Shown here: piece after piece, positions 1 to 64,000 of the stretch
Layout: each line of letters opens with the position of its first letter
How positions within the stretch are numbered: the stretch's first letter is position 1
Assembly: GCA_964016885.1 (NCBI GenBank)
Contig: OZ024745.1
Location: 49,662,001 to 49,726,000 of the forward strand
DNA: 64,000 nucleotides
Origin: Eledone cirrhosa
Taxonomy: Eukaryota
Reading direction: 5' to 3'
Notes under the pieces: model-generated
What the model saw: only the letters and a program-made list of their open reading frames with translations
The model's database searches: none
Told to the model about the DNA's origin: nothing
Made by a program: the position numbers and the translations under genes

Positions 1-118
1 CTTTATTTCACGTTGCTCCTTCTACCTGGAGTTGCGACCGATAGATAGTATTAACAATTGGAAAGACCAACGGAAACATTGTTCCCTCGGTCCGATTTGA
101 CGAAAGTCGATCGACTTC

Positions 119-1158
<1,040 letters not shown>

Positions 1159-1177
1159 GCATATATATATATATATA

Positions 1178-1362
1178 ACTGTTTCTACTTTAGGCACAAG
1201 GCCAGCAATTATCCCAGTGTATTACTGGTACTTTATTTTATCTACCCCATAAGGATGAAAGGCAAAGTTAACCTCGGCGGGATTTGAACTCAGACTGTAA
1301 AGGGACGTAACTATGCTAGAAAGCATGGCGTCCAACCCTCTACCGATACTGCCAATTCACCA
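1178..1362 (-). mobile_element. tRNA-derived SINE
   Basis: Minus strand reads TGGCAGTATCGG...GAGTTCAAATCCC (A/B-box-like), then GCCTTTCATCCTTAYGGGGTMGATAAAATAAAGTACCAG; near-identical copies at 42535-42725, 50055-50235 and 55565-55750. Confidence 0.85.
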
Positions 1363-1687
1363 TATATATATATAACGGCGATGAATTAGTTTTGCGAGGT
1401 TTTTGATGGCGTAAGCATACAATTCAACGGGAGGAAACATAATAGCACCACTCACGATGTTGCAGATATGCAACGAAAGAACTTTGTTAGACTATATATA
1501 TGTGTTTGTGTCTATATTGTATCTGTATTTTTGACCGTTGGTCAGTCAATGGTAACATTGAGGACCAAATAAATTAAATTAACCGATATAAAAGACACAG
1601 AAGCGAAAAATTACCAAACAGTGAGTGTGTTCTGTTATTAATTCTGGCAATATTATTACACAAATATGACCCTCCCCAAGTATAACA

Positions 1688-1772
<85 letters not shown>

Positions 1773-3103
1773 AAAGTATATCCTGAGCTATCTACTATAT
1801 CAGCAAGAAAACTGAAAATAATATTCATTTCTAACAATTCTACAAGGCCCCATATTTTTGGAGAGAATATTGACGATTAAATAGGCCCTAGAACGTATTC
1901 CAATTTCATCTGCCTTAAGAGATATAGTATAAACTCACCCTGGACACGACGCCAGTTAATCGCAAGATTAACCTTCCTGTTGCTGTAGTTGGGTTCAGGA
2001 ATGAAACTCATGCCCTCACGACGATAAACCCATTGTCGTCAAGCTACCAAGTTTCGCCCCTTCTTCACTGCTACTTTGTTCTAACGACTCAAAAGGATAA
2101 AAAGCAATGTTGACCTCAGCGTAATTAAATGTCGCATGAGGAAAATTATATTACTTATTGACTAATATCGTTTTATATTACAATATATATTTTTTCACGT
2201 CGGGTGATCCATGCACTAAATTATAATGGAGTCGCCGTCAGTTTCGACGATCAGTAGCATTCAGTTGTTCGATCAACAGGATGTCGAGCTCGCGAATTAA
2301 TTCATAAATGATTGAGTATTTGCCTTAGCGTAATTCCTACGACCTTGAATCATAGGTACAGTTCATCGGACTAGCTTCTGTACAGTTCCGTGTATCAATT
2401 TACACAAAAAAAAAAAAAAGATTGGATCAACTCAAAGCTATGATAAAAATTACTATACTGTGATAGAACCTATAACCTCATGATTGTGAAGTGATCTTCT
2501 TAACCATTCAGGCATATTTATGCCACCGGATATTAAATATGGTAATACAGGCTTCACTTTTAATTAAACTAGCTAGTTTCTCCTGTTTGATAAAAAAAAA
2601 AAAGAGAAAAAAAAGGTAGTCTAATGTGGGTAGCGCTTGATGAAAATATTACGTAACTATATTACTCTGATAAAAATGTATAGTAAATTATTGCAACTAT
2701 TATATATGTCTCACTGCACAAAGATTGGGATGGATATTATTACTTTTAGTCTATCATAATATACATTGAATTAGAATTTTCTTCGAAATGATAGTTTTAA
2801 AAAAAGAAATCTCATAGTTATCTCCCTTTATAATTATTTTTCCCAAAGAATTACACCCCCCCCCCCTCACCCCTCCATCAATTGCTTCCCGATTCTGTTC
2901 CCCACTACGAGTGCAGTGATTCCGCATATTTTCTCTTCAGTGCATTGAGACTGGTCAAAACGAAAAGGTCGCAGGCAAACACACACACACATAAACATAC
3001 ATATACAAACACACACACACACACACACCACACACACACACAAACATACATACATATACAAACACACAGACACAGGCACACGCGCATACATACACAGACA
3101 TAC

Positions 3104-3138
<35 letters not shown>

Positions 3139-3377
3139 GGTAGTGAAAAACCGGGAGGTTGAATCCAAAGTTGGTAGAACACACATTTAATGATCGATCA
3201 TTCCTCGAGCTGATCGGCAGTGAAACATATGTAATATGTAATTAAATATGTATATGATGCAACACTGATTCTTTGTTCCCTTATATATTAATATTATTGA
3301 TATTCTGCTCCCCGCGAGCATCGAGTACTCATCTTGGCATACCGCCTACGGACGCAATTAATTTGCACCTCTAATAC

Positions 3378-3434
<57 letters not shown>

Positions 3435-3479
3435 GTGTGTGTGTAAGGTCGCTCTTCGGCGCGACTGGTAACATGTAAC

Positions 3480-4790
3480 CCAGTACAACTTGTCCATGGT
3501 CGGATGGATTTGTGGCTTGGGGCATTGTCCTGATGCAGGTAACACTGAGCAGACTTGAAGAGTTCCGGTCTCTTGCGACGAAAACTTTCTGGACTGCCTC
3601 AAAATCTCTACATAGTACTCTTTGTTGATTGTCTTGGTGTGGGGGTGTAGATGATGCCCTTGCTTTCTAAGAATGGGATCATCATGAGCGTCAATGGGTC
3701 TTGGGGAGTTAGAATGTTTCCACTGGGCAATCTGTCGCTTGGTCTCTAGATCATAACAGTAAAGCCAGCTCTCGTCACAGATTACCAGAGACTCAAGGAC
3801 ACTTGGATTCGAAGCGATCCACTCGACCATCTCTCTGCTGACCTTATTATGTACCCTGCCTCTATCTTTGTTCTTATTATGCACCCTGCCTCTATCTTTG
3901 ATCTTATTATGCACTCTGCCTCTATCTTTGATCTTATTATGTACCCTGCCTCTATCTTTGTTCTTATTATGCACCCTGCCTCTATCTTTGATCTTATTAT
4001 GCACCCTGCCTCTATCTTTGATCTTATTATGCACCCTGCCTCTATCTTTGATCTTATTATGTACCCTGCCTCTATCTTTGTTCTTATTATGCACCCTGCC
4101 TTTTGATCTTATTATGCACCCTGCCTCTATCTTTGATCTTATTATGCACCCTGCCTCTATCTTTGATCTTATTATGCACCCTGCCTCTATCTTTGTTCTT
4201 ATTATGCACCCTGCCTCTATCTTTGATCTTATTATGCACCCTGCCTCTATCTTTGATCTTATTATGCACCCTGCCTCTATCTTTGATCTTATTATGCACC
4301 CTGCCTCTATCTTTGTTCTTATTATGCACCCTGCCTCTATCTTTGTTCTTATTATGCACCCTGGGAATAAATTTTGCACAAACTTCGCGCATGTTCAGAT
4401 GGTCATGAATGACTATGTGCACAGTCCCCTCACCAACTGCCAATTGTTTAGTAATCGTCAAAAGAGAGGCACGACGGTCCTCATCCAGAACTTTTCGAAT
4501 TTTGTCAACCAACTTTAGCATCCTAATGTCCCTCTCCCTGCCACATCTCATGTCATCCATCACCTCTCCCTGCCACATCTCATGTCATCCATCACCTCTC
4601 CCTGCCTTCTTGGAACCTCTTAACCAGTGGAAAACAATCACCCAGCTCGTGAAAGTTAATCTGAAAGCAATTTTGACTATTTCATAAGTTTCTGCATCAT
4701 TTTTGCCAAGCTTGACAGTATATGGAGCATCCAAGTTGTCCTCACGTCCCAACTGCATTGTGGAACCAGTCAGCTGTGACAAGACGTGTG
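3480..4790 (-). mobile_element. Degenerate mariner (Tc1/mariner) transposase relic
   Basis: Fragments KLGKNDAETYE, DDMRCGR..KVLDEDRR..TVHIVIHDHLNMREVCAKFIPRV (WVPHEL-like linker), VICDESWLYCYDLETKRQIAQWK (first catalytic D), TINKEYYVEILR; frameshifted. Confidence 0.85.
3843..4362. repeat. 30-bp minisatellite, ~17 units, inside the mariner coding region
   Basis: Unit CTTATTATGCACCCTGCCTCTATCTTTG(A/T)T; one 25-bp deleted unit at 4083-4107. Confidence 0.95.
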
Positions 4791-5029
4791 ACGGGTAGTT
4801 TTTAAAGTATTGTAGTAGCCCGAACCTTCAATCTGGAAAAAAAAAAAAAAAAAAAGAATCTCCATGTTAGCTTATTATAATCATACCACTGGTGTATTAT
4901 GACAGTTACGTAAGGTCAATTAAAAGTGCCTGAAATGAAAGTCTCAAAACTTCTTGCGTGTACCTCCGCACCCTCTGTGTACCAGTCACAATCGGGATCT
5001 CTAGCATCCTTGATCCCCACATTCATGAT

Positions 5030-5200
5030 TTCTTCGGTAAAGTCGGAATGACAGTACCCCGCTTGAGGAGGGAAGTCCGTGAGGTGGGGTGGCTGTTGCA
5101 GCGTGTGTCTCTGGCCATTCTCCGTGACAACGCTTTTACCGTTTTGTCAGCGGGAGCGGCTGGGGTAACTCTCCTCTCCCTTTCTTTTGTTAATTGATCT
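5030..5200 (+). mobile_element. 3' fragment of CRE-clade (RLE) non-LTR retrotransposon
   Basis: REVGWLLQRVSLAILRDNAFTVLSAG, matching the C-terminus of the copy at 5640-6564. Confidence 0.7.
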
Positions 5201-5503
5201 TTCTTTTTCCCCTTTTCATTTTCTTTTTATATTATCCAAGTGGTTTCTCGTTCAGATATGAAGCTATAAAGCAATAAAATAAAGATTCAGCAATTTATAT
5301 ACATGGACATGTATGACTAATATATTAACATTTCATATGGTCAAAGGGAGATTACTCGAAAATGCTTATAAAATGGGTTTTGATAAAGATGAGGGTAATA
5401 ACATTGAATGCATTTAAATGTGTGTGTGTGTGGGTGTGTGTGTAAGTGTGTGTGAGGTGTGTGTGTATGTGTGAGTGTGTATATACATACATACATACAT
5501 ACA

Positions 5504-5539
<36 letters not shown>

Positions 5540-5639
5540 TATACACACACACACACATACATTTAAATGCATTCAATGTTATTCCATCATCAGTGACAAT
5601 AACAACCTCTGGGTCATTCCACTGGGAACAACCCCAAAC

Positions 5640-6600
5640 ACAATAGAACCCTCTGTATTCAGAGAACGTGAGGTCGCCTGTGAGACGTGGGACAGGCTGG
5701 AACTTAGCCCGGTAGACGTCCCTCCTCCTTCTCCCCCTGCTGACGTTAAGTCCCCCCAAAGCGTATGGGATGCCATCCAGTGCAACCTGGCCTCAGACAT
5801 GCTCACGCGCTAGATCGACCAGCACCGCCTTGCCTGTTTTCGCGCGCCCTCCAAACTGGTGCCTGGCTCCATGCTTTGCCCTCCTTCTCCACTGGCACGC
5901 AGCTGGATAACGATAGCCTACGCATCGGCGTTTCCTTGAGGCTTGGACTCCGAATCTGCGAGCCACATAAATGTCACTGTGGATCCACCGTGGACTCTTT
6001 CAGACTCCACCCGCTTTCCTGTTGCCACAGTGCCGGCTGTCTTCCATACCATGCTGCCCTCAACAAGGTAATTAAGCATGGCTTGGAAGCTGCAGGCTTC
6101 TATTCCCAGCTCGAGCCGGTGGGACTGACAAAAGCCGAGGGGATGGCAAAAGGCCAGACGGCATGACCATCTTCCCGTTCCGTAGTGACAAACCCCTCGT
6201 CTGGGATGCCACTTGCAGCGACACTTTCTCCAGCTGCAACCTGGTGCAGTCTGCGACTAACCCAGGTTCTGCTGCGCGTCGGGCTGAGGAGGCCAAATTT
6301 TCCAAGTACCGGTCACTCTCCGACAGGTTCGCGGTCGTGCTCTTGGCAGTGGAGACAAAAGGTGTCCTTGGCCCTAGGGCTACCTCCCTATTCACCTCCA
6401 CAGGCGCTGAGCTAGCCAGCCGTAGGTGTGATCCTCGCGAGTTGGAATGGCTCTTCCAACGCATCCCCCTTACGATCCTCCGAGGAAACGCCTTCTCTAT
6501 CCTGTCCGCCGGGGCTGTGGGTAGGCCAGCATGTGGGGCCCCATTTGCTCACCATACCGATTAATAGGCAAAGTTATAAACTATTGTAAATAAATAATTG
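5640..6600 (+). mobile_element. CRE-clade non-LTR retrotransposon 3' part (zinc knuckle + restriction-like endonuclease), frameshifted
   Basis: GAWLHALPS..LRLGLRICEPHKCHCG..HPLSC..H, GDGKRPDGMT..LVWDATC..AEEAKFSKY..AVETKG..WLFQRIPLTILRGNA. Confidence 0.85.
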
Positions 6601-6680
6601 TTCCAAGCCAAGTTATGTATTGGAAAGATTGCTCCACATTGGAACCAGAATTTATTTCTGTTTATAAAGTCCCTCCTCTT

Positions 6681-6755
6681 CCACCACCACCACCACCACC
6701 ACCACCACCACCACCACCACCACCACCACCACCACCACCACCACCACCACCACCT
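6681..6755. repeat. (CAC)n trinucleotide microsatellite
   Basis: Direct; explains the poly-His/poly-Pro ORFs. Confidence 0.95.
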
Positions 6756-6899
6756 CCTATTAAATTTTTTTTTGTTAATTTCAAAGTAATTGTGTTGGAA
6801 TAAATATTATCTATATTTAATAACTAGAAATCACTATATATATATATATATAAATTATATATTATATATATATTATATATATATAATATATAATATATA

Positions 6900-7379
6900 T
6901 ATAAGTATGTATACGTACATACATATATGTATACAGACGTACAGTAGTATGTATATATATATATACATACATGCACACATATATATATGTACGTATGGAT
7001 TCACCGAACATTTATTATAATGCTCGGTGTGTTTGTAAACAAACATCCCGAATTAAGCCGTACAGTGTCTAGCAACCATCGTTGCTCATTTGTTCAACAC
7101 TGACAAAGGAACGCTGTACTAGTTTCAAGCTTATTAGATATCGTCAGCAAAGTATACCTTCCTGCCAGATGGTTGAACGTCTGAAAGTATATACTTTCCT
7201 TATGCATATTAACGGCGGAGCAGCCTAATTTGCATATCGAGTGAGTTAATCGGCCGGGGTACCGAAAACGATAAACGGAAAAAAATGAAACGAAATTTCA
7301 TTTCTCATTCTTAGTACGGCTGTTACTTAAATATAAGTATGTATACGTACATACATATATGTATACAGACGTACAGTAG

Positions 7380-7439
<60 letters not shown>

Positions 7440-8380
7440 CATGCACACATATATATGTACGTATGGATTCACCGAACATTTATTATAATGCTTGTTGTGT
7501 TTGTAAACAAACATCCCGAATTAAGCCGTACAGTGTCTAGCAATCAGCGTTGCTCATTTGTTCAACACTAACAAAGGAACGCTGTACTAGTTTCAAGCTT
7601 ATTAGCTATCGTCAGCAACATATACCTTCCTGCCAGATGGTTGAAGGTCTGAAAGTATATACTTTCCTTATGCATATTAACGGCGGAGCAGCATAATTTG
7701 CATATCGAGTGAGTTAATCGGCCGGGGTACCGAAAACAATAAACGGAAACAATGAAGCAAAATTTCATTTCTCACTCTTAGTACGGCTGTTACTTAAATA
7801 TAAGTATATAAATAAGAAAATAATATAATATATAATAAGAAAATAAATGTTCGGTGAATCCATACGTACATATATATATGTGTGAATGTATGTATATATA
7901 TATATACATACTACTGTACGTCTGTATACATATATGTATGTACGTATACATACTTGTATTTAAGTAACAGCCGTACTAAGAGTGAGAAATGAAATTTCGT
8001 TTCATTTTTTCCGTTTATCGTTTTCGGTACCCCGGCCGATTAATTCACTCGATATGCAAATTAGGCTGCTCAATCGTTAATATGCATAAGGAAAGTATAT
8101 ACTTTCAGACGTTCAACCATCTGGCAGGAAGGTATATGTTGCTGACGATAGCTAATAAGCTTGAAACTAGTACAGCGTTCCTTTGTCAATGTTGAACAAA
8201 TGAGCAACGATGGTTGCTAGACACTACGGCTTAATTCGGGATGTTTGTTTACAAACGCACCGAGCATTATAATAAATGTTCGGTGAATCTATATGTACAT
8301 ATATATATCTGTGCATGTATGTATATATATATATATACATACTACTGTACGTCTGTATACATATATGTATGTACGTATAT
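6900..8380. repeat. ~430-470-bp unit: two tandem copies (6900-7330, 7330-7808) plus one inverted copy (7845-8380); retrozyme/pseudo-LTR-like
   Basis: Shared sequence GGATTCACCGAACATTTATT...GTACGGCTGTTACTTAAAT; each copy carries a hammerhead motif; a fourth copy lies at 12865-13237. Confidence 0.9.
8136..8178 (+). ncRNA. Minimal type I hammerhead ribozyme (other copies on minus at 7111-7152, 7579-7621, 13073-13115)
   Basis: atgttg-CTGACGA-t-agct-aata-agct-t-GAAA-ctag-TA-cagcgt: 6-bp stem I, palindromic CTAG stem III. Confidence 0.75.
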
Positions 8381-8388
8381 ATATATAT

Positions 8389-8420
<32 letters not shown>

Positions 8421-8938
8421 ATATATTATATATATATATATTATATATATATATATTATATATATATATTATATATATATATATTATATATATATTATAT
8501 ATATATATATTATATATATATTATATATATATATATATTATATATATATATTATATATATATATATAATATATATATATTATATATATATTATATATATA
8601 TTATATATATATATATATATTATATATATATATATATTATATATATATATTATATATATATATTATATATATATATATATTATATATATATATTATATAT
8701 ATATATATATTATATATATATATTATATATATATATATATTATATATATATATATTATATATATATATTATATATATATTATATATATATTATATATATA
8801 TATTATATATATATTATATATATATTATATATATATATTATATATATATTATATATATATTATATATATATTATATATATATTATATATATATATATTAT
8901 ATATATATATTATATATATATATATTATATATATATTA

Positions 8939-10182
8939 GTAAACGGAATAGAAAATGCTGACAAATTGTTCACAGTTGAAAAATGGTTTAATTAGGAATA
9001 AAAGAGTATTAGTGATTGTATGGGTTAGTATTCAGTTGTGGTTTTAAGTTTTTAAGTTTTTACCGGTTGCGCATTTCTAAATGCTTTTCAAAAATAATTT
9101 TGATATAGAGTGTCCGTGTTGTTTGCTCTGATCTGATTAGTTTTGGGAATTCTACCTGTTTTTATGTTAAAAAAGTGGCTCCAGCGTTACTTTGGTGTTG
9201 CAAAAATTCTTGTGGTCAAAACAATTGCCACCCTAGACACGTTAAAATTAATATTCCCTACAACTTAACCAAGAGAGTCTGTACTATAGTCTCCAATAAA
9301 AGCATCTGCTACTTACGGCTACAAGAACTAAAGGACACACTCATAGGCAGGGACTACCCTGCATCACTAATTGACAATGGAATCCAACGTGCCCTAAAAC
9401 TCAGTACCCAGGACCTTAGACACACTAAAGTAAATCAACCGAAACTAAAAGCTCTTCCATACATCTCCACACACAACCCCCTCAACAATGAGGCCTTTGA
9501 CACCATTCTCCAGAACATCCCTGTGTTGAAAAAGGACCATAGAATGAACCAAATTCTACGAACACACGATATCATAAAGAGCAAAAGACAATCCAAGTCA
9601 ATGAAAAACATCCTAACACATGCCAAAGTACTGCCAACCACAACAACGAAACCCATAGTAAAAAAATGCGATAGACCCAACTGTGGCATTTGCATCAACC
9701 TAATAGAGGGTTCGGAATTCTATTTCAAAGATGGACAACGTTTTATAGTAAAACACAATTTCACATGTGCATCGGAAAATCTAATATATGTATTAACTTG
9801 CTCAGGTTGTCGAGAACAATACATAGGCCAGACCAAAAACAGCCTCCGCCTACGCATGACTGTCCATAGATCCCAAATTAAAATACGGGAATACAGGAAA
9901 ATACCACTGAGTGAACACATTGATACCTGTGCCGCCCAAAATCATCCCAGCTTCAGAATCCTTCCTTTCTACAAATTTAAAGATAATGCCACCTACACCC
10001 AGCGCATCAGCAAGGAATCTTACTTCATTAACAAATACGGACCCCGTCTAAACACTTCTCCCTAAGACGAACCCACAACATACACACGTCAACATACATA
10101 CCTACATCAGCACACATCTCTACCCACATATAAACACAATGACATACGTAAACACACATGCTCTATGGTGCAACACAAAAAA

Positions 10183-10236
<54 letters not shown>

Positions 10237-10365
10237 ATATATATATAGTGAATATCATTTCACACCTTTTATTGTTAAGATTTTTAATGTTCTATTAAGA
10301 GAACCGATTTTACTGAAAAAATCGAATAATGTACACCATTTTACCAGGGGGAAAAAAATACTGGT

Positions 10366-10408
<43 letters not shown>

Positions 10409-10583
10409 CACACACACACATACACACGCGTACATTAACATACAAAGAGACTTATACACACACACACACGCACTTCTCCGTATAAGACAAAAGCTGAAAA
10501 ATATCTTTTGACATGCTAAAATACCCCCCATTGCTTTCAGACACATTCTTACTGACCATCCCTGCTACCACGAATTACTCTGC

Positions 10584-10622
<39 letters not shown>

Positions 10623-10691
10623 ATCTTAATAGCCATTTGACACACATCCCTGCTAACCATTATCACAACATCGAACACCTTACTACTACTA

Positions 10692-10755
<64 letters not shown>

Positions 10756-11118
10756 TTGTTGTGAAAGAGTCATTTCTCAATCTTGGCGCAAAACCAATTT
10801 TTTATTCACATGACCTCTACCGACCAATCAAAATTGTTTTGACCACAAGAATTTTTGCAAACACCAAGTAGCGCTGGAGCCACTTTTTTAACATAAAAAC
10901 AGGTAGAATTCCCAAAACTAATCAGATCAGAGCAAACAACACGGACACTCTATATCAAAATTATTTTTGAAAAGCATTTAGAAATGCGCAACCGGTAAAA
11001 ACTTAAAAACTTAAAACCACAACTGAATACTAACCCATACAATCACTAATACTCTTTTATTCCTAATTAAACCATTTTTCAACTGTGAACAATTTGTCAG
11101 CATTTTCTATTCCGTTTA
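8939..11118 (+). mobile_element. 5'-truncated Penelope-like element (Neptune-type, CxxC before GIY-YIG) with inverted pseudo-LTR
   Basis: 8939-9225 is the reverse complement of 10832-11118 and flanks a thumb/GIY-YIG frame. Confidence 0.85.
9226..10065 (+). CDS. Penelope-like RT thumb + zinc finger + GIY-YIG endonuclease (partial)
   Basis: CHPRHVKINIPYN..RDYP; CDRPNCGIC; NFTCASENLIYVLTCSGCREQYIGQT..LRLRMTVHRS..E.YFI...LN. Confidence 0.85.
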   Translation, partial: CHPRHVKINIPYNLTKRVCTIVSNKSICYLRLQELKDTLIGRDYPASLIDNGIQRALKLSTQDLRHTKVNQPKLKALPYISTHNPLNNEAFDTILQNIPVLKKDHRMNQILRTHDIIKSKRQSKSMKNILTHAKVLPTTTTKPIVKKCDRPNCGICINLIEGSEFYFKDGQRFIVKHNFTCASENLIYVLTCSGCREQYIGQTKNSLRLRMTVHRSQIKIREYRKIPLSEHIDTCAAQNHPSFRILPFYKFKDNATYTQRISKESYFINKYGPRLNTSP

Positions 11119-11249
11119 CCAATATATAATAACTTGTGTGTTACACCTCTATTCTTTTAACTATTATATATATATTATATATATATATATTATATATATA
11201 TATATATATATTTTATATATATATATATATATTATATATATATACATAT

Positions 11250-11304
<55 letters not shown>

Positions 11305-11530
11305 ATTATATATTTTATATATATATATATACTATATATATATATATTATATATATATTATATATATATATTATATATATTATATATATATTATATATAT
11401 ATTATATATATTATATATATATTATATATATTATATATATATTATATATATTATATATATATTATATATGTTATTTCATTTATATATATAATATATATAA
11501 TATATATATGTAATATATATAATATATATA

Positions 11531-11618
<88 letters not shown>

Positions 11619-11684
11619 ATAATATACCCGTCTAACCCATGCTAGAGTGGAAAACGGACGTTAAACGAAGATGATGATGATGAT

Positions 11685-12250
11685 TAGTAAAAGGAAAAGA
11701 AAATGCTGACAAATTTTTCCCAGTGAAAAATAGTTTAATTAGGAATAAGTATAAATTAGTAATAAGTATTGGTTAGTATTCAGTTTTAGTTTTAAGTTTT
11801 TACCGATTGCGCATTTCTAATGCTTTTCAAAGATAATTTTGAGATAGAGCGCTCGTGATGTTTGCTCTGATGTTTGCTCTAATCTGATCAGTTTTGGAAA
11901 TTCTTCCTACTTTATGTGAAAAAAGTGGCTCCAGAGGTATTAAGATTTGGTTGGTTGTTGAATGTCACGTGAATGAGTACTATAAATTTCGCACCAATTC
12001 GTGTTGCAAAAATTCTTGTAGTCAAAACAATTTTGATTGGTCGGTAGATGTCACGTAAATGTTAAAAATTGATTTTACGCCAAATGTAGGTTTGTCGAAG
12101 AGTGTCCTTTTCGCCTGATTGAGAAGTCACTGAAAAATAAGTTTATTAAGACAAATATGTGTGTGTGTGTGTGTGTAGTAAAGAGGTTCATTGTTGTGAT
12201 AATGGTCAGTAGAGATGTAAGTGTGAATTGCAGTCATGTTGAAAGGTCAC
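11685..12250 (-). mobile_element. Diverged copy of the same Penelope pseudo-LTR/3' region
   Basis: Similar to 8939-9225 (GAAAATGCTGACAAAT..., AAAAAGTGGCTCCAG, GTGTTGCAAAAATTCTTGT) and to 10560-10830. Confidence 0.75.
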
Positions 12251-12259
12251 CAGTATATA

Positions 12260-12292
<33 letters not shown>

Positions 12293-12293
12293 A

Positions 12294-12338
<45 letters not shown>

Positions 12339-12383
12339 ATATATTATAAATATATATTATATATATTATATATATATATATAT

Positions 12384-12415
<32 letters not shown>

Positions 12416-12498
12416 TTATTAAAATATATATATAATATATATATATATTTATTAAAATATATATATAATATATATATATATAATATATATATATATAG

Positions 12499-12552
<54 letters not shown>

Positions 12553-12864
12553 ATATATATATATACAATATATATATAATCCATACGTACATATATATAT
12601 GTGTGCATGTATGTATATATACATACTACTGTGCGTCTGTATACATATATGTATGTATGTATACATACTTATATATATATATATTATATATATATATATA
12701 TTTATATATATATTATATATATATATTATATATATATTATATATATATATATATTATATATATATATTGTATACATATATATATATTGTATATATATATA
12801 TATATATACAATATATATATATATACAATATATAAATATATATATATATATAATATATATATAT

Positions 12865-13237
12865 ATAAGTATGTATACGTACATACATATATGTATACAG
12901 ACGCACAGTAGTATGTATATATATATATACATACATGCACACATATATATATGTACGTATGGATTCACCGAACATTTATTATAATGCTCGGTGTGTTTGT
13001 AAACAAACATCCCGTATAAAGCTGCAGTGTCTAGCAACCATCGTTGCTCATTTGTTCAACACTGACAAAGGAACGCTGTACTAGTTTCAAGCTTATTAGC
13101 TATCGTCAGCAACGTATAACTTCCTGCCAGATTGTTGAACGTATATACTTTCCCTATGCATATTAACGGCTGAGTAGCCCAATTTGCATATCGAGTGGGT
13201 TAATCGGCCGGGCGCACCGCGAAAACGATAAACGGAA
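12865..13237. repeat. Fourth copy of the hammerhead-bearing ~430-bp unit (with a short inverted piece at 12580-12670)
   Basis: High identity to 6900-7280. Confidence 0.85.
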
Positions 13238-13242
13238 TATAT

Positions 13243-13306
<64 letters not shown>

Positions 13307-13317
13307 TTAATATGTAT

Positions 13318-13401
<84 letters not shown>

Positions 13402-13409
13402 ATATATAT

Positions 13410-13443
<34 letters not shown>

Positions 13444-13515
13444 ATATATATATATATATAATATATATATATATATAATATATATATATATATAATATAT
13501 ATATATATATAATAT

Positions 13516-13547
<32 letters not shown>

Positions 13548-13578
13548 ATATGTATATATATATAGATATATATATATA

Positions 13579-15316
13579 GGAGGTATAAAGTTGATGGACC
13601 AGGTCATGAAAGTAACAGAAAGAGTTATAGCACAGCTGATTAGGGACCGGGTGAAAATAGACGAGATGCAATTTGGGTTTGTACCAGGAAGAGGCACCAC
13701 TGATGCCCTCTTCCTTGTGAGGCAATTACAGGAAAAGTACCTAGCTAAAAGTAAGCCACTCTATTTGGCATTTGTCGACCTTGAGAAAGCCTTTGACAGA
13801 GTTCCACGTGCTGTAATCTGGTAGGCTCTTAGAAAACTAGGAGTAGATGAATGGCTTGTGAAAGCGGTACAAGCCATGTATAGGGGAGCAGTCAGCAAAG
13901 TTAGGATTAGCAATGAGTATAGCGAGGAATTTAGCGTACAGGTTGGGGTCCACCAGGGCTCTGTTCTTAGCCCTCTCCTGTTCATCATAGTCCTACAGGC
14001 AATAACGGAGGAGTTTAAGACCGGATGCCCATGGGAACTCCTGTATGCTGATGACCTCGCACTCATAGCTGAATCTATGATAGAACTAGAGAATAAATTC
14101 CAAACCTGGAAGCAGGGACTAGAAAGAAAGGGTCTCAAAGTTAACATGACAAAGACTAAGGTCCTTGTAAGTAGACGAGAAAACAGAACCCAGATCCCCT
14201 CAGGGAAATGGCCTTGCTCAGTATGTAGGAAAGGTGTAGGTAGGAACTCCATTCTCTGCCCCAAATGCAAACAATGGGTACACAAGAGATGTAGCGGGAT
14301 CTCAGGAAGCTTAATTAAGAATGTAGGATTCACATGCAGCAGCTGTGCTGAGACAGCAAACAGCAAACAGCCGCAGGAAACAAGTACCACCAATCTCTGG
14401 GAAGGCCCTGTAGAAACAGTAGACAGCTTCTGCTACTTAGGTGACCGAATTAGCAACGGAGGTGGGTGTTCAGAAAGTGCAATAACTAGGGTAAGAACGG
14501 GATGGAAGAAGTTTAGGGAACTACTACCACTGCTAGCTGCAAAAGGCTTCTCCCTCAGAATGAAAGGCAGACTGTATGATGCGTGTATCCGAACAGCGAT
14601 GTTGCATGGTAGCGAAACCTGGGCGCTGAAGGTGGAAGACTTACGTAGATTAGAGAGAAACGAAGCCTGCATGCTCCGATGGATGTGTAACAATAATATA
14701 CGTGAACGACAAAGCATAAATGAATTGAGAGAGAGACTGAGCATAAGAGGAATCAAATGCTGTGTGCAGGAGAGGCGGTTGCGCTGGTATGGACATGTGA
14801 TGCGTATGAAGGATGACAGCTGCATAAAAAGGTGCAGAGCACTAGAAGTTGATGGAAACCGCGGAGTGGGGAGACCCAAGATGACCTGGGATGAGGTGAT
14901 AAAAGCCGACCTTACCCAATTACACCTCTCAAAGACAATGACACACGACCGTGACTTCTGGCGTCACGCAGTAATACAGAGTACCCGACCTCCCATGGGT
15001 ACAAGCTGAAGCATATAGACAATATGCCCCCACACCCCCCACCGCAAGGTGGTCGTGGAGGTGCCACGGCAAAAAAGCACCCAGCCCACACTGTAAAGTG
15101 GACGTGTAGGCGCCACGAAAAAGCACCCAGCACTCACTATAAATGAGGTTGGTGTTAGGAAGGGCATCCAGCTGTAGAAATCAAGCCAAATCAGTTCCTG
15201 TATGAGCAAGGCATGGTCAGCCGACCAGACACTGCGCACAACAGGACAACCCGTCTAACCCATGCTAGCGTGGAAGAACGGACGTAAAACGGTGATGATG
15301 GTGATGATGATGATGA
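13579..15316 (+). mobile_element. RTE-clade LINE, 5'-truncated (RT + Cys-rich PHD-like insert), one in-frame TAG at 13822-13824
   Basis: QFGFVPGRGTTDA, FVDLEKAFDRVPR, GVHQGSVLSP, LLYADD, CSVCRKGVGRNSILCPKCKQWVHKRC, LRWYGHV; (GAT)n tail. Confidence 0.92.
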
Positions 15317-15356
15317 TATAATATATATATATATATATATAATATGTATATATATT

Positions 15357-15436
<80 letters not shown>

Positions 15437-15613
15437 TATATATAATATGTATATATATATATAATATATATATATATACAATATATATATATTCCTGTAG
15501 AATCTCATCTATATTAAAACTGTTATACTCTGCTATGTATTGAGTACCTTACTTACTGTGGTTACCTCCGATTCAACCCGGAATAACGTATATATAATAT
15601 ATATATATATACA

Positions 15614-15674
<61 letters not shown>

Positions 15675-15743
15675 GAATCCAAACCTCGGTTTGGAGGAAA
15701 CAGCTGTAAGCACAATAATGTTTTGAGCAGTTCTTTGATTCTT

Positions 15744-15838
<95 letters not shown>

Positions 15839-15844
15839 AATATA

Positions 15845-15925
<81 letters not shown>

Positions 15926-17288
15926 AAGAATCAAAGAACTGCTCAAAACATTATTGTGCTTACAGCTGTTTCCTCCAAACCGAGGTTTGGATTCTTCGGA
16001 GCAATTTATTAATGCATGGACAGTTATATGACCTCCTTTTCAGCCGAGAGACATACCGATACATATTCAAACATTGAGGGTCAACATTCATTACAGAATT
16101 TAGAGTGGCAGTACACACTTCGAGATTACATTTATATTAAGAGGTACAATCAAAAATCAAAATACAGGTTAAAATACAACATGAAGATAAGCGGTTATAT
16201 AGTGCAAATGTTATATGTGTGGCACGCATGTGTGTCTTGTTTATATAGTGTGGCAGAGAGATATGTGTGGTAGAGGCACTTAGGTAGGTAAACAAGAGTG
16301 TTAAGTTGGTAGATCTGGTGGCAAATTCTTTATATGATTGATATAGTCTGTGTGTGGAGAAATATTATAAGCATTAAAAATAGTGCAAGCATTAAAAGTG
16401 TTAAACATATTGGAGATGCACAGTGCAGGGAAGTCAAGTATTTCATGTACTTCGGCATTTTCATGGTCAGGGGAGTGTATTTATCGATTATATGCCCTTC
16501 GCATAATCCACGACAATCCAGTTAGAGATCGTAGTCTGGTGTTCTTTAGTTCAATACCGGAGGCTGTTACGTTTCGAGAAACGCCATTGAATACCGCCCG
16601 GAAGTGTGTGTGTGGCTAAGGGGAGTTAATGCATGCGGGGAGGTAACTCTGGGGTTTCTATACCTAGCTATTAAAATGTGTCCCAATATAGACCTTAATT
16701 TCTATGGTGATGCGCATCCTCCAAGAGAAATTTTTAAAGCATAAAGTGTATTAACTATAGAGTAGTTTAATTAAGTTATGCTGAAGGTGATCATATTATT
16801 ATGGTGGATTAACCCATCGTCAGGTGCCACAAATGGAAATTATAGATGATGAGCGAGGATTCCAAATAATGATCTCTGTGGTCGTAGTCTACTCATAGGA
16901 CCAGGTGCGGTGATTGCAGGATTGCTTCAGGACCCAATGATCTCTGGTAAGATCTGGGTCATCGCTTGCTACATTGGATGTCGAGAGATAATCATCCCCA
17001 GGCCGGCCAGAGGTCAATCCGCAGTCCTCGCGACTCCTCTTTGACCGTCAGATCATCCATATATGTACAACCCGCACGGCTGTTGCAATGCATTCACTCA
17101 CTGTGCTCAGCAGCCTGGTTCTACTGGTCAACAGCGTTACTAGATTAAAACAGTTTTCATATGTCTAAGGAAGGTGTTTCCTCTGCACAACACTATCCAA
17201 CCTTAGAGCGGTGTAGTGTAGTTCAAGTGGGTGGATGTTGTCGCACCTGACGTAGAGGTATAAATGGGTATTCTCCCTGCGAAGGGTT

Positions 17289-18977
17289 CAATTTGATATC
17301 AATTCATACTACACCTCTATTTCCCCTATCCTATTAAATAAGGCACTTATCATGGCCATGAGCAATAGCGACCTGACTAGAGCCCAGGTTGATGTCATCC
17401 TTGCGGCCCGTAAAACCATAATCACCTTCGAGGACCAACTATGGACACGCAAGGATACGCACAACAACTTCGACATAACCATGGGATCTAGTGACTCGGC
17501 GCAGGTCACTGATTTGGTCGGCCTATACCTCCTCAATGAAATCCATAAGGACCTCCCTTACCTCAACGGTGGTTTGTACCGCGATGATGCACTTCTACTT
17601 ATAGAATATAAAAAATTTAATATAGAAAGAACTAGAAAGCAATTGCATAAGACATTCAAAAACTTTAACCTTAGTATCACCATGGACAAAAACACTAAAA
17701 ATGTTAACTTCCTAGACGCCACACTATACCTAGACTCAAAAATATATACACCTTTCCATAAGCCTAACGAGAAACTTATTTACGTAGATACCAAGTCTAA
17801 TCACCCTAGATCAATATTAAATTCTATCTCTAAGGGGGTGTCCAATAGAATCTCTAGACTGTCCTATGACGCAAACATATTTAGCAAAAACTCACAATAT
17901 TACAATCAAGCATTAGCTAGCTCCGGCCATAATATAGAAATTGAGTTCCTACCTAAGAAAACACATAGCTACAACATCATCTCGCACAACATGTCCATGA
18001 GGAAACATAATAATAGGAATAGCAACCACAAGCGCACCAAAGCGGAGGGTGCCACCGGAAGTAACCATTACCATGGAAACTACTGTGGGGCCTTAGGAGG
18101 AAGCAACACACTAAACACTAAAAGCAAAAATAGAAGAAGAAATAATACATTTTTCAACCCTCCTTTCAACCTAAATGTCTCCACCAACATACCTAGGGCT
18201 TTCTTCTCACTACTAGATAAAAACTTCCCTCTAGGACACAAGTACCACAACCTCTTAAACAAAAACACCATTAAAATTTCATACTCTACGACGCCTAACT
18301 TAGCATACCACATAGCTAGCAGCAATAATAGTAAAATTGGTTCTTACTTCCAACAAACAAAATCACAACGGGATGCAAACCCTCTAAATACCACTGTAGC
18401 AAGCAACCATAGCAACGGCAGTAACAATAGAAATAACACTAGTATAAGTAATAACACCAGGGTTGTCAACCCGAACACCCAAAATCCTATAGCTACCACA
18501 CAGACCTCCGCACTGCATTATAACCAGCGGACTAACGCACAGGATAATTGTAACTGTAGAGCTAATAGAACCTGCCCTTTAGATAAAAAATGCCTAACCA
18601 AGGATATCATATACTCATGCACCGTCACAACTAGCAACTCTTCAGAAACCTATGTAGGCTCCACTTCTAACTGCTTCAAAATCAGATATAATTCGCACAT
18701 CCACTCGTTCAAAAAGCACAGCCTAGCAAACTCCACCTCACTTTCTAGCTACATACACTATCTAAAATCTAAAAATAAACCATACACACTCAAATGGGAA
18801 GTGATAGGCAGCGCGACCTCGTACAAACCACCTAATAAATTTTGTAACCTTTGTATACTAGAGACACACAATATTATCTTCTCCAACCGTAACCTACTTA
18901 ACAAAAAATCTGAGGTGTTTGCAACTTGCCAGCACCGCTTCAGACATTCCTTCCAAAACTTTAAGCCCAATATATAG
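17289..18977 (+). CDS. Penelope/Naiad-type reverse transcriptase + GIY-YIG endonuclease (partial, uninterrupted)
   Basis: QFDINSYYTSI, FDITMGSSDSAQVTDLVGLYLL, GLYRDD, VNFLD, SNHP, FFNPPF, CNCR..CPL..CL, IIYSC..YVGST..FKIRYNSH, CNLCILE, LLNKKSE..CQH. Confidence 0.9.
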   Translation, partial: QFDINSYYTSISPILLNKALIMAMSNSDLTRAQVDVILAARKTIITFEDQLWTRKDTHNNFDITMGSSDSAQVTDLVGLYLLNEIHKDLPYLNGGLYRDDALLLIEYKKFNIERTRKQLHKTFKNFNLSITMDKNTKNVNFLDATLYLDSKIYTPFHKPNEKLIYVDTKSNHPRSILNSISKGVSNRISRLSYDANIFSKNSQYYNQALASSGHNIEIEFLPKKTHSYNIISHNMSMRKHNNRNSNHKRTKAEGATGSNHYHGNYCGALGGSNTLNTKSKNRRRNNTFFNPPFNLNVSTNIPRAFFSLLDKNFPLGHKYHNLLNKNTIKISYSTTPNLAYHIASSNNSKIGSYFQQTKSQRDANPLNTTVASNHSNGSNNRNNTSISNNTRVVNPNTQNPIATTQTSALHYNQRTNAQDNCNCRANRTCPLDKKCLTKDIIYSCTVTTSNSSETYVGSTSNCFKIRYNSHIHSFKKHSLANSTSLSSYIHYLKSKNKPYTLKWEVIGSATSYKPPNKFCNLCILETHNIIFSNRNLLNKKSEVFATCQHRFRHSFQNFKPNI

Positions 18978-20401
18978 CAATGTCGGACTGGAACCTAACA
19001 CCACATCTAGCATCAAACACCAGAGACACACCTTATACTACATACCCAACACTAACTGATCTATTATAACACAAACAACGACATCCCTCCGGAACCCTTC
19101 GCAGGGAGAATACCCATTTATACCTCTACGTCAGGTGCGACAACATCCACCCACTTGAACTGCACTACACCGCTCTAAGGGTAATTTGAGCATGAATTGA
19201 TCGGTTGGATAGTGTTGTGCAGAGGAAACACCTTCCTTAGACACGTGAAAACTGTTTTAATCTAGTAACGCTGTTGACCAGTAGAACCAGGCTGCTGAGC
19301 ACAGTGAGTGAATGCATTGCAACAGCCGTGCGGGTTGTACATATATGGATGATCTGACGGTCAAAGAGGGGTCGCGAGGACTGCGGATTGACCTCTGGCC
19401 GGCCTGGGGATGATTATCTCTCGACATCCAATGTAACAAGCGATGACCCAGATCTTACCAGAGATCATTGGGTCCTGAAGCAATCCTGCAATCACCGCAC
19501 CTGGTCCTATGAGTAGACTACGACCACAGAGATCATTATTTGGAATCCTCGCTCATCATCTATAATTTCCATTTGTGGCACCTGACGATGGGTTAATCCA
19601 CCATAATAATATGATCACCTTCAGCATAACTTAATTAAACTACTCTATAGTTAATACACTTTATGCTTTAAAAATTTCTCTTGGAGGATGCGCATCACCA
19701 TAGAAATTAAGGTCTATATTGGGACACATTTTAATAGCTAGGTATAGAAACCCCAGAGTTACCTCCCCGCATGCATTAACTCCCCTTAGCCACACACACA
19801 CTTCCGGGCGGTATTCAATGGCGTTTCTCGAAACGTAACAGCCTCCGGTATTGAACTAAAGAACACCAGACTACGATCTCTAACTGGATTGTCGTGGATT
19901 ATGCGAAGGGCATATAATCGATAAATACACTCCCCTGACCATGAAAATGCCGAAGTACATGAAATACTTGACTTCCCTGCGCTGTGCATCTCCAATATGT
20001 TTAACACTTTTAATGCTTGCACTATTTTTAATGCTTATAATATTTCTCCACACACAGACTATATCAATCATATAAAGAATTTGCCACCAGATCTACCAAC
20101 CTAACACTCTTGTTTACCTACCTAAGTGCCTCTACCACACATATCTCTCTGCCACACTATATAAACAAGACGCACATGCGTGCCACACATATAACATTTG
20201 CACTATATAACCGCTTATCTTCATGTTGTATTTTAACCTGTATTTTGATTTTTGATTGTACCTCTTAATATAAATGTAATCTCGAAGTGTGTACTGCCAC
20301 TCTAAATTCTGTAATGAATGTTGACCCTCAATGTTTGAATATGTATCGGTATGTCTCTCGGCTGAAAAGGAGGTCATATAACTGTCCATGCATTAATAAA
20401 T

Positions 20402-20448
20402 TGCTCCGAAGAATCCAAACCTCGGTTTGGAGGAAACAGCTGTAAGCA
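20402..20448 (+). ncRNA. Hammerhead motif in Naiad pseudo-LTR with CCGAAGA core (mirror copy ~15957-16003, minus)
   Basis: tgct-CCGAAGA-a-tccaaac-ctcg-gtttgga-g-GAAA-cagctg-TA-agca. Confidence 0.65.
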
Positions 20449-20662
20449 CAATAATGTTTTGAGCAGTTCTTTGATTCTTATATTTCATATAACTGCTCTG
20501 TAAATCATCTGATGTTTTTACATTGAGCTACTTAACTTACTGGTAATAAGGTAGTAATACATTACTGCCTACCACTATTTAGGGTGTGTGTAAAATACTT
20601 ACAACTGCTTAAGGTTTTGTGTTTACATAACCATAAATAGTATAACTAATACTATATATATA

Positions 20663-20731
<69 letters not shown>

Positions 20732-20896
20732 ATATATATATATATATATATTGTATATATATATATATATTGTATATATATATTATATATATATATTATA
20801 TATTATATATATATTATATATATATATTGTATATATATATATATTATATATATATATATTGTATATATATATATTATATATATAACATATATATAT

Positions 20897-21058
20897 AATT
20901 TGGAGATAATTATAAAGAATTCATATCATTCCTGACGACGGAATGCTTCTCTATATCTTCTACGGAAAATATATTTACTCCATTCCAGAAACTAATTAGT
21001 TGGAAGTGATATTTTAGTAAGTAAGTTAATTTTATAATTTTCTTATTTTACGTCTCTC

Positions 21059-21062
<4 letters not shown>
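20897..21062 (+). repeat. Hammerhead-bearing pseudo-LTR-like unit (inverted copy 24203-24367, direct partial copy 24625-24755)
   Basis: atatcattc-CTGACGA-c-ggaatg...cattcc-a-GAAA-ctaattag-TT-ggaagtgatat. Confidence 0.75.
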
Positions 21063-21089
<27 letters not shown>

Positions 21090-21106
21090 TACATATATAT
21101 ATATTG

Positions 21107-21137
<31 letters not shown>

Positions 21138-21173
21138 TATATATTATATATATATGTATATATATATATACAT

Positions 21174-21206
<33 letters not shown>

Positions 21207-21231
21207 CATATATATATATATATAAATACAT

Positions 21232-24137
21232 ATACCGAAATATACTGTATTTCGTTCGGACAGGAAGGAGAGAACTCATGGTGGGGTTGCTCTGTATATC
21301 CGTGAAGATGTCACACCAATTGTACTGTTGACACATTCAAACTCAGTCTGTGACACACTGATAATACATATGAAGCAACTACAGACGGTAATATGTGTCA
21401 CATATCGGCCGCCCGATGCCCCCAGTCATGAGGGTAAATTTGAGGATAGCCTAAGTAGGATAGAAGAGGTCCTTGACAAACTGGACCAGGGTCTCAACAT
21501 CCTACTGCTGGGAGACTTCAACCTACCAAAGGTCAAATGGCCTGAGGGCCACCTCCTCCCTGGAATGACGTCAATAGAACAGAGACAGACGGAATCCCTG
21601 CTGGCCCTCACACACAGGCTGTTCATGGAGCAAGCAATACTCCTCCCAACAAGAGGCGAAAATGTCCTGGACCTCTGTTTTACAAACAACGAAGTGCTCA
21701 TCCACAATGTAAAGGTGACACCAACAATTCTCTCGGATCATAACTTGGTAGAGCTAATGATATGTGGTCCAAGAGAACCAACAGAGACAAAACCACCAAG
21801 AAGCTCCGGGACGCTATCCAGCCTTAACTTCTACGGGGCTGACTGGAAGAAGATTAAGAGTGATATCCGGAAGCAAACATGGAGTGCAAACATCGCCACA
21901 CAAGACACTAACACACAATTTCAACACTTCATGACAACGATACACACCATATGCAAAAAGTGTGTCCCGGAGAAAGAGGCAAACAGACACAAAAATCTTA
22001 TTCCCAGAGATAGGAAAATCCTTATGAGACGTAGAACTAAACTCTCAAACCAGTTGAATAGTCAACAAAACCAAAACAAGAAGGAATCCTATTTGAAACG
22101 TGCACTACTTGACACCGAGATTGCACTCAAGCTTTCACATGAGAATGAGAGGGCAAGGAAAGAGAACAGGGCCATAGAAAACATTAAAACAAACCCTAAG
22201 GCCTTCTTTAAATTTGCAAAAGAAACTGCCTCAGTACACTGCAAGATTGGACCACTCTTCCACACGGACGGTTCATTAACCGAAAATCCCCAAGAGATAT
22301 GTGAAATACTGAACGAACAGTACAAAAGTGTCTTCACATGTCCACTGAGGCACATGCAAATAACGAAGCCAGAGGAGTTCTTTGATGCCACAACACTACA
22401 TCAAGAAATGGCAACCATCAACCACATAGACATAACGGAGGAGGATGTGGTGTACGCCATTGATGAAATTAGAACAGACTCGGCTGCTGGACCTGATGGA
22501 TTCCCAGCAGTTCTCCTAAAAATATGTAAGCGGGCCTTAGCAACTCCACTGAAGATGCTCTTCAGAAGCTCCTTGGCTAGCGGTGTACTACCCGGGGAGC
22601 TGAAAGAAGGCACAATATGCCCTATCCATAAAGGAGGTAGTAGAGCAGAGGCCAAGAACTATAGGCCAGTCTCCCTGACGTCGCATATCAGTAAGGTCAT
22701 GGAGCGAGTCGTCAGAAAGAAACTAATCACTTTCCTCAAAGAAAATGACCGCCTGACTAGCACGCAACATGGCTTCCGCCCAGGAAGAAGCTGCCTTACA
22801 CAGCTGCTACATCACTACGACTGGGTACTGAGACAACTACTAGACAGCTCACATGTAGACGTGATATATCTTGACTTTGCGAAGGCCTTTGACAAGGTCG
22901 ACCACGGAATGATATGTCACAAACTACACGGACTCGGCATAACTGGAAAAGTAGGTGAGTGGCTGCATGGCTTCCTAAGGGACAGAAGCCAGGCAGTCGC
23001 AGCAAATGGGGCCCTCTCGAGGGAAACACCGATAACAAGTGGGGTGCCTCAGGGGACAGTCCTGGGACCACTACTGTTTTTGGTGGCTCTCTCGGACATG
23101 CCCTCTGTGATGCATGCAACAACATCCCTCACTAGCTATGCTGATGACACTAAGGTAGCACAGGCAATCAAAAACCCGGCTGACGCTGCCCTCTTACAGC
23201 AGGATCTGGATGCCATATACAGATGGGCGGAAGAAAACAACATGCAGTTTAATGCTGGCAAATTCCAAGCCCTACAATACAAACCTGCAAACACAAACAC
23301 AAATATAGCGGAACACAGCTACACAGGACTAGGAGGGACCGATATCCCCGTGTCAAAATCGATACGAGACCTGGGCATAGACATGAGCGATGATGCATCT
23401 TTTTCTTCACACATCATGAAGGTGGCGACAGCATGTAGACGATTCGCTGGCTGGATCTTGAGGACTTTCCTTACAAGAGATCGAGACACCATGTTGACAC
23501 TGTGGAGGACTTTTGTCCTAAGCCGCCTGGACTACTGCTCCCAGCTGTGGTCACCCCATAGTGTCAAACTAACCACGGAGCTTGAGGCAATCCAGCGAAG
23601 CTACACCAAGAGGATTGCCAAGATGAGGGAGACAAGCTACTGGGAGAGGCTGAAGGAACTGAACCTCTACTCCTTGGAGCGAAGACGGGAGAGATACGCA
23701 GTGATCTACATGTGGAAAATCCTGGAGGGACTAGCACCAAACTTTGGTATTGGGAGCTGGACCAACCGTCGAACAGGACGTCACTGTGTGGTGCCAAAGG
23801 TCCCGTCTTCCACATCTAGAATAAGGAGCAGGTATTGCAATAGCCTGGGATTCAAGGGCCCTCAACTCTTCAACAGGCTGCCGAGGCATCTGCGAGACTT
23901 GCATGACGTGGAGGTGGATGTCTTTAAGAAACATCTCGACACCTTGTTATCCAGGATCCCGGATGAGCCCACAGCAAGACACGAGGGAAACCTAAGGGCA
24001 GCAGCAACAAACTCCCTCCTACACCAGTGGCCAACCTATACAGGCTGGAGATAAAATGTGTAGCAACAAGGGCGGTGCCCCAGCATGGCCTCAGCCGGAT
24101 GGCTGAAACAGGTAAAAGTAAAAGTAAAAGTAAAAGT
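21232..24137 (+). mobile_element. CR1-group LINE, 5'-truncated within the APE domain, otherwise intact ORF2 (frame open 21232-24054); (GTAAAA)n tail
   Basis: RSDRKERTHGGVALYI, YRPP, LGDFNLP, LDLCF, SDH, NYRPVSL, QHGFR, YLDFAKAFDKV, GVPQGTVLGP, YADD, YWERLKELNLYSLERRRERY. Confidence 0.93.
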
Positions 24138-24167
24138 ATATATATATATACAATATATATATATGTA

Positions 24168-24210
<43 letters not shown>

Positions 24211-24863
24211 CGTAAAATAAGAAAATTATAAAATTAACTTACTTACTAAAATATCACTTCCAACTAATTAGTTTCTGGAATGGAGTAAATATATTTTCCG
24301 TAGAAGATATAGAGAAGCATTCCGTCGTCAGGAATGATATGAATTCTTTATAATTATCTCCAAATTATTTGTCGAGCAATATTGGCCATGACTGCTGCTA
24401 TGGTAGTAGGCAGGCCGCTGTCTTAATAGCGAACCACTTTCCACTGATTGACCTCAATGTCACGTGTTCGATTCTTTTTGAATTTGCCACAGACGCAGAG
24501 GCAGAGATTTTCTCAATGGCTAGGAATTCAGTCCACGCTTCGCTATTTCCTTTCCACTGAATTATTTTTTAATAAGTTTCCAGAGTCCTCGCTTTGCCTG
24601 GAAATTTATACGAGAATAGACTTTCCTGGCGACGGAATGCTTCTCTATATCTTCTACGGAAAATATATTTACTCCATTCCAGAAACTAATTAGTTGGAAG
24701 TGATATTTTAGTAAGTAAGTTAATTTTATAATTTTCTTATTTTACGTCTCTCATATTATTGTTCTGCAACCCCATGCATTGAACCACAATGTTATTAAGA
24801 CAAAACCTATATATTTGCTAGCATCGATATGCATATGTATGTATATATATGTTATATATATGT

Positions 24864-24900
<37 letters not shown>

Positions 24901-24908
24901 GAATTCTT

Positions 24909-24935
<27 letters not shown>

Positions 24936-24939
<4 letters not shown>

Positions 24940-25207
24940 TATTATGTAATAAACAACATAAGGCAATTATTCCATTTACCAGTGGTTTCTTAAAAGCAAA
25001 AGGTTTTGCTTTCAATCCTCAGAATGAAAAAATCCTGGTTTGTTTATTGAATTTGGATCTTAAAAAAACCGTTTTTTTTTTAAGATCCAAATTCAATAAA
25101 CAAACCAGGATTTTTTCATTCTGAGGATTGAAAGCAAAACCTTTTGCTTTTAAGAAACCACTGGTAAATGGAATAATTGCCTTATGTTGTTTATTACATA
25201 ATAATAA
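24936..25207. repeat. Near-perfect palindrome, ~135-bp arms, almost no spacer
   Basis: 24936-25068 is the reverse complement of 25072-25207. Confidence 0.92.
25114..25173 (+). ncRNA. Type I hammerhead ribozyme (mirror copy 24970-25028, minus)
   Basis: tttcatt-CTGAGGA-ttgaaagcaaaa-cc-ttttgcttttaa-GAAA-ccactgg-TA-aatggaa. Confidence 0.8.
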
Positions 25208-25269
25208 TTAAGCTCTGTTGCTTACATAGAGCACTCTTTTTTCCTGGACTTTTCCGACGGAATTACTTC

Positions 25270-25341
<72 letters not shown>

Positions 25342-25376
25342 TATATATAATATATATATATATGTATATATAATAT

Positions 25377-25410
<34 letters not shown>

Positions 25411-25425
25411 ATATATATATATAAT

Positions 25426-25495
<70 letters not shown>

Positions 25496-25527
25496 GATAA
25501 ATCTATGTGTATGTGTATGTATGTATG

Positions 25528-25582
<55 letters not shown>

Positions 25583-25702
25583 CTTTATTATTATAATATA
25601 ACTTATGTGTATGTATGTATAAGTGAGGTTGTGTACGTGTATATAATATGTGTATATATAAGTGTAATTAATGTATATATATATGTGCATGTCTGTTTTT
25701 TA

Positions 25703-25736
<34 letters not shown>

Positions 25737-25804
25737 CGTGTGTATATATATATATATGTGGGTGTTTGTATGTGTATTTATGGTGGTATGAGTGTGTGGA
25801 TATC

Positions 25805-25846
<42 letters not shown>

Positions 25847-25849
25847 AGT

Positions 25850-25917
<68 letters not shown>

Positions 25918-26311
25918 ATGTATGTGTCTCTATATATATATCTCTATTAATGCGTGTGTGTATGTATATACATATGCCTTTTTATTATTATTTTTATTTG
26001 TATGTCTGAGTTAGGTGAGGTTGTAGTTTTTTTATGTATATATGCATATATAGATGCGTATGTATTTGTATATATGAGTATAAGTAAGTGCATAAGTATG
26101 TATGATTATATATCTAATTCTATGTATGAATATACATGTATATATATATGTGTGTATGTAAGTTGTGTGTGTATGTATCTACATGTCTATGTGTGTGTAT
26201 ATATATATATGTATATATATATATATGTATATCGATGTGCGTATATGTATGTACATGTATGTACATGTATGTGTGTATGTATGTGTATGTATATTTAGAT
26301 GTATGTGTGTC

Positions 26312-26358
<47 letters not shown>

Positions 26359-26650
26359 ATATATATATAGGTATATATCTTTATTATTTATTTTTTTATA
26401 TATATGTGTATGTGTGTATGTGTTGCGTGTGTGTGTGTGTGTGTATATATATATCTTTATATATGTGTATGTGTATGTTCGTGTAAGTGTATGTGTGTGT
26501 ATGACTGTATATGTATGTGTGTATGTGTGTATGCGTAAATATTTCTATGTGTGCGTACATGTATGTATGTGTATATATCTGTATGTGTATGTATATTATA
26601 TTATATTTATTATATTTTATTGTTTTATCTTTTTATTTTTCTTAATTTAT
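25270..26650. repeat. (TA)n and mixed TG/TA low-complexity tract
   Basis: Direct. Confidence 0.9.
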
Positions 26651-26651
26651 T

Positions 26652-28458
26652 TTAGCTATTGACCAGTTAATTTTATTGTTCATTTTTTGTCGATTCTATT
26701 AAATGATGAATAGCCCCTGTTTATTTTAACATGTCTATTGAGCACTCTTATTCGATATGTGTTTTTGTCACATTTTTCCGAATATTTTTGCGGATATAAA
26801 GGTTATCTCCCTTGCTGAAATCCATGTGCGTATTTTTAGCCTGGGTCTTATCTTTTTATCCATTCGGACGAAGCTCGTTGATGAAGTAACTCCAGTCCCC
26901 CGATTATCTGTAAGGCTTATATTTTTATATGAGCTGATAGATGACGGTTTAAGGATTTACAGAAACCCAAGAAGCTAGATATTCCATCTTTCTAGTGGGT
27001 CCGGGTATGCATTTTACATTCATTTCATTTATTGATTTATTGATAATTTATCTGAGTGGCCCGAATCTTCCATATCGAACTTTTCGGTTATTTGGTTGAT
27101 TGTAGACATATTCTACGTGTGACGGTATTTTAACGATAGTTATAGCTCTAATTTATTTGAATTATAGAGCCCTCTGCCGATCATCTCGAATTTTGTTTAT
27201 CGTGAACTCGTGCGCCGATTTTTCGATACTCGATTATTCTACTATATTTAGCTCTAGACTTAGCTATTGACCAGTTAATTTTATTGTTCATTTTTTGTCG
27301 ATTCTATTAAATGATGAATAGCCCCTGTTTATTTTAACATGTCTATTGAGCACTCTTATTCGATATGTGTTTTTGTCACATTTTTCCGAATATTTTTGCG
27401 GATATAAAGGTTATCTCCCTTGCTGAAATCCATGTGCGTATTTTTAGCCTGGGTCTTATCTTTTTATCCATTCGGACGAAGCTCGTTGATGAAGTAACTC
27501 CAGTCCCCCGATTATCTGTAAGGCTTATATTTTTATATGAGCTGATAGATGACGGTTTAAGGATTTACAGAAACCCAAGAAGCTAGATATTCCATCTTTC
27601 TAGTGGGTCCGGGTATGCATTTTACATTCATTTCATTTATTGATTTATTGATAATTTATCTGAGTGGCCCGAATCTTCCATATCGAACTTTTCGGTTATT
27701 TGGTTGATTGTAGACATATTCTACGTGTGACGGTATTTTAACGATAGTTATAGCTCTAATTTATTTGAATTATAGAGCCCTCTGCCGATCATCTCGAATT
27801 TTGTTTATCGTGAACTCGTGCGCCGATTTTTCGATACTCGATTATTCTACTATATTTAGCTCTAGACTTAGCTATTGACCAGTTAATTTTATTGTTCATT
27901 TTTTGTCGATTCTATTAAATGATGAATAGCCCCTGTTTATTTTAACATGTCTATTGAGCACTCTTATTCGATATGTGTTTTTGTCACATTTTTCCGAATA
28001 TTTTTGCGGATATAAAGGTTATCTCCCTTGCTGAAATCCATGTGCGTATTTTTAGCCTGGGTCTTATCTTTTTATCCATTCGGACGAAGCTCGTTGATGA
28101 AGTAACTCCAGTCCCCCGATTATCTGTAAGGCTTATATTTTTATATGAGCTGATAGATGACGGTTTAAGGATTTACAGAAACCCAAGAAGCTAGATATTC
28201 CATCTTTCTAGTGGGTCCGGGTATGCATTTTACATTCATTTCATTTATTGATTTATTGATAATTTATCTGAGTGGCCCGAATCTTCCATATCGAACTTTT
28301 CGGTTATTTGGTTGATTGTAGACATATTCTACGTGTGACGGTATTTTAACGATAGTTATAGCTCTAATTTATTTGAATTATAGAGCCCTCTGCCGATCAT
28401 CTCGAATTTTGTTTATCGTGAACTCGTGCGCCGATTTTTCGATACTCGATTATTCTAC
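26652..28458. repeat. 608-bp tandem triplication
   Basis: Units start at 26652, 27260 and 27868; an identical 73-aa ORF recurs every 608 bp. Confidence 0.95.
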
Positions 28459-28975
28459 GATACATTTATATTAGACAGTTTGCTCAGACAGTTGAATACT
28501 GACCCCTCCCCCCCCCTCCCACCTAATTTCTGTATCTTGATCTAGAAATGTGTGTGCCAGTGTTTTATGTGAGTGAATTAATATCCATGTGCTTATGATT
28601 TTATATCCACATATATAAATGTGAGTGGGGGTGTGTGTGTGTTTGTATGTTCGTGGTTATGTGTATATTTATGCATATACGCGCGTGTATGTGTGATTGT
28701 ACTGATATGTGTGAGTATGAAAAAATATATTTATATACTTGATTTCATAAGTATCTTATCTGCGCATTGTAAGCTCACAGAGACATTAACCTTGAAATTT
28801 CGTATTTGCATCCATCCTTTTAGTATGCGTATACAAATTATACATACATTTTTGTAAAATATGTGTAAGGGTTTTACATGTATATACACACACCGAACTG
28901 CATTTAACCCTTTGTGTTTTCATTGGTCAATTTTGAACTGAAATTTTGAATTGTTGTTATTATCAATAAATATAC

Positions 28976-29120
28976 TTCATTATTTCTGAAGACGGCGTAT
29001 ATATGTGTTTGGTATGTATATTTAATCTTGATAATTTGTATAATTTTGTACATAGATCTGTTGAATATGCATACCAATTATAACACATATATATCCTAGA
29101 AACGATCGTTAAATAATGAA
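28976..29120 (+). ncRNA. Type I hammerhead ribozyme with very long stem II
   Basis: ttcattattt-CTGAAGA-(106-nt foldback)-GAAA-cgatcg-TT-aaataatgaa: perfect 10-bp stem I, palindromic stem III. Confidence 0.8.
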
Positions 29121-29180
29121 CTTTTTTTGTTTAATATAAGGAATTGTTTATTCATTATTTGTTTAATATTTTATATATAT

Positions 29181-29217
<37 letters not shown>

Positions 29218-29381
29218 CATATATATATATATATATATATATCATATATATATATATATATATATCATATATATATATATATATCATATATATATATATA
29301 TATATATCATATATATATATATATATATAATATATATATATATATATAATATATATATATAGATATATAATATATATATAT

Positions 29382-29415
<34 letters not shown>

Positions 29416-29416
29416 A

Positions 29417-29551
<135 letters not shown>

Positions 29552-29814
29552 CATATATATATATAAATAGATATAAATATAAATATATATAATATATTGC
29601 TCTACGGTTCTTATATATTCGATATATATTTATCCTTATCGAGCCCTCTTTGGAATTTAGTCTTCAATTTTATTATTATTACTATATATATAATATATAT
29701 ATATATATAATATATATAATATATATATATATATAATATATATATATATATAATATATCTATATATATAATATATCTATATAATATATATATATATATAA
29801 TATATATATATATC

Positions 29815-30320
29815 ATCATCATCATCATCATCAACGTTTAACGTCCGTGTTCCACGCTTGCATGGGTTTGGACGGGGGTTTTCCCACTTGAGGCAAGAGT
29901 GATTATCTTGCTCGCATAGGACTATCTGGCGGGTTTTCTACAGCTGGATGCCCTTCCTAACACCAACCACATTTACAGTGTGGGGCTGGGAGGTTTTTAC
30001 CGTGTTGCCTACACGGCCACATTACAGCGTGAACTGTGTGTTTTTTTTACATGACACCTACACGATCTCATTTGTTTCGGCCTGGATGTTGTGGCACCAA
30101 CATAACTTTACATTGAAAGGGGCGGTGTGGATGGGGTGGGGGTGGTGGGACGGGGTGTATTTTGTCAGAGATGCCCACTGACTGTAGTAGGTTTTACTTT
30201 GTATTTAGGTAAGGCGGGTCTTCTCTATTACTGAGTACCGCCAAAGGTCTCGGTCCAGTGACATTGTCTTGGTGAGGTGTAAGTGCGCGAGGTCGGAATT
30301 TATCAGCTCGTCCCAGGTTT
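29815..30320 (-). mobile_element. RTE LINE 3' end (3'UTR and end of ORF2)
   Basis: (CAT)n tail; homologous to 33220-33730 and 60560-61046. Confidence 0.85.
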
Positions 30321-30485
30321 ATAATATATATATATATATATAATATATATATATATATAATATATATATAATAAATATATATATATATAATATATATTTA
30401 TATTATATATATATATATATATAATATATATATATATATAATATATATATAATATATATATATATATAATATATATAAATATATA

Positions 30486-30528
<43 letters not shown>

Positions 30529-31222
30529 TAATATATATATATATATAATATATATATATATATATAATATATCTATATATATAATATATATATATAATAT
30601 TTATATATATATAATATATATATATAATATATATATATAATATATATATATATAATATATATATATATATAATATATATAATAAATATATATATATATAA
30701 TATATATATATATATAATATATATATAATATATATAATAAATATATATATATATAATATATATATAATATATATATAATATATATATATAATAAATATAT
30801 ATATATAATATATATATATATATATAATATATATATAATATATATATAATATATATATATAATAAATACGTGGGAAAGTAAAAAATCGGAGAATAGACCG
30901 TTAAAACATGTTTATTTAAAATATCACCTATGTACGTTTCGCCCAGTTGGGCTTCTCAAGGGCATAAATAATCACAAGTGTTCCTTATATTGCTCGGAAA
31001 TAACTATATGTATCACCTATCCCCCCTTTTTTTCTCTTTCTCGATACGTAAATACTATATATAATAAATATATATACATAATATATATATATATATAATA
31101 TATATATAATATATATATAATATATATATATATAACATATATATATAATATATATATATATATAATATATATATAATATATATATATATATGATATATAT
31201 ATATATATAATATATAATATAT

Positions 31223-31269
<47 letters not shown>

Positions 31270-31282
31270 TAATATATATATA

Positions 31283-33133
31283 TGTGTCCGGGATGATGCC
31301 GGTGTACTTAGTGTCACGAATGATCAGAAAAAGGAGGCCTGGAAATGTCATTATGAGAGACTGATGAATGTGGAGAACGAATGGGAGAGAGAGAAATTAC
31401 CCTTAGTAGATCCGACAGAGGGACCAGCTATTGAGATTGACGAATATAGGGTCCAAGAGGCGATTAGGGAAATGAAAAATGGTAAGGCTGCTGAACCATC
31501 GGGAATAGTTGCTGAGATGCTGAGGGCATCAGGGGACATCGGCACTAAACTGGTTGCACGCATCATCAATCAGGCTATATATGGTGGTGTCATACCCAAA
31601 GACTGGTGCAGCAGTATTCTCATAAATTGCTACAAAGGTAAAGGGGATGTTTTAGAGAGGAGCAATTATCGGGGTATAAAACTGATAGATCAGGTTATGA
31701 AAGTGGCAGAAAGGATTTTAGCACAACTAATTAGAGAAAGGGTCAAACTAGATGAGATGCAATTTGGTTTTGTGCCTGGGAAGAGTACAACAGATGCCCT
31801 CTTCTTGGTGAGACAATTGCAAGAGAGGTTCTTAGAGAAAAATAAGCCACTATACTTAGCTTTTGTTGACCTAGAGAAGGCCTTTGATAGGGTACCCCGA
31901 TCTGTCATCTGGTAGTCCCTAAGGAAGCTAGGTGTTGAGGAATGGCTTGTGAGGACAGTGCAAACTTTGTACAAAGGTACTCTCAGTAAAGTCAGGGTAG
32001 GAATGGAGTTTAGTGAGGAATTCCAGATACAAGTAGGAGTACATCAAGGTTCGGTCCTCAGCCCGCTCTTGTTCATTATAGTCCTCCAAGCCATAACAGA
32101 GGAGTTTAAGACTGGCTGTCCATGGGAACTTCTCTATGCTGACGATCTGGTTCTTATAGCAGAATCAGTAGAGGAACTAGAGAATAAAAACTGGCTATGG
32201 AAACAGCAGTTGGAAGCAAGAGGACTGAGAGTGAACCTAGCTAAGACAAAAGTGTTGATGAGTAGAAAAGAGGACAAAACCCTGATTCCATCAGGGAAAT
32301 GGCCATGTTCGATATGCAGAAAAGGAACTGGCATAAATTCTATAAAATGCACTCAATGCAGATCCTGGGTACACAAGAGATGTAGTGGGATAGCAGGCAA
32401 ACTAACAGGTAGGGGGAAATATGTATGCAGTAGATGTACAGGGAAATTAGACAGTAGAAGTCGCATTGATAGACACATTTTTCAGATGCAGGAGGGCGCT
32501 ATAGAAGTGGTGGATAGCTTCCGGTACCTAGTAGATCAGATTAGTATGGGAGGAGGGTGTTCCGAGGCCATAGTATCTAGAATAAGGACGGGTTGGAAGA
32601 AGTTTAGGAAGCTGCTTCCTCTGTTGACGAAGAAGGGTTTCTCCCTGCGTACGAAAGGCCGGTTGTATGATGCCTGTGTGAGGAGCGCGATGCTGCATGG
32701 TAGTGAGACATGGGCAGCAACTGCAGAGGATATGCGACGGCTGGAGAGAAATGAGGCAAGCATGCTCCGTTGGATGTGCAGTGTAAATGTGCGTGAACGA
32801 CCCAGCATAAATGTGTTGAGACAGAAACTGTGTCTGAGAGGGATAGAATGTAGTGTACGGGAGAGGAGACTGAGGTGGTATGGACATGTGATGCGCATGG
32901 AGGATGACCGATGGGTGAAGAAGTGCCAGGAAATGCCAGTTGAAGGAAGACGTGGTAGAGGTAGACCACGAAAAACATGGGCAGAGGTGGTGAGAACAGA
33001 CCTCAGATCATTGAAGCTCACGGTGGAGATGACGAAGGACCGTGACGAGTGGAGAGATGCTGTGATGAATAAGACCCGTCCCACCCTTGCAAGCAGGGAA
33101 AAGCGGACGTAAAATGATGATGATGATGATGAT
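31283..33133 (+). mobile_element. RTE-clade LINE, second subfamily, 5'-truncated, one in-frame TAG at 31913-31915
   Basis: CVRDDAG..EAWKCHYERLMNVENEW, NYRGIKL, DLEKAFDRVPR, LLYADD, Cys-rich insert, LRWYGHV; the ORF runs directly into a (GAT)n tail. Confidence 0.92.
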
Positions 33134-33219
33134 ATTATGTATATATATATATACAATATATATATAATGTATATATATATATATATATATATACAATATA
33201 TATATATATTATGTATATA

Positions 33220-34190
33220 CATCATCATCATCATCGTTTAACGTCCATTTTCCACGCTAGCATGGGTCTGGACGGGAATTGTCCCACTTGAGGCAAGATT
33301 GGTTGTCTTGCTCAGGATTGTCTGGTGGGTTTTCTACGGCTGGATGCCCTTCCTAACACCAACCACGTTTACAGTGTGGACAGGGAGGTTTTTACCGTGT
33401 TACCTACACGGCCACATTACAGCGTTGACTGTGTTTTTTGTTGTGACACCTACACGACCTCATTTGTTTTGGACTAGATGTTATGGTACCAACATAACTT
33501 CACATTTAAGGGGGTGGTGTGGATGGGGTGGGGGTAGTGGGACGGGGGGGGGGGGGGGGGGGGGTGTATTTTGTTAGGTGCCTACTGACTGTAGGTTTCG
33601 CTTTGTACTTAGGCAAGGCGGGTCTTCTGTATAACTGTGTAGCGCCAAAGATCTCGGTCCAGTGACATTGTCTTGGAGAGGTGTAAGTGTGTGAGGTCGG
33701 AATTTATCAAGTCGTCCCAGGTTTTTCTGGGTCTGCCTACTCCGTGGCTACCGTCTATTTTTATCGCCCTGCACTTTTTTTACAACTGTCGTCTTTCATG
33801 CACATCACGTGACCGTACCAACATCTGATCCCTCTTATTTCTAATTTCTCCCTTAGTTCGTTTATGCTTTGCCGCTCACCTATATTACTATTACACATCC
33901 AGCGGAGCATGCAAGCTTCGTTTCTCTCCAGTCTGCGTATATCCTCTGCACACAATGCCCAGGTCTCACTGCCATGTAACATTGCTGTTCGTATGCATGC
34001 ATCATACAGCCTGCCTTTCATTTTTAGAGAGAACCCTTTAGCGGCCAATAGCGGTATAAGCTACTCTGAACTTTTTCCATCCCGTTCTGACTCTAGCTAC
34101 TGTACTTTCAGAGCACCCTCCCCCACTGCTGATTTTGTCACCCAGGTAACGGAAGCTGTCCACTATTTCTATAGAACCATCTGTGCAATG
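33220..34190 (-). mobile_element. RTE LINE 3' fragment, tail-to-tail with the previous copy
   Basis: KGFSLKMKGRLYDACIRTAMLHGSETW; internal deletion; (CAT)n tail. Confidence 0.88.
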
Positions 34191-34287
34191 GAATGAGCTA
34201 GTAATACAATATATATATATATATTATGTATATATATATATATATATATACAGATGTGAGAAAAACCACAGACCCTCCATCTCAACT

Positions 34288-34328
34288 CTATTTTTGAAAA
34301 GCAGAAGAACTGCGAAACCGGTAAAGGA
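34288..34328 (+). ncRNA. Hammerhead variant with U3-A8 core (UUGAAAA)
   Basis: ttt-TTGAAAA-gcag-aagaa-ctgc-GAAA-ccgg-TA-aag. Confidence 0.55.
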
Positions 34329-34854
34329 ACCAAATAAATATATATATTTTTTTTTAAATAAGACTCGTTGCATTTTCTATTTCATCTTTTTTCCTTATAC
34401 TTTAACTCGCGTAGGACACATGGGTTATTTTTCATTTTGTAAAAAAAAACCTCACTTTTTAATATATATATATACATATATATATATTTGTTGTAGGGAA
34501 ACTCAAAGGGACAGAATAAACTCAGACGGAAGATTTGCTTCGAAATCGCTAGACGTATCTGAGGAACTTGCGAATCCAGAGCCCGGTTCGATCCACAAAC
34601 AAATCGCACCTCGAGCTGTTTGCCGGAGAAACAATTGTAAAATGTTAATAAATTGTGTTTCGATGCATCACTGATTCTTTGTTTTCTATAATATATATAT
34701 ACACTCGTCCCAACCTTGCAAGCAGGGAAAAGCGGACGTAAAATGATGATGATGATGATGATGATGATAATCATCATCATCATCATTGTTTAACATCTAA
34801 ATAAATATATATAGAGAGAGAGAATAGGATTGGCTGTGTAGTTGCTAGTTAAGG

Positions 34855-35056
34855 TAGGCTTAAAAATAAGAATAAGAAAGCAAGAACGAGGAAGAGGGGT
34901 CCTCATCTGTTGTTTGCTGGTTGTCTCGGATATTTGAACACAAAGACAAATATATTTAATGCGTTGATATATCTGAGATCCCCAGCAGACAACTGATGAG
35001 GAAAACTCCCCCCCCCCCCCCCTTCTTGCTTTCTTCTTATTCTTATTTTTAAGCCT
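34855..35056. repeat. Imperfect foldback (~200 bp)
   Basis: TAGGCTTAAAAATAAGAATAAGAA...TTCTTATTCTTATTTTTAAGCCTA; inner arms CCTCATCTGTTGTTTGCTGG / CCAGCAGACAACTGATGAGG. Confidence 0.8.
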
Positions 35057-35985
35057 ATATATATATATATATATAAATATATTATCTATAAATAAATATA
35101 TATATATTATGTATATATATGTATGTGTGTGTGTACTGCAGCTCTCTTAATCCTAGCCAGTTTCTGATTCACATTAAATAAATAAATAAAATTAATAAAA
35201 TTAAATTAAAATTAAATTAAAATAAAAAGTCAAAGACAGCACAATGATGTAATAGAAGCAATGGATTCAAAATATACAAATTCAATAGATAACAACAGAA
35301 TGGTATCTATTTTAGGCACAGGGCCAGAAGTTTGAAAGTATGGTCGGGTCAATTTGTACTTTATTTCATCAAACCCAGAAGGATGAAAATGAAGGATTCG
35401 GAATAGATGCTGCAATACATTTTGTCCTATGATCTAACAATTTTTGTCAATTGACCATCCTGGGAGATAATAATAAAATGACATCATTAAAAAGGACCCC
35501 AATAGAAGACAAACAATCTAGGGCAGTGACTCCCATATTTATTTTGTCACAGAACCCTTATACTATTTCCCCCTAAATCACAAAAACCAAAGGATAAACC
35601 CATGTAACCCAAATTTTAATAATACATTAAATGTAACAAAAATTGTTTTTGATAGAATAATCTTTTTATTTTTGAAAAATATTAAAAGTCATCTTATATG
35701 GTAAAACCTCAGAATTCTTTTTTTAGAACAATGGGTTTCCTAAAACACTCTTTAGGAAACACCAACCAAGGTTATATACTGTGGAGGCAACAGTAATTGC
35801 CAGTTTACATTAGTCCACCATAGGCTGAATGATAATTAATCCTTTATGGATTGATTTTTGTAGTAGAAAATATATTATTGAGAGAGAAAGAAAGAAGGAA
35901 GGAGTCCGATTTCAAATTGAAAATGCATAAAGAAATTGAACATTTCATACTTAATGATATAAAGAATTGTTCTACCGTGTAAAGG

Positions 35986-37149
35986 TTAATGCAGAATACA
36001 GGTGTTTTTCTTAAAGCAACCAGAGAATAGGAAGAAGAGGATTATATATATAGAAGCATCCTTTACAGAAATATCATTAAAGTACAGCATCTTTTTGACA
36101 CAGAATTCATTCTTGTGGAGCAAAACAAATTCCTTAAAAGGTTCAAACATTTTTAAAATATCCAGATTTTTAGAGTAATCACAACTTGAAGATGATAAAT
36201 CCTCAAATATATACGTGAAGACTAGAAAGATAGAGACTTCAAGACGTTGGGAGGGATTTTCAAAAATCTTCTTAAATACGTCTGCTTCTTTGTCAAAGTT
36301 TTTGAATATGAAATTTTCAAATTTGGATTTATCAAAATAACTTCGAGCGAATTTCCACAAAAATCTTTCATTTATGTAATATTTTACATCAGAAACAGGA
36401 TTAAATATTACCCACTTTAAAGGAAGGACCATCAACGGCTCGTATTGGTATTTAGCACCCGATGGCAAATATTTGAAGGCAAACTCAACTGGGGCATGTT
36501 TTAATAATTCTAATGACATATCGTTTAAATCTTTCTTAGTAAGATCAATAAATACTTCTTTATCATATTCTTGAAGAGAACAAAAATTTCCTAGGTAGTC
36601 GAAAAATCGTTCAGGAATTACTTTCTCTTGACAACTGAATATTCTCAGCTGTTTTTCTGTTTTACCCTCTTTAAACTTCTTTTCGATCTTATCCAATTCG
36701 GCATATTTGTCGTGAGTGTTTTCTGACCAACATAGAAAATCTTCATTAATTTTTTTTATAATAAAATTCTTTCCAATATAGCAAAACACTTTTACTAAGT
36801 CATGGACAGTTTTTTCATCGCCTCTATGATACATAATAATATAGTTTGTCAACAAAATTTCCCCTAATCTATTTATAGGTACGTTATCTTCAGATAGTAA
36901 GCTCTTAACGACTTTCCAAGAGAAATTTGTACAGGTCGCAAAATTGATGATATCATAGGAATTTTTAAAGATATTTGAAAGACTTTTTAGGCGGCATTTA
37001 CTAAAGAATCCAGCATATTTCACACACGCAGCATTTACTTTATGGTAACTCCAAAAATTGTCACTCATTTTCACCAAAGATTCGGGATGGATTTTCCAAA
37101 ACGTATTACGAAAATGCTCCATGGAAACGATAGGCTTTTCTTGAGTCAT
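35986..37149 (-). CDS. Orphan 387-aa protein, single coding exon, probable 5'-UTR intron 37303-37150
   Basis: 1164-nt open frame in very AT-rich non-repeat DNA; acceptor TTTATAG directly before ATG; donor ACG|GTAAGG at 37304/37303; AATAAA on minus at 35665-35670; no recognisable family. Confidence 0.7.
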   Translation of the reverse strand: MTQEKPIVSMEHFRNTFWKIHPESLVKMSDNFWSYHKVNAACVKYAGFFSKCRLKSLSNIFKNSYDIINFATCTNFSWKVVKSLLSEDNVPINRLGEILLTNYIIMYHRGDEKTVHDLVKVFCYIGKNFIIKKINEDFLCWSENTHDKYAELDKIEKKFKEGKTEKQLRIFSCQEKVIPERFFDYLGNFCSLQEYDKEVFIDLTKKDLNDMSLELLKHAPVEFAFKYLPSGAKYQYEPLMVLPLKWVIFNPVSDVKYYINERFLWKFARSYFDKSKFENFIFKNFDKEADVFKKIFENPSQRLEVSIFLVFTYIFEDLSSSSCDYSKNLDILKMFEPFKEFVLLHKNEFCVKKMLYFNDISVKDASIYIILFFLFSGCFKKNTCILH

Positions 37150-37764
37150 CTATAAAGACATTAATAGTGATAAATACTAATCAAATTACGACGTAGTTTT
37201 GTTAGGGTTAAAATTTTGTGAGGGCAAAAACGTTAGACTATGATGGATTAATGTAAACTTCACAAAAATTAAAACAGCAAGAAAGACTTGTTATTTTCCT
37301 TACCGTATTATCTTTTTATGCAACTAAATTATTCCAAACTGACTGATAGTCCTGCAATGCAGTATTTGCGTCAGAAGGTTGAGCAGTTTCAACAGTTATG
37401 CGATTAAAGAACAGTATGTTGTTACAAATTATCTCCCTTTAGCTGGAAATGACACGGGGAAAACTATTTACACATTGACACTCCCGTGCATACAATATCA
37501 CAACGTATATAGAAATGAATACAAAAATAACCAGGATTTGATTTAATCCTGTTATTTTTTTTATATATATATATTTTTATATATATATATATTCAATATT
37601 ATTGGTCCGGGCTAAATTGTTTACACCCGCACATAATCCTGAACTTACCACTAACAACTAAATGTGTACGCTCTAAATCATGGACTGGCGCTTCGGAAGT
37701 GCAAGTTCCATGAATTAGTGGGAAAGTTCAACGTACTAGCACAAACTCAGTTTGTCTAGTTTAA

Positions 37765-40700
37765 ATGATAATAATGAAATTATTGTGTACAGTGCTCAGG
37801 TGCACTACAACTGATCAAAGGTGCATGTATAGTACATAGAATAATGTACAAATGTCAGGAAAATGAACAGTGTACGAGTCATGATATAATAACAATAACA
37901 ATAATGAAATATTGTGTACAGTGCCTAGGTGCACCACAACTCATCAAAGAAGTGCATGTACAGTACATAGGGCAATGCACAAACATCAGTAAAATGAACA
38001 GTGCACGAGTCATGATACACACATGTGTGCATGTGCATGGAAGGGGTACATCAGGTGTAGTTTTGGCGTATTTCGGGAAGCATGAGTGTCTTAAAGGATG
38101 CAGTGTCTCGGCAGCTAACAATTGACGCAGGCAGTTTGTTCCATGCTTCAGCAACTCTGAGCGTGAAAAAATGTCTACGAAAGTCATGGGAGCTGTGCTG
38201 TTTTCTGATCTTGTAGGCATGTCCACGTGTGTTAGACACATGGAGATGAAAGAGGCGCTCAGGGTTGCAATTGGCGAGATGGTTAAAAACTTTGTGGGTA
38301 TTCACCAAGTCCATTGCCAGACGTCGGAGCTTCAATGAATCCATGCCCAGGGAAGCAAGGCGTTCAGAGTATGGTAGGTGTCTGATGGAGGGTATGCGCT
38401 TGGTTGCACGTCTCTGAACAGTTTCCAGGAGGTCAATGTTCTGAGCAAGATAGGGGTTCCAGACTGATGATGCGAATTCCAAGTGTGGTCGTACCATAGC
38501 TGTATACAGTTTTAAATAGATGGCTGGAGAGCGGCTAACAAAGGTCTTGCTGAGTGATGCCAAGACACCCTCGGCCTTCTTGACAATCTTAGAGACATGC
38601 TTTGTCCAACGCAAATCGTTGCTGACAGTAATGCCCAGGTCACGTTCACAAGAGGACTTTTTGATATCAGTGTTGTGGAGGGAGTATGTGGACACTGGAT
38701 TTTTCCTTCCAAAATGCATGGTGGTACACTTGTCCACAGCCAGCTTCAGTTGCCAGTCTGTGATCCATTGCTGCATTGTGTCCAGGTCTGATTGTAGGAA
38801 AGAGTTGTAAATTTCAGGATCAGTCCTTTTGATTTCAAGGTACAGCTTGATGTCATCTGCATATTTTAGTACCATGGCATTCTATAAGTTGGCATCTATG
38901 TCGTTAATATATGCCACAAACAAAAGAGGACCAAGAACAGATCCCTGTGGTACACCAGATGACATCTCATATGGTGAAGAATGCTGTCCTAGAACCGTGA
39001 CTACTTCTTTTCGGCTGAGAATGAAGGATTTCAACCAGTCGAAAAGATCATCCCTCACACCCATTGCAGAGAGTTTTGCCATAAGTCTTTTGTGTGGCAC
39101 AGAATTAAAAGCCTTAGCAAAGTCAAGGTAAACAACATCCACCCATGAGCCGCTGTCAGTGATCCGGGTGATGTCCTCAAGGAACTCGATAAGCTGATCA
39201 CAGCAGCTGGAGTTAGGGATAAATCCAAACTGTGAGGGCCGGATTAGGCTGTGAGAGCTCCAGAAGTTCCAAAGTGTTTCTCTGACACAGGATTCCATCA
39301 GTTTGGCCATACAGCTAGTAAGACTGACTGGACGATAGTTGACAGGTGACATGCGGTTGTCCTTTTTGAACAGGGGAATGACACTGGCAGTTTTCCACTG
39401 CTCCGGAGTAGCACCATTGTTGAGACAGTATTGAAAGAAGAAAGAAAGCTGGCGCAAAAGGAAATACCCGCCACGTTTGAGAAGCAGGTATGTCACACCA
39501 TCAAGACCAGGGGAGGCATAGTTGCGCTTATTCTTAAGGTGACGTCGCAACATTGCAGGTGTAAATTCCATAGTTGTTATGGAATTTGATGTTAGAGATG
39601 GTGGAGATGGTACATTCTGGTTTTCAACAGTAAAAATACTTGCATAGCACTCAGCAATGAGTTCTGCGCATTCCTTGGGATCGTCAGTGATCTGGCTTGT
39701 GTGGGGATTGCGAAGAGGACCAACTGGAGAGTGAGGTCTCTGCTTTGAATGAACATATTTCCAGAACACCTTACTGTCAGGATTGGTTGCGATGCACTGT
39801 TCAAATTCAAGCACTGCCTTCTTTGTCACTTGCTTGAGATGGTTAGAAGATTTATTCCGCTTTTTTCTGTTGGCATCTGATCTATGCAGTTTATATTCCC
39901 GTTCAGCGTTCCGACGTTCTTTCCTGGCAAGTCGAACCGCTGAAGTTTCCCAGATTGCACTTTTGGGGTGGTTATTTTTCCGCTTCCGTGGCACTGATGC
40001 TGCACATGCTATCCATATTGTGTCCAGGATGCTCTGGAGTATAGAGTTCACATCTCCAGAGTTATACATCTCATGCCAGTTTGGGCGCTGTAGCTCAGTG
40101 CAGTACAAGTTCCAATCCGCCCTCTTCCAATCAAAGCAAGCAGATTGGAGATGGCTCTGGTTTTTGTTGCTGCCCTCAAGTGCCAGATTGGCAATGGTCA
40201 TAGCATGATCAGAGTCGCCTAGAGGTTCCTCAGTAGTACAACTGATAACCACTTCAGGAGTAGTGGTGAAGATCAGGTCCAAAGTGTTGTCACCTCTTGT
40301 TGGAGAGGTGACTACTTGTGACCAGTTTGAGTCCAGCACTAGTTCAAGGAAATCGTTTGCACCTTGTGGCCAACGAAAGGTTTCCCAATCGATCTCTGGA
40401 TGATTGAAGTCACCTGCAATAAACACATAAGTGGCTGTTTTCTTGGCAGCAACTCTGAGGATATCGCAAAGCTGTGTGTCCTGATGGTAGTTTGGGGGGC
40501 GATAAACAACACCAAGCAGAAGTGTTGACATGGTCATACGTATGTCACAGAAAAAAACTTCTTCCTGTGATTCGTTCAAATCAACGCAAGGAATTACCGA
40601 AAAGTTTGAACGAACGTAAACCATCACATCACCACCACGGCGGTTAATGCGGTCCTTGCGGAAAAGGTTGTACCCAGTAATGCTGAAAACCCCATCACAG

Positions 40701-42130
40701 AGTAAGGAATGTGCCCATGTTTCCGTGACTGTGATGAAGTCAGGGTCGATGCTTCTGACGTAGGATTCGAACAGATGTATCTTGTTGCATAAACTGCGAG
40801 CATTTAAGGACAACAATTTGTACCCTGCTCGCAGTTTATGATGGTGTGTAGAGGGTGGCAGGTTGTTCTGGTTTAGTTTCCCAGAGTTGTAGCAGTTTTT
40901 ACATTGCCAGTTATTGTGGGTAGATCACACTCAGACCAGCTGGTATCTCTCTTCCACGTTTCACCAGCCTTGACAAACCTCCAGATCTGCCCATCATCAC
41001 GCAGACCGAAACTTTCATCTTGTGCTGAGTTCCGATTCAAGGAAGCTGCAGCACGTAGCTTTGGACGTACATGGGGTGGTAGGCCTGGGCGTGTTCGGAA
41101 GGTAATCCGATTTTCACGCCCAGCTTTAGCAGAGGCCAGATGATATGAGGTTGCCTCTGCGGGGTCCGAGAAAGACAGCCTGATGAGTCTGGGTTTTGGA
41201 CCAGGTCGACCAAGGCGGAGAGCACCCTTTGGGGGAACACAGCCTAGGTCTTTGGCTGAGCTGGCAGCAAATGCCTGAAGATCAGCCTTGTCCTCTGGTA
41301 CCCCAATGGCAATCACTTCATGGGTAGCAGATTCCGCAGTCTTTTCAGTCTTTTCAGCAAGAGGTACAGGGAGATTCTTTAGCAAGGCATTCCGATAAGA
41401 CCCCTCATTGTGGGGTCCTACCCGAATGCCTGCCTTTATTCCTGCAACTTCCCTTCTCAGAGCAGAAATCATTAGTTGCAGTTCCGCAAAATCTGTACTG
41501 GTCGGTTGTTGTTGTTGCTGCTGCTGCTGTCGTTGGTGATGATGATGTTCCTCCACGGGAATGGCAGGGAAGGACACAGTCGCAGGTTGTTGCTGTTGTT
41601 GTTGTTGTTGGTGATGATGATGTTCCTCCACGGGAATGGTAGGGGAAGACACAGTCACCAGTTGTTGGTGTCGAGATGTACTGGGAGTGGAAGACATGGG
41701 TTGTTGTTGTTTCTGATGTTCTCCCACAGGAATAGCAGTAGAAGCCAGTGTCATAGGTTTTTGCCGTTGTTCAGTAACAATGGTAGAGGAAGACACAGTC
41801 ATTGGTTTTTGTTGTTGTTGTTTTTCAATAACATTAGTGGAGGCAGGCACACAGGCCAGGCACTGAAAGGACCAGGATTTTAGCTGGACCATCTCCCATA
41901 TTCCATCCATCATAGCATTATGATGTCTCTTTTTTGGGCCTGGGATCCTCCGGAAGCCTGTGGCGCATTGAAGGCAGACAGAGATGTGACAGGTTCCACA
42001 TTCGACCCAGCGATTACGGAACGAGTTTTCGGGTTCCGCACAGATATGGCAGATGTGATTTTCTGGGCAATGTTCTATTTTGGGACATCGACCGGTTTTG
42101 TCGCAAATTTCATCGATGAAAAAAAAAAAT
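37765..42130 (-). mobile_element. Near-full-length CR1-clade LINE (ORF1 + ORF2), one TAG in ORF2 at 38882-38884
   Basis: ORF1 with PHD finger and coiled coil; ORF2 APE (NARSL, VTETW, YRPP, GDFN, SDH) + RT (YLDFAKAF, GVPQGSVLGP, YADD) + CR1 C-terminus (VRPHLEF, VQRRATK, NTRGH, WNKLP); ~130-bp duplicated 3'UTR. Confidence 0.93.
40873..42120 (-). CDS. CR1 ORF1 protein (PHD finger, Q/H-rich repeats, coiled coil, RRM-like); true start unclear
   Basis: CHIC..WVECGTCHISVCLQC..FQCLAC; LMISALRREVAGIKA; IAIGVPED; LRLGR..KPRLIRLSF. Confidence 0.8.
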   Translation of the reverse strand, partial: FIDEICDKTGRCPKIEHCPENHICHICAEPENSFRNRWVECGTCHISVCLQCATGFRRIPGPKKRHHNAMMDGIWEMVQLKSWSFQCLACVPASTNVIEKQQQQKPMTVSSSTIVTEQRQKPMTLASTAIPVGEHQKQQQPMSSTPSTSRHQQLVTVSSPTIPVEEHHHHQQQQQQQQPATVSFPAIPVEEHHHHQRQQQQQQQQPTSTDFAELQLMISALRREVAGIKAGIRVGPHNEGSYRNALLKNLPVPLAEKTEKTAESATHEVIAIGVPEDKADLQAFAASSAKDLGCVPPKGALRLGRPGPKPRLIRLSFSDPAEATSYHLASAKAGRENRITFRTRPGLPPHVRPKLRAAASLNRNSAQDESFGLRDDGQIWRFVKAGETWKRDTSWSECDLPTITGNVKTATTLGN

Positions 42131-42534
42131 ATTATTGAAAGTTTATTATAAAGAAGCAGTATCAGGGAAAAAAAAACAAAAAAAAACACGTTATTTCGCT
42201 GTTAATAAACAACTGCCTTCTACAGTACGTTTCATTTAACTTACGCAGCATATTTATTTGTTTACATGCACAGACTCTTCTACACACACACAACATTTAG
42301 GAAAACGGAAACAAAATACACAAAAAAACATACATTTTATTTCTATCGTAATCAAGTGCGCTAAACCTATATTGTTTACATTCTGTGTTTTTCTACGGAT
42401 GGGTAGAAATAACAAAATTGCCATGGGTAATTGCTGGCCTTGTGCCAAAAATAGAAATAATTATTAAGGTTAAAAAGTGAGTCTTATTACTCTGGAGTTT
42501 CGCCTGTTACAAGAGGCAATTTTTACTCTTAATA

Positions 42535-42725
42535 ATTATTTCTACTTTTTTGCACAAGGTCAGCAATTATCCCAGTGCATTACTGGTACTTTATTTTATC
42601 GACCCCGTAAGGATGAAAGGCAAAGTTAACCTCGGCGGGATTTGAACTCAGGTCATAAAGGGCCGTAACTCTATGCTGCAAAGCATGGCGTCCGACCCTC
42701 TACCGATACAGCTAATCCACCGCCC
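42535..42725 (-). mobile_element. tRNA-derived SINE (same family as 1178-1362)
   Basis: Sequence identity to the 1178-1362 copy. Confidence 0.85.
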
Positions 42726-42859
42726 TTAATAATATTGAATATTAAAACTCTACTTCAATATTGAGTACTACTTTCACTTAGCCGTCAACCACATATGGAT
42801 ATATATACATACATATATATGGAAGTAAATCAAATCCACATGCCACCAACATAAATGAA

Positions 42860-44400
42860 ACTTAAGGGTCAGTCCGCCTCTTGGTCCCGGCCGACAGTAT
42901 GAAGAAGACATTGCCACGGAGGACGGCTGAGTGCCAGTCGCAAGTGATGGAACTGCGTTGTTGGGTTAGGAGGCCGAGCGAAAACATTCCAGGAGATGGA
43001 TGGTATCTGTGTTGAAATCTTAAAATGTGGAAGTGAAAATCTACTTCTTCGTCTAACTACGGTTTGGGTTGAGGAGAGTGTCCCACATAACTGGCAAGAT
43101 GCAAGATGCACTAATGGTGGTTCTCTATAAAGGCAAAGGTGGAAGGGACAACTGTAGCTATTACCTTGGGATACCTATTCTGTCTGTTGTAGGCAAGGTC
43201 TTATGAAGGATCATACTGAAATCTTTCTTGAATCTCAGTGTGGCTTTAGAAATGGTAGGAGACAACGGACATAATCTTTATGGTAAGACAGCTGCAAGAG
43301 AAATGCATTGAGCCGCAGCTGGACCTGTATTAGATGTTTGTCGATCTGACAAAGGCTTTTGATACAGTCAATAGAATTGCCGTGGAGGATTCTCAGGAAA
43401 CTCGGGTGTCCTGATAAATTTGTCTCTGTGTTGAGAAGCTTCCATGATGGAATGAAGGTAAATGTCGACATGGGTGGTAAGTTCTCTGATCCCATTGTGG
43501 TTGAAAATAGTGTTAAGCAAGAAGACATTCGAGCGCCGACTCTGATTACGTTGTATTTTGCTATGGTTTTCTTAGTGGCTTTTGAGGGTTGCTCACATGG
43601 GGTTTACATTAGATATCGAACAACAGGGTAAAATGTTCAATGCCAGAACGAAGATACTTACTTCGCTGCGATCTTATCATTCATTCCGAGAGTGACATGC
43701 AACATCTCATGGATTGTTTTTCGAAAGCATGCAGTGCATTGGGCTAACAATCAGTCTGGAAAAGATTGTGGTGTTGTATCAATCTGCATCAGTACTCTAC
43801 GCCAAACATATATGTTTATGTCCAGAGATTGAAAGTCGTGGATATGTTTGTATATCTAGGTAGCACTGTGAATGCGACCAATACTCTGGATGAAAAAATC
43901 TCCCTCCGAATCAAGAAGGCAAGTGATGCATTTGAAAAACAGGAGGCACGTCTATGGTCTTAGTATGGTATTTCAATTGAGACAAAGTTAAAAGTGTATA
44001 ATGCTTGTGTTTTGTCCCCTTTGTTGTATGCATCTGAGACTTGGATCACTTACCGAATGCATCTCAAAAGATTGGAGCACTTTCACCAACAATGCCTTCG
44101 ACGTATACAGGGCATCCACTGGAAACTGTACATGAGTGACACTGAAGTCATCGAACGCAGTCGGTTTATCAGTATGGAGTCTCTCATATTTCAACATCGA
44201 TTAAGATGGAGTGGTCATGTAGTGAGAATGGATGATAGTTGCATCCTTAGGCAGTTCCTGTATGGTGAGCTGGTAGAAGGGAAACTATCAGCGCACAAAC
44301 CAAAATTGAAGTACAGGGATTGCATTAAAAGCTTTCCTGGAGGAGGCGGTGCATGATGTGAGGAGAGAATTTGAAAGAAACCGTGTTGAGCATGAACAGC
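42860..44400 (+). pseudogene. Decayed RTE/BovB-like LINE RT
   Basis: ESQCGFR, FVDLTKAFD, PWRILRKLGCPDKFV, FVYLGS, VYNACVLSPLLYASETW, LRWSGHVVRM; many stops and frameshifts. Confidence 0.85.
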
Positions 44401-45017
44401 TCAAGTGGTATGCTCGTAAGGGACTTGAGTTTGGTTTTTATAAGTATTTTGGCATGCAGATTGATTCTAAAAGTGCCACGCTGCATTATTGCTACCAAGG
44501 AATGTTCAAGTTTTATGATCCTCTCCGTAACACGTTTTTCTTCGTTATCCTTGTCCCTATAACCAAAATACTGAAGCTGTTATAACCACTCCCATCATTC
44601 AGCCATTAAGGTTTTTACTCCTTGCTGAGGGTTTGCCATATCTTTGCGTTCTGAATTTAAAACATGCCGAGGTTAAGTTCGCTTTTAATCCTTTCGAGGT
44701 CGATAAATAAAGTACCAGTCAAAAGCGGTGGGCTGTTGTAATCGTTAGAGTGTCGGGTGGAGTGTATTGCGGTATTTACTTCGACTTTTTTTTTTAATTA
44801 TGTATTTAAATCCCATCCTGACCTACCAGCTTCCATATAAAGGTTTGGATCTCTATCATGTAATCTGTAATCAATCATAGGCGACATTAGAGCGATCTAT
44901 GTTTTTCAACCTGCTCGAGGCAAACACTACTTGGAAGTATGGAAAATGAAAATAAGTCTCTGATATTACTATGTAATTAAAAAAACAATTTCACACAAAA
45001 AAACGTCAAGCTTATTA

Positions 45018-45087
45018 TGACGTCATTAAGCTAGAGTAGATACGATAGAAAACAACATTGAACTAATATTGATCTGAAAATATAAAA
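45018..45087 (+). promoter_or_regulatory. Candidate promoter of the ELL-like gene: palindromic CRE (TGACGTCA, 45018-45025) and TATA-like TATAAAA (45081-45087)
   Basis: Motifs start 121 and 58 nt upstream of the ATG; motif match only. Confidence 0.4.
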
Positions 45088-45138
45088 TACTAAACATTTC
45101 GGAATTTATCAGAAAAAAAAAGGTCAATTCTTTACACT

Positions 45139-46308
45139 ATGTCAACATTAGAAAAACATCCTCTCTATAACATGTCAACTTCTTGTGAAGACGATAAGAC
45201 TATCATACACGCAATTTTTACGGAGTGCATTTTAGGAAAACTGCAAGACTTTTTTAGAAAAGCAACAGGAAATTGTCCTCACCCAACTATTAAAGTATAT
45301 AACGATGGTACGGGTTTTATTCAAATTCCTGTATATCCTTCTGGGACGAACGGTGAACTATATACATTTAATTTTAATGTATATTGCGTACAAGATAAAC
45401 CCAAGGATGTTTTTTATTGTCTCCAGCAAGTGCTGTCAAAAAATGAAAACTGCATTAACTCTTTAGGGTGCATCGCTTATAAAATAGTCATGCGGGGAAC
45501 TGGTGATTCATTTAAAGAATTCAGAAAAAGAATGTACGTGGAAGATGCAAAAAAGGTATTTACGAAAGAGATTCATCCGTCAAAGAATCTTAAATACAAG
45601 AAATTTCTCTCGCATCCGGATAATGAGGTTTCGTATTTTAACGCATCTATCTATGATGAATGGAATGATCGGGCCTTAATATCAAACAATTTATATGCAG
45701 AATCTTCATTTCCACTCAGTAACGGTTTGCCTATTCCCCCTTACTTCAGGAAACTATCATTACGAAAGAGAATTATTCATTTGTTGGCTCTTCGGCCATA
45801 TAACAAGTGTGAATTACTTCGATTATTGAAAAGGCATGGCTTTTCTGAAAATGATAAAAAATCCTTTGAATTTAAATTAAGCGAAGTATCTACGTATTAT
45901 AAACGACAGCGATTTACTTTAAGTAGTCCGGCTTGGAATGAAGTTGATGCTACATGGCCGTATTATAGAGTGGAACAACAACAACTTGTGAGAAGACGAC
46001 TAAACTCAATGCATTGTGGTGACTCGGATTGTACAGGAAAATGTTTTCATTCCGCTGATTTTGAAATTCTGGAAAACAAGTCTAATTCTAATAATTATCC
46101 CAATAAAAAGCGAAAATTTCTACAATCAACTTTAGGTCATGAAACTAAATATATAAGAAGATTCAAGGAGAGGTGTCGTCCAAATATTTTGAATAGTGTT
46201 GAGAAGCATAACCACAGTATTTCTGATAATCCTTCATTTTTTCAATCAGTTAAACATATGAGAGTACCAGTCTCTGAAACAGCAGAAAGCAAGCATAAAA
46301 GTAAGTAA
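45139..46308 (+). CDS. ELL: ELL-family RNA polymerase II elongation factor, N-terminal and winged-helix-like central domains only; probably an exon ending at 46300
   Basis: Colinear with ELL: HPTIKV..GFIQIP..TFNFNV..DKPKDVFYCLQQ..SLGCIAYKIVMRGTGDSF..RKRM; LRKRIIHLLALRPYNKCELLRLLKRHG; EVDATWPYY..QQQLVRRRL; no C-terminal occludin/ELL domain; GTAAGT at 46301. Confidence 0.88.
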   Translation: MSTLEKHPLYNMSTSCEDDKTIIHAIFTECILGKLQDFFRKATGNCPHPTIKVYNDGTGFIQIPVYPSGTNGELYTFNFNVYCVQDKPKDVFYCLQQVLSKNENCINSLGCIAYKIVMRGTGDSFKEFRKRMYVEDAKKVFTKEIHPSKNLKYKKFLSHPDNEVSYFNASIYDEWNDRALISNNLYAESSFPLSNGLPIPPYFRKLSLRKRIIHLLALRPYNKCELLRLLKRHGFSENDKKSFEFKLSEVSTYYKRQRFTLSSPAWNEVDATWPYYRVEQQQLVRRRLNSMHCGDSDCTGKCFHSADFEILENKSNSNNYPNKKRKFLQSTLGHETKYIRRFKERCRPNILNSVEKHNHSISDNPSFFQSVKHMRVPVSETAESKHKSK

Positions 46309-47269
46309 AAGTTGTATGTATGGAGTCGTAGGGGCGCCGTAGTGACATATGTAGTGCGTATTTAAAACCTGTTGAAGCCATTCTCTCTCCAAGTGTGAAC
46401 ACAGTCGATTTCGCCCAGAGAAGTAAAAAGAGAGGGGAAATGAGAAATAAATATAGAGAAAGAATCGACCTCAGTAAATGACTGGCACTTTTTTTCGACC
46501 ACGAAAAGATAAAAAGCAAAGTAGACCTCGACAGGATTTGAATTCAAAGCGAAGAGAGCCGGATCGAATACCGCATTACATTCTAGCCGACATTCTAATG
46601 ACTGCCAAATTGCCGCCAAGTAAAAGTTGGTGTTTCTCTAAAAATGAAAATAACAATTCCTAACATATACACTAGGTCAGACATTTTGGAAGAGAGATTA
46701 GTGGTTAAATCGACCCCAATAGTCGACTGTCTACCAACTTCCATTCATAAGGCATTTGTCAACTCGAAGCCGTTGTAGAAGACACTTGACCGAGGTGATG
46801 TGCAATGGGACTGAACGCAAAACCACGTGGATTGCGAAGTGAACTCCTTAACTACACAGGCATGCCTACGCCTATCTGGAAAAAAAAGGACTGTGATAAT
46901 TGGTACACCTTTTATCTCAGGTTTGTACAATCAGGGATGAACAAAAAATTTTATTACAATTGTATAAATTACAGTATATTAGATTTTATTAAATTAAATA
47001 ACGTAACAAATGGGAGTGAAAATATGAACACATGATATATGCAAAGCATATAAATAAATTTACAGTAGAATAACATAACACATGTTTTAAATATATACAT
47101 AAATAACATTACAAATGCTTAGATAACATTATAAATTGCTCGCGATTCTTTCAGAAGGATATATTCCTTTAATGATGCAATATTAAAGAAAATATAAAGG
47201 AAGGGGTGAACAATGGAGCCAACACCAGAGCAAAAGACAGCAGCTTCGCGAGGAGTACTGGGCAACCTC

Positions 47270-48400
47270 TCCAATGATTATTGAGGCAAGCCAGCACACG
47301 CGCAGCGTTGCCTCGGGTGATGGCGAGGGGAATGCGCTGGAACAAACAAGCGCCCTCGCGAGATTCGCCAGTTACCTCTATTAGGCGAGCCGCCAGTGAA
47401 GAGAGGAACCTCGCAGTCAGCGGCCCGACTCCCCCAGACGTCTCGAAAGCCACAGGCTGAAAAATGTAGCTGGCCGACAGATCACAGTATCTGAGGAAGC
47501 TGTGACTCTCGTCCTAATCGCAGCATCCAGGATGTGGGAAGAAGCAAATGAGACAGTAGAATACCGTTGGAAATATGTTTTAAATATATACATAAAAAAC
47601 AACAAATGCGTTAATAACACCAAAAATTGTTCGCAATTCGTTCAGAAGGACAATATGTCTAAACCGTGTATAATAACACAATAATTTAAATTCAAAAACA
47701 AAAATGATAAAAGAAGGAAAAAAAGTGGGTGGGGGGATTCATCCCAAGTATGACAATCTGCAGCACCTATCACCTTGGGGATTAACTGCACTCTTTCAAG
47801 CAAGCCAACACGCTCGCAGAATTACCACGGGTGATGGCGAGGCTAAGGCGCCAGTGAAGACAAGAACTTTGCTGTCAGCGGCCCAACCTCACCGAACGTC
47901 TCGAACGCCACAGGCTGGGGGAAATAATTGTTTAATAAGTCCTGGTATATCCGAATTTTATTCCGGTCGGCAGCGGAAGCAGTGACCCCCACATTCACCG
48001 CGGCGTCCATGATATGGGAGGGGGGGAAAGAGTCACTGACTGTGACGTCCCAGATGAAACCTACCTCTCACTCAGGGACAAAGGGTAAGACCGTCTGGTA
48101 TCTTCCCATCATGGCTCCAGAACTGTGGGGATATTAAAACAAGCCAGGGCCCGTTTGATGATCAGGTTTAGCTCGGAGTGACAGGCGAAACGACCAGCAT
48201 TCAGGCGGTAAGACAAACCATGTAAACCCATGGAGTCGAGGGACCTACTACAGCGGCATCTCAGATCCCCCTCAGACGTTGGCTCCCACACGAAGTGTAA
48301 TGGAGATGTGGGGTTCGTCCTGACTGAGAAGGCCACCAATTTTGGCCACAGGCAGGGCATCAATCCAGTCCCCGAGAACTCTGCGTTAGCAGAAAGTAAA
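47270..48400 (-). mobile_element. Two decayed CRE-clade 3' fragments (47270-47560, 47790-48400)
   Basis: AFETSGGVGP..REGACLFQRIPLAITRGNA; CRCSRSLDSMGLHGLS..HSELNLIIKRAL..EP. Confidence 0.75.
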
Positions 48401-49733
48401 GAGGCTGTATAACAGTAACAACTTGTCCAATACAATCATTAACGTCTTTGTAGCAAAAAAAAAAAAATAATAATACAAAAACAAAACAAATTTTAGAATC
48501 TATAAATGTAAATTAAAAATATTTAGCACTGAAACCAATCACTTTAATAACAAAAAACTTTTGAATCAGGCCATGCCCTAACAGCCTAACACATTACCCA
48601 GTTTAACTTCTTTTAACACTTGGTTGAAATTTTTAATTAATCTTAAATTCCAGGGTTGTCTCCCTTGTTGTTGTTTTTTTTTTTTAACCATAATTAATAA
48701 TTACGATAAAGATTTTTTTTTACTCATCACTCCTGGTGTAATTTCAATTAATTAAAATTTCTTACCTCACTTGTCTTTTTGTATATAAAGGACAAAGAAA
48801 CCACTACCCTTCTGTATTCAAAATGACCAGGTGCGCGGGGGAAGGAGGTTTGAAAGCTGTTTTTCAGAACAGTCGAGCGAATGTTAGAAGCTCGTTAGTT
48901 GGTCAGGTTTTTGTAATTTAGTCAGAGGAAAAGGGACAGAACTCATGATATTACTGGGTCTTCCTAACTGGTGAGGTTGATTTTCAGCATGAACATCTGT
49001 ATAATAGGTGCACTACAAGAAGTCAAAATATTGATTTCTAACTCTATTTTAGGTAAATTTATAAAACATTACTCACAAAGGAATTTTTCCCCCGGATAAC
49101 GAAGGAAGAGGAGGATCTTCAGATCCCCACTCTCCCGAGTTCTCTTTACCAATTATTTTTTTATTTCCCGTATGTTATCCACAAATCTCACTTATAGACC
49201 AGTCGGAGACGATTAGCTTTGTAGAAAAAGGATGAGGAAAGAGGGAAAACCCTTGGAGTTTCGCAGATTTACATTTCTCTTGCCTCTGGTAGAAATTTTT
49301 TTTTTTATAGGGTTTTTTTTTTTTTTCGCATGTTATTACAAATCTAACCTCCAAACACCCTAACACTACCCGAGCCCTAAACCTATCCTAACCCTTCCGA
49401 CATTTGTCATGCGATGCGGTTTACTAAAAAGTAAATAATTCCAAACGGTTTTGATTGAAAATCAGATTTGGTGAAAACATCAAAATACGCAGGAAAAAAT
49501 ATTTCAGCTCCAACGCGAAACGGTTCTAATTATAGAAAATATTTCGTCACCCCACACGAATAACTACCGAGTGTTTTGAAGATCAGATTAGTTGATGACA
49601 CACAAAAATAATATTGTAAAGAATACAAGAAAACTCTAAGTGTGGGGGAGGGGATACGTGAGAAAGTCCAAGCCTCCCTCCATTTTCCAGAAGGAAAAGT
49701 CCTTTGTGGCATACTCAGAGGTTAAATTAGTTG

Positions 49734-49766
<33 letters not shown>

Positions 49767-50054
49767 CAGGAAAAATAATTATTTCCCACTGAAATCGCGA
49801 GGGGTGTTTTATAATAATACCCTATTCTATCCACCCCAGAAAGATGAAAGCATAGTTGCCCTCGGCGGGATTTGAACTTAGAACGTAACTAAATACTGCG
49901 GGGAATTTTGTCCATTTTTTTTTTTTTTTAATATTATAATGCTGGTGCAACTATGGAAAAGGCGAAAGGAATGGAAGAAACTGGTTGCCAGGTCATCTGT
50001 GGCGCCCCAACGGTCCACCAGACTACGGGATAGATGAGAGGGATGAGAGAAATT

Positions 50055-50235
50055 ATAATTGTTTCTACTTTTCGCACAAGGCCAGCAAATACCCAGTACA
50101 TTACTGGTACTTTATTTTATCGACCCCGTAAGGATGAAAGGCAAAGTTAACCTCGGCGGGATTTGAACTCAGAATGGCAAGGGCCGTAACTCTATGCGTC
50201 AAAGCATGGCGTCCCACCCGCTACCGATACTGCCA
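50055..50235 (-). mobile_element. tRNA-derived SINE
   Basis: Same family as 1178-1362. Confidence 0.85.
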
Positions 50236-50384
50236 GGATGTGTGACCGGTAGATAGTATCAATAATGCAAACATTTCCTTGGTCCGATTTGACGAGTTCC
50301 AATCCACTCGGGAAGCGAATTAGGTTTGTGATCTTGTCGATCGAACTGTATATTATGTCATTCACATTTAGAATGCAGTGGCGT

Positions 50385-50564
50385 TCAAGACGTTTGGTGG
50401 AGTTGCGCCGCCTACAAGCGAAGTCCTTGTCATCATTGGCGGCTCACCTTACTGAGGTGTCAGGAGATGCCCGTGAGGGTGCCTGGTTATTTCAGCTTCT
50501 TAGCCTCGCCATCACCCGCGGTAATGCTGCGAGCGTGTTGGCTTGTCTCAAAGTGTGTAGTTAA
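50385..50564 (+). mobile_element. CRE-clade 3' fragment
   Basis: SGDAREGAWLFQLLSLAITRGNAASVLACL. Confidence 0.7.
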
Positions 50565-51277
50565 TCCCTAAGGTGTGTGGTGCGGTCGATTATCGCACTT
50601 GGTGGTGAATGCCCCCCCCCCCCCCCCCCCCCTTATCGTTATTGTTCAATAAATTACATTCTTTGACTTTCATCCTTACGGGGTCGATAAAATAAAGTAC
50701 CAGCAATGCACTGGATAATTGCTGGCCTTGTGCCTAACGTAGAAACAATTATATTTTTATACACCTTGATAAAATAAAAAGGTCGCTTATAGGAGTATCA
50801 AATCGGCTTATTTGAGAGGTACCTTATTTTTTTTTTTTTTAATCTTAGAAGAATGAAAGATGAAGATGACTATGGCGCGATTTGAATTCAACACGTAAAA
50901 GGCTATAACTAGATCCTACTGAGAATTTTGTCCGACGCTCTAACGAATTTGACAATTCACTGCTCCAAAATATTTCCGAAAAGAGCCTAAACGTGATTGG
51001 GATACATAAGAGTTGTTTCTCTTTAATATTGAAACTCTTCAATGTCTACTATTTCCATGTCCCACACTAGAGTCTGTTGACATTTTCTCTCAACTTGTAG
51101 TTTTTACCCCATTGAACAGATTTTTCGACATCTCTAATATTCACATGCATGCGAATGCATTTATTTATACACATATATCTCCATCGATAGATAACGTTGA
51201 TTCTTTCATTTTCTGTTATTGTTGTAAATAACTTATTTATTTTAGTGTGGTCCTTCTCAACTCTATCCAGTCTCGTC

Positions 51278-51362
51278 ATGGCAGAAGACAACAGTGTTCT
51301 TGAACTTAGACTTGGAGCAAGCTTTGACCCGAATCCCAGAGTTGCTTTCCATTCTGTCAGAT
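51278..51362 (+). CDS. EAF: EAF coding exon 1 (MAEDNSVLELRLGASFDPNPRVAFHSVR-Y)
   Basis: Matches EAF1/2 LRLGESF..FHTIRY; acceptor TTTAG at 51245; donor GTAAGT, phase 1. Confidence 0.9.
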
Positions 51363-52664
51363 GTAAGTACTAAAGCTTCTTTGCGTGTATTTATTTTATA
51401 TTCACCTCTTTATTCATATTGCACTGGGGTAATTGCTGGCCTTGTGCCAAAAGTAGAAACAATTATTTCGAGTGTTCCAAATCCTACCTCGATTGATTTT
51501 ACCTTTCATCCTTTTGAGTGATCAATAAAGTAAAGTATCGGTAGAAGTACTGGACAAGGGTTGTCGTCTGTATAAATAACCATATCCCTTCTCCAAAGAT
51601 GTGTGGCTTTGTACCTATGTTAGAAATAGCACTATTTCAAATGTTTCAGTAATAACACTTGGCCTATGATTAATTATGATCGTTGAAGTGTGAAAGTACA
51701 AGATAATTATGGAACATATTCACTAAATACGCTTCCTTTAACTGACATTTATAGTTTAACAACAACAAAATAAATAAATAAGCTAGTTTATTATCAATTC
51801 AATTAATCCCATTCTTTTGTGTCACAACGGCGCCCTTACGATTCCATCAACATATGATACGGTTCTATTGTGTGTGTAGTATTTAATTACTGAATTTATA
51901 TTCCACCTACAAACGTGTGGAATTGAATCGGAAACCTTATATGGTAACAAGTCGGCTCTAATCGAACCGACCTATGATCAAAGGTTTTTCCAGTTGTAAC
52001 CATCCCGACCATCCAGTGCTTCCTTCTTTGTTGGGTTATAATAGTTATATTTTTTCTTGCATGTGTTGGCATTGTCCTACATTTAACAGATTCTATGAAA
52101 GTGTAATTTCCAGACATTAAAAAGTAAAAAATTACTGCCTCTTCGCCCCCCTCTCACTCTCATATATAATGAAAATTGCAATTAACAGACACTATTATAT
52201 GTAATGAAACATCATTTAATTATGAAAATCACAGTCAAAATAAAAAAATAAAAACTTAAATGTAATGGAAATTCACGTTTCGTTGGCAATGTACGGAAAT
52301 AAACAGAAAATCACTACGTCTGTATTGTAGTATCGTATATACACGAAATAAGTACATTTCGTAATTCTAAATAAAGACAGTTTCCCTTCCCACACAAACA
52401 ATAAGTGAGTTTCGATTTTCCGTCTGTAAATTTTATTTTCACTTTAATAGAACCCTCAAATAGGACTATAGATCTATGCTTGACTTTATCGCATATCGAA
52501 ATTAGTTGGTAAACACTACTTTATAGTTACACACAAACGCACACACAACTTTGTATCCTGCTTTCATTTCTCATTTTCATGCGTACAAAGAATTAATTCT
52601 GTTTAAGAAATCTTCGCCGCCATATGTTTAATTGAGATTATCCATGTTGTTTTGTGTCCGATAT

Positions 52665-52785
52665 ATACAGGATATCCCCCCCCCCCCCAAAAAAAAAATG
52701 TATGCACACTTTGATTATCAGTACAGGCAATATTTATTAGAATGCTGTTGAAGTATGTATACATTTTTGGAGGACACTCTGTGTA
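52665..52785. mobile_element. Small Tc1/mariner-type MITE
   Basis: Imperfect TIRs CAGGATATCCC..AAAAATGTATGCACACTT / AAGTATGTATACATTTTTGGAGGACACTCTG in TA context. Confidence 0.45.
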
Positions 52786-52806
52786 TATATATATATATAT
52801 ATACAC

Positions 52807-52851
<45 letters not shown>

Positions 52852-53014
52852 TGCGTAACAAAGTATCACTAAATTTGTGGATCCTGGTTGGTGGTGGCAG
52901 TGTATCTGAAAATAATAGGAATATATATATCCAGTTTAAAAAAAACTGAAGTAAGAGGTTTTGGGATGAGAAATTTAATGAAAGCAAAGCGAAATAAATA
53001 TAGTATGTGTGTGT

Positions 53015-53160
53015 ATTTTATTCTTTTACTTGTTTCAGTCAGTAGATTGCGGCCATGCTGGACCACCGTCATGATTTTGTCAATCATAATCGACTCCATT
53101 ACTTATAATTTGAAGTTTAGTACTTATTTTAGCGATCACTTTTTGTCGAACCGCTAACTC
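53015..53160 (-). mobile_element. SINE 3' part sharing its tail with the 21232-24137 LINE
   Basis: Minus strand GACGGTGGTCCAGCATGGCCGCAATCTACTGACTGAAACAAGTAAAAG. Confidence 0.7.
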
Positions 53161-54336
53161 GTGTGTGACACACACATATCATCATCACCGTTTAACGTAC
53201 ATTTTCCACGCTAGCATGGGTTAGACGAGTTGTCCCGCTGTGAGACAAGTCAGGTCTGATGACCATGCCTTGCTCATATAGAACTGGTTTTGGCTTGGTT
53301 TCTACGGCTGGATGCCCTTCTTAAAGCCAACTACATTTACAGTGAGTGCTGGGTGCTTTTTGTCATGACACCTATATAGTCCTGCCTGTAATGTGGTATT
53401 GGTAGTGCCACAAAAAACTTCCAGTACATGCTGAAATGTGGTTGGCATTAAGAAGGGCATCCAGCCTTAGAAAATCAAGCCAAAACGGATTGTATCAGCA
53501 AGACCTGATCTGTCTACCTTCATAACATGACAGCCTGTCTAACCAATACAAGCATGGAAAATATTAGTCAGTGAAAGAAGTAACTACAGAGGCATAAAAC
53601 TGTTGGATCAAGTTATGAAAGTGGTGGAAAGAGTGACATCACAACTAATTAGGGAAAGAGTCAAATTAGATAAAATGCAGTTCCATTTTTGCCAAGAAAT
53701 AACAACACAGATGCTCTCAGTGACTTTCGTAAACCTTGTGTGTATATATATATATAAATCAGGATGGATTCAGTTTGAAACTGGTTAGACCATTACTCAC
53801 CACTCGATACTTGGAGTAGTAGAGTATGGTTATATTATAAAGAATTTATGGGTGACTTTCACTAAAAACAGATAAATACATAAAATATTAGGACTAGAAA
53901 TAAATAGACAACAGACCTAGGACCTTATTAATACAAAATCATTATAAAATGTGCAAGAAGTTAATGTTGGAAAAATTCAAGGTTTTATCAAAGGAATCTG
54001 GTTGATTCTAATGGATGAAAGACAGAGGGATAGGCAGAAAAGGGGGAAAGAAGAAAATGAGTGTGTGGAATATATATATATAAAGTCATCATCATCATCA
54101 TCATTTTACGTCTGCTTTTCTTTGCTTGCAAGGGTGGGACTAAAAAAATCTCACGAGACGGATCATCATATATATATTCGTGTCTGTTTACATCTGGTAA
54201 TTTAGAGGGTTGATAAAAAGATATCAATAAAATAAGTATCCGGTTTGAAAAAATAAGTACTGGTGTCTTAATATTAATAAATAAAAGCTTCCATCAGTTT
54301 GTTATGTAATCTGTAGTCTTTTGCTGTTTATTTCAG

Positions 54337-54431
54337 ATGATTTTAAACCAGCATCTGTTGATGTAACTAAAGAAGCTGCTCTAGAAGTTGGTGAGAAGAA
54401 CCAAGTTACGATAACTGTGCCACATATTGAG
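54337..54431 (+). CDS. EAF: EAF exon 2 (DFKPASVDVTKEAALEVGEKNQVTITVPHIE)
   Basis: YDFKPAS signature; AG/GT boundaries; phase 1 to 0. Confidence 0.95.
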
Positions 54432-55564
54432 GTAAGTTACGATTTGAAAGCCAGTGTTATTAGGACTGTTTGGTGGAGAATTTCCATTTTATTTTTGTAG
54501 TCTAGTGTTGTTACTATGCTGCCAAAGATCAAACTAACTGCCCACTGCATTCTCATAATTATCAGTTTTTCCAAGCTGGTATGTCTTGGACAAGACATTT
54601 GTGGCAGAATGCTACTGCCAGATGCCTTTCCTGATGTCATCTCTCACTTGTTTGGGTTTTTTTTTTTTATAAAGCAAAGTATATAACGTTATTTACTATA
54701 GTTTGTGTGACTGATTTAAAAAACAACTCACTTTGATCATACTCCATGGTTGTTAAGAGTGCAACAAGCTTGTAAAAGTGATCAATGAGATACCCACCCA
54801 CTCTCTTTGTCTCCTGCCTAGTTCAGTGGCTCCCAAACTCTGTGCCACAGCATATTGGTGCATGATAATGTGATTAGATGCACCATGAGATGTAATTAAG
54901 TGCACTGCAAAAAAGCAAGTTTCAATTTCAAAATGTGTTAAATATAGATTGAAATTCATAATAAAGTTCATATGTAACTGTCAAAGTAAGGAAACAACTA
55001 AACTAAGAATGAAAACATTGCCAAGTGCATGTTTCTCATTGATAACTTTTCTCCATTTATTGACTAAAGAAAGAAGTACAAATAATTTTTCTGAATTTTA
55101 ATTATCTATATTTCTACTTTATGCTATGCTAAGATGTATAAATACTTCTTTTGAATGAATTTTCGAATTTAGGTACAAAATGTACCAAGATATTTTTTAC
55201 TTGTTCTAAAGTGCACCATGAATAAAAAAAAAATTAAACTACAGAAGGAACAGGCTAGAATCAGCAAGAAAAGAAGATACTGTTTAGTTTGACTCTTGTC
55301 TGGTTCTTTGAGAGCTTATGGAAGGCAGTAGTGAATAAGCCAAATCCCTCACATACAAGCAGGGTAAAATGGGATGTAAAATAGTTAACAAAGTAAATAG
55401 ATTATAGAATAGGTGCAGGCTTGTCTGTGGTTAAGTGGTTCATTTCACAATCATATGATCTCGGCTTTTATTGCACTGCATGTCATTTGTCTTCTGTAGC
55501 TTTAGGCCAATCAGTGTCTTGTGAGTAAATTTAGTAGATGGATACTCTAAGGGAGCATATCATC

Positions 55565-55750
55565 TTCATCTTGGCAGTATTGGTAGAGGGTCGGACGCTA
55601 TGCTTTGACGCATAGAGTTACGGCCCTTGCCATTCTGAGTTCGAATCCTGCCGAAGTTAACTTTGCCTTTCATCCTTACGGGGGTCGATAAAATAAAGTA
55701 CCAGTAATGCACTGGGTAATTGCTGATCTTGAGCCAAAAAGTAGAAAGAA
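55565..55750 (+). mobile_element. tRNA-derived SINE in an EAF intron
   Basis: TGGCAGTATTGG...GAGTTCGAATCC; same family as 1178-1362. Confidence 0.85.
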
Positions 55751-55821
55751 TTATTTCATGTCTGCTTTCCATGTTTTCTTTCTCTCCCTTGCCTTCTCTC
55801 TCTCTCCCCATCTCTCTCTTT

Positions 55822-55875
<54 letters not shown>

Positions 55876-56126
55876 TATGTATGTGTCTGTGTGTTTATCT
55901 CTCTCTTCTCTTTGCATTCAGCATCATAGGCAGTGATATTTGTTTATGTTTCATGTAAATGGAGGCCCTGAAGCTCAGCAGTTTGTCGTACAAAGATCAT
56001 ACCTTACAAAACAAGTGAGCTTAGACCTGCCTCAGAAAGTCTCATCCAGTTCATGCCAGACACAAAACTGATGCTGATTTTGTTAAGAAATTACTCATTG
56101 GGAGTTTATTTTCCATTCTTCTTCAG

Positions 56127-56263
56127 AGTTCAGGTACAACACACACTGTGTATAAAGGAAATAAAAGGATGTGCCCTAAAGAGTGTGTTCTTATTATTGA
56201 TAATGCCACTGGATCTGTTACATTGGAAAAACTCTCAAACACCATACAAGTGAAGAAAACTAG
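56127..56263 (+). CDS. EAF: EAF exon 3 ([46 protein letters not shown])
   Basis: Matches TVFKGNKRP..KDCVLII..TG..LEKLSS.IQVKKTR; phase 0 to 2. Confidence 0.95.
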
Positions 56264-57321
56264 GTAAGTACAACTTAACCTTTTCATTAACATAGTTCTA
56301 ATGAAAAGACATTGCCTACATTTTTCAAATATTGAAAATAATTAAGAATTAGGAGAAATTTAGTAATGTTGTTAACTTTCTTATTATTAAGCTAGTGTAT
56401 AAAATTATGATGGAAAGTTTTTAGATAAATACTAGACCACCTGTAACCCAACGGGTCATGGGTAGTCTAGTAATATATATGTATATAGAGGGTTATAATA
56501 TATAGAAAGAGAGGGGGTTATAATGTATAGAGAGAGTGTTATTGGTTATCATGGAGCTGTTGGCTATTTATGAAGGTACCTGGAAAAACTCTGTATCTTG
56601 GGAATTTATGCTCCAATTTACGTGAAATTTGTTTTATTCCATTTGTATTCCCATTTCAGGGGCAACCTCCTTTCAAAGTATTTTCCTATTATGTGCCGTT
56701 TTGGCTGTATTACATTACAGACAAGCACATAACCACAGAGTTTTAGTAGTATATAAATAAACATTTGTATCATAGAACCAAGAGCAGTGTCAGGCAGTTT
56801 AGTGTCAAAGGGATTAACTGCATGTAAAGCTGGATGCCACCCCAACGGTTGAGCAACATGTAGCTCCACCTTCCTCCTCTCTTCACTACTTCACACCATC
56901 TAGGCCAAGGATACAATGAGCCCCTAAATGCCATAATGAAGTTGTGCTGGTGCCACAACAAAAAGCACCTATAAAGTCGTAATACTAATGTTATGACAGA
57001 AAGTACTCAATTCACCTTGTAATGTGGTAGTGCTAGTGCCACAAAAATGGTTCCAGTTCACACTCTAAAGTGGTTGGCATTAGGAAGGGCATCCAGCTGT
57101 AGTAACCAAACCAAAAAACAGAACGTGACAATCTGTTTAACCCATGCAAGTATGGGAAATAGACATTAAACAGTGATGATACATCATCATCATCCACTTT
57201 CCCTGCTAGCAAGGGGTGGACACATATATATGTGTTAATTGAAGATGATGATAAATATCGTCTGTTATCTCTACTAGCAAGGGTTGGCTGGGTCATCACA
57301 GATCAAGTCAGTACCCACCTC

Positions 57322-57548
57322 TTAACCCTTTAATGTTCAAACCGGCCAAAACCAGCCAGAATTCTCTACCTCTTTCTGTTGAAACTGGCTGTAACTGGCC
57401 ACTCATATTGATGTTAAGGTATTGTTCTCAAAATAAATACTTTCAAAATCTCATAGATTCGATATTATGTGACATATTATGCGAGGTAAAGCCTATACCA
57501 TGAAAATATAATAGTATATATAGTGTAATGTGAATGTTAAAGGGTTAA
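57322..57548. mobile_element. piggyBac-type MITE with TTAA target duplication
   Basis: TTAA-CCCTTTAATGTTCA ... TGAATGTTAAAGGG-TTAA. Confidence 0.7.
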
Positions 57549-57599
57549 ACAGGTGGTGGGGAATGCACTTTTCGTTTGTATACCTTTCCACACTACAGA

Positions 57600-57630
<31 letters not shown>

Positions 57631-57789
57631 CATATATATATAAATATTCATATACATATACATTTGTCCCACCCTTGCAAGCAGGGAAAAAGCGGACGTA
57701 AAATGATGATGATGATGATGATGATGATGATACATACACAGACTCACATATATAAATATATATATATTTTTCTTTTTTAAATCTTTTAG

Positions 57790-57956
57790 AGCTGAAGGGT
57801 CTAGTCGTCTTTCTATGCGACCGCTCACTCCTGTTGACAGCAGTAAAATGAAAACATCACCTCCAAAAAGTGGCAAAATGTCTCAACACAGTCCGTCTTC
57901 CTTTAAAGAGTGCTCTCCAGCTTTGACTCCAGTTGAACCTGCTGAAAACAACAGGG
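57790..57956 (+). CDS. EAF: EAF exon 4 (AEGSSRLSMRPLTP...PAENNR)
   Basis: RAEGSS motif; phase 2 to 1. Confidence 0.92.
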
Positions 57957-59165
57957 GTAAGTAATTTAAGGTGGTCATGCTGGTGACACAATAGAAAGCC
58001 CCTAGTCCACCCTGTATGACCGGTTTGGCATTATGAAAAGCATTCAGCTATAGAAACCAAGCCAAAATACAAATATTTATGAACAAGTGGTCAGCTGACC
58101 CCACATATGTCTTAACATGACACATATATATATAGTTTGGGATAAGGTGATAAAGGCTGATCTCAGACAAGTTTGAAAAGATGAACACGTTCTCCCACAA
58201 TGCTGCTGAAGTGGCTAATGGTTAATAGCTCCCAGTCCACCCTGTAAGTTGGCCATGCTGGTGACACAACAAAACCATCCCGATACAGTGTGCAAGAGAG
58301 AAGACTCTATTGGTATGGACATGTGAGTGTATGGATGACAATCATTGGATGAAGACGTCCTAAAAGATGTTAGTGGAAGGTGGCTGCAGTAGAGGAAGAC
58401 CAAAAACAACTTCGGTAGAGGTGGTTAGAGCTGGTTTCAAAATGCTGAACCTCACAAAGGAATATGAATGGAAGCAGACCGCTGGAGAACCCATCCAATC
58501 CATGCAAGTATGGAAAAAGAGACATAAAATTATGATGATAATATATGTATATATATCATCATTTTTATATCTATTTTACATGCTTTAATGGGCTAAACAT
58601 GTCTTCTCTAGTACAGTATCTCACTACTTGCTTCTTTGTGAGATTCAGTTTCTTGAGATCAATTTTCACATTGCTCACATCCTTCTTGGTTTTCCTCTTC
58701 CACAGCTTCCTTCCACTACTCTTTGCCCTTTACATGACCTTACCAGTGTACACTTCTCTTTGGTACTCTACAGCTGGTTCCTCTTATGCCTAGTTTTTTT
58801 TCTCAACTCATCTGTGCTCTATCATTCATGCATATTAATATTTTACATCCAATGGAGTGTGTTTGCTTCATTTCTCTCTAGTATATATATCAATATTTTT
58901 TTGATTGATTTATTAATTGGTTGATATTAGTTGTATTAATTTCATTGATAACCCTAAGCGTTTTGTTCGATTATTGTGACCACACCACTAAATGAGTTTA
59001 TTCTGTTTCTGAAATTTATTTCAGTTATCATTACACTGCCATAGATACCTATATAAGTTTAACTGGCTTCCTATATGGTTGCATCTCATATGAGGTATCT
59101 CATGGACGCCTTCATATGATGATGATGATGATGGTGGTGGTGATGATTCAGGTTTTTTTTTCCAG

Positions 59166-59318
59166 ATAATGGTACCAGTTCTTTAAATGTGTGTGCTCCA
59201 GTAGCATTGACAGATAACATGTCGGAGAGCAGCAGTAGCAGTTCCTCATCAAGTGGCAGTGATGTATCGAGTGATTCAGAATCAGACAACTCTGATTCAG
59301 AGGCAGGGCATAACAAAA
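59166..59318 (+). CDS. EAF: EAF exon 5 (Ser/Asp/Glu-rich acidic region)
   Basis: MSESSSSSSSSSGSDVSSDSESDNSDSE; CAG/GTAAGT; phase 1 to 1. Confidence 0.9.
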
Positions 59319-60449
59319 GTAAGTATTACTTAAAAAATTTATTGTTTAAAGATTTGTACTTTTTTTTTTTTTGTAAACATAGTTATAGGTATGGCTGAAT
59401 TGTTAAGGAGTGTTTTCTGCTATTATCTTGAGTCCATGTGTTGACCAATACAGTGTGAGTGAAATTTAGTAGATAAAAACTACAGAAGTCCATCATATAT
59501 ATGTCTGGGGTTGGCTGTGTGATTAAAGAGCTTACTTCACAAACATGGTTCTGAGTTCAGTCCTGCTGCATAGCACCTATCATTTCAGATTTCAGATGAT
59601 GCAATGCTTTTTAAGTGACATTTGTGTCTGTGATAATTTTACATTACTTGGTTGTTCAACAAAAAAGAGACCGTTAAAATAAGTACCAAACTAGAAATAC
59701 TAAGTACTGAGTTGATATCGTTGAATAAGTCCATTTAAGGCACTACTCTAGCATAGCTGCATTCAAGTGACTGAAACTAGTAGAAGGCTGGAAGAATATT
59801 CACATACATTCACAAAGTAAAAACATTTTATATTAACTATTAATAGACATTTGCCATTAATATCAATGGTAATAGTGTTGAACATATTTAATTTTTGGAG
59901 TCCTGAATTGGTATGTTATATATACCAGGTTTACTGGAATAGTATATAATAACTAGTTATCCAGTGCCATCAATAATGACGGCAATCACGGTGAACATAT
60001 TCAATTTTTAGAGTTTGGGATTGGTATGTCATATATACAAGGAAAACCAGGTACATGGTTCAACTTGGGAAATTTGCGTTTTGATAAATTAATGGTTTGC
60101 ATGAAAGAAATCTTATAGTTTATGTTGATTAATGACAAGGGGAAGTGATTAATGATAAGAATTATATTTTAATAATTTAGTTCTAGCATGTAATTATACA
60201 AAATATTCAGCATATATGTATAAATGACATACAGGATTCAATGTCTAAGTAACTTTGGAGAATAACTATTTCCAAAGACAAATATACGGTTAGGACCCAG
60301 TGCCTTGTGACAGGAAAGCAAAATTCTCATTGTAGCAACATGACTGAGGTAGGAAACACGTTGCATATATGATTGTGTGAATTTTAAAGAGTTACACACA
60401 CATATATATAACACACACACATATATATATATATATATTGTTTACTCGA

Positions 60450-61046
60450 GAGAAGACTACGTTGGTACGGTCACGTGATGCGCATGAAAGACGACAGTTG
60501 TATAAAAAAGTGCAGGGCGATAAAAATAGACGGTAGCCATGGGGTAGGCAGACCCAGAAAAACCTGGGACGACTTGATAAATTCCGACCTCACACACTTA
60601 CACTTCTCCAAGACAATGTCACTGGATCGAGATCTTTGGCGCTACACAGTAATACAGAAGACCCGCCTTGCCTAAGTACAAAGCGAAACCTACAGTCAGT
60701 AGGCACCTCTAACAAAAATACACCCCTGTCCCACTATCCCCACCCCATCCACACCACTCCTTTCAATGTAAAGTTATGTTGGTACCACAACATCCAGTCC
60801 GAAACAAATGAGGTCGTGTAGGTGTCACAACAAAAAAACACAGTCCATGCTGTAATGTGGCCGTGTAGGTAACACGGTAAAAACCTCCCAGTCCACACTG
60901 TAAACGTGGTTGGTGTTAGGAAGGGCATCCAGCCGTAGAAAACCCGCCAGACAATACAAGACAAACAATCTTGCCTCAAGTGGGAAAATTCCTGTCCAAA
61001 CCCATGCAAGCGTGGAAGATGGATGTTAAACGATGATGATGATGAT
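60450..61046 (+). mobile_element. RTE LINE 3' fragment in an EAF intron
   Basis: LRWYGHVMRMKDDSCIKKCR..GRPRKTW; (GAT)n tail. Confidence 0.88.
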
Positions 61047-61145
61047 ATATACAAACAAACACACATGGCATGTTATTTTGCTTGATTTTACTCTTGCCAA
61101 TAATTATGCTATCTTCCTTACATTTTTTTACTTTTCTTACACTAG

Positions 61146-61193
61146 ATACTTCTGCTCCCTGTGAAGTTCCATCAAAAGACCTTTGTACATTAA
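61146..61193 (+). CDS. EAF: EAF exon 6 (TSAPCEVPSKDLCTL)
   Basis: Pyrimidine tract + TAG acceptor, GTAAGT donor, 48 nt, phase 1 to 1. Confidence 0.75.
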   Translation: MLLLPVKFHQKTFVH

Positions 61194-62454
61194 GTAAGTA
61201 TCATTTACACCTGTGTTCCCATTTCTTCATTACAGCTTTAGTAATATAAACTTGGTCAACATTTAACTCTGTTTGCTTCTTCTTTATGTCTTATTGGCAG
61301 CAGTGGTATATTTGTACAGTTCTCAATATTAAATTGTAGAAGAAACAGAGGACATGTGGACTTCATAAATTGCAGTGAAGGCAGTCCATTTAAACAATAA
61401 CTGCAAACTACTCAAGTGCCAGTGGCACAAGAAAATATATCCTGTTCATATTGTAACACAGCAAACTCATCAACAATGATTTTTTATTTTACTTAGTAGG
61501 TCCAGGGCAGCTTCTGTGATCATCACATACCTTTTGAGACTAGAGAGAGGGTGATGTGGTTGATGTTCTGTTTAAACTGGTGCAAGTCCACCTTTTTAGT
61601 TTTAGAAAGTCATAAGTAGGGAAGGAGTTCCATAAACCCAACTTTACTTCCTGGGCGAGAAAGACTTGGCAGAATAGTTAAAGGCTTGAGCGTTTGGACA
61701 CAATTTGAGTACTGAAAGGAGGAGAGTTGAGAGTACCTGAATGGAAGGGACATGAACTCAACAAGCTCTAATGAGCAGATACCACTGTACTAATGGTACA
61801 AGTGGAAAAGGGAGTAGGTGGCACAACTAAGTGAAAGGCTGGAGAATGTCAATGTATCACTTTATGTCAACTGGCAGTTTTCTCTTCTGTTATGTGCATT
61901 AAATGATAATGGAATGTGACAAATAGCAAAACACTCGTGACAGCATGAAAAAAATGGTCATAAAATGATGATGATGACTATTATTATTATCATTTTTATT
62001 GGTTGTTAAGGGTGATGGATTAGCAGAATTTTTAGAGTATCTGACAAATGCTTTGCAGCATTTAGTTACAGTCCTTTACATTCTGATTTCAAATCCTGTC
62101 AAGGCCAAATTTGCCTTTCACCCTTCTGGGGTCAATAAAATAAAGTACCAATCAAGAACTAGGGTCAAAATAATTGACTTTTCTCTTCTGCCTGAATTAC
62201 TGGCCTTGTGCCTGTTTGAAACAATTATTGATGGTTGTTAAATAAGGACACTGAACCTTGAAAACGTGTGAATTTATTAAATTTGAAGACATTTTATTAA
62301 TAATTAATTGATATTAAGTTTTTGTTATGTTCAACAACAACAACAATCAAATATAACATATAAAATATAGAAAACAAAAGAAGAAAATACTGATACAGTT
62401 GCATGTCATGCCCTCTTTATGAATGTCCTTTCACACCAACGTCTACAATATGAC

Positions 62455-62560
62455 GGTATGTGGCTTAGTGGTTAGAATACTGGATTTATGATCATAAGGT
62501 CATAGGTTCAATTCCTGGATTTGTGTTCTTGAGCAAGACACTTCATTTCAGGTTGTTGTT
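62455..62560 (+). mobile_element. tRNA-head SINE (CORE-like); related copy at 63085-63350
   Basis: TGGCTTAGTGG...GGTTCAATTCC then GTGTTCTTGAGCAAGACACTT. Confidence 0.65.
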
Positions 62561-62784
62561 CATGATAGGACTGGGACCTCTATCATTAAAACACCCAAGA
62601 AACTTCCTATGAGATACAACTCCATTGAAGAACAGCTAAACCTGGATAGGTGTAAGCTGCAAATTTCATTTAATTTCTTTTCCTAACAATGTGAACTCCC
62701 CAACTCCAACTTCTCATTCTCTTTTCCAGCTGGAATAGTATGTCTCATTGTTGTTTATTTTTCATTCTTGTTTCTATTTTCAAG

Positions 62785-62828
62785 GTGAAGACTTACATTT
62801 GAGTGAATCAGGCAGTGATAGTGAATGA
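62785..62828 (+). CDS. EAF: EAF last coding exon (SEDLHLSESGSDSE*); total CDS 729 nt, 242 aa
   Basis: Matches the conserved EAF C-terminal DLQLSESGSDSD; AATAAA at 63033-63038. Confidence 0.92.
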
Positions 62829-64000
62829 ACCATCACCAATATGGCTCTGTAATATGGCTCTTGGCTGTGACATTTCTCTACTGACTGTCATCATAAGTGT
62901 TCTTCAGTATGTTCTTCCTTCTCTTGATCTCACCTCTCATACATACATAAGGATGACTGTATCTCACTTGTCATCACTACTACAACTTACATGGTGGTCT
63001 AGAGATCAGAGGAACATGTCATCATTGTATGAAATAAACCATTTCTTTTCAAAAGTCTGCGACTGTATAGTGTCTTTTACAGGATGCATGGCTTAGTGGT
63101 TAAAGTGTTTAGCTCACTGTCATAAATTCAATTCAATTCCTGGCTGCACGTTGTTTCCTGTTGCTCCAGTCTACTCAGCTGGCAAAAATGAGTTTTACCT
63201 GTAATTCAAAGGGCCCGCTTTGACATGTACTTTGTTGCGCTGAGAACTGCATATGGAATGCTCAGCCACTTGCATGTTAATTTCACCAGCTAGCTGTTCC
63301 ATTGTTCAAATAAATGGATACTCTTCATCAGAACTGACAGAGGTCCAACAACGGTATCTTTATATTCACCAACACACACACACAAACCCTCTGCTTTAGT
63401 TATCTTGAGTTAGAATTATCATTTTATATCCATTTTTCCATGCTTGCATGGATTGGATGATACCCAGAGCTTATCCGGTTGGGCAGAGCCTAGAACATAT
63501 CCCAATTCATTTCAGAGCTACCCTCCAGCTGTCGCTGGTACTAATTTTCTGTTGAATGAACTGGAGCAACATAAAATGAAGTGTCTTGCTCAAGGACATA
63601 TCACCTGGTTTGAAAATTTAACCCACAATCTTATGATCATGAGTCAAACACCTTAACTACTAGGCCGTGCTATCTAAATATCTAAAAATGAGTAAATGAG
63701 ATAACAATTTTGCAATGGTGCCATGTATCAAGTCTACTCTGTAAAGTGGTAGTGCTAGTTTCATGATAAAATGCACCCAGTATACACTGTAAAGTGATCA
63801 TTTGACTTGTCTAATCTCAGAATGTGATGACCTATCCAACCCTTACCAGCATGGAAAACAGATATAAAACAGTGTTGATGATGATAATGATGAGACTATT
63901 AACTTTGTTATCTGCATTTATATCTACACTATCTTTCACAGTGTGAGCTCATATGGTCATGAGAAAAATCAAAGCTGTACATATAGAATTTGTTGATAAT

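What the first reader, a model, noticed from the sequence alone, without database searches (positions are those of the whole stretch)
45139..62828. Predicted in-frame ELL-EAF fusion: elongation factor and its cofactor on one transcript
Seen: the ELL-like frame ends 8 nt into a perfect donor (AAA|GTAAGT, 46300/46301), leaving phase 1. The acceptor of the first EAF coding exon (TTTATTTTAG|51246) gives A+TG TGG TCC TTC TCA ACT CTA TCC AGT CTC GTC ATG, in frame and stop-free into MAEDNSV. The product would be ~640 aa (387 ELL + 11 linker + 242 EAF). Skipping to EAF exon 2 (also phase 1) is in frame too. I see no ELL C-terminal (occludin-like) exon in the intervening 5 kb, much of which is SINE/CRE debris. 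Known: EAF binds the ELL N-terminal domain in the super elongation complex. Inference: a covalently tethered ELL-EAF heterodimer lacking the ELL C-terminal domain, made by read-through splicing. Frame compatibility alone has about a 1 in 3 chance.
Basis: partly seen in the sequence, partly recalled or inferred. Interest (0 to 1): 0.85.

Follow-up and report, generated by a model that had tools for sequence, protein, structure and literature searches.

The report
Octopus ELL retrocopy joined to EAF
In octopuses an intron-less copy of the transcription-elongation gene ELL sits just upstream of the gene for its binding partner EAF, with splice signals that would join the two into one protein, likely a ready-made polymerase booster that lacks ELL's usual docking domain for the super elongation complex, though no RNA was available to show the join.

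Summary
Window 45139-46308 is an intronless 389-aa ELL-like frame ending 8 nt into a GTAAGT donor; joining it to the acceptor at 51246 gives a stop-free 640-aa ELL-EAF product. The genome holds a multi-exon ELL with the occludin domain 54 Mb away, and six located parental introns are absent from the copy. The copy is kept under constraint (winged helix 84-90% identical across octopods). Automated gene models of three Octopus species carry the same junction. An unspliced ORF from a further unnamed octopus contig keeps the donor letters but not the stop. Argonauta has both genes adjacent but annotated apart. No other ELL-EAF fusion turned up among 360 homologues examined. Against: the models are not independent, a second donor at 49053 could serve an EAF-only exon, and the N-terminal domain keeps only 18 of 35 family-conserved residues. 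The join itself is untested at RNA level. Best reading: an octopod chimeric retrogene tethering a diverged ELL to its partner, lacking the AFF-binding domain (about 0.6).

The parts
45139..46300 (+). ELL-like retrocopy exon (387 codons + 1 nt): N-terminal dimerisation domain aa ~1-140, winged helix aa ~203-290, fast-evolving tail aa 291-387
   Evidence: Pfam ELL E=5.3e-41; parental introns absent; model of aa 1-160 matches ELL2 chain 7okx_M, E=1.1e-8, TM 0.68/0.77; identity by region
46301..46308 (+). Predicted 5' splice site GTAAGT (phase 1), overlapping the stop TAA (46306-46308) of the unspliced frame
   Evidence: same position implied in P0001/P0003/P0005/P0007 models and in read-through ORF P0006
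46301..51245 (+). Predicted 4945-nt intron, largely repeats; only short stretches look single-copy (about 48535-49075 and the last ~290 nt)
   Evidence: depth profile; own-genome DNA searches
48868..49052 (+). Candidate alternative non-coding exon (donor TAG|GTAAAT at 49053, second-best donor of the region; stops in all three frames). It could be an EAF-only 5' UTR exon; unproven
51246..51277 (+). 32-nt segment before the EAF ATG; the 11-codon linker in the fusion frame
   Evidence: same length and 8 of 10 residues identical to the O. bimaculoides model
51278..51362 (+). EAF coding exon 1 (from ATG)
   Evidence: 97-98% identity of EAF aa 1-105 to P0007 and P0126
54337..54431 (+). EAF exon 2
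56127..56263 (+). EAF exon 3 (the only PF09816 match in the genome)
57790..57956 (+). EAF exon 4
59166..59318 (+). EAF exon 5 (Ser/Asp/Glu-rich)
61146..61193 (+). EAF exon 6
62785..62828 (+). EAF last coding exon to the stop
45018..45025 (.). TGACGTCA palindrome about 115 nt upstream of the ELL-like ATG; possible CREB/CREM-type promoter site (label recalled; hint only)
   Evidence: one of 2 such sites in the window

Best explanation
An intronless, diverged copy of ELL lies 5 kb upstream of the EAF gene in octopods and is likely spliced in frame onto EAF's first coding exon, giving a predicted 640-aa chimeric protein in which the ELL N-terminal and winged-helix domains are tethered to full-length EAF. 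Shown: retrocopy anatomy, intact and constrained frame, frame-compatible splice sites, the same junction in gene models of three Octopus species, no occludin domain. Inferred: an ELL mRNA was retroposed 5' of EAF (perhaps into its first non-coding exon) in an octopod ancestor, lost its 3' part, evolved fast and then stabilised. The ~108-residue tail plus linker would let the EAF barrel fold back onto the ELL N-terminal domain. The product would bind RNA polymerase II as a pre-assembled ELL-EAF unit but, lacking the occludin domain that binds AFF1/4, would not be recruited through that contact into the super elongation complex. It would thus be a scaffold-independent elongation stimulator, probably tissue-restricted (germline is a guess). 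Free EAF for the parental ELL would come from a downstream start site or a separate first exon.
For: Retrocopy: multi-exon ELL with occludin exons at G000:C5:103.856-103.924 Mb. Six parental intron positions were located directly within the aligned part, with a further small exon inferred in the 57-kb gap; the copy aligns across them with no intron. Tree of 20 rows: the 5 copies form a clade (100/100) that joins the 2 Octopus canonical ELLs (100/98) on a long stem of 2.24 changes per site (midpoint root, long-branch caution). Constraint: winged helix 84-90%, N-domain 66-77%, tail 47-62% identical to the 4 octopod homologues; a substitution-only neutral simulation kept the frame open in 3 of 2000 runs. 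Junction: XP_014781336.1 and A0A0L8GG99 (O. bimaculoides), XP_029655880.2 (O. sinensis, 644 aa) and CAI9717901.1 (O. vulgaris) all join ELL to EAF at the homologous point with an 11-residue stop-free linker. The unspliced Logan ORF P0006 reads R-K-Y there; this is compatible with C|GTAARTAY (back-translation, inferred), so donor letters are kept while the stop lies 35 codons later. No full-length stand-alone Octopus EAF among 63 short EAF hits. N-domain folds like ELL2 of the Pol II-ELL2-EAF1 structure. ELL2's occludin domain binds AFF4 (PMC5290273, passages); ELL2-EAF1 dimerisation domains bind the Pol II lobe (PMC10716050, passages); EAF raises ELL activity (PMC6212713, passages).
Against: All junction support is from automated models whose RNA support I could not see. 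Argonauta is annotated as two separate genes, the ELL-like one partial at 327 aa. The acceptor is moderate (rank 9 of 305) and a second strong donor at 49053 lies in single-copy DNA and could end an EAF-only exon. Polyadenylation-like hexamers follow the ELL stop (first AATAAA at 46446). Donor and linker conservation are each only modest odds: 5 inferred donor letters and a 32-nt segment can survive this divergence by chance. The N-domain keeps 18 of 35 family-conserved columns against 31 of 35 in O. sinensis ELL, and the family's K-L-T-D-S-A run is altered, so EAF or Pol II binding may have changed. EAF has one match in the genome, so free EAF must probably also be made. No tissue data were found, so 'tissue-restricted' is inference.
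Confidence: 0.6

Rival explanations
1. Two separate genes: a single-exon ELL retrogene ending at its own stop and polyadenylated nearby, and an EAF gene with its own non-coding first exon (for example 48868-49052) or promoter. The fused models are a gene-prediction artefact passed between annotations.
For: Argonauta annotated as two genes; second-best donor at 49053 in single-copy DNA; AATAAA 138 nt after the stop; annotation pipelines share protein evidence; moderate acceptor.
Against: The frame ends exactly on the region's only GTAAGT, in the right phase; the stop is not kept in P0006 whereas the donor letters appear to be; no stand-alone full-length Octopus EAF among 63 short hits; linker open and equal in length in all 4 species with a sequence.
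Confidence: 0.22
2. The junction is real but serves mainly EAF: the donor is EAF's ancestral 5' UTR donor, the retrocopy landed upstream and its frame runs through it. Most transcripts start inside the ELL-like exon and make free or slightly extended EAF (in-frame Met374); the full fusion is minor or incidental.
For: The tail (aa 291-387) has no detectable likeness to the parental region (809 of 2000 shuffles score as well); Met374 is in frame, is the last ATG before the donor and is kept in the Octopus proteins; the O. vulgaris model starts at internal Met132; EAF is single-copy; a cuttlefish-cluster EAF ORF has a pyrimidine-rich, acceptor-like run about 37 nt before the ATG (back-translation, weak).
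Against: The whole frame from Met1, including both folded domains, is under constraint and ends on this donor; any transcript of the intact copy that uses the donor makes the fusion.
Confidence: 0.1
3. The fusion is made but works as a decoy or redirector, not a stimulator: the drifted ELL part no longer activates Pol II, and the protein competes with the parental ELL-EAF pair or brings EAF to new targets through the conserved winged helix.
For: N-domain keeps 18 of 35 conserved columns while the winged helix keeps 22 of 27; long stem branch; no AFF-binding domain.
Against: The N-domain is still predicted to fold as the ELL dimerisation domain (pLDDT 78.7; the alignment was mostly canonical ELLs, which biases the model) and is 66-77% conserved among octopods.
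Confidence: 0.08

Closest known systems
ELL2-EAF1 heterodimer on Pol II (PDB 7OKX/7OKY; super elongation complex)
   Same: Both Pfam domains (PF10390, PF09816) are present in the predicted product (on the O. sinensis orthologue); best PDB sequence and fold matches are 7okx_M and 7okx_O.
   Different: Two genes and two chains in the known complex; here one predicted chain, no occludin domain (the AFF4-binding part, PMC5290273), and a diverged N-domain.
Chimeric retrogenes (jingwei, TRIM5-cyclophilin A; PMC5408686, passages)
   Same: An intronless retrocopy inserted at a resident multi-exon gene and predicted to be spliced to its exons in frame.
   Different: Here the retrocopy would be the 5' exon, and the host gene encodes the binding partner of the retrocopy's own parent; the spliced transcript is not yet shown.
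Public octopus gene models XP_029655880.2, XP_014781336.1, A0A0L8GG99, CAI9717901.1
   Same: Same junction and domain order.
   Different: Automated entries named 'uncharacterized', 'ELL-like', 'EAF1-like' or 'reverse transcriptase domain'; none of the 6 identifiers searched occurs in the paper library.
Vertebrate ELL3 (testis-enriched paralogue; recalled, not checked here)
   Same: An extra, diverged ELL paralogue beside the canonical gene.
   Different: ELL3 is, as recalled, multi-exon, keeps the occludin domain and is not fused to EAF; no expression data exist here for the octopus copy.

Membership tests
ELL family (canonical, SEC-competent) | PF10390 N-terminal plus winged-helix region | tested here: met
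   141.4 bits vs cut-off 22.9; fold match to 7okx_M; 2doa/2e5n winged-helix matches
ELL family (canonical, SEC-competent) | C-terminal occludin domain (PF07303) that binds AFF1/4 | tested here: not met
   PF07303 only at the parental locus; absent from P0007, present in P0197
ELL family (canonical, SEC-competent) | Family-conserved N-domain residues | tested here: inconclusive
   18 of 35 columns kept (canonical O. sinensis ELL 31 of 35); winged helix 22 of 27
ELL family (canonical, SEC-competent) | Binds EAF and stimulates Pol II elongation | not testable with these tools
   needs biochemistry
EAF family | PF09816 domain and acidic Ser-rich C-terminus | tested here: met
   102 of 105 and 103 of 105 identities to P0007 and P0126
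Functional retrogene | Parental introns lost, separate multi-exon parent present | tested here: met
   six located parental introns absent from the copy; parent 54 Mb away
Functional retrogene | Intact frame under purifying selection | tested here: met
   open in 5 octopod sequences with domain-biased identity; 3 of 2000 neutral runs stay open; no dN/dS, as no DNA of the other species was available
Functional retrogene | Poly(A) remnant and target-site duplication | not tested
   not expected to survive at about 40% protein identity to the parent
Chimeric retrogene | In-frame splice sites linking retrocopy and host exon | tested here: met
   homologous junction in models of 3 Octopus species
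Chimeric retrogene | Chimeric transcript or protein observed | not testable with these tools
   see Tried and rejected

The most novel reading that the evidence does not exclude
Octopods have built a natural single-chain ELL-EAF elongation factor: a retrocopy of ELL captured the gene of its own obligate partner as its 3' half and shed the AFF-binding domain, giving a Pol II stimulator that works outside the super elongation complex, made from the octopus's only EAF locus, possibly as its main annotated transcript.
Probability: 0.45. Interest if true: 0.85.

Novelty: new variant of a known kind. Interest (0 to 1): 0.68.

Why it matters
If real, it is a lineage-specific rewiring of core Pol II elongation machinery: a retrocopy fused to its parent's own binding partner. 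I found no such fusion outside Octopus in 360 homologues examined and no paper on it in the searches made. It would be a natural test of whether ELL-EAF can act apart from the AFF scaffold and P-TEFb, and a rare case of complex subunits being fused by retroposition. It is cheap to test with existing Octopus RNA-seq and Iso-Seq. If the join is false, an old, constrained octopod ELL retrogene without occludin domain beside EAF remains, and several public gene models need correcting.

Tried and rejected
RNA test: no RNA holder listed. The 3 runs offered (one sample) behaved as DNA, with contigs crossing exon-intron borders; no 46300-51246 joint was among the 15 joints shown (603 more not shown), which says nothing on splicing. 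Complex prediction of the ELL-like N-domain with Argonauta EAF: no verdict (median 0.32, mark 0.34, runs 0.08/0.32/0.37, 3 controls 0.00, alignments not used). Fold of the full O. sinensis fusion: mean pLDDT 45.5, pTM 0.27, only the winged helix confident; uninformative on intramolecular docking; a first 64-row alignment was discarded as misaligned. CpG argument: CpG is undepleted from the ELL exon to about 53 kb and depleted after it, which I first read as a separate EAF promoter near 49-51 kb; the control removed this, as the parental ELL stays undepleted for about 10 kb after its first exon. Tail versus parent: no similarity. Metagenome scan for related loci: 79 pattern matches, none confirmed. 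Bacterial promoter scan: irrelevant to this organism. Earlier findings: none in 3 look-ups. Supplements of PMC11202624, PMC9712504 and PMC9068888: no occurrence of the identifiers or names; they hold no full expression tables as text, and one file was unreadable; the 2015 O. bimaculoides genome paper was not held. Pseudogene reading rejected. Tandem duplicate or split of the only ELL gene rejected.
Full report
Observation. An intronless frame at 45139-46308 (389 aa) matches Pfam ELL over aa 15-288. Its last codons contain AAA|GTAAGT at 46300/46301 in phase 1, the only GTAAGT between 44400 and 51245; all six donors of the downstream EAF gene have the same hexamer. EAF has seven coding exons from 51246 to 62828, with the ATG at 51278. 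Joining donor to acceptor gives 640 aa without a stop; skipping to exon 2 gives 601 aa but cuts off the first 28 EAF residues. On a small matrix from 11 donors and 13 acceptors of this genome the donor ranks 1 of 344, the acceptor only 9 of 305. DNA contigs of 2 of 3 runs cover the ELL exon in one piece with one difference, so the frame is not an assembly slip, though these may be the source data.

What the ELL part is. It is not the animal's ELL gene. A family search of the own genome gave 6 matches: this frame, four exon-sized pieces at C5:103.856-103.919 Mb, and one non-significant hit. The two occludin-domain matches lie at that second locus. Six parental intron positions were located by their splice sites inside the region that aligns with the window frame, and a further small exon is inferred in the 57-kb first gap; the window frame runs through all of them without an intron. 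In a 20-row tree the five copies form a clade next to the two Octopus canonical ELLs, on a very long stem followed by short branches. This is a retrocopy that evolved fast and then stabilised. It is constrained: against four octopod homologues the winged helix is 84-90% identical, the N-domain 66-77%, the tail 47-62%; in a substitution-only simulation to 26% divergence 3 of 2000 frames stayed open. A model of aa 1-160 (pLDDT 78.7) matches ELL2 in the Pol II-ELL2-EAF1 structure (E=1.1e-8). But only 18 of 35 columns conserved in 58 canonical ELLs are kept in the N-domain, against 22 of 27 in the winged helix.

Evidence on the join. The homologue search returned 4 proteins among 1283 candidates, one bearing both ELL and EAF domains. 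Cluster look-up showed fused models in O. bimaculoides (XP_014781336.1, A0A0L8GG99), O. sinensis (XP_029655880.2, 644 aa) and O. vulgaris (CAI9717901.1, starting at internal Met132); all join at the homologous point with an 11-residue linker. An ORF called on unspliced contigs from an unnamed source (P0006) reads R-K-Y at the junction, which is what C|GTAARTAY would give, and then runs on for 35 codons of unrelated sequence: donor letters appear kept, the stop is not. This is a back-translation and gives modest odds. In Argonauta the ELL-like gene (partial, 327 aa) and EAF have consecutive accessions on a contig of the same length but are annotated apart. Among 63 short EAF hits at E<=1e-40 there is no full-length stand-alone Octopus EAF, only a C-terminal fragment adjacent to the fused model. 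The 2023 O. bimaculoides ELL is in the collection, but I saw no 2023 model of this locus in either form, which I cannot explain. Of 360 proteins held, 192 score for the EAF domain and 4 score for both domains, all Octopus; in the 120 of 121 long EAF hits listed, only P0003 carries both Pfam labels.

Limits. The models are automated and share evidence: the O. vulgaris pipeline combined Iso-Seq, RNA-seq, aligned UniProt proteomes including O. bimaculoides, and ab initio predictions (PMC10700109, passages). I could not see which evidence supports this intron. A second strong donor at 49053, in single-copy DNA, could end an EAF-only exon at 48868-49052, and AATAAA follows the ELL stop at 46446. 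EAF has one match in the genome, so the parental ELL probably needs free EAF from this locus as well. My CpG argument for a separate EAF promoter failed its control and is dropped.

Mechanism. From the literature: EAF raises ELL's stimulation of Pol II and AFF proteins scaffold the complex (PMC6212713, abstract and passages); ELL2-EAF1 dimerisation domains bind the Pol II lobe (PMC10716050, passages); ELL2's occludin domain binds AFF4 (PMC5290273, abstract and passages; its Fig. 1 legend also mentions a further ELL-binding site on AFF4, so loss of the occludin domain need not cut every contact); ELL binding stabilises EAF2 (PMC11586179, passages). Inference: the fusion keeps the parts that dimerise and contact Pol II, has about 108 residues between winged helix and EAF to allow folding back, and lacks the AFF-binding domain. 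The most likely product is a pre-assembled elongation stimulator acting outside the usual scaffold, from an upstream promoter that may be tissue-restricted (a TGACGTCA site lies 115 nt before the ATG; a hint only). I put the spliced ELL-to-EAF transcript at about 0.75 and this whole reading at about 0.6. Rivals: two separate genes with a propagated annotation error (0.22); a junction serving mainly as EAF's 5' UTR with starts inside the ELL exon (0.10); a decoy fusion (0.08). Under the second rival junction reads alone would not prove the protein, so 5'-complete reads are needed.

Comparison and novelty. It works like the ELL-EAF heterodimer but fails membership of canonical ELL (no occludin domain). 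It meets the sequence criteria of a functional retrogene and, at DNA level, of a chimeric retrogene such as jingwei or TRIM5-cyclophilin A (PMC5408686, passages); the transcript criterion is untested. Searches for ELL/EAF/fusion/octopus, for six identifiers, for cephalopod retrogenes and for the elongation complex in molluscs gave no paper on it (search listings); the library lacks most subscription journals, and expression tables in supplements that I could not see may bear on tissue pattern. Verdict: new variant of a known kind, present but unremarked in public annotation; interest 0.68, 0.85 if the single-chain factor is confirmed.

Noticed in passing
window 35986-37146 (-): Intronless 386-aa ORF with no Pfam match and no Atlas hit above 0.79, 8 kb upstream of the ELL-like frame and pointing away from it; possible orphan or second retrogene.
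   Followed up: partly
window 45018-45025: TGACGTCA palindrome about 115 nt before the ELL-like ATG; one of two in the window.
   Followed up: no
window 46258-46260: In-frame Met374, last ATG before the donor and kept in the Octopus proteins; a start site inside the exon would give a slightly extended EAF.
   Followed up: partly
P0191 (cuttlefish EAF cluster, unnamed contig): N-terminal extension with a run of Phe then N-F-R, which could be a pyrimidine tract and acceptor about 37 nt before the ATG; weak hint that coleoid EAF had a 5' UTR intron ancestrally.
   Followed up: no
G000:C5:103.8566-103.867 Mb (L012, L014): CpG stays undepleted for about 10 kb into intron 1 of the parental ELL before falling to 0.2-0.4; the window's EAF gene falls at about 53 kb.
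   Followed up: yes
window 47035-47560 and about 47845-48400: Two copies of one repeat family, one 84-93% and one 65-70% identical to other genomic copies.
   Followed up: partly
window 38051-42201 (-): Near-complete LINE: a 441-aa frame with a Cys/His-rich start and Gln runs, followed by endonuclease and reverse-transcriptase-like frames broken by a stop (labels from reading the sequence).
   Followed up: no
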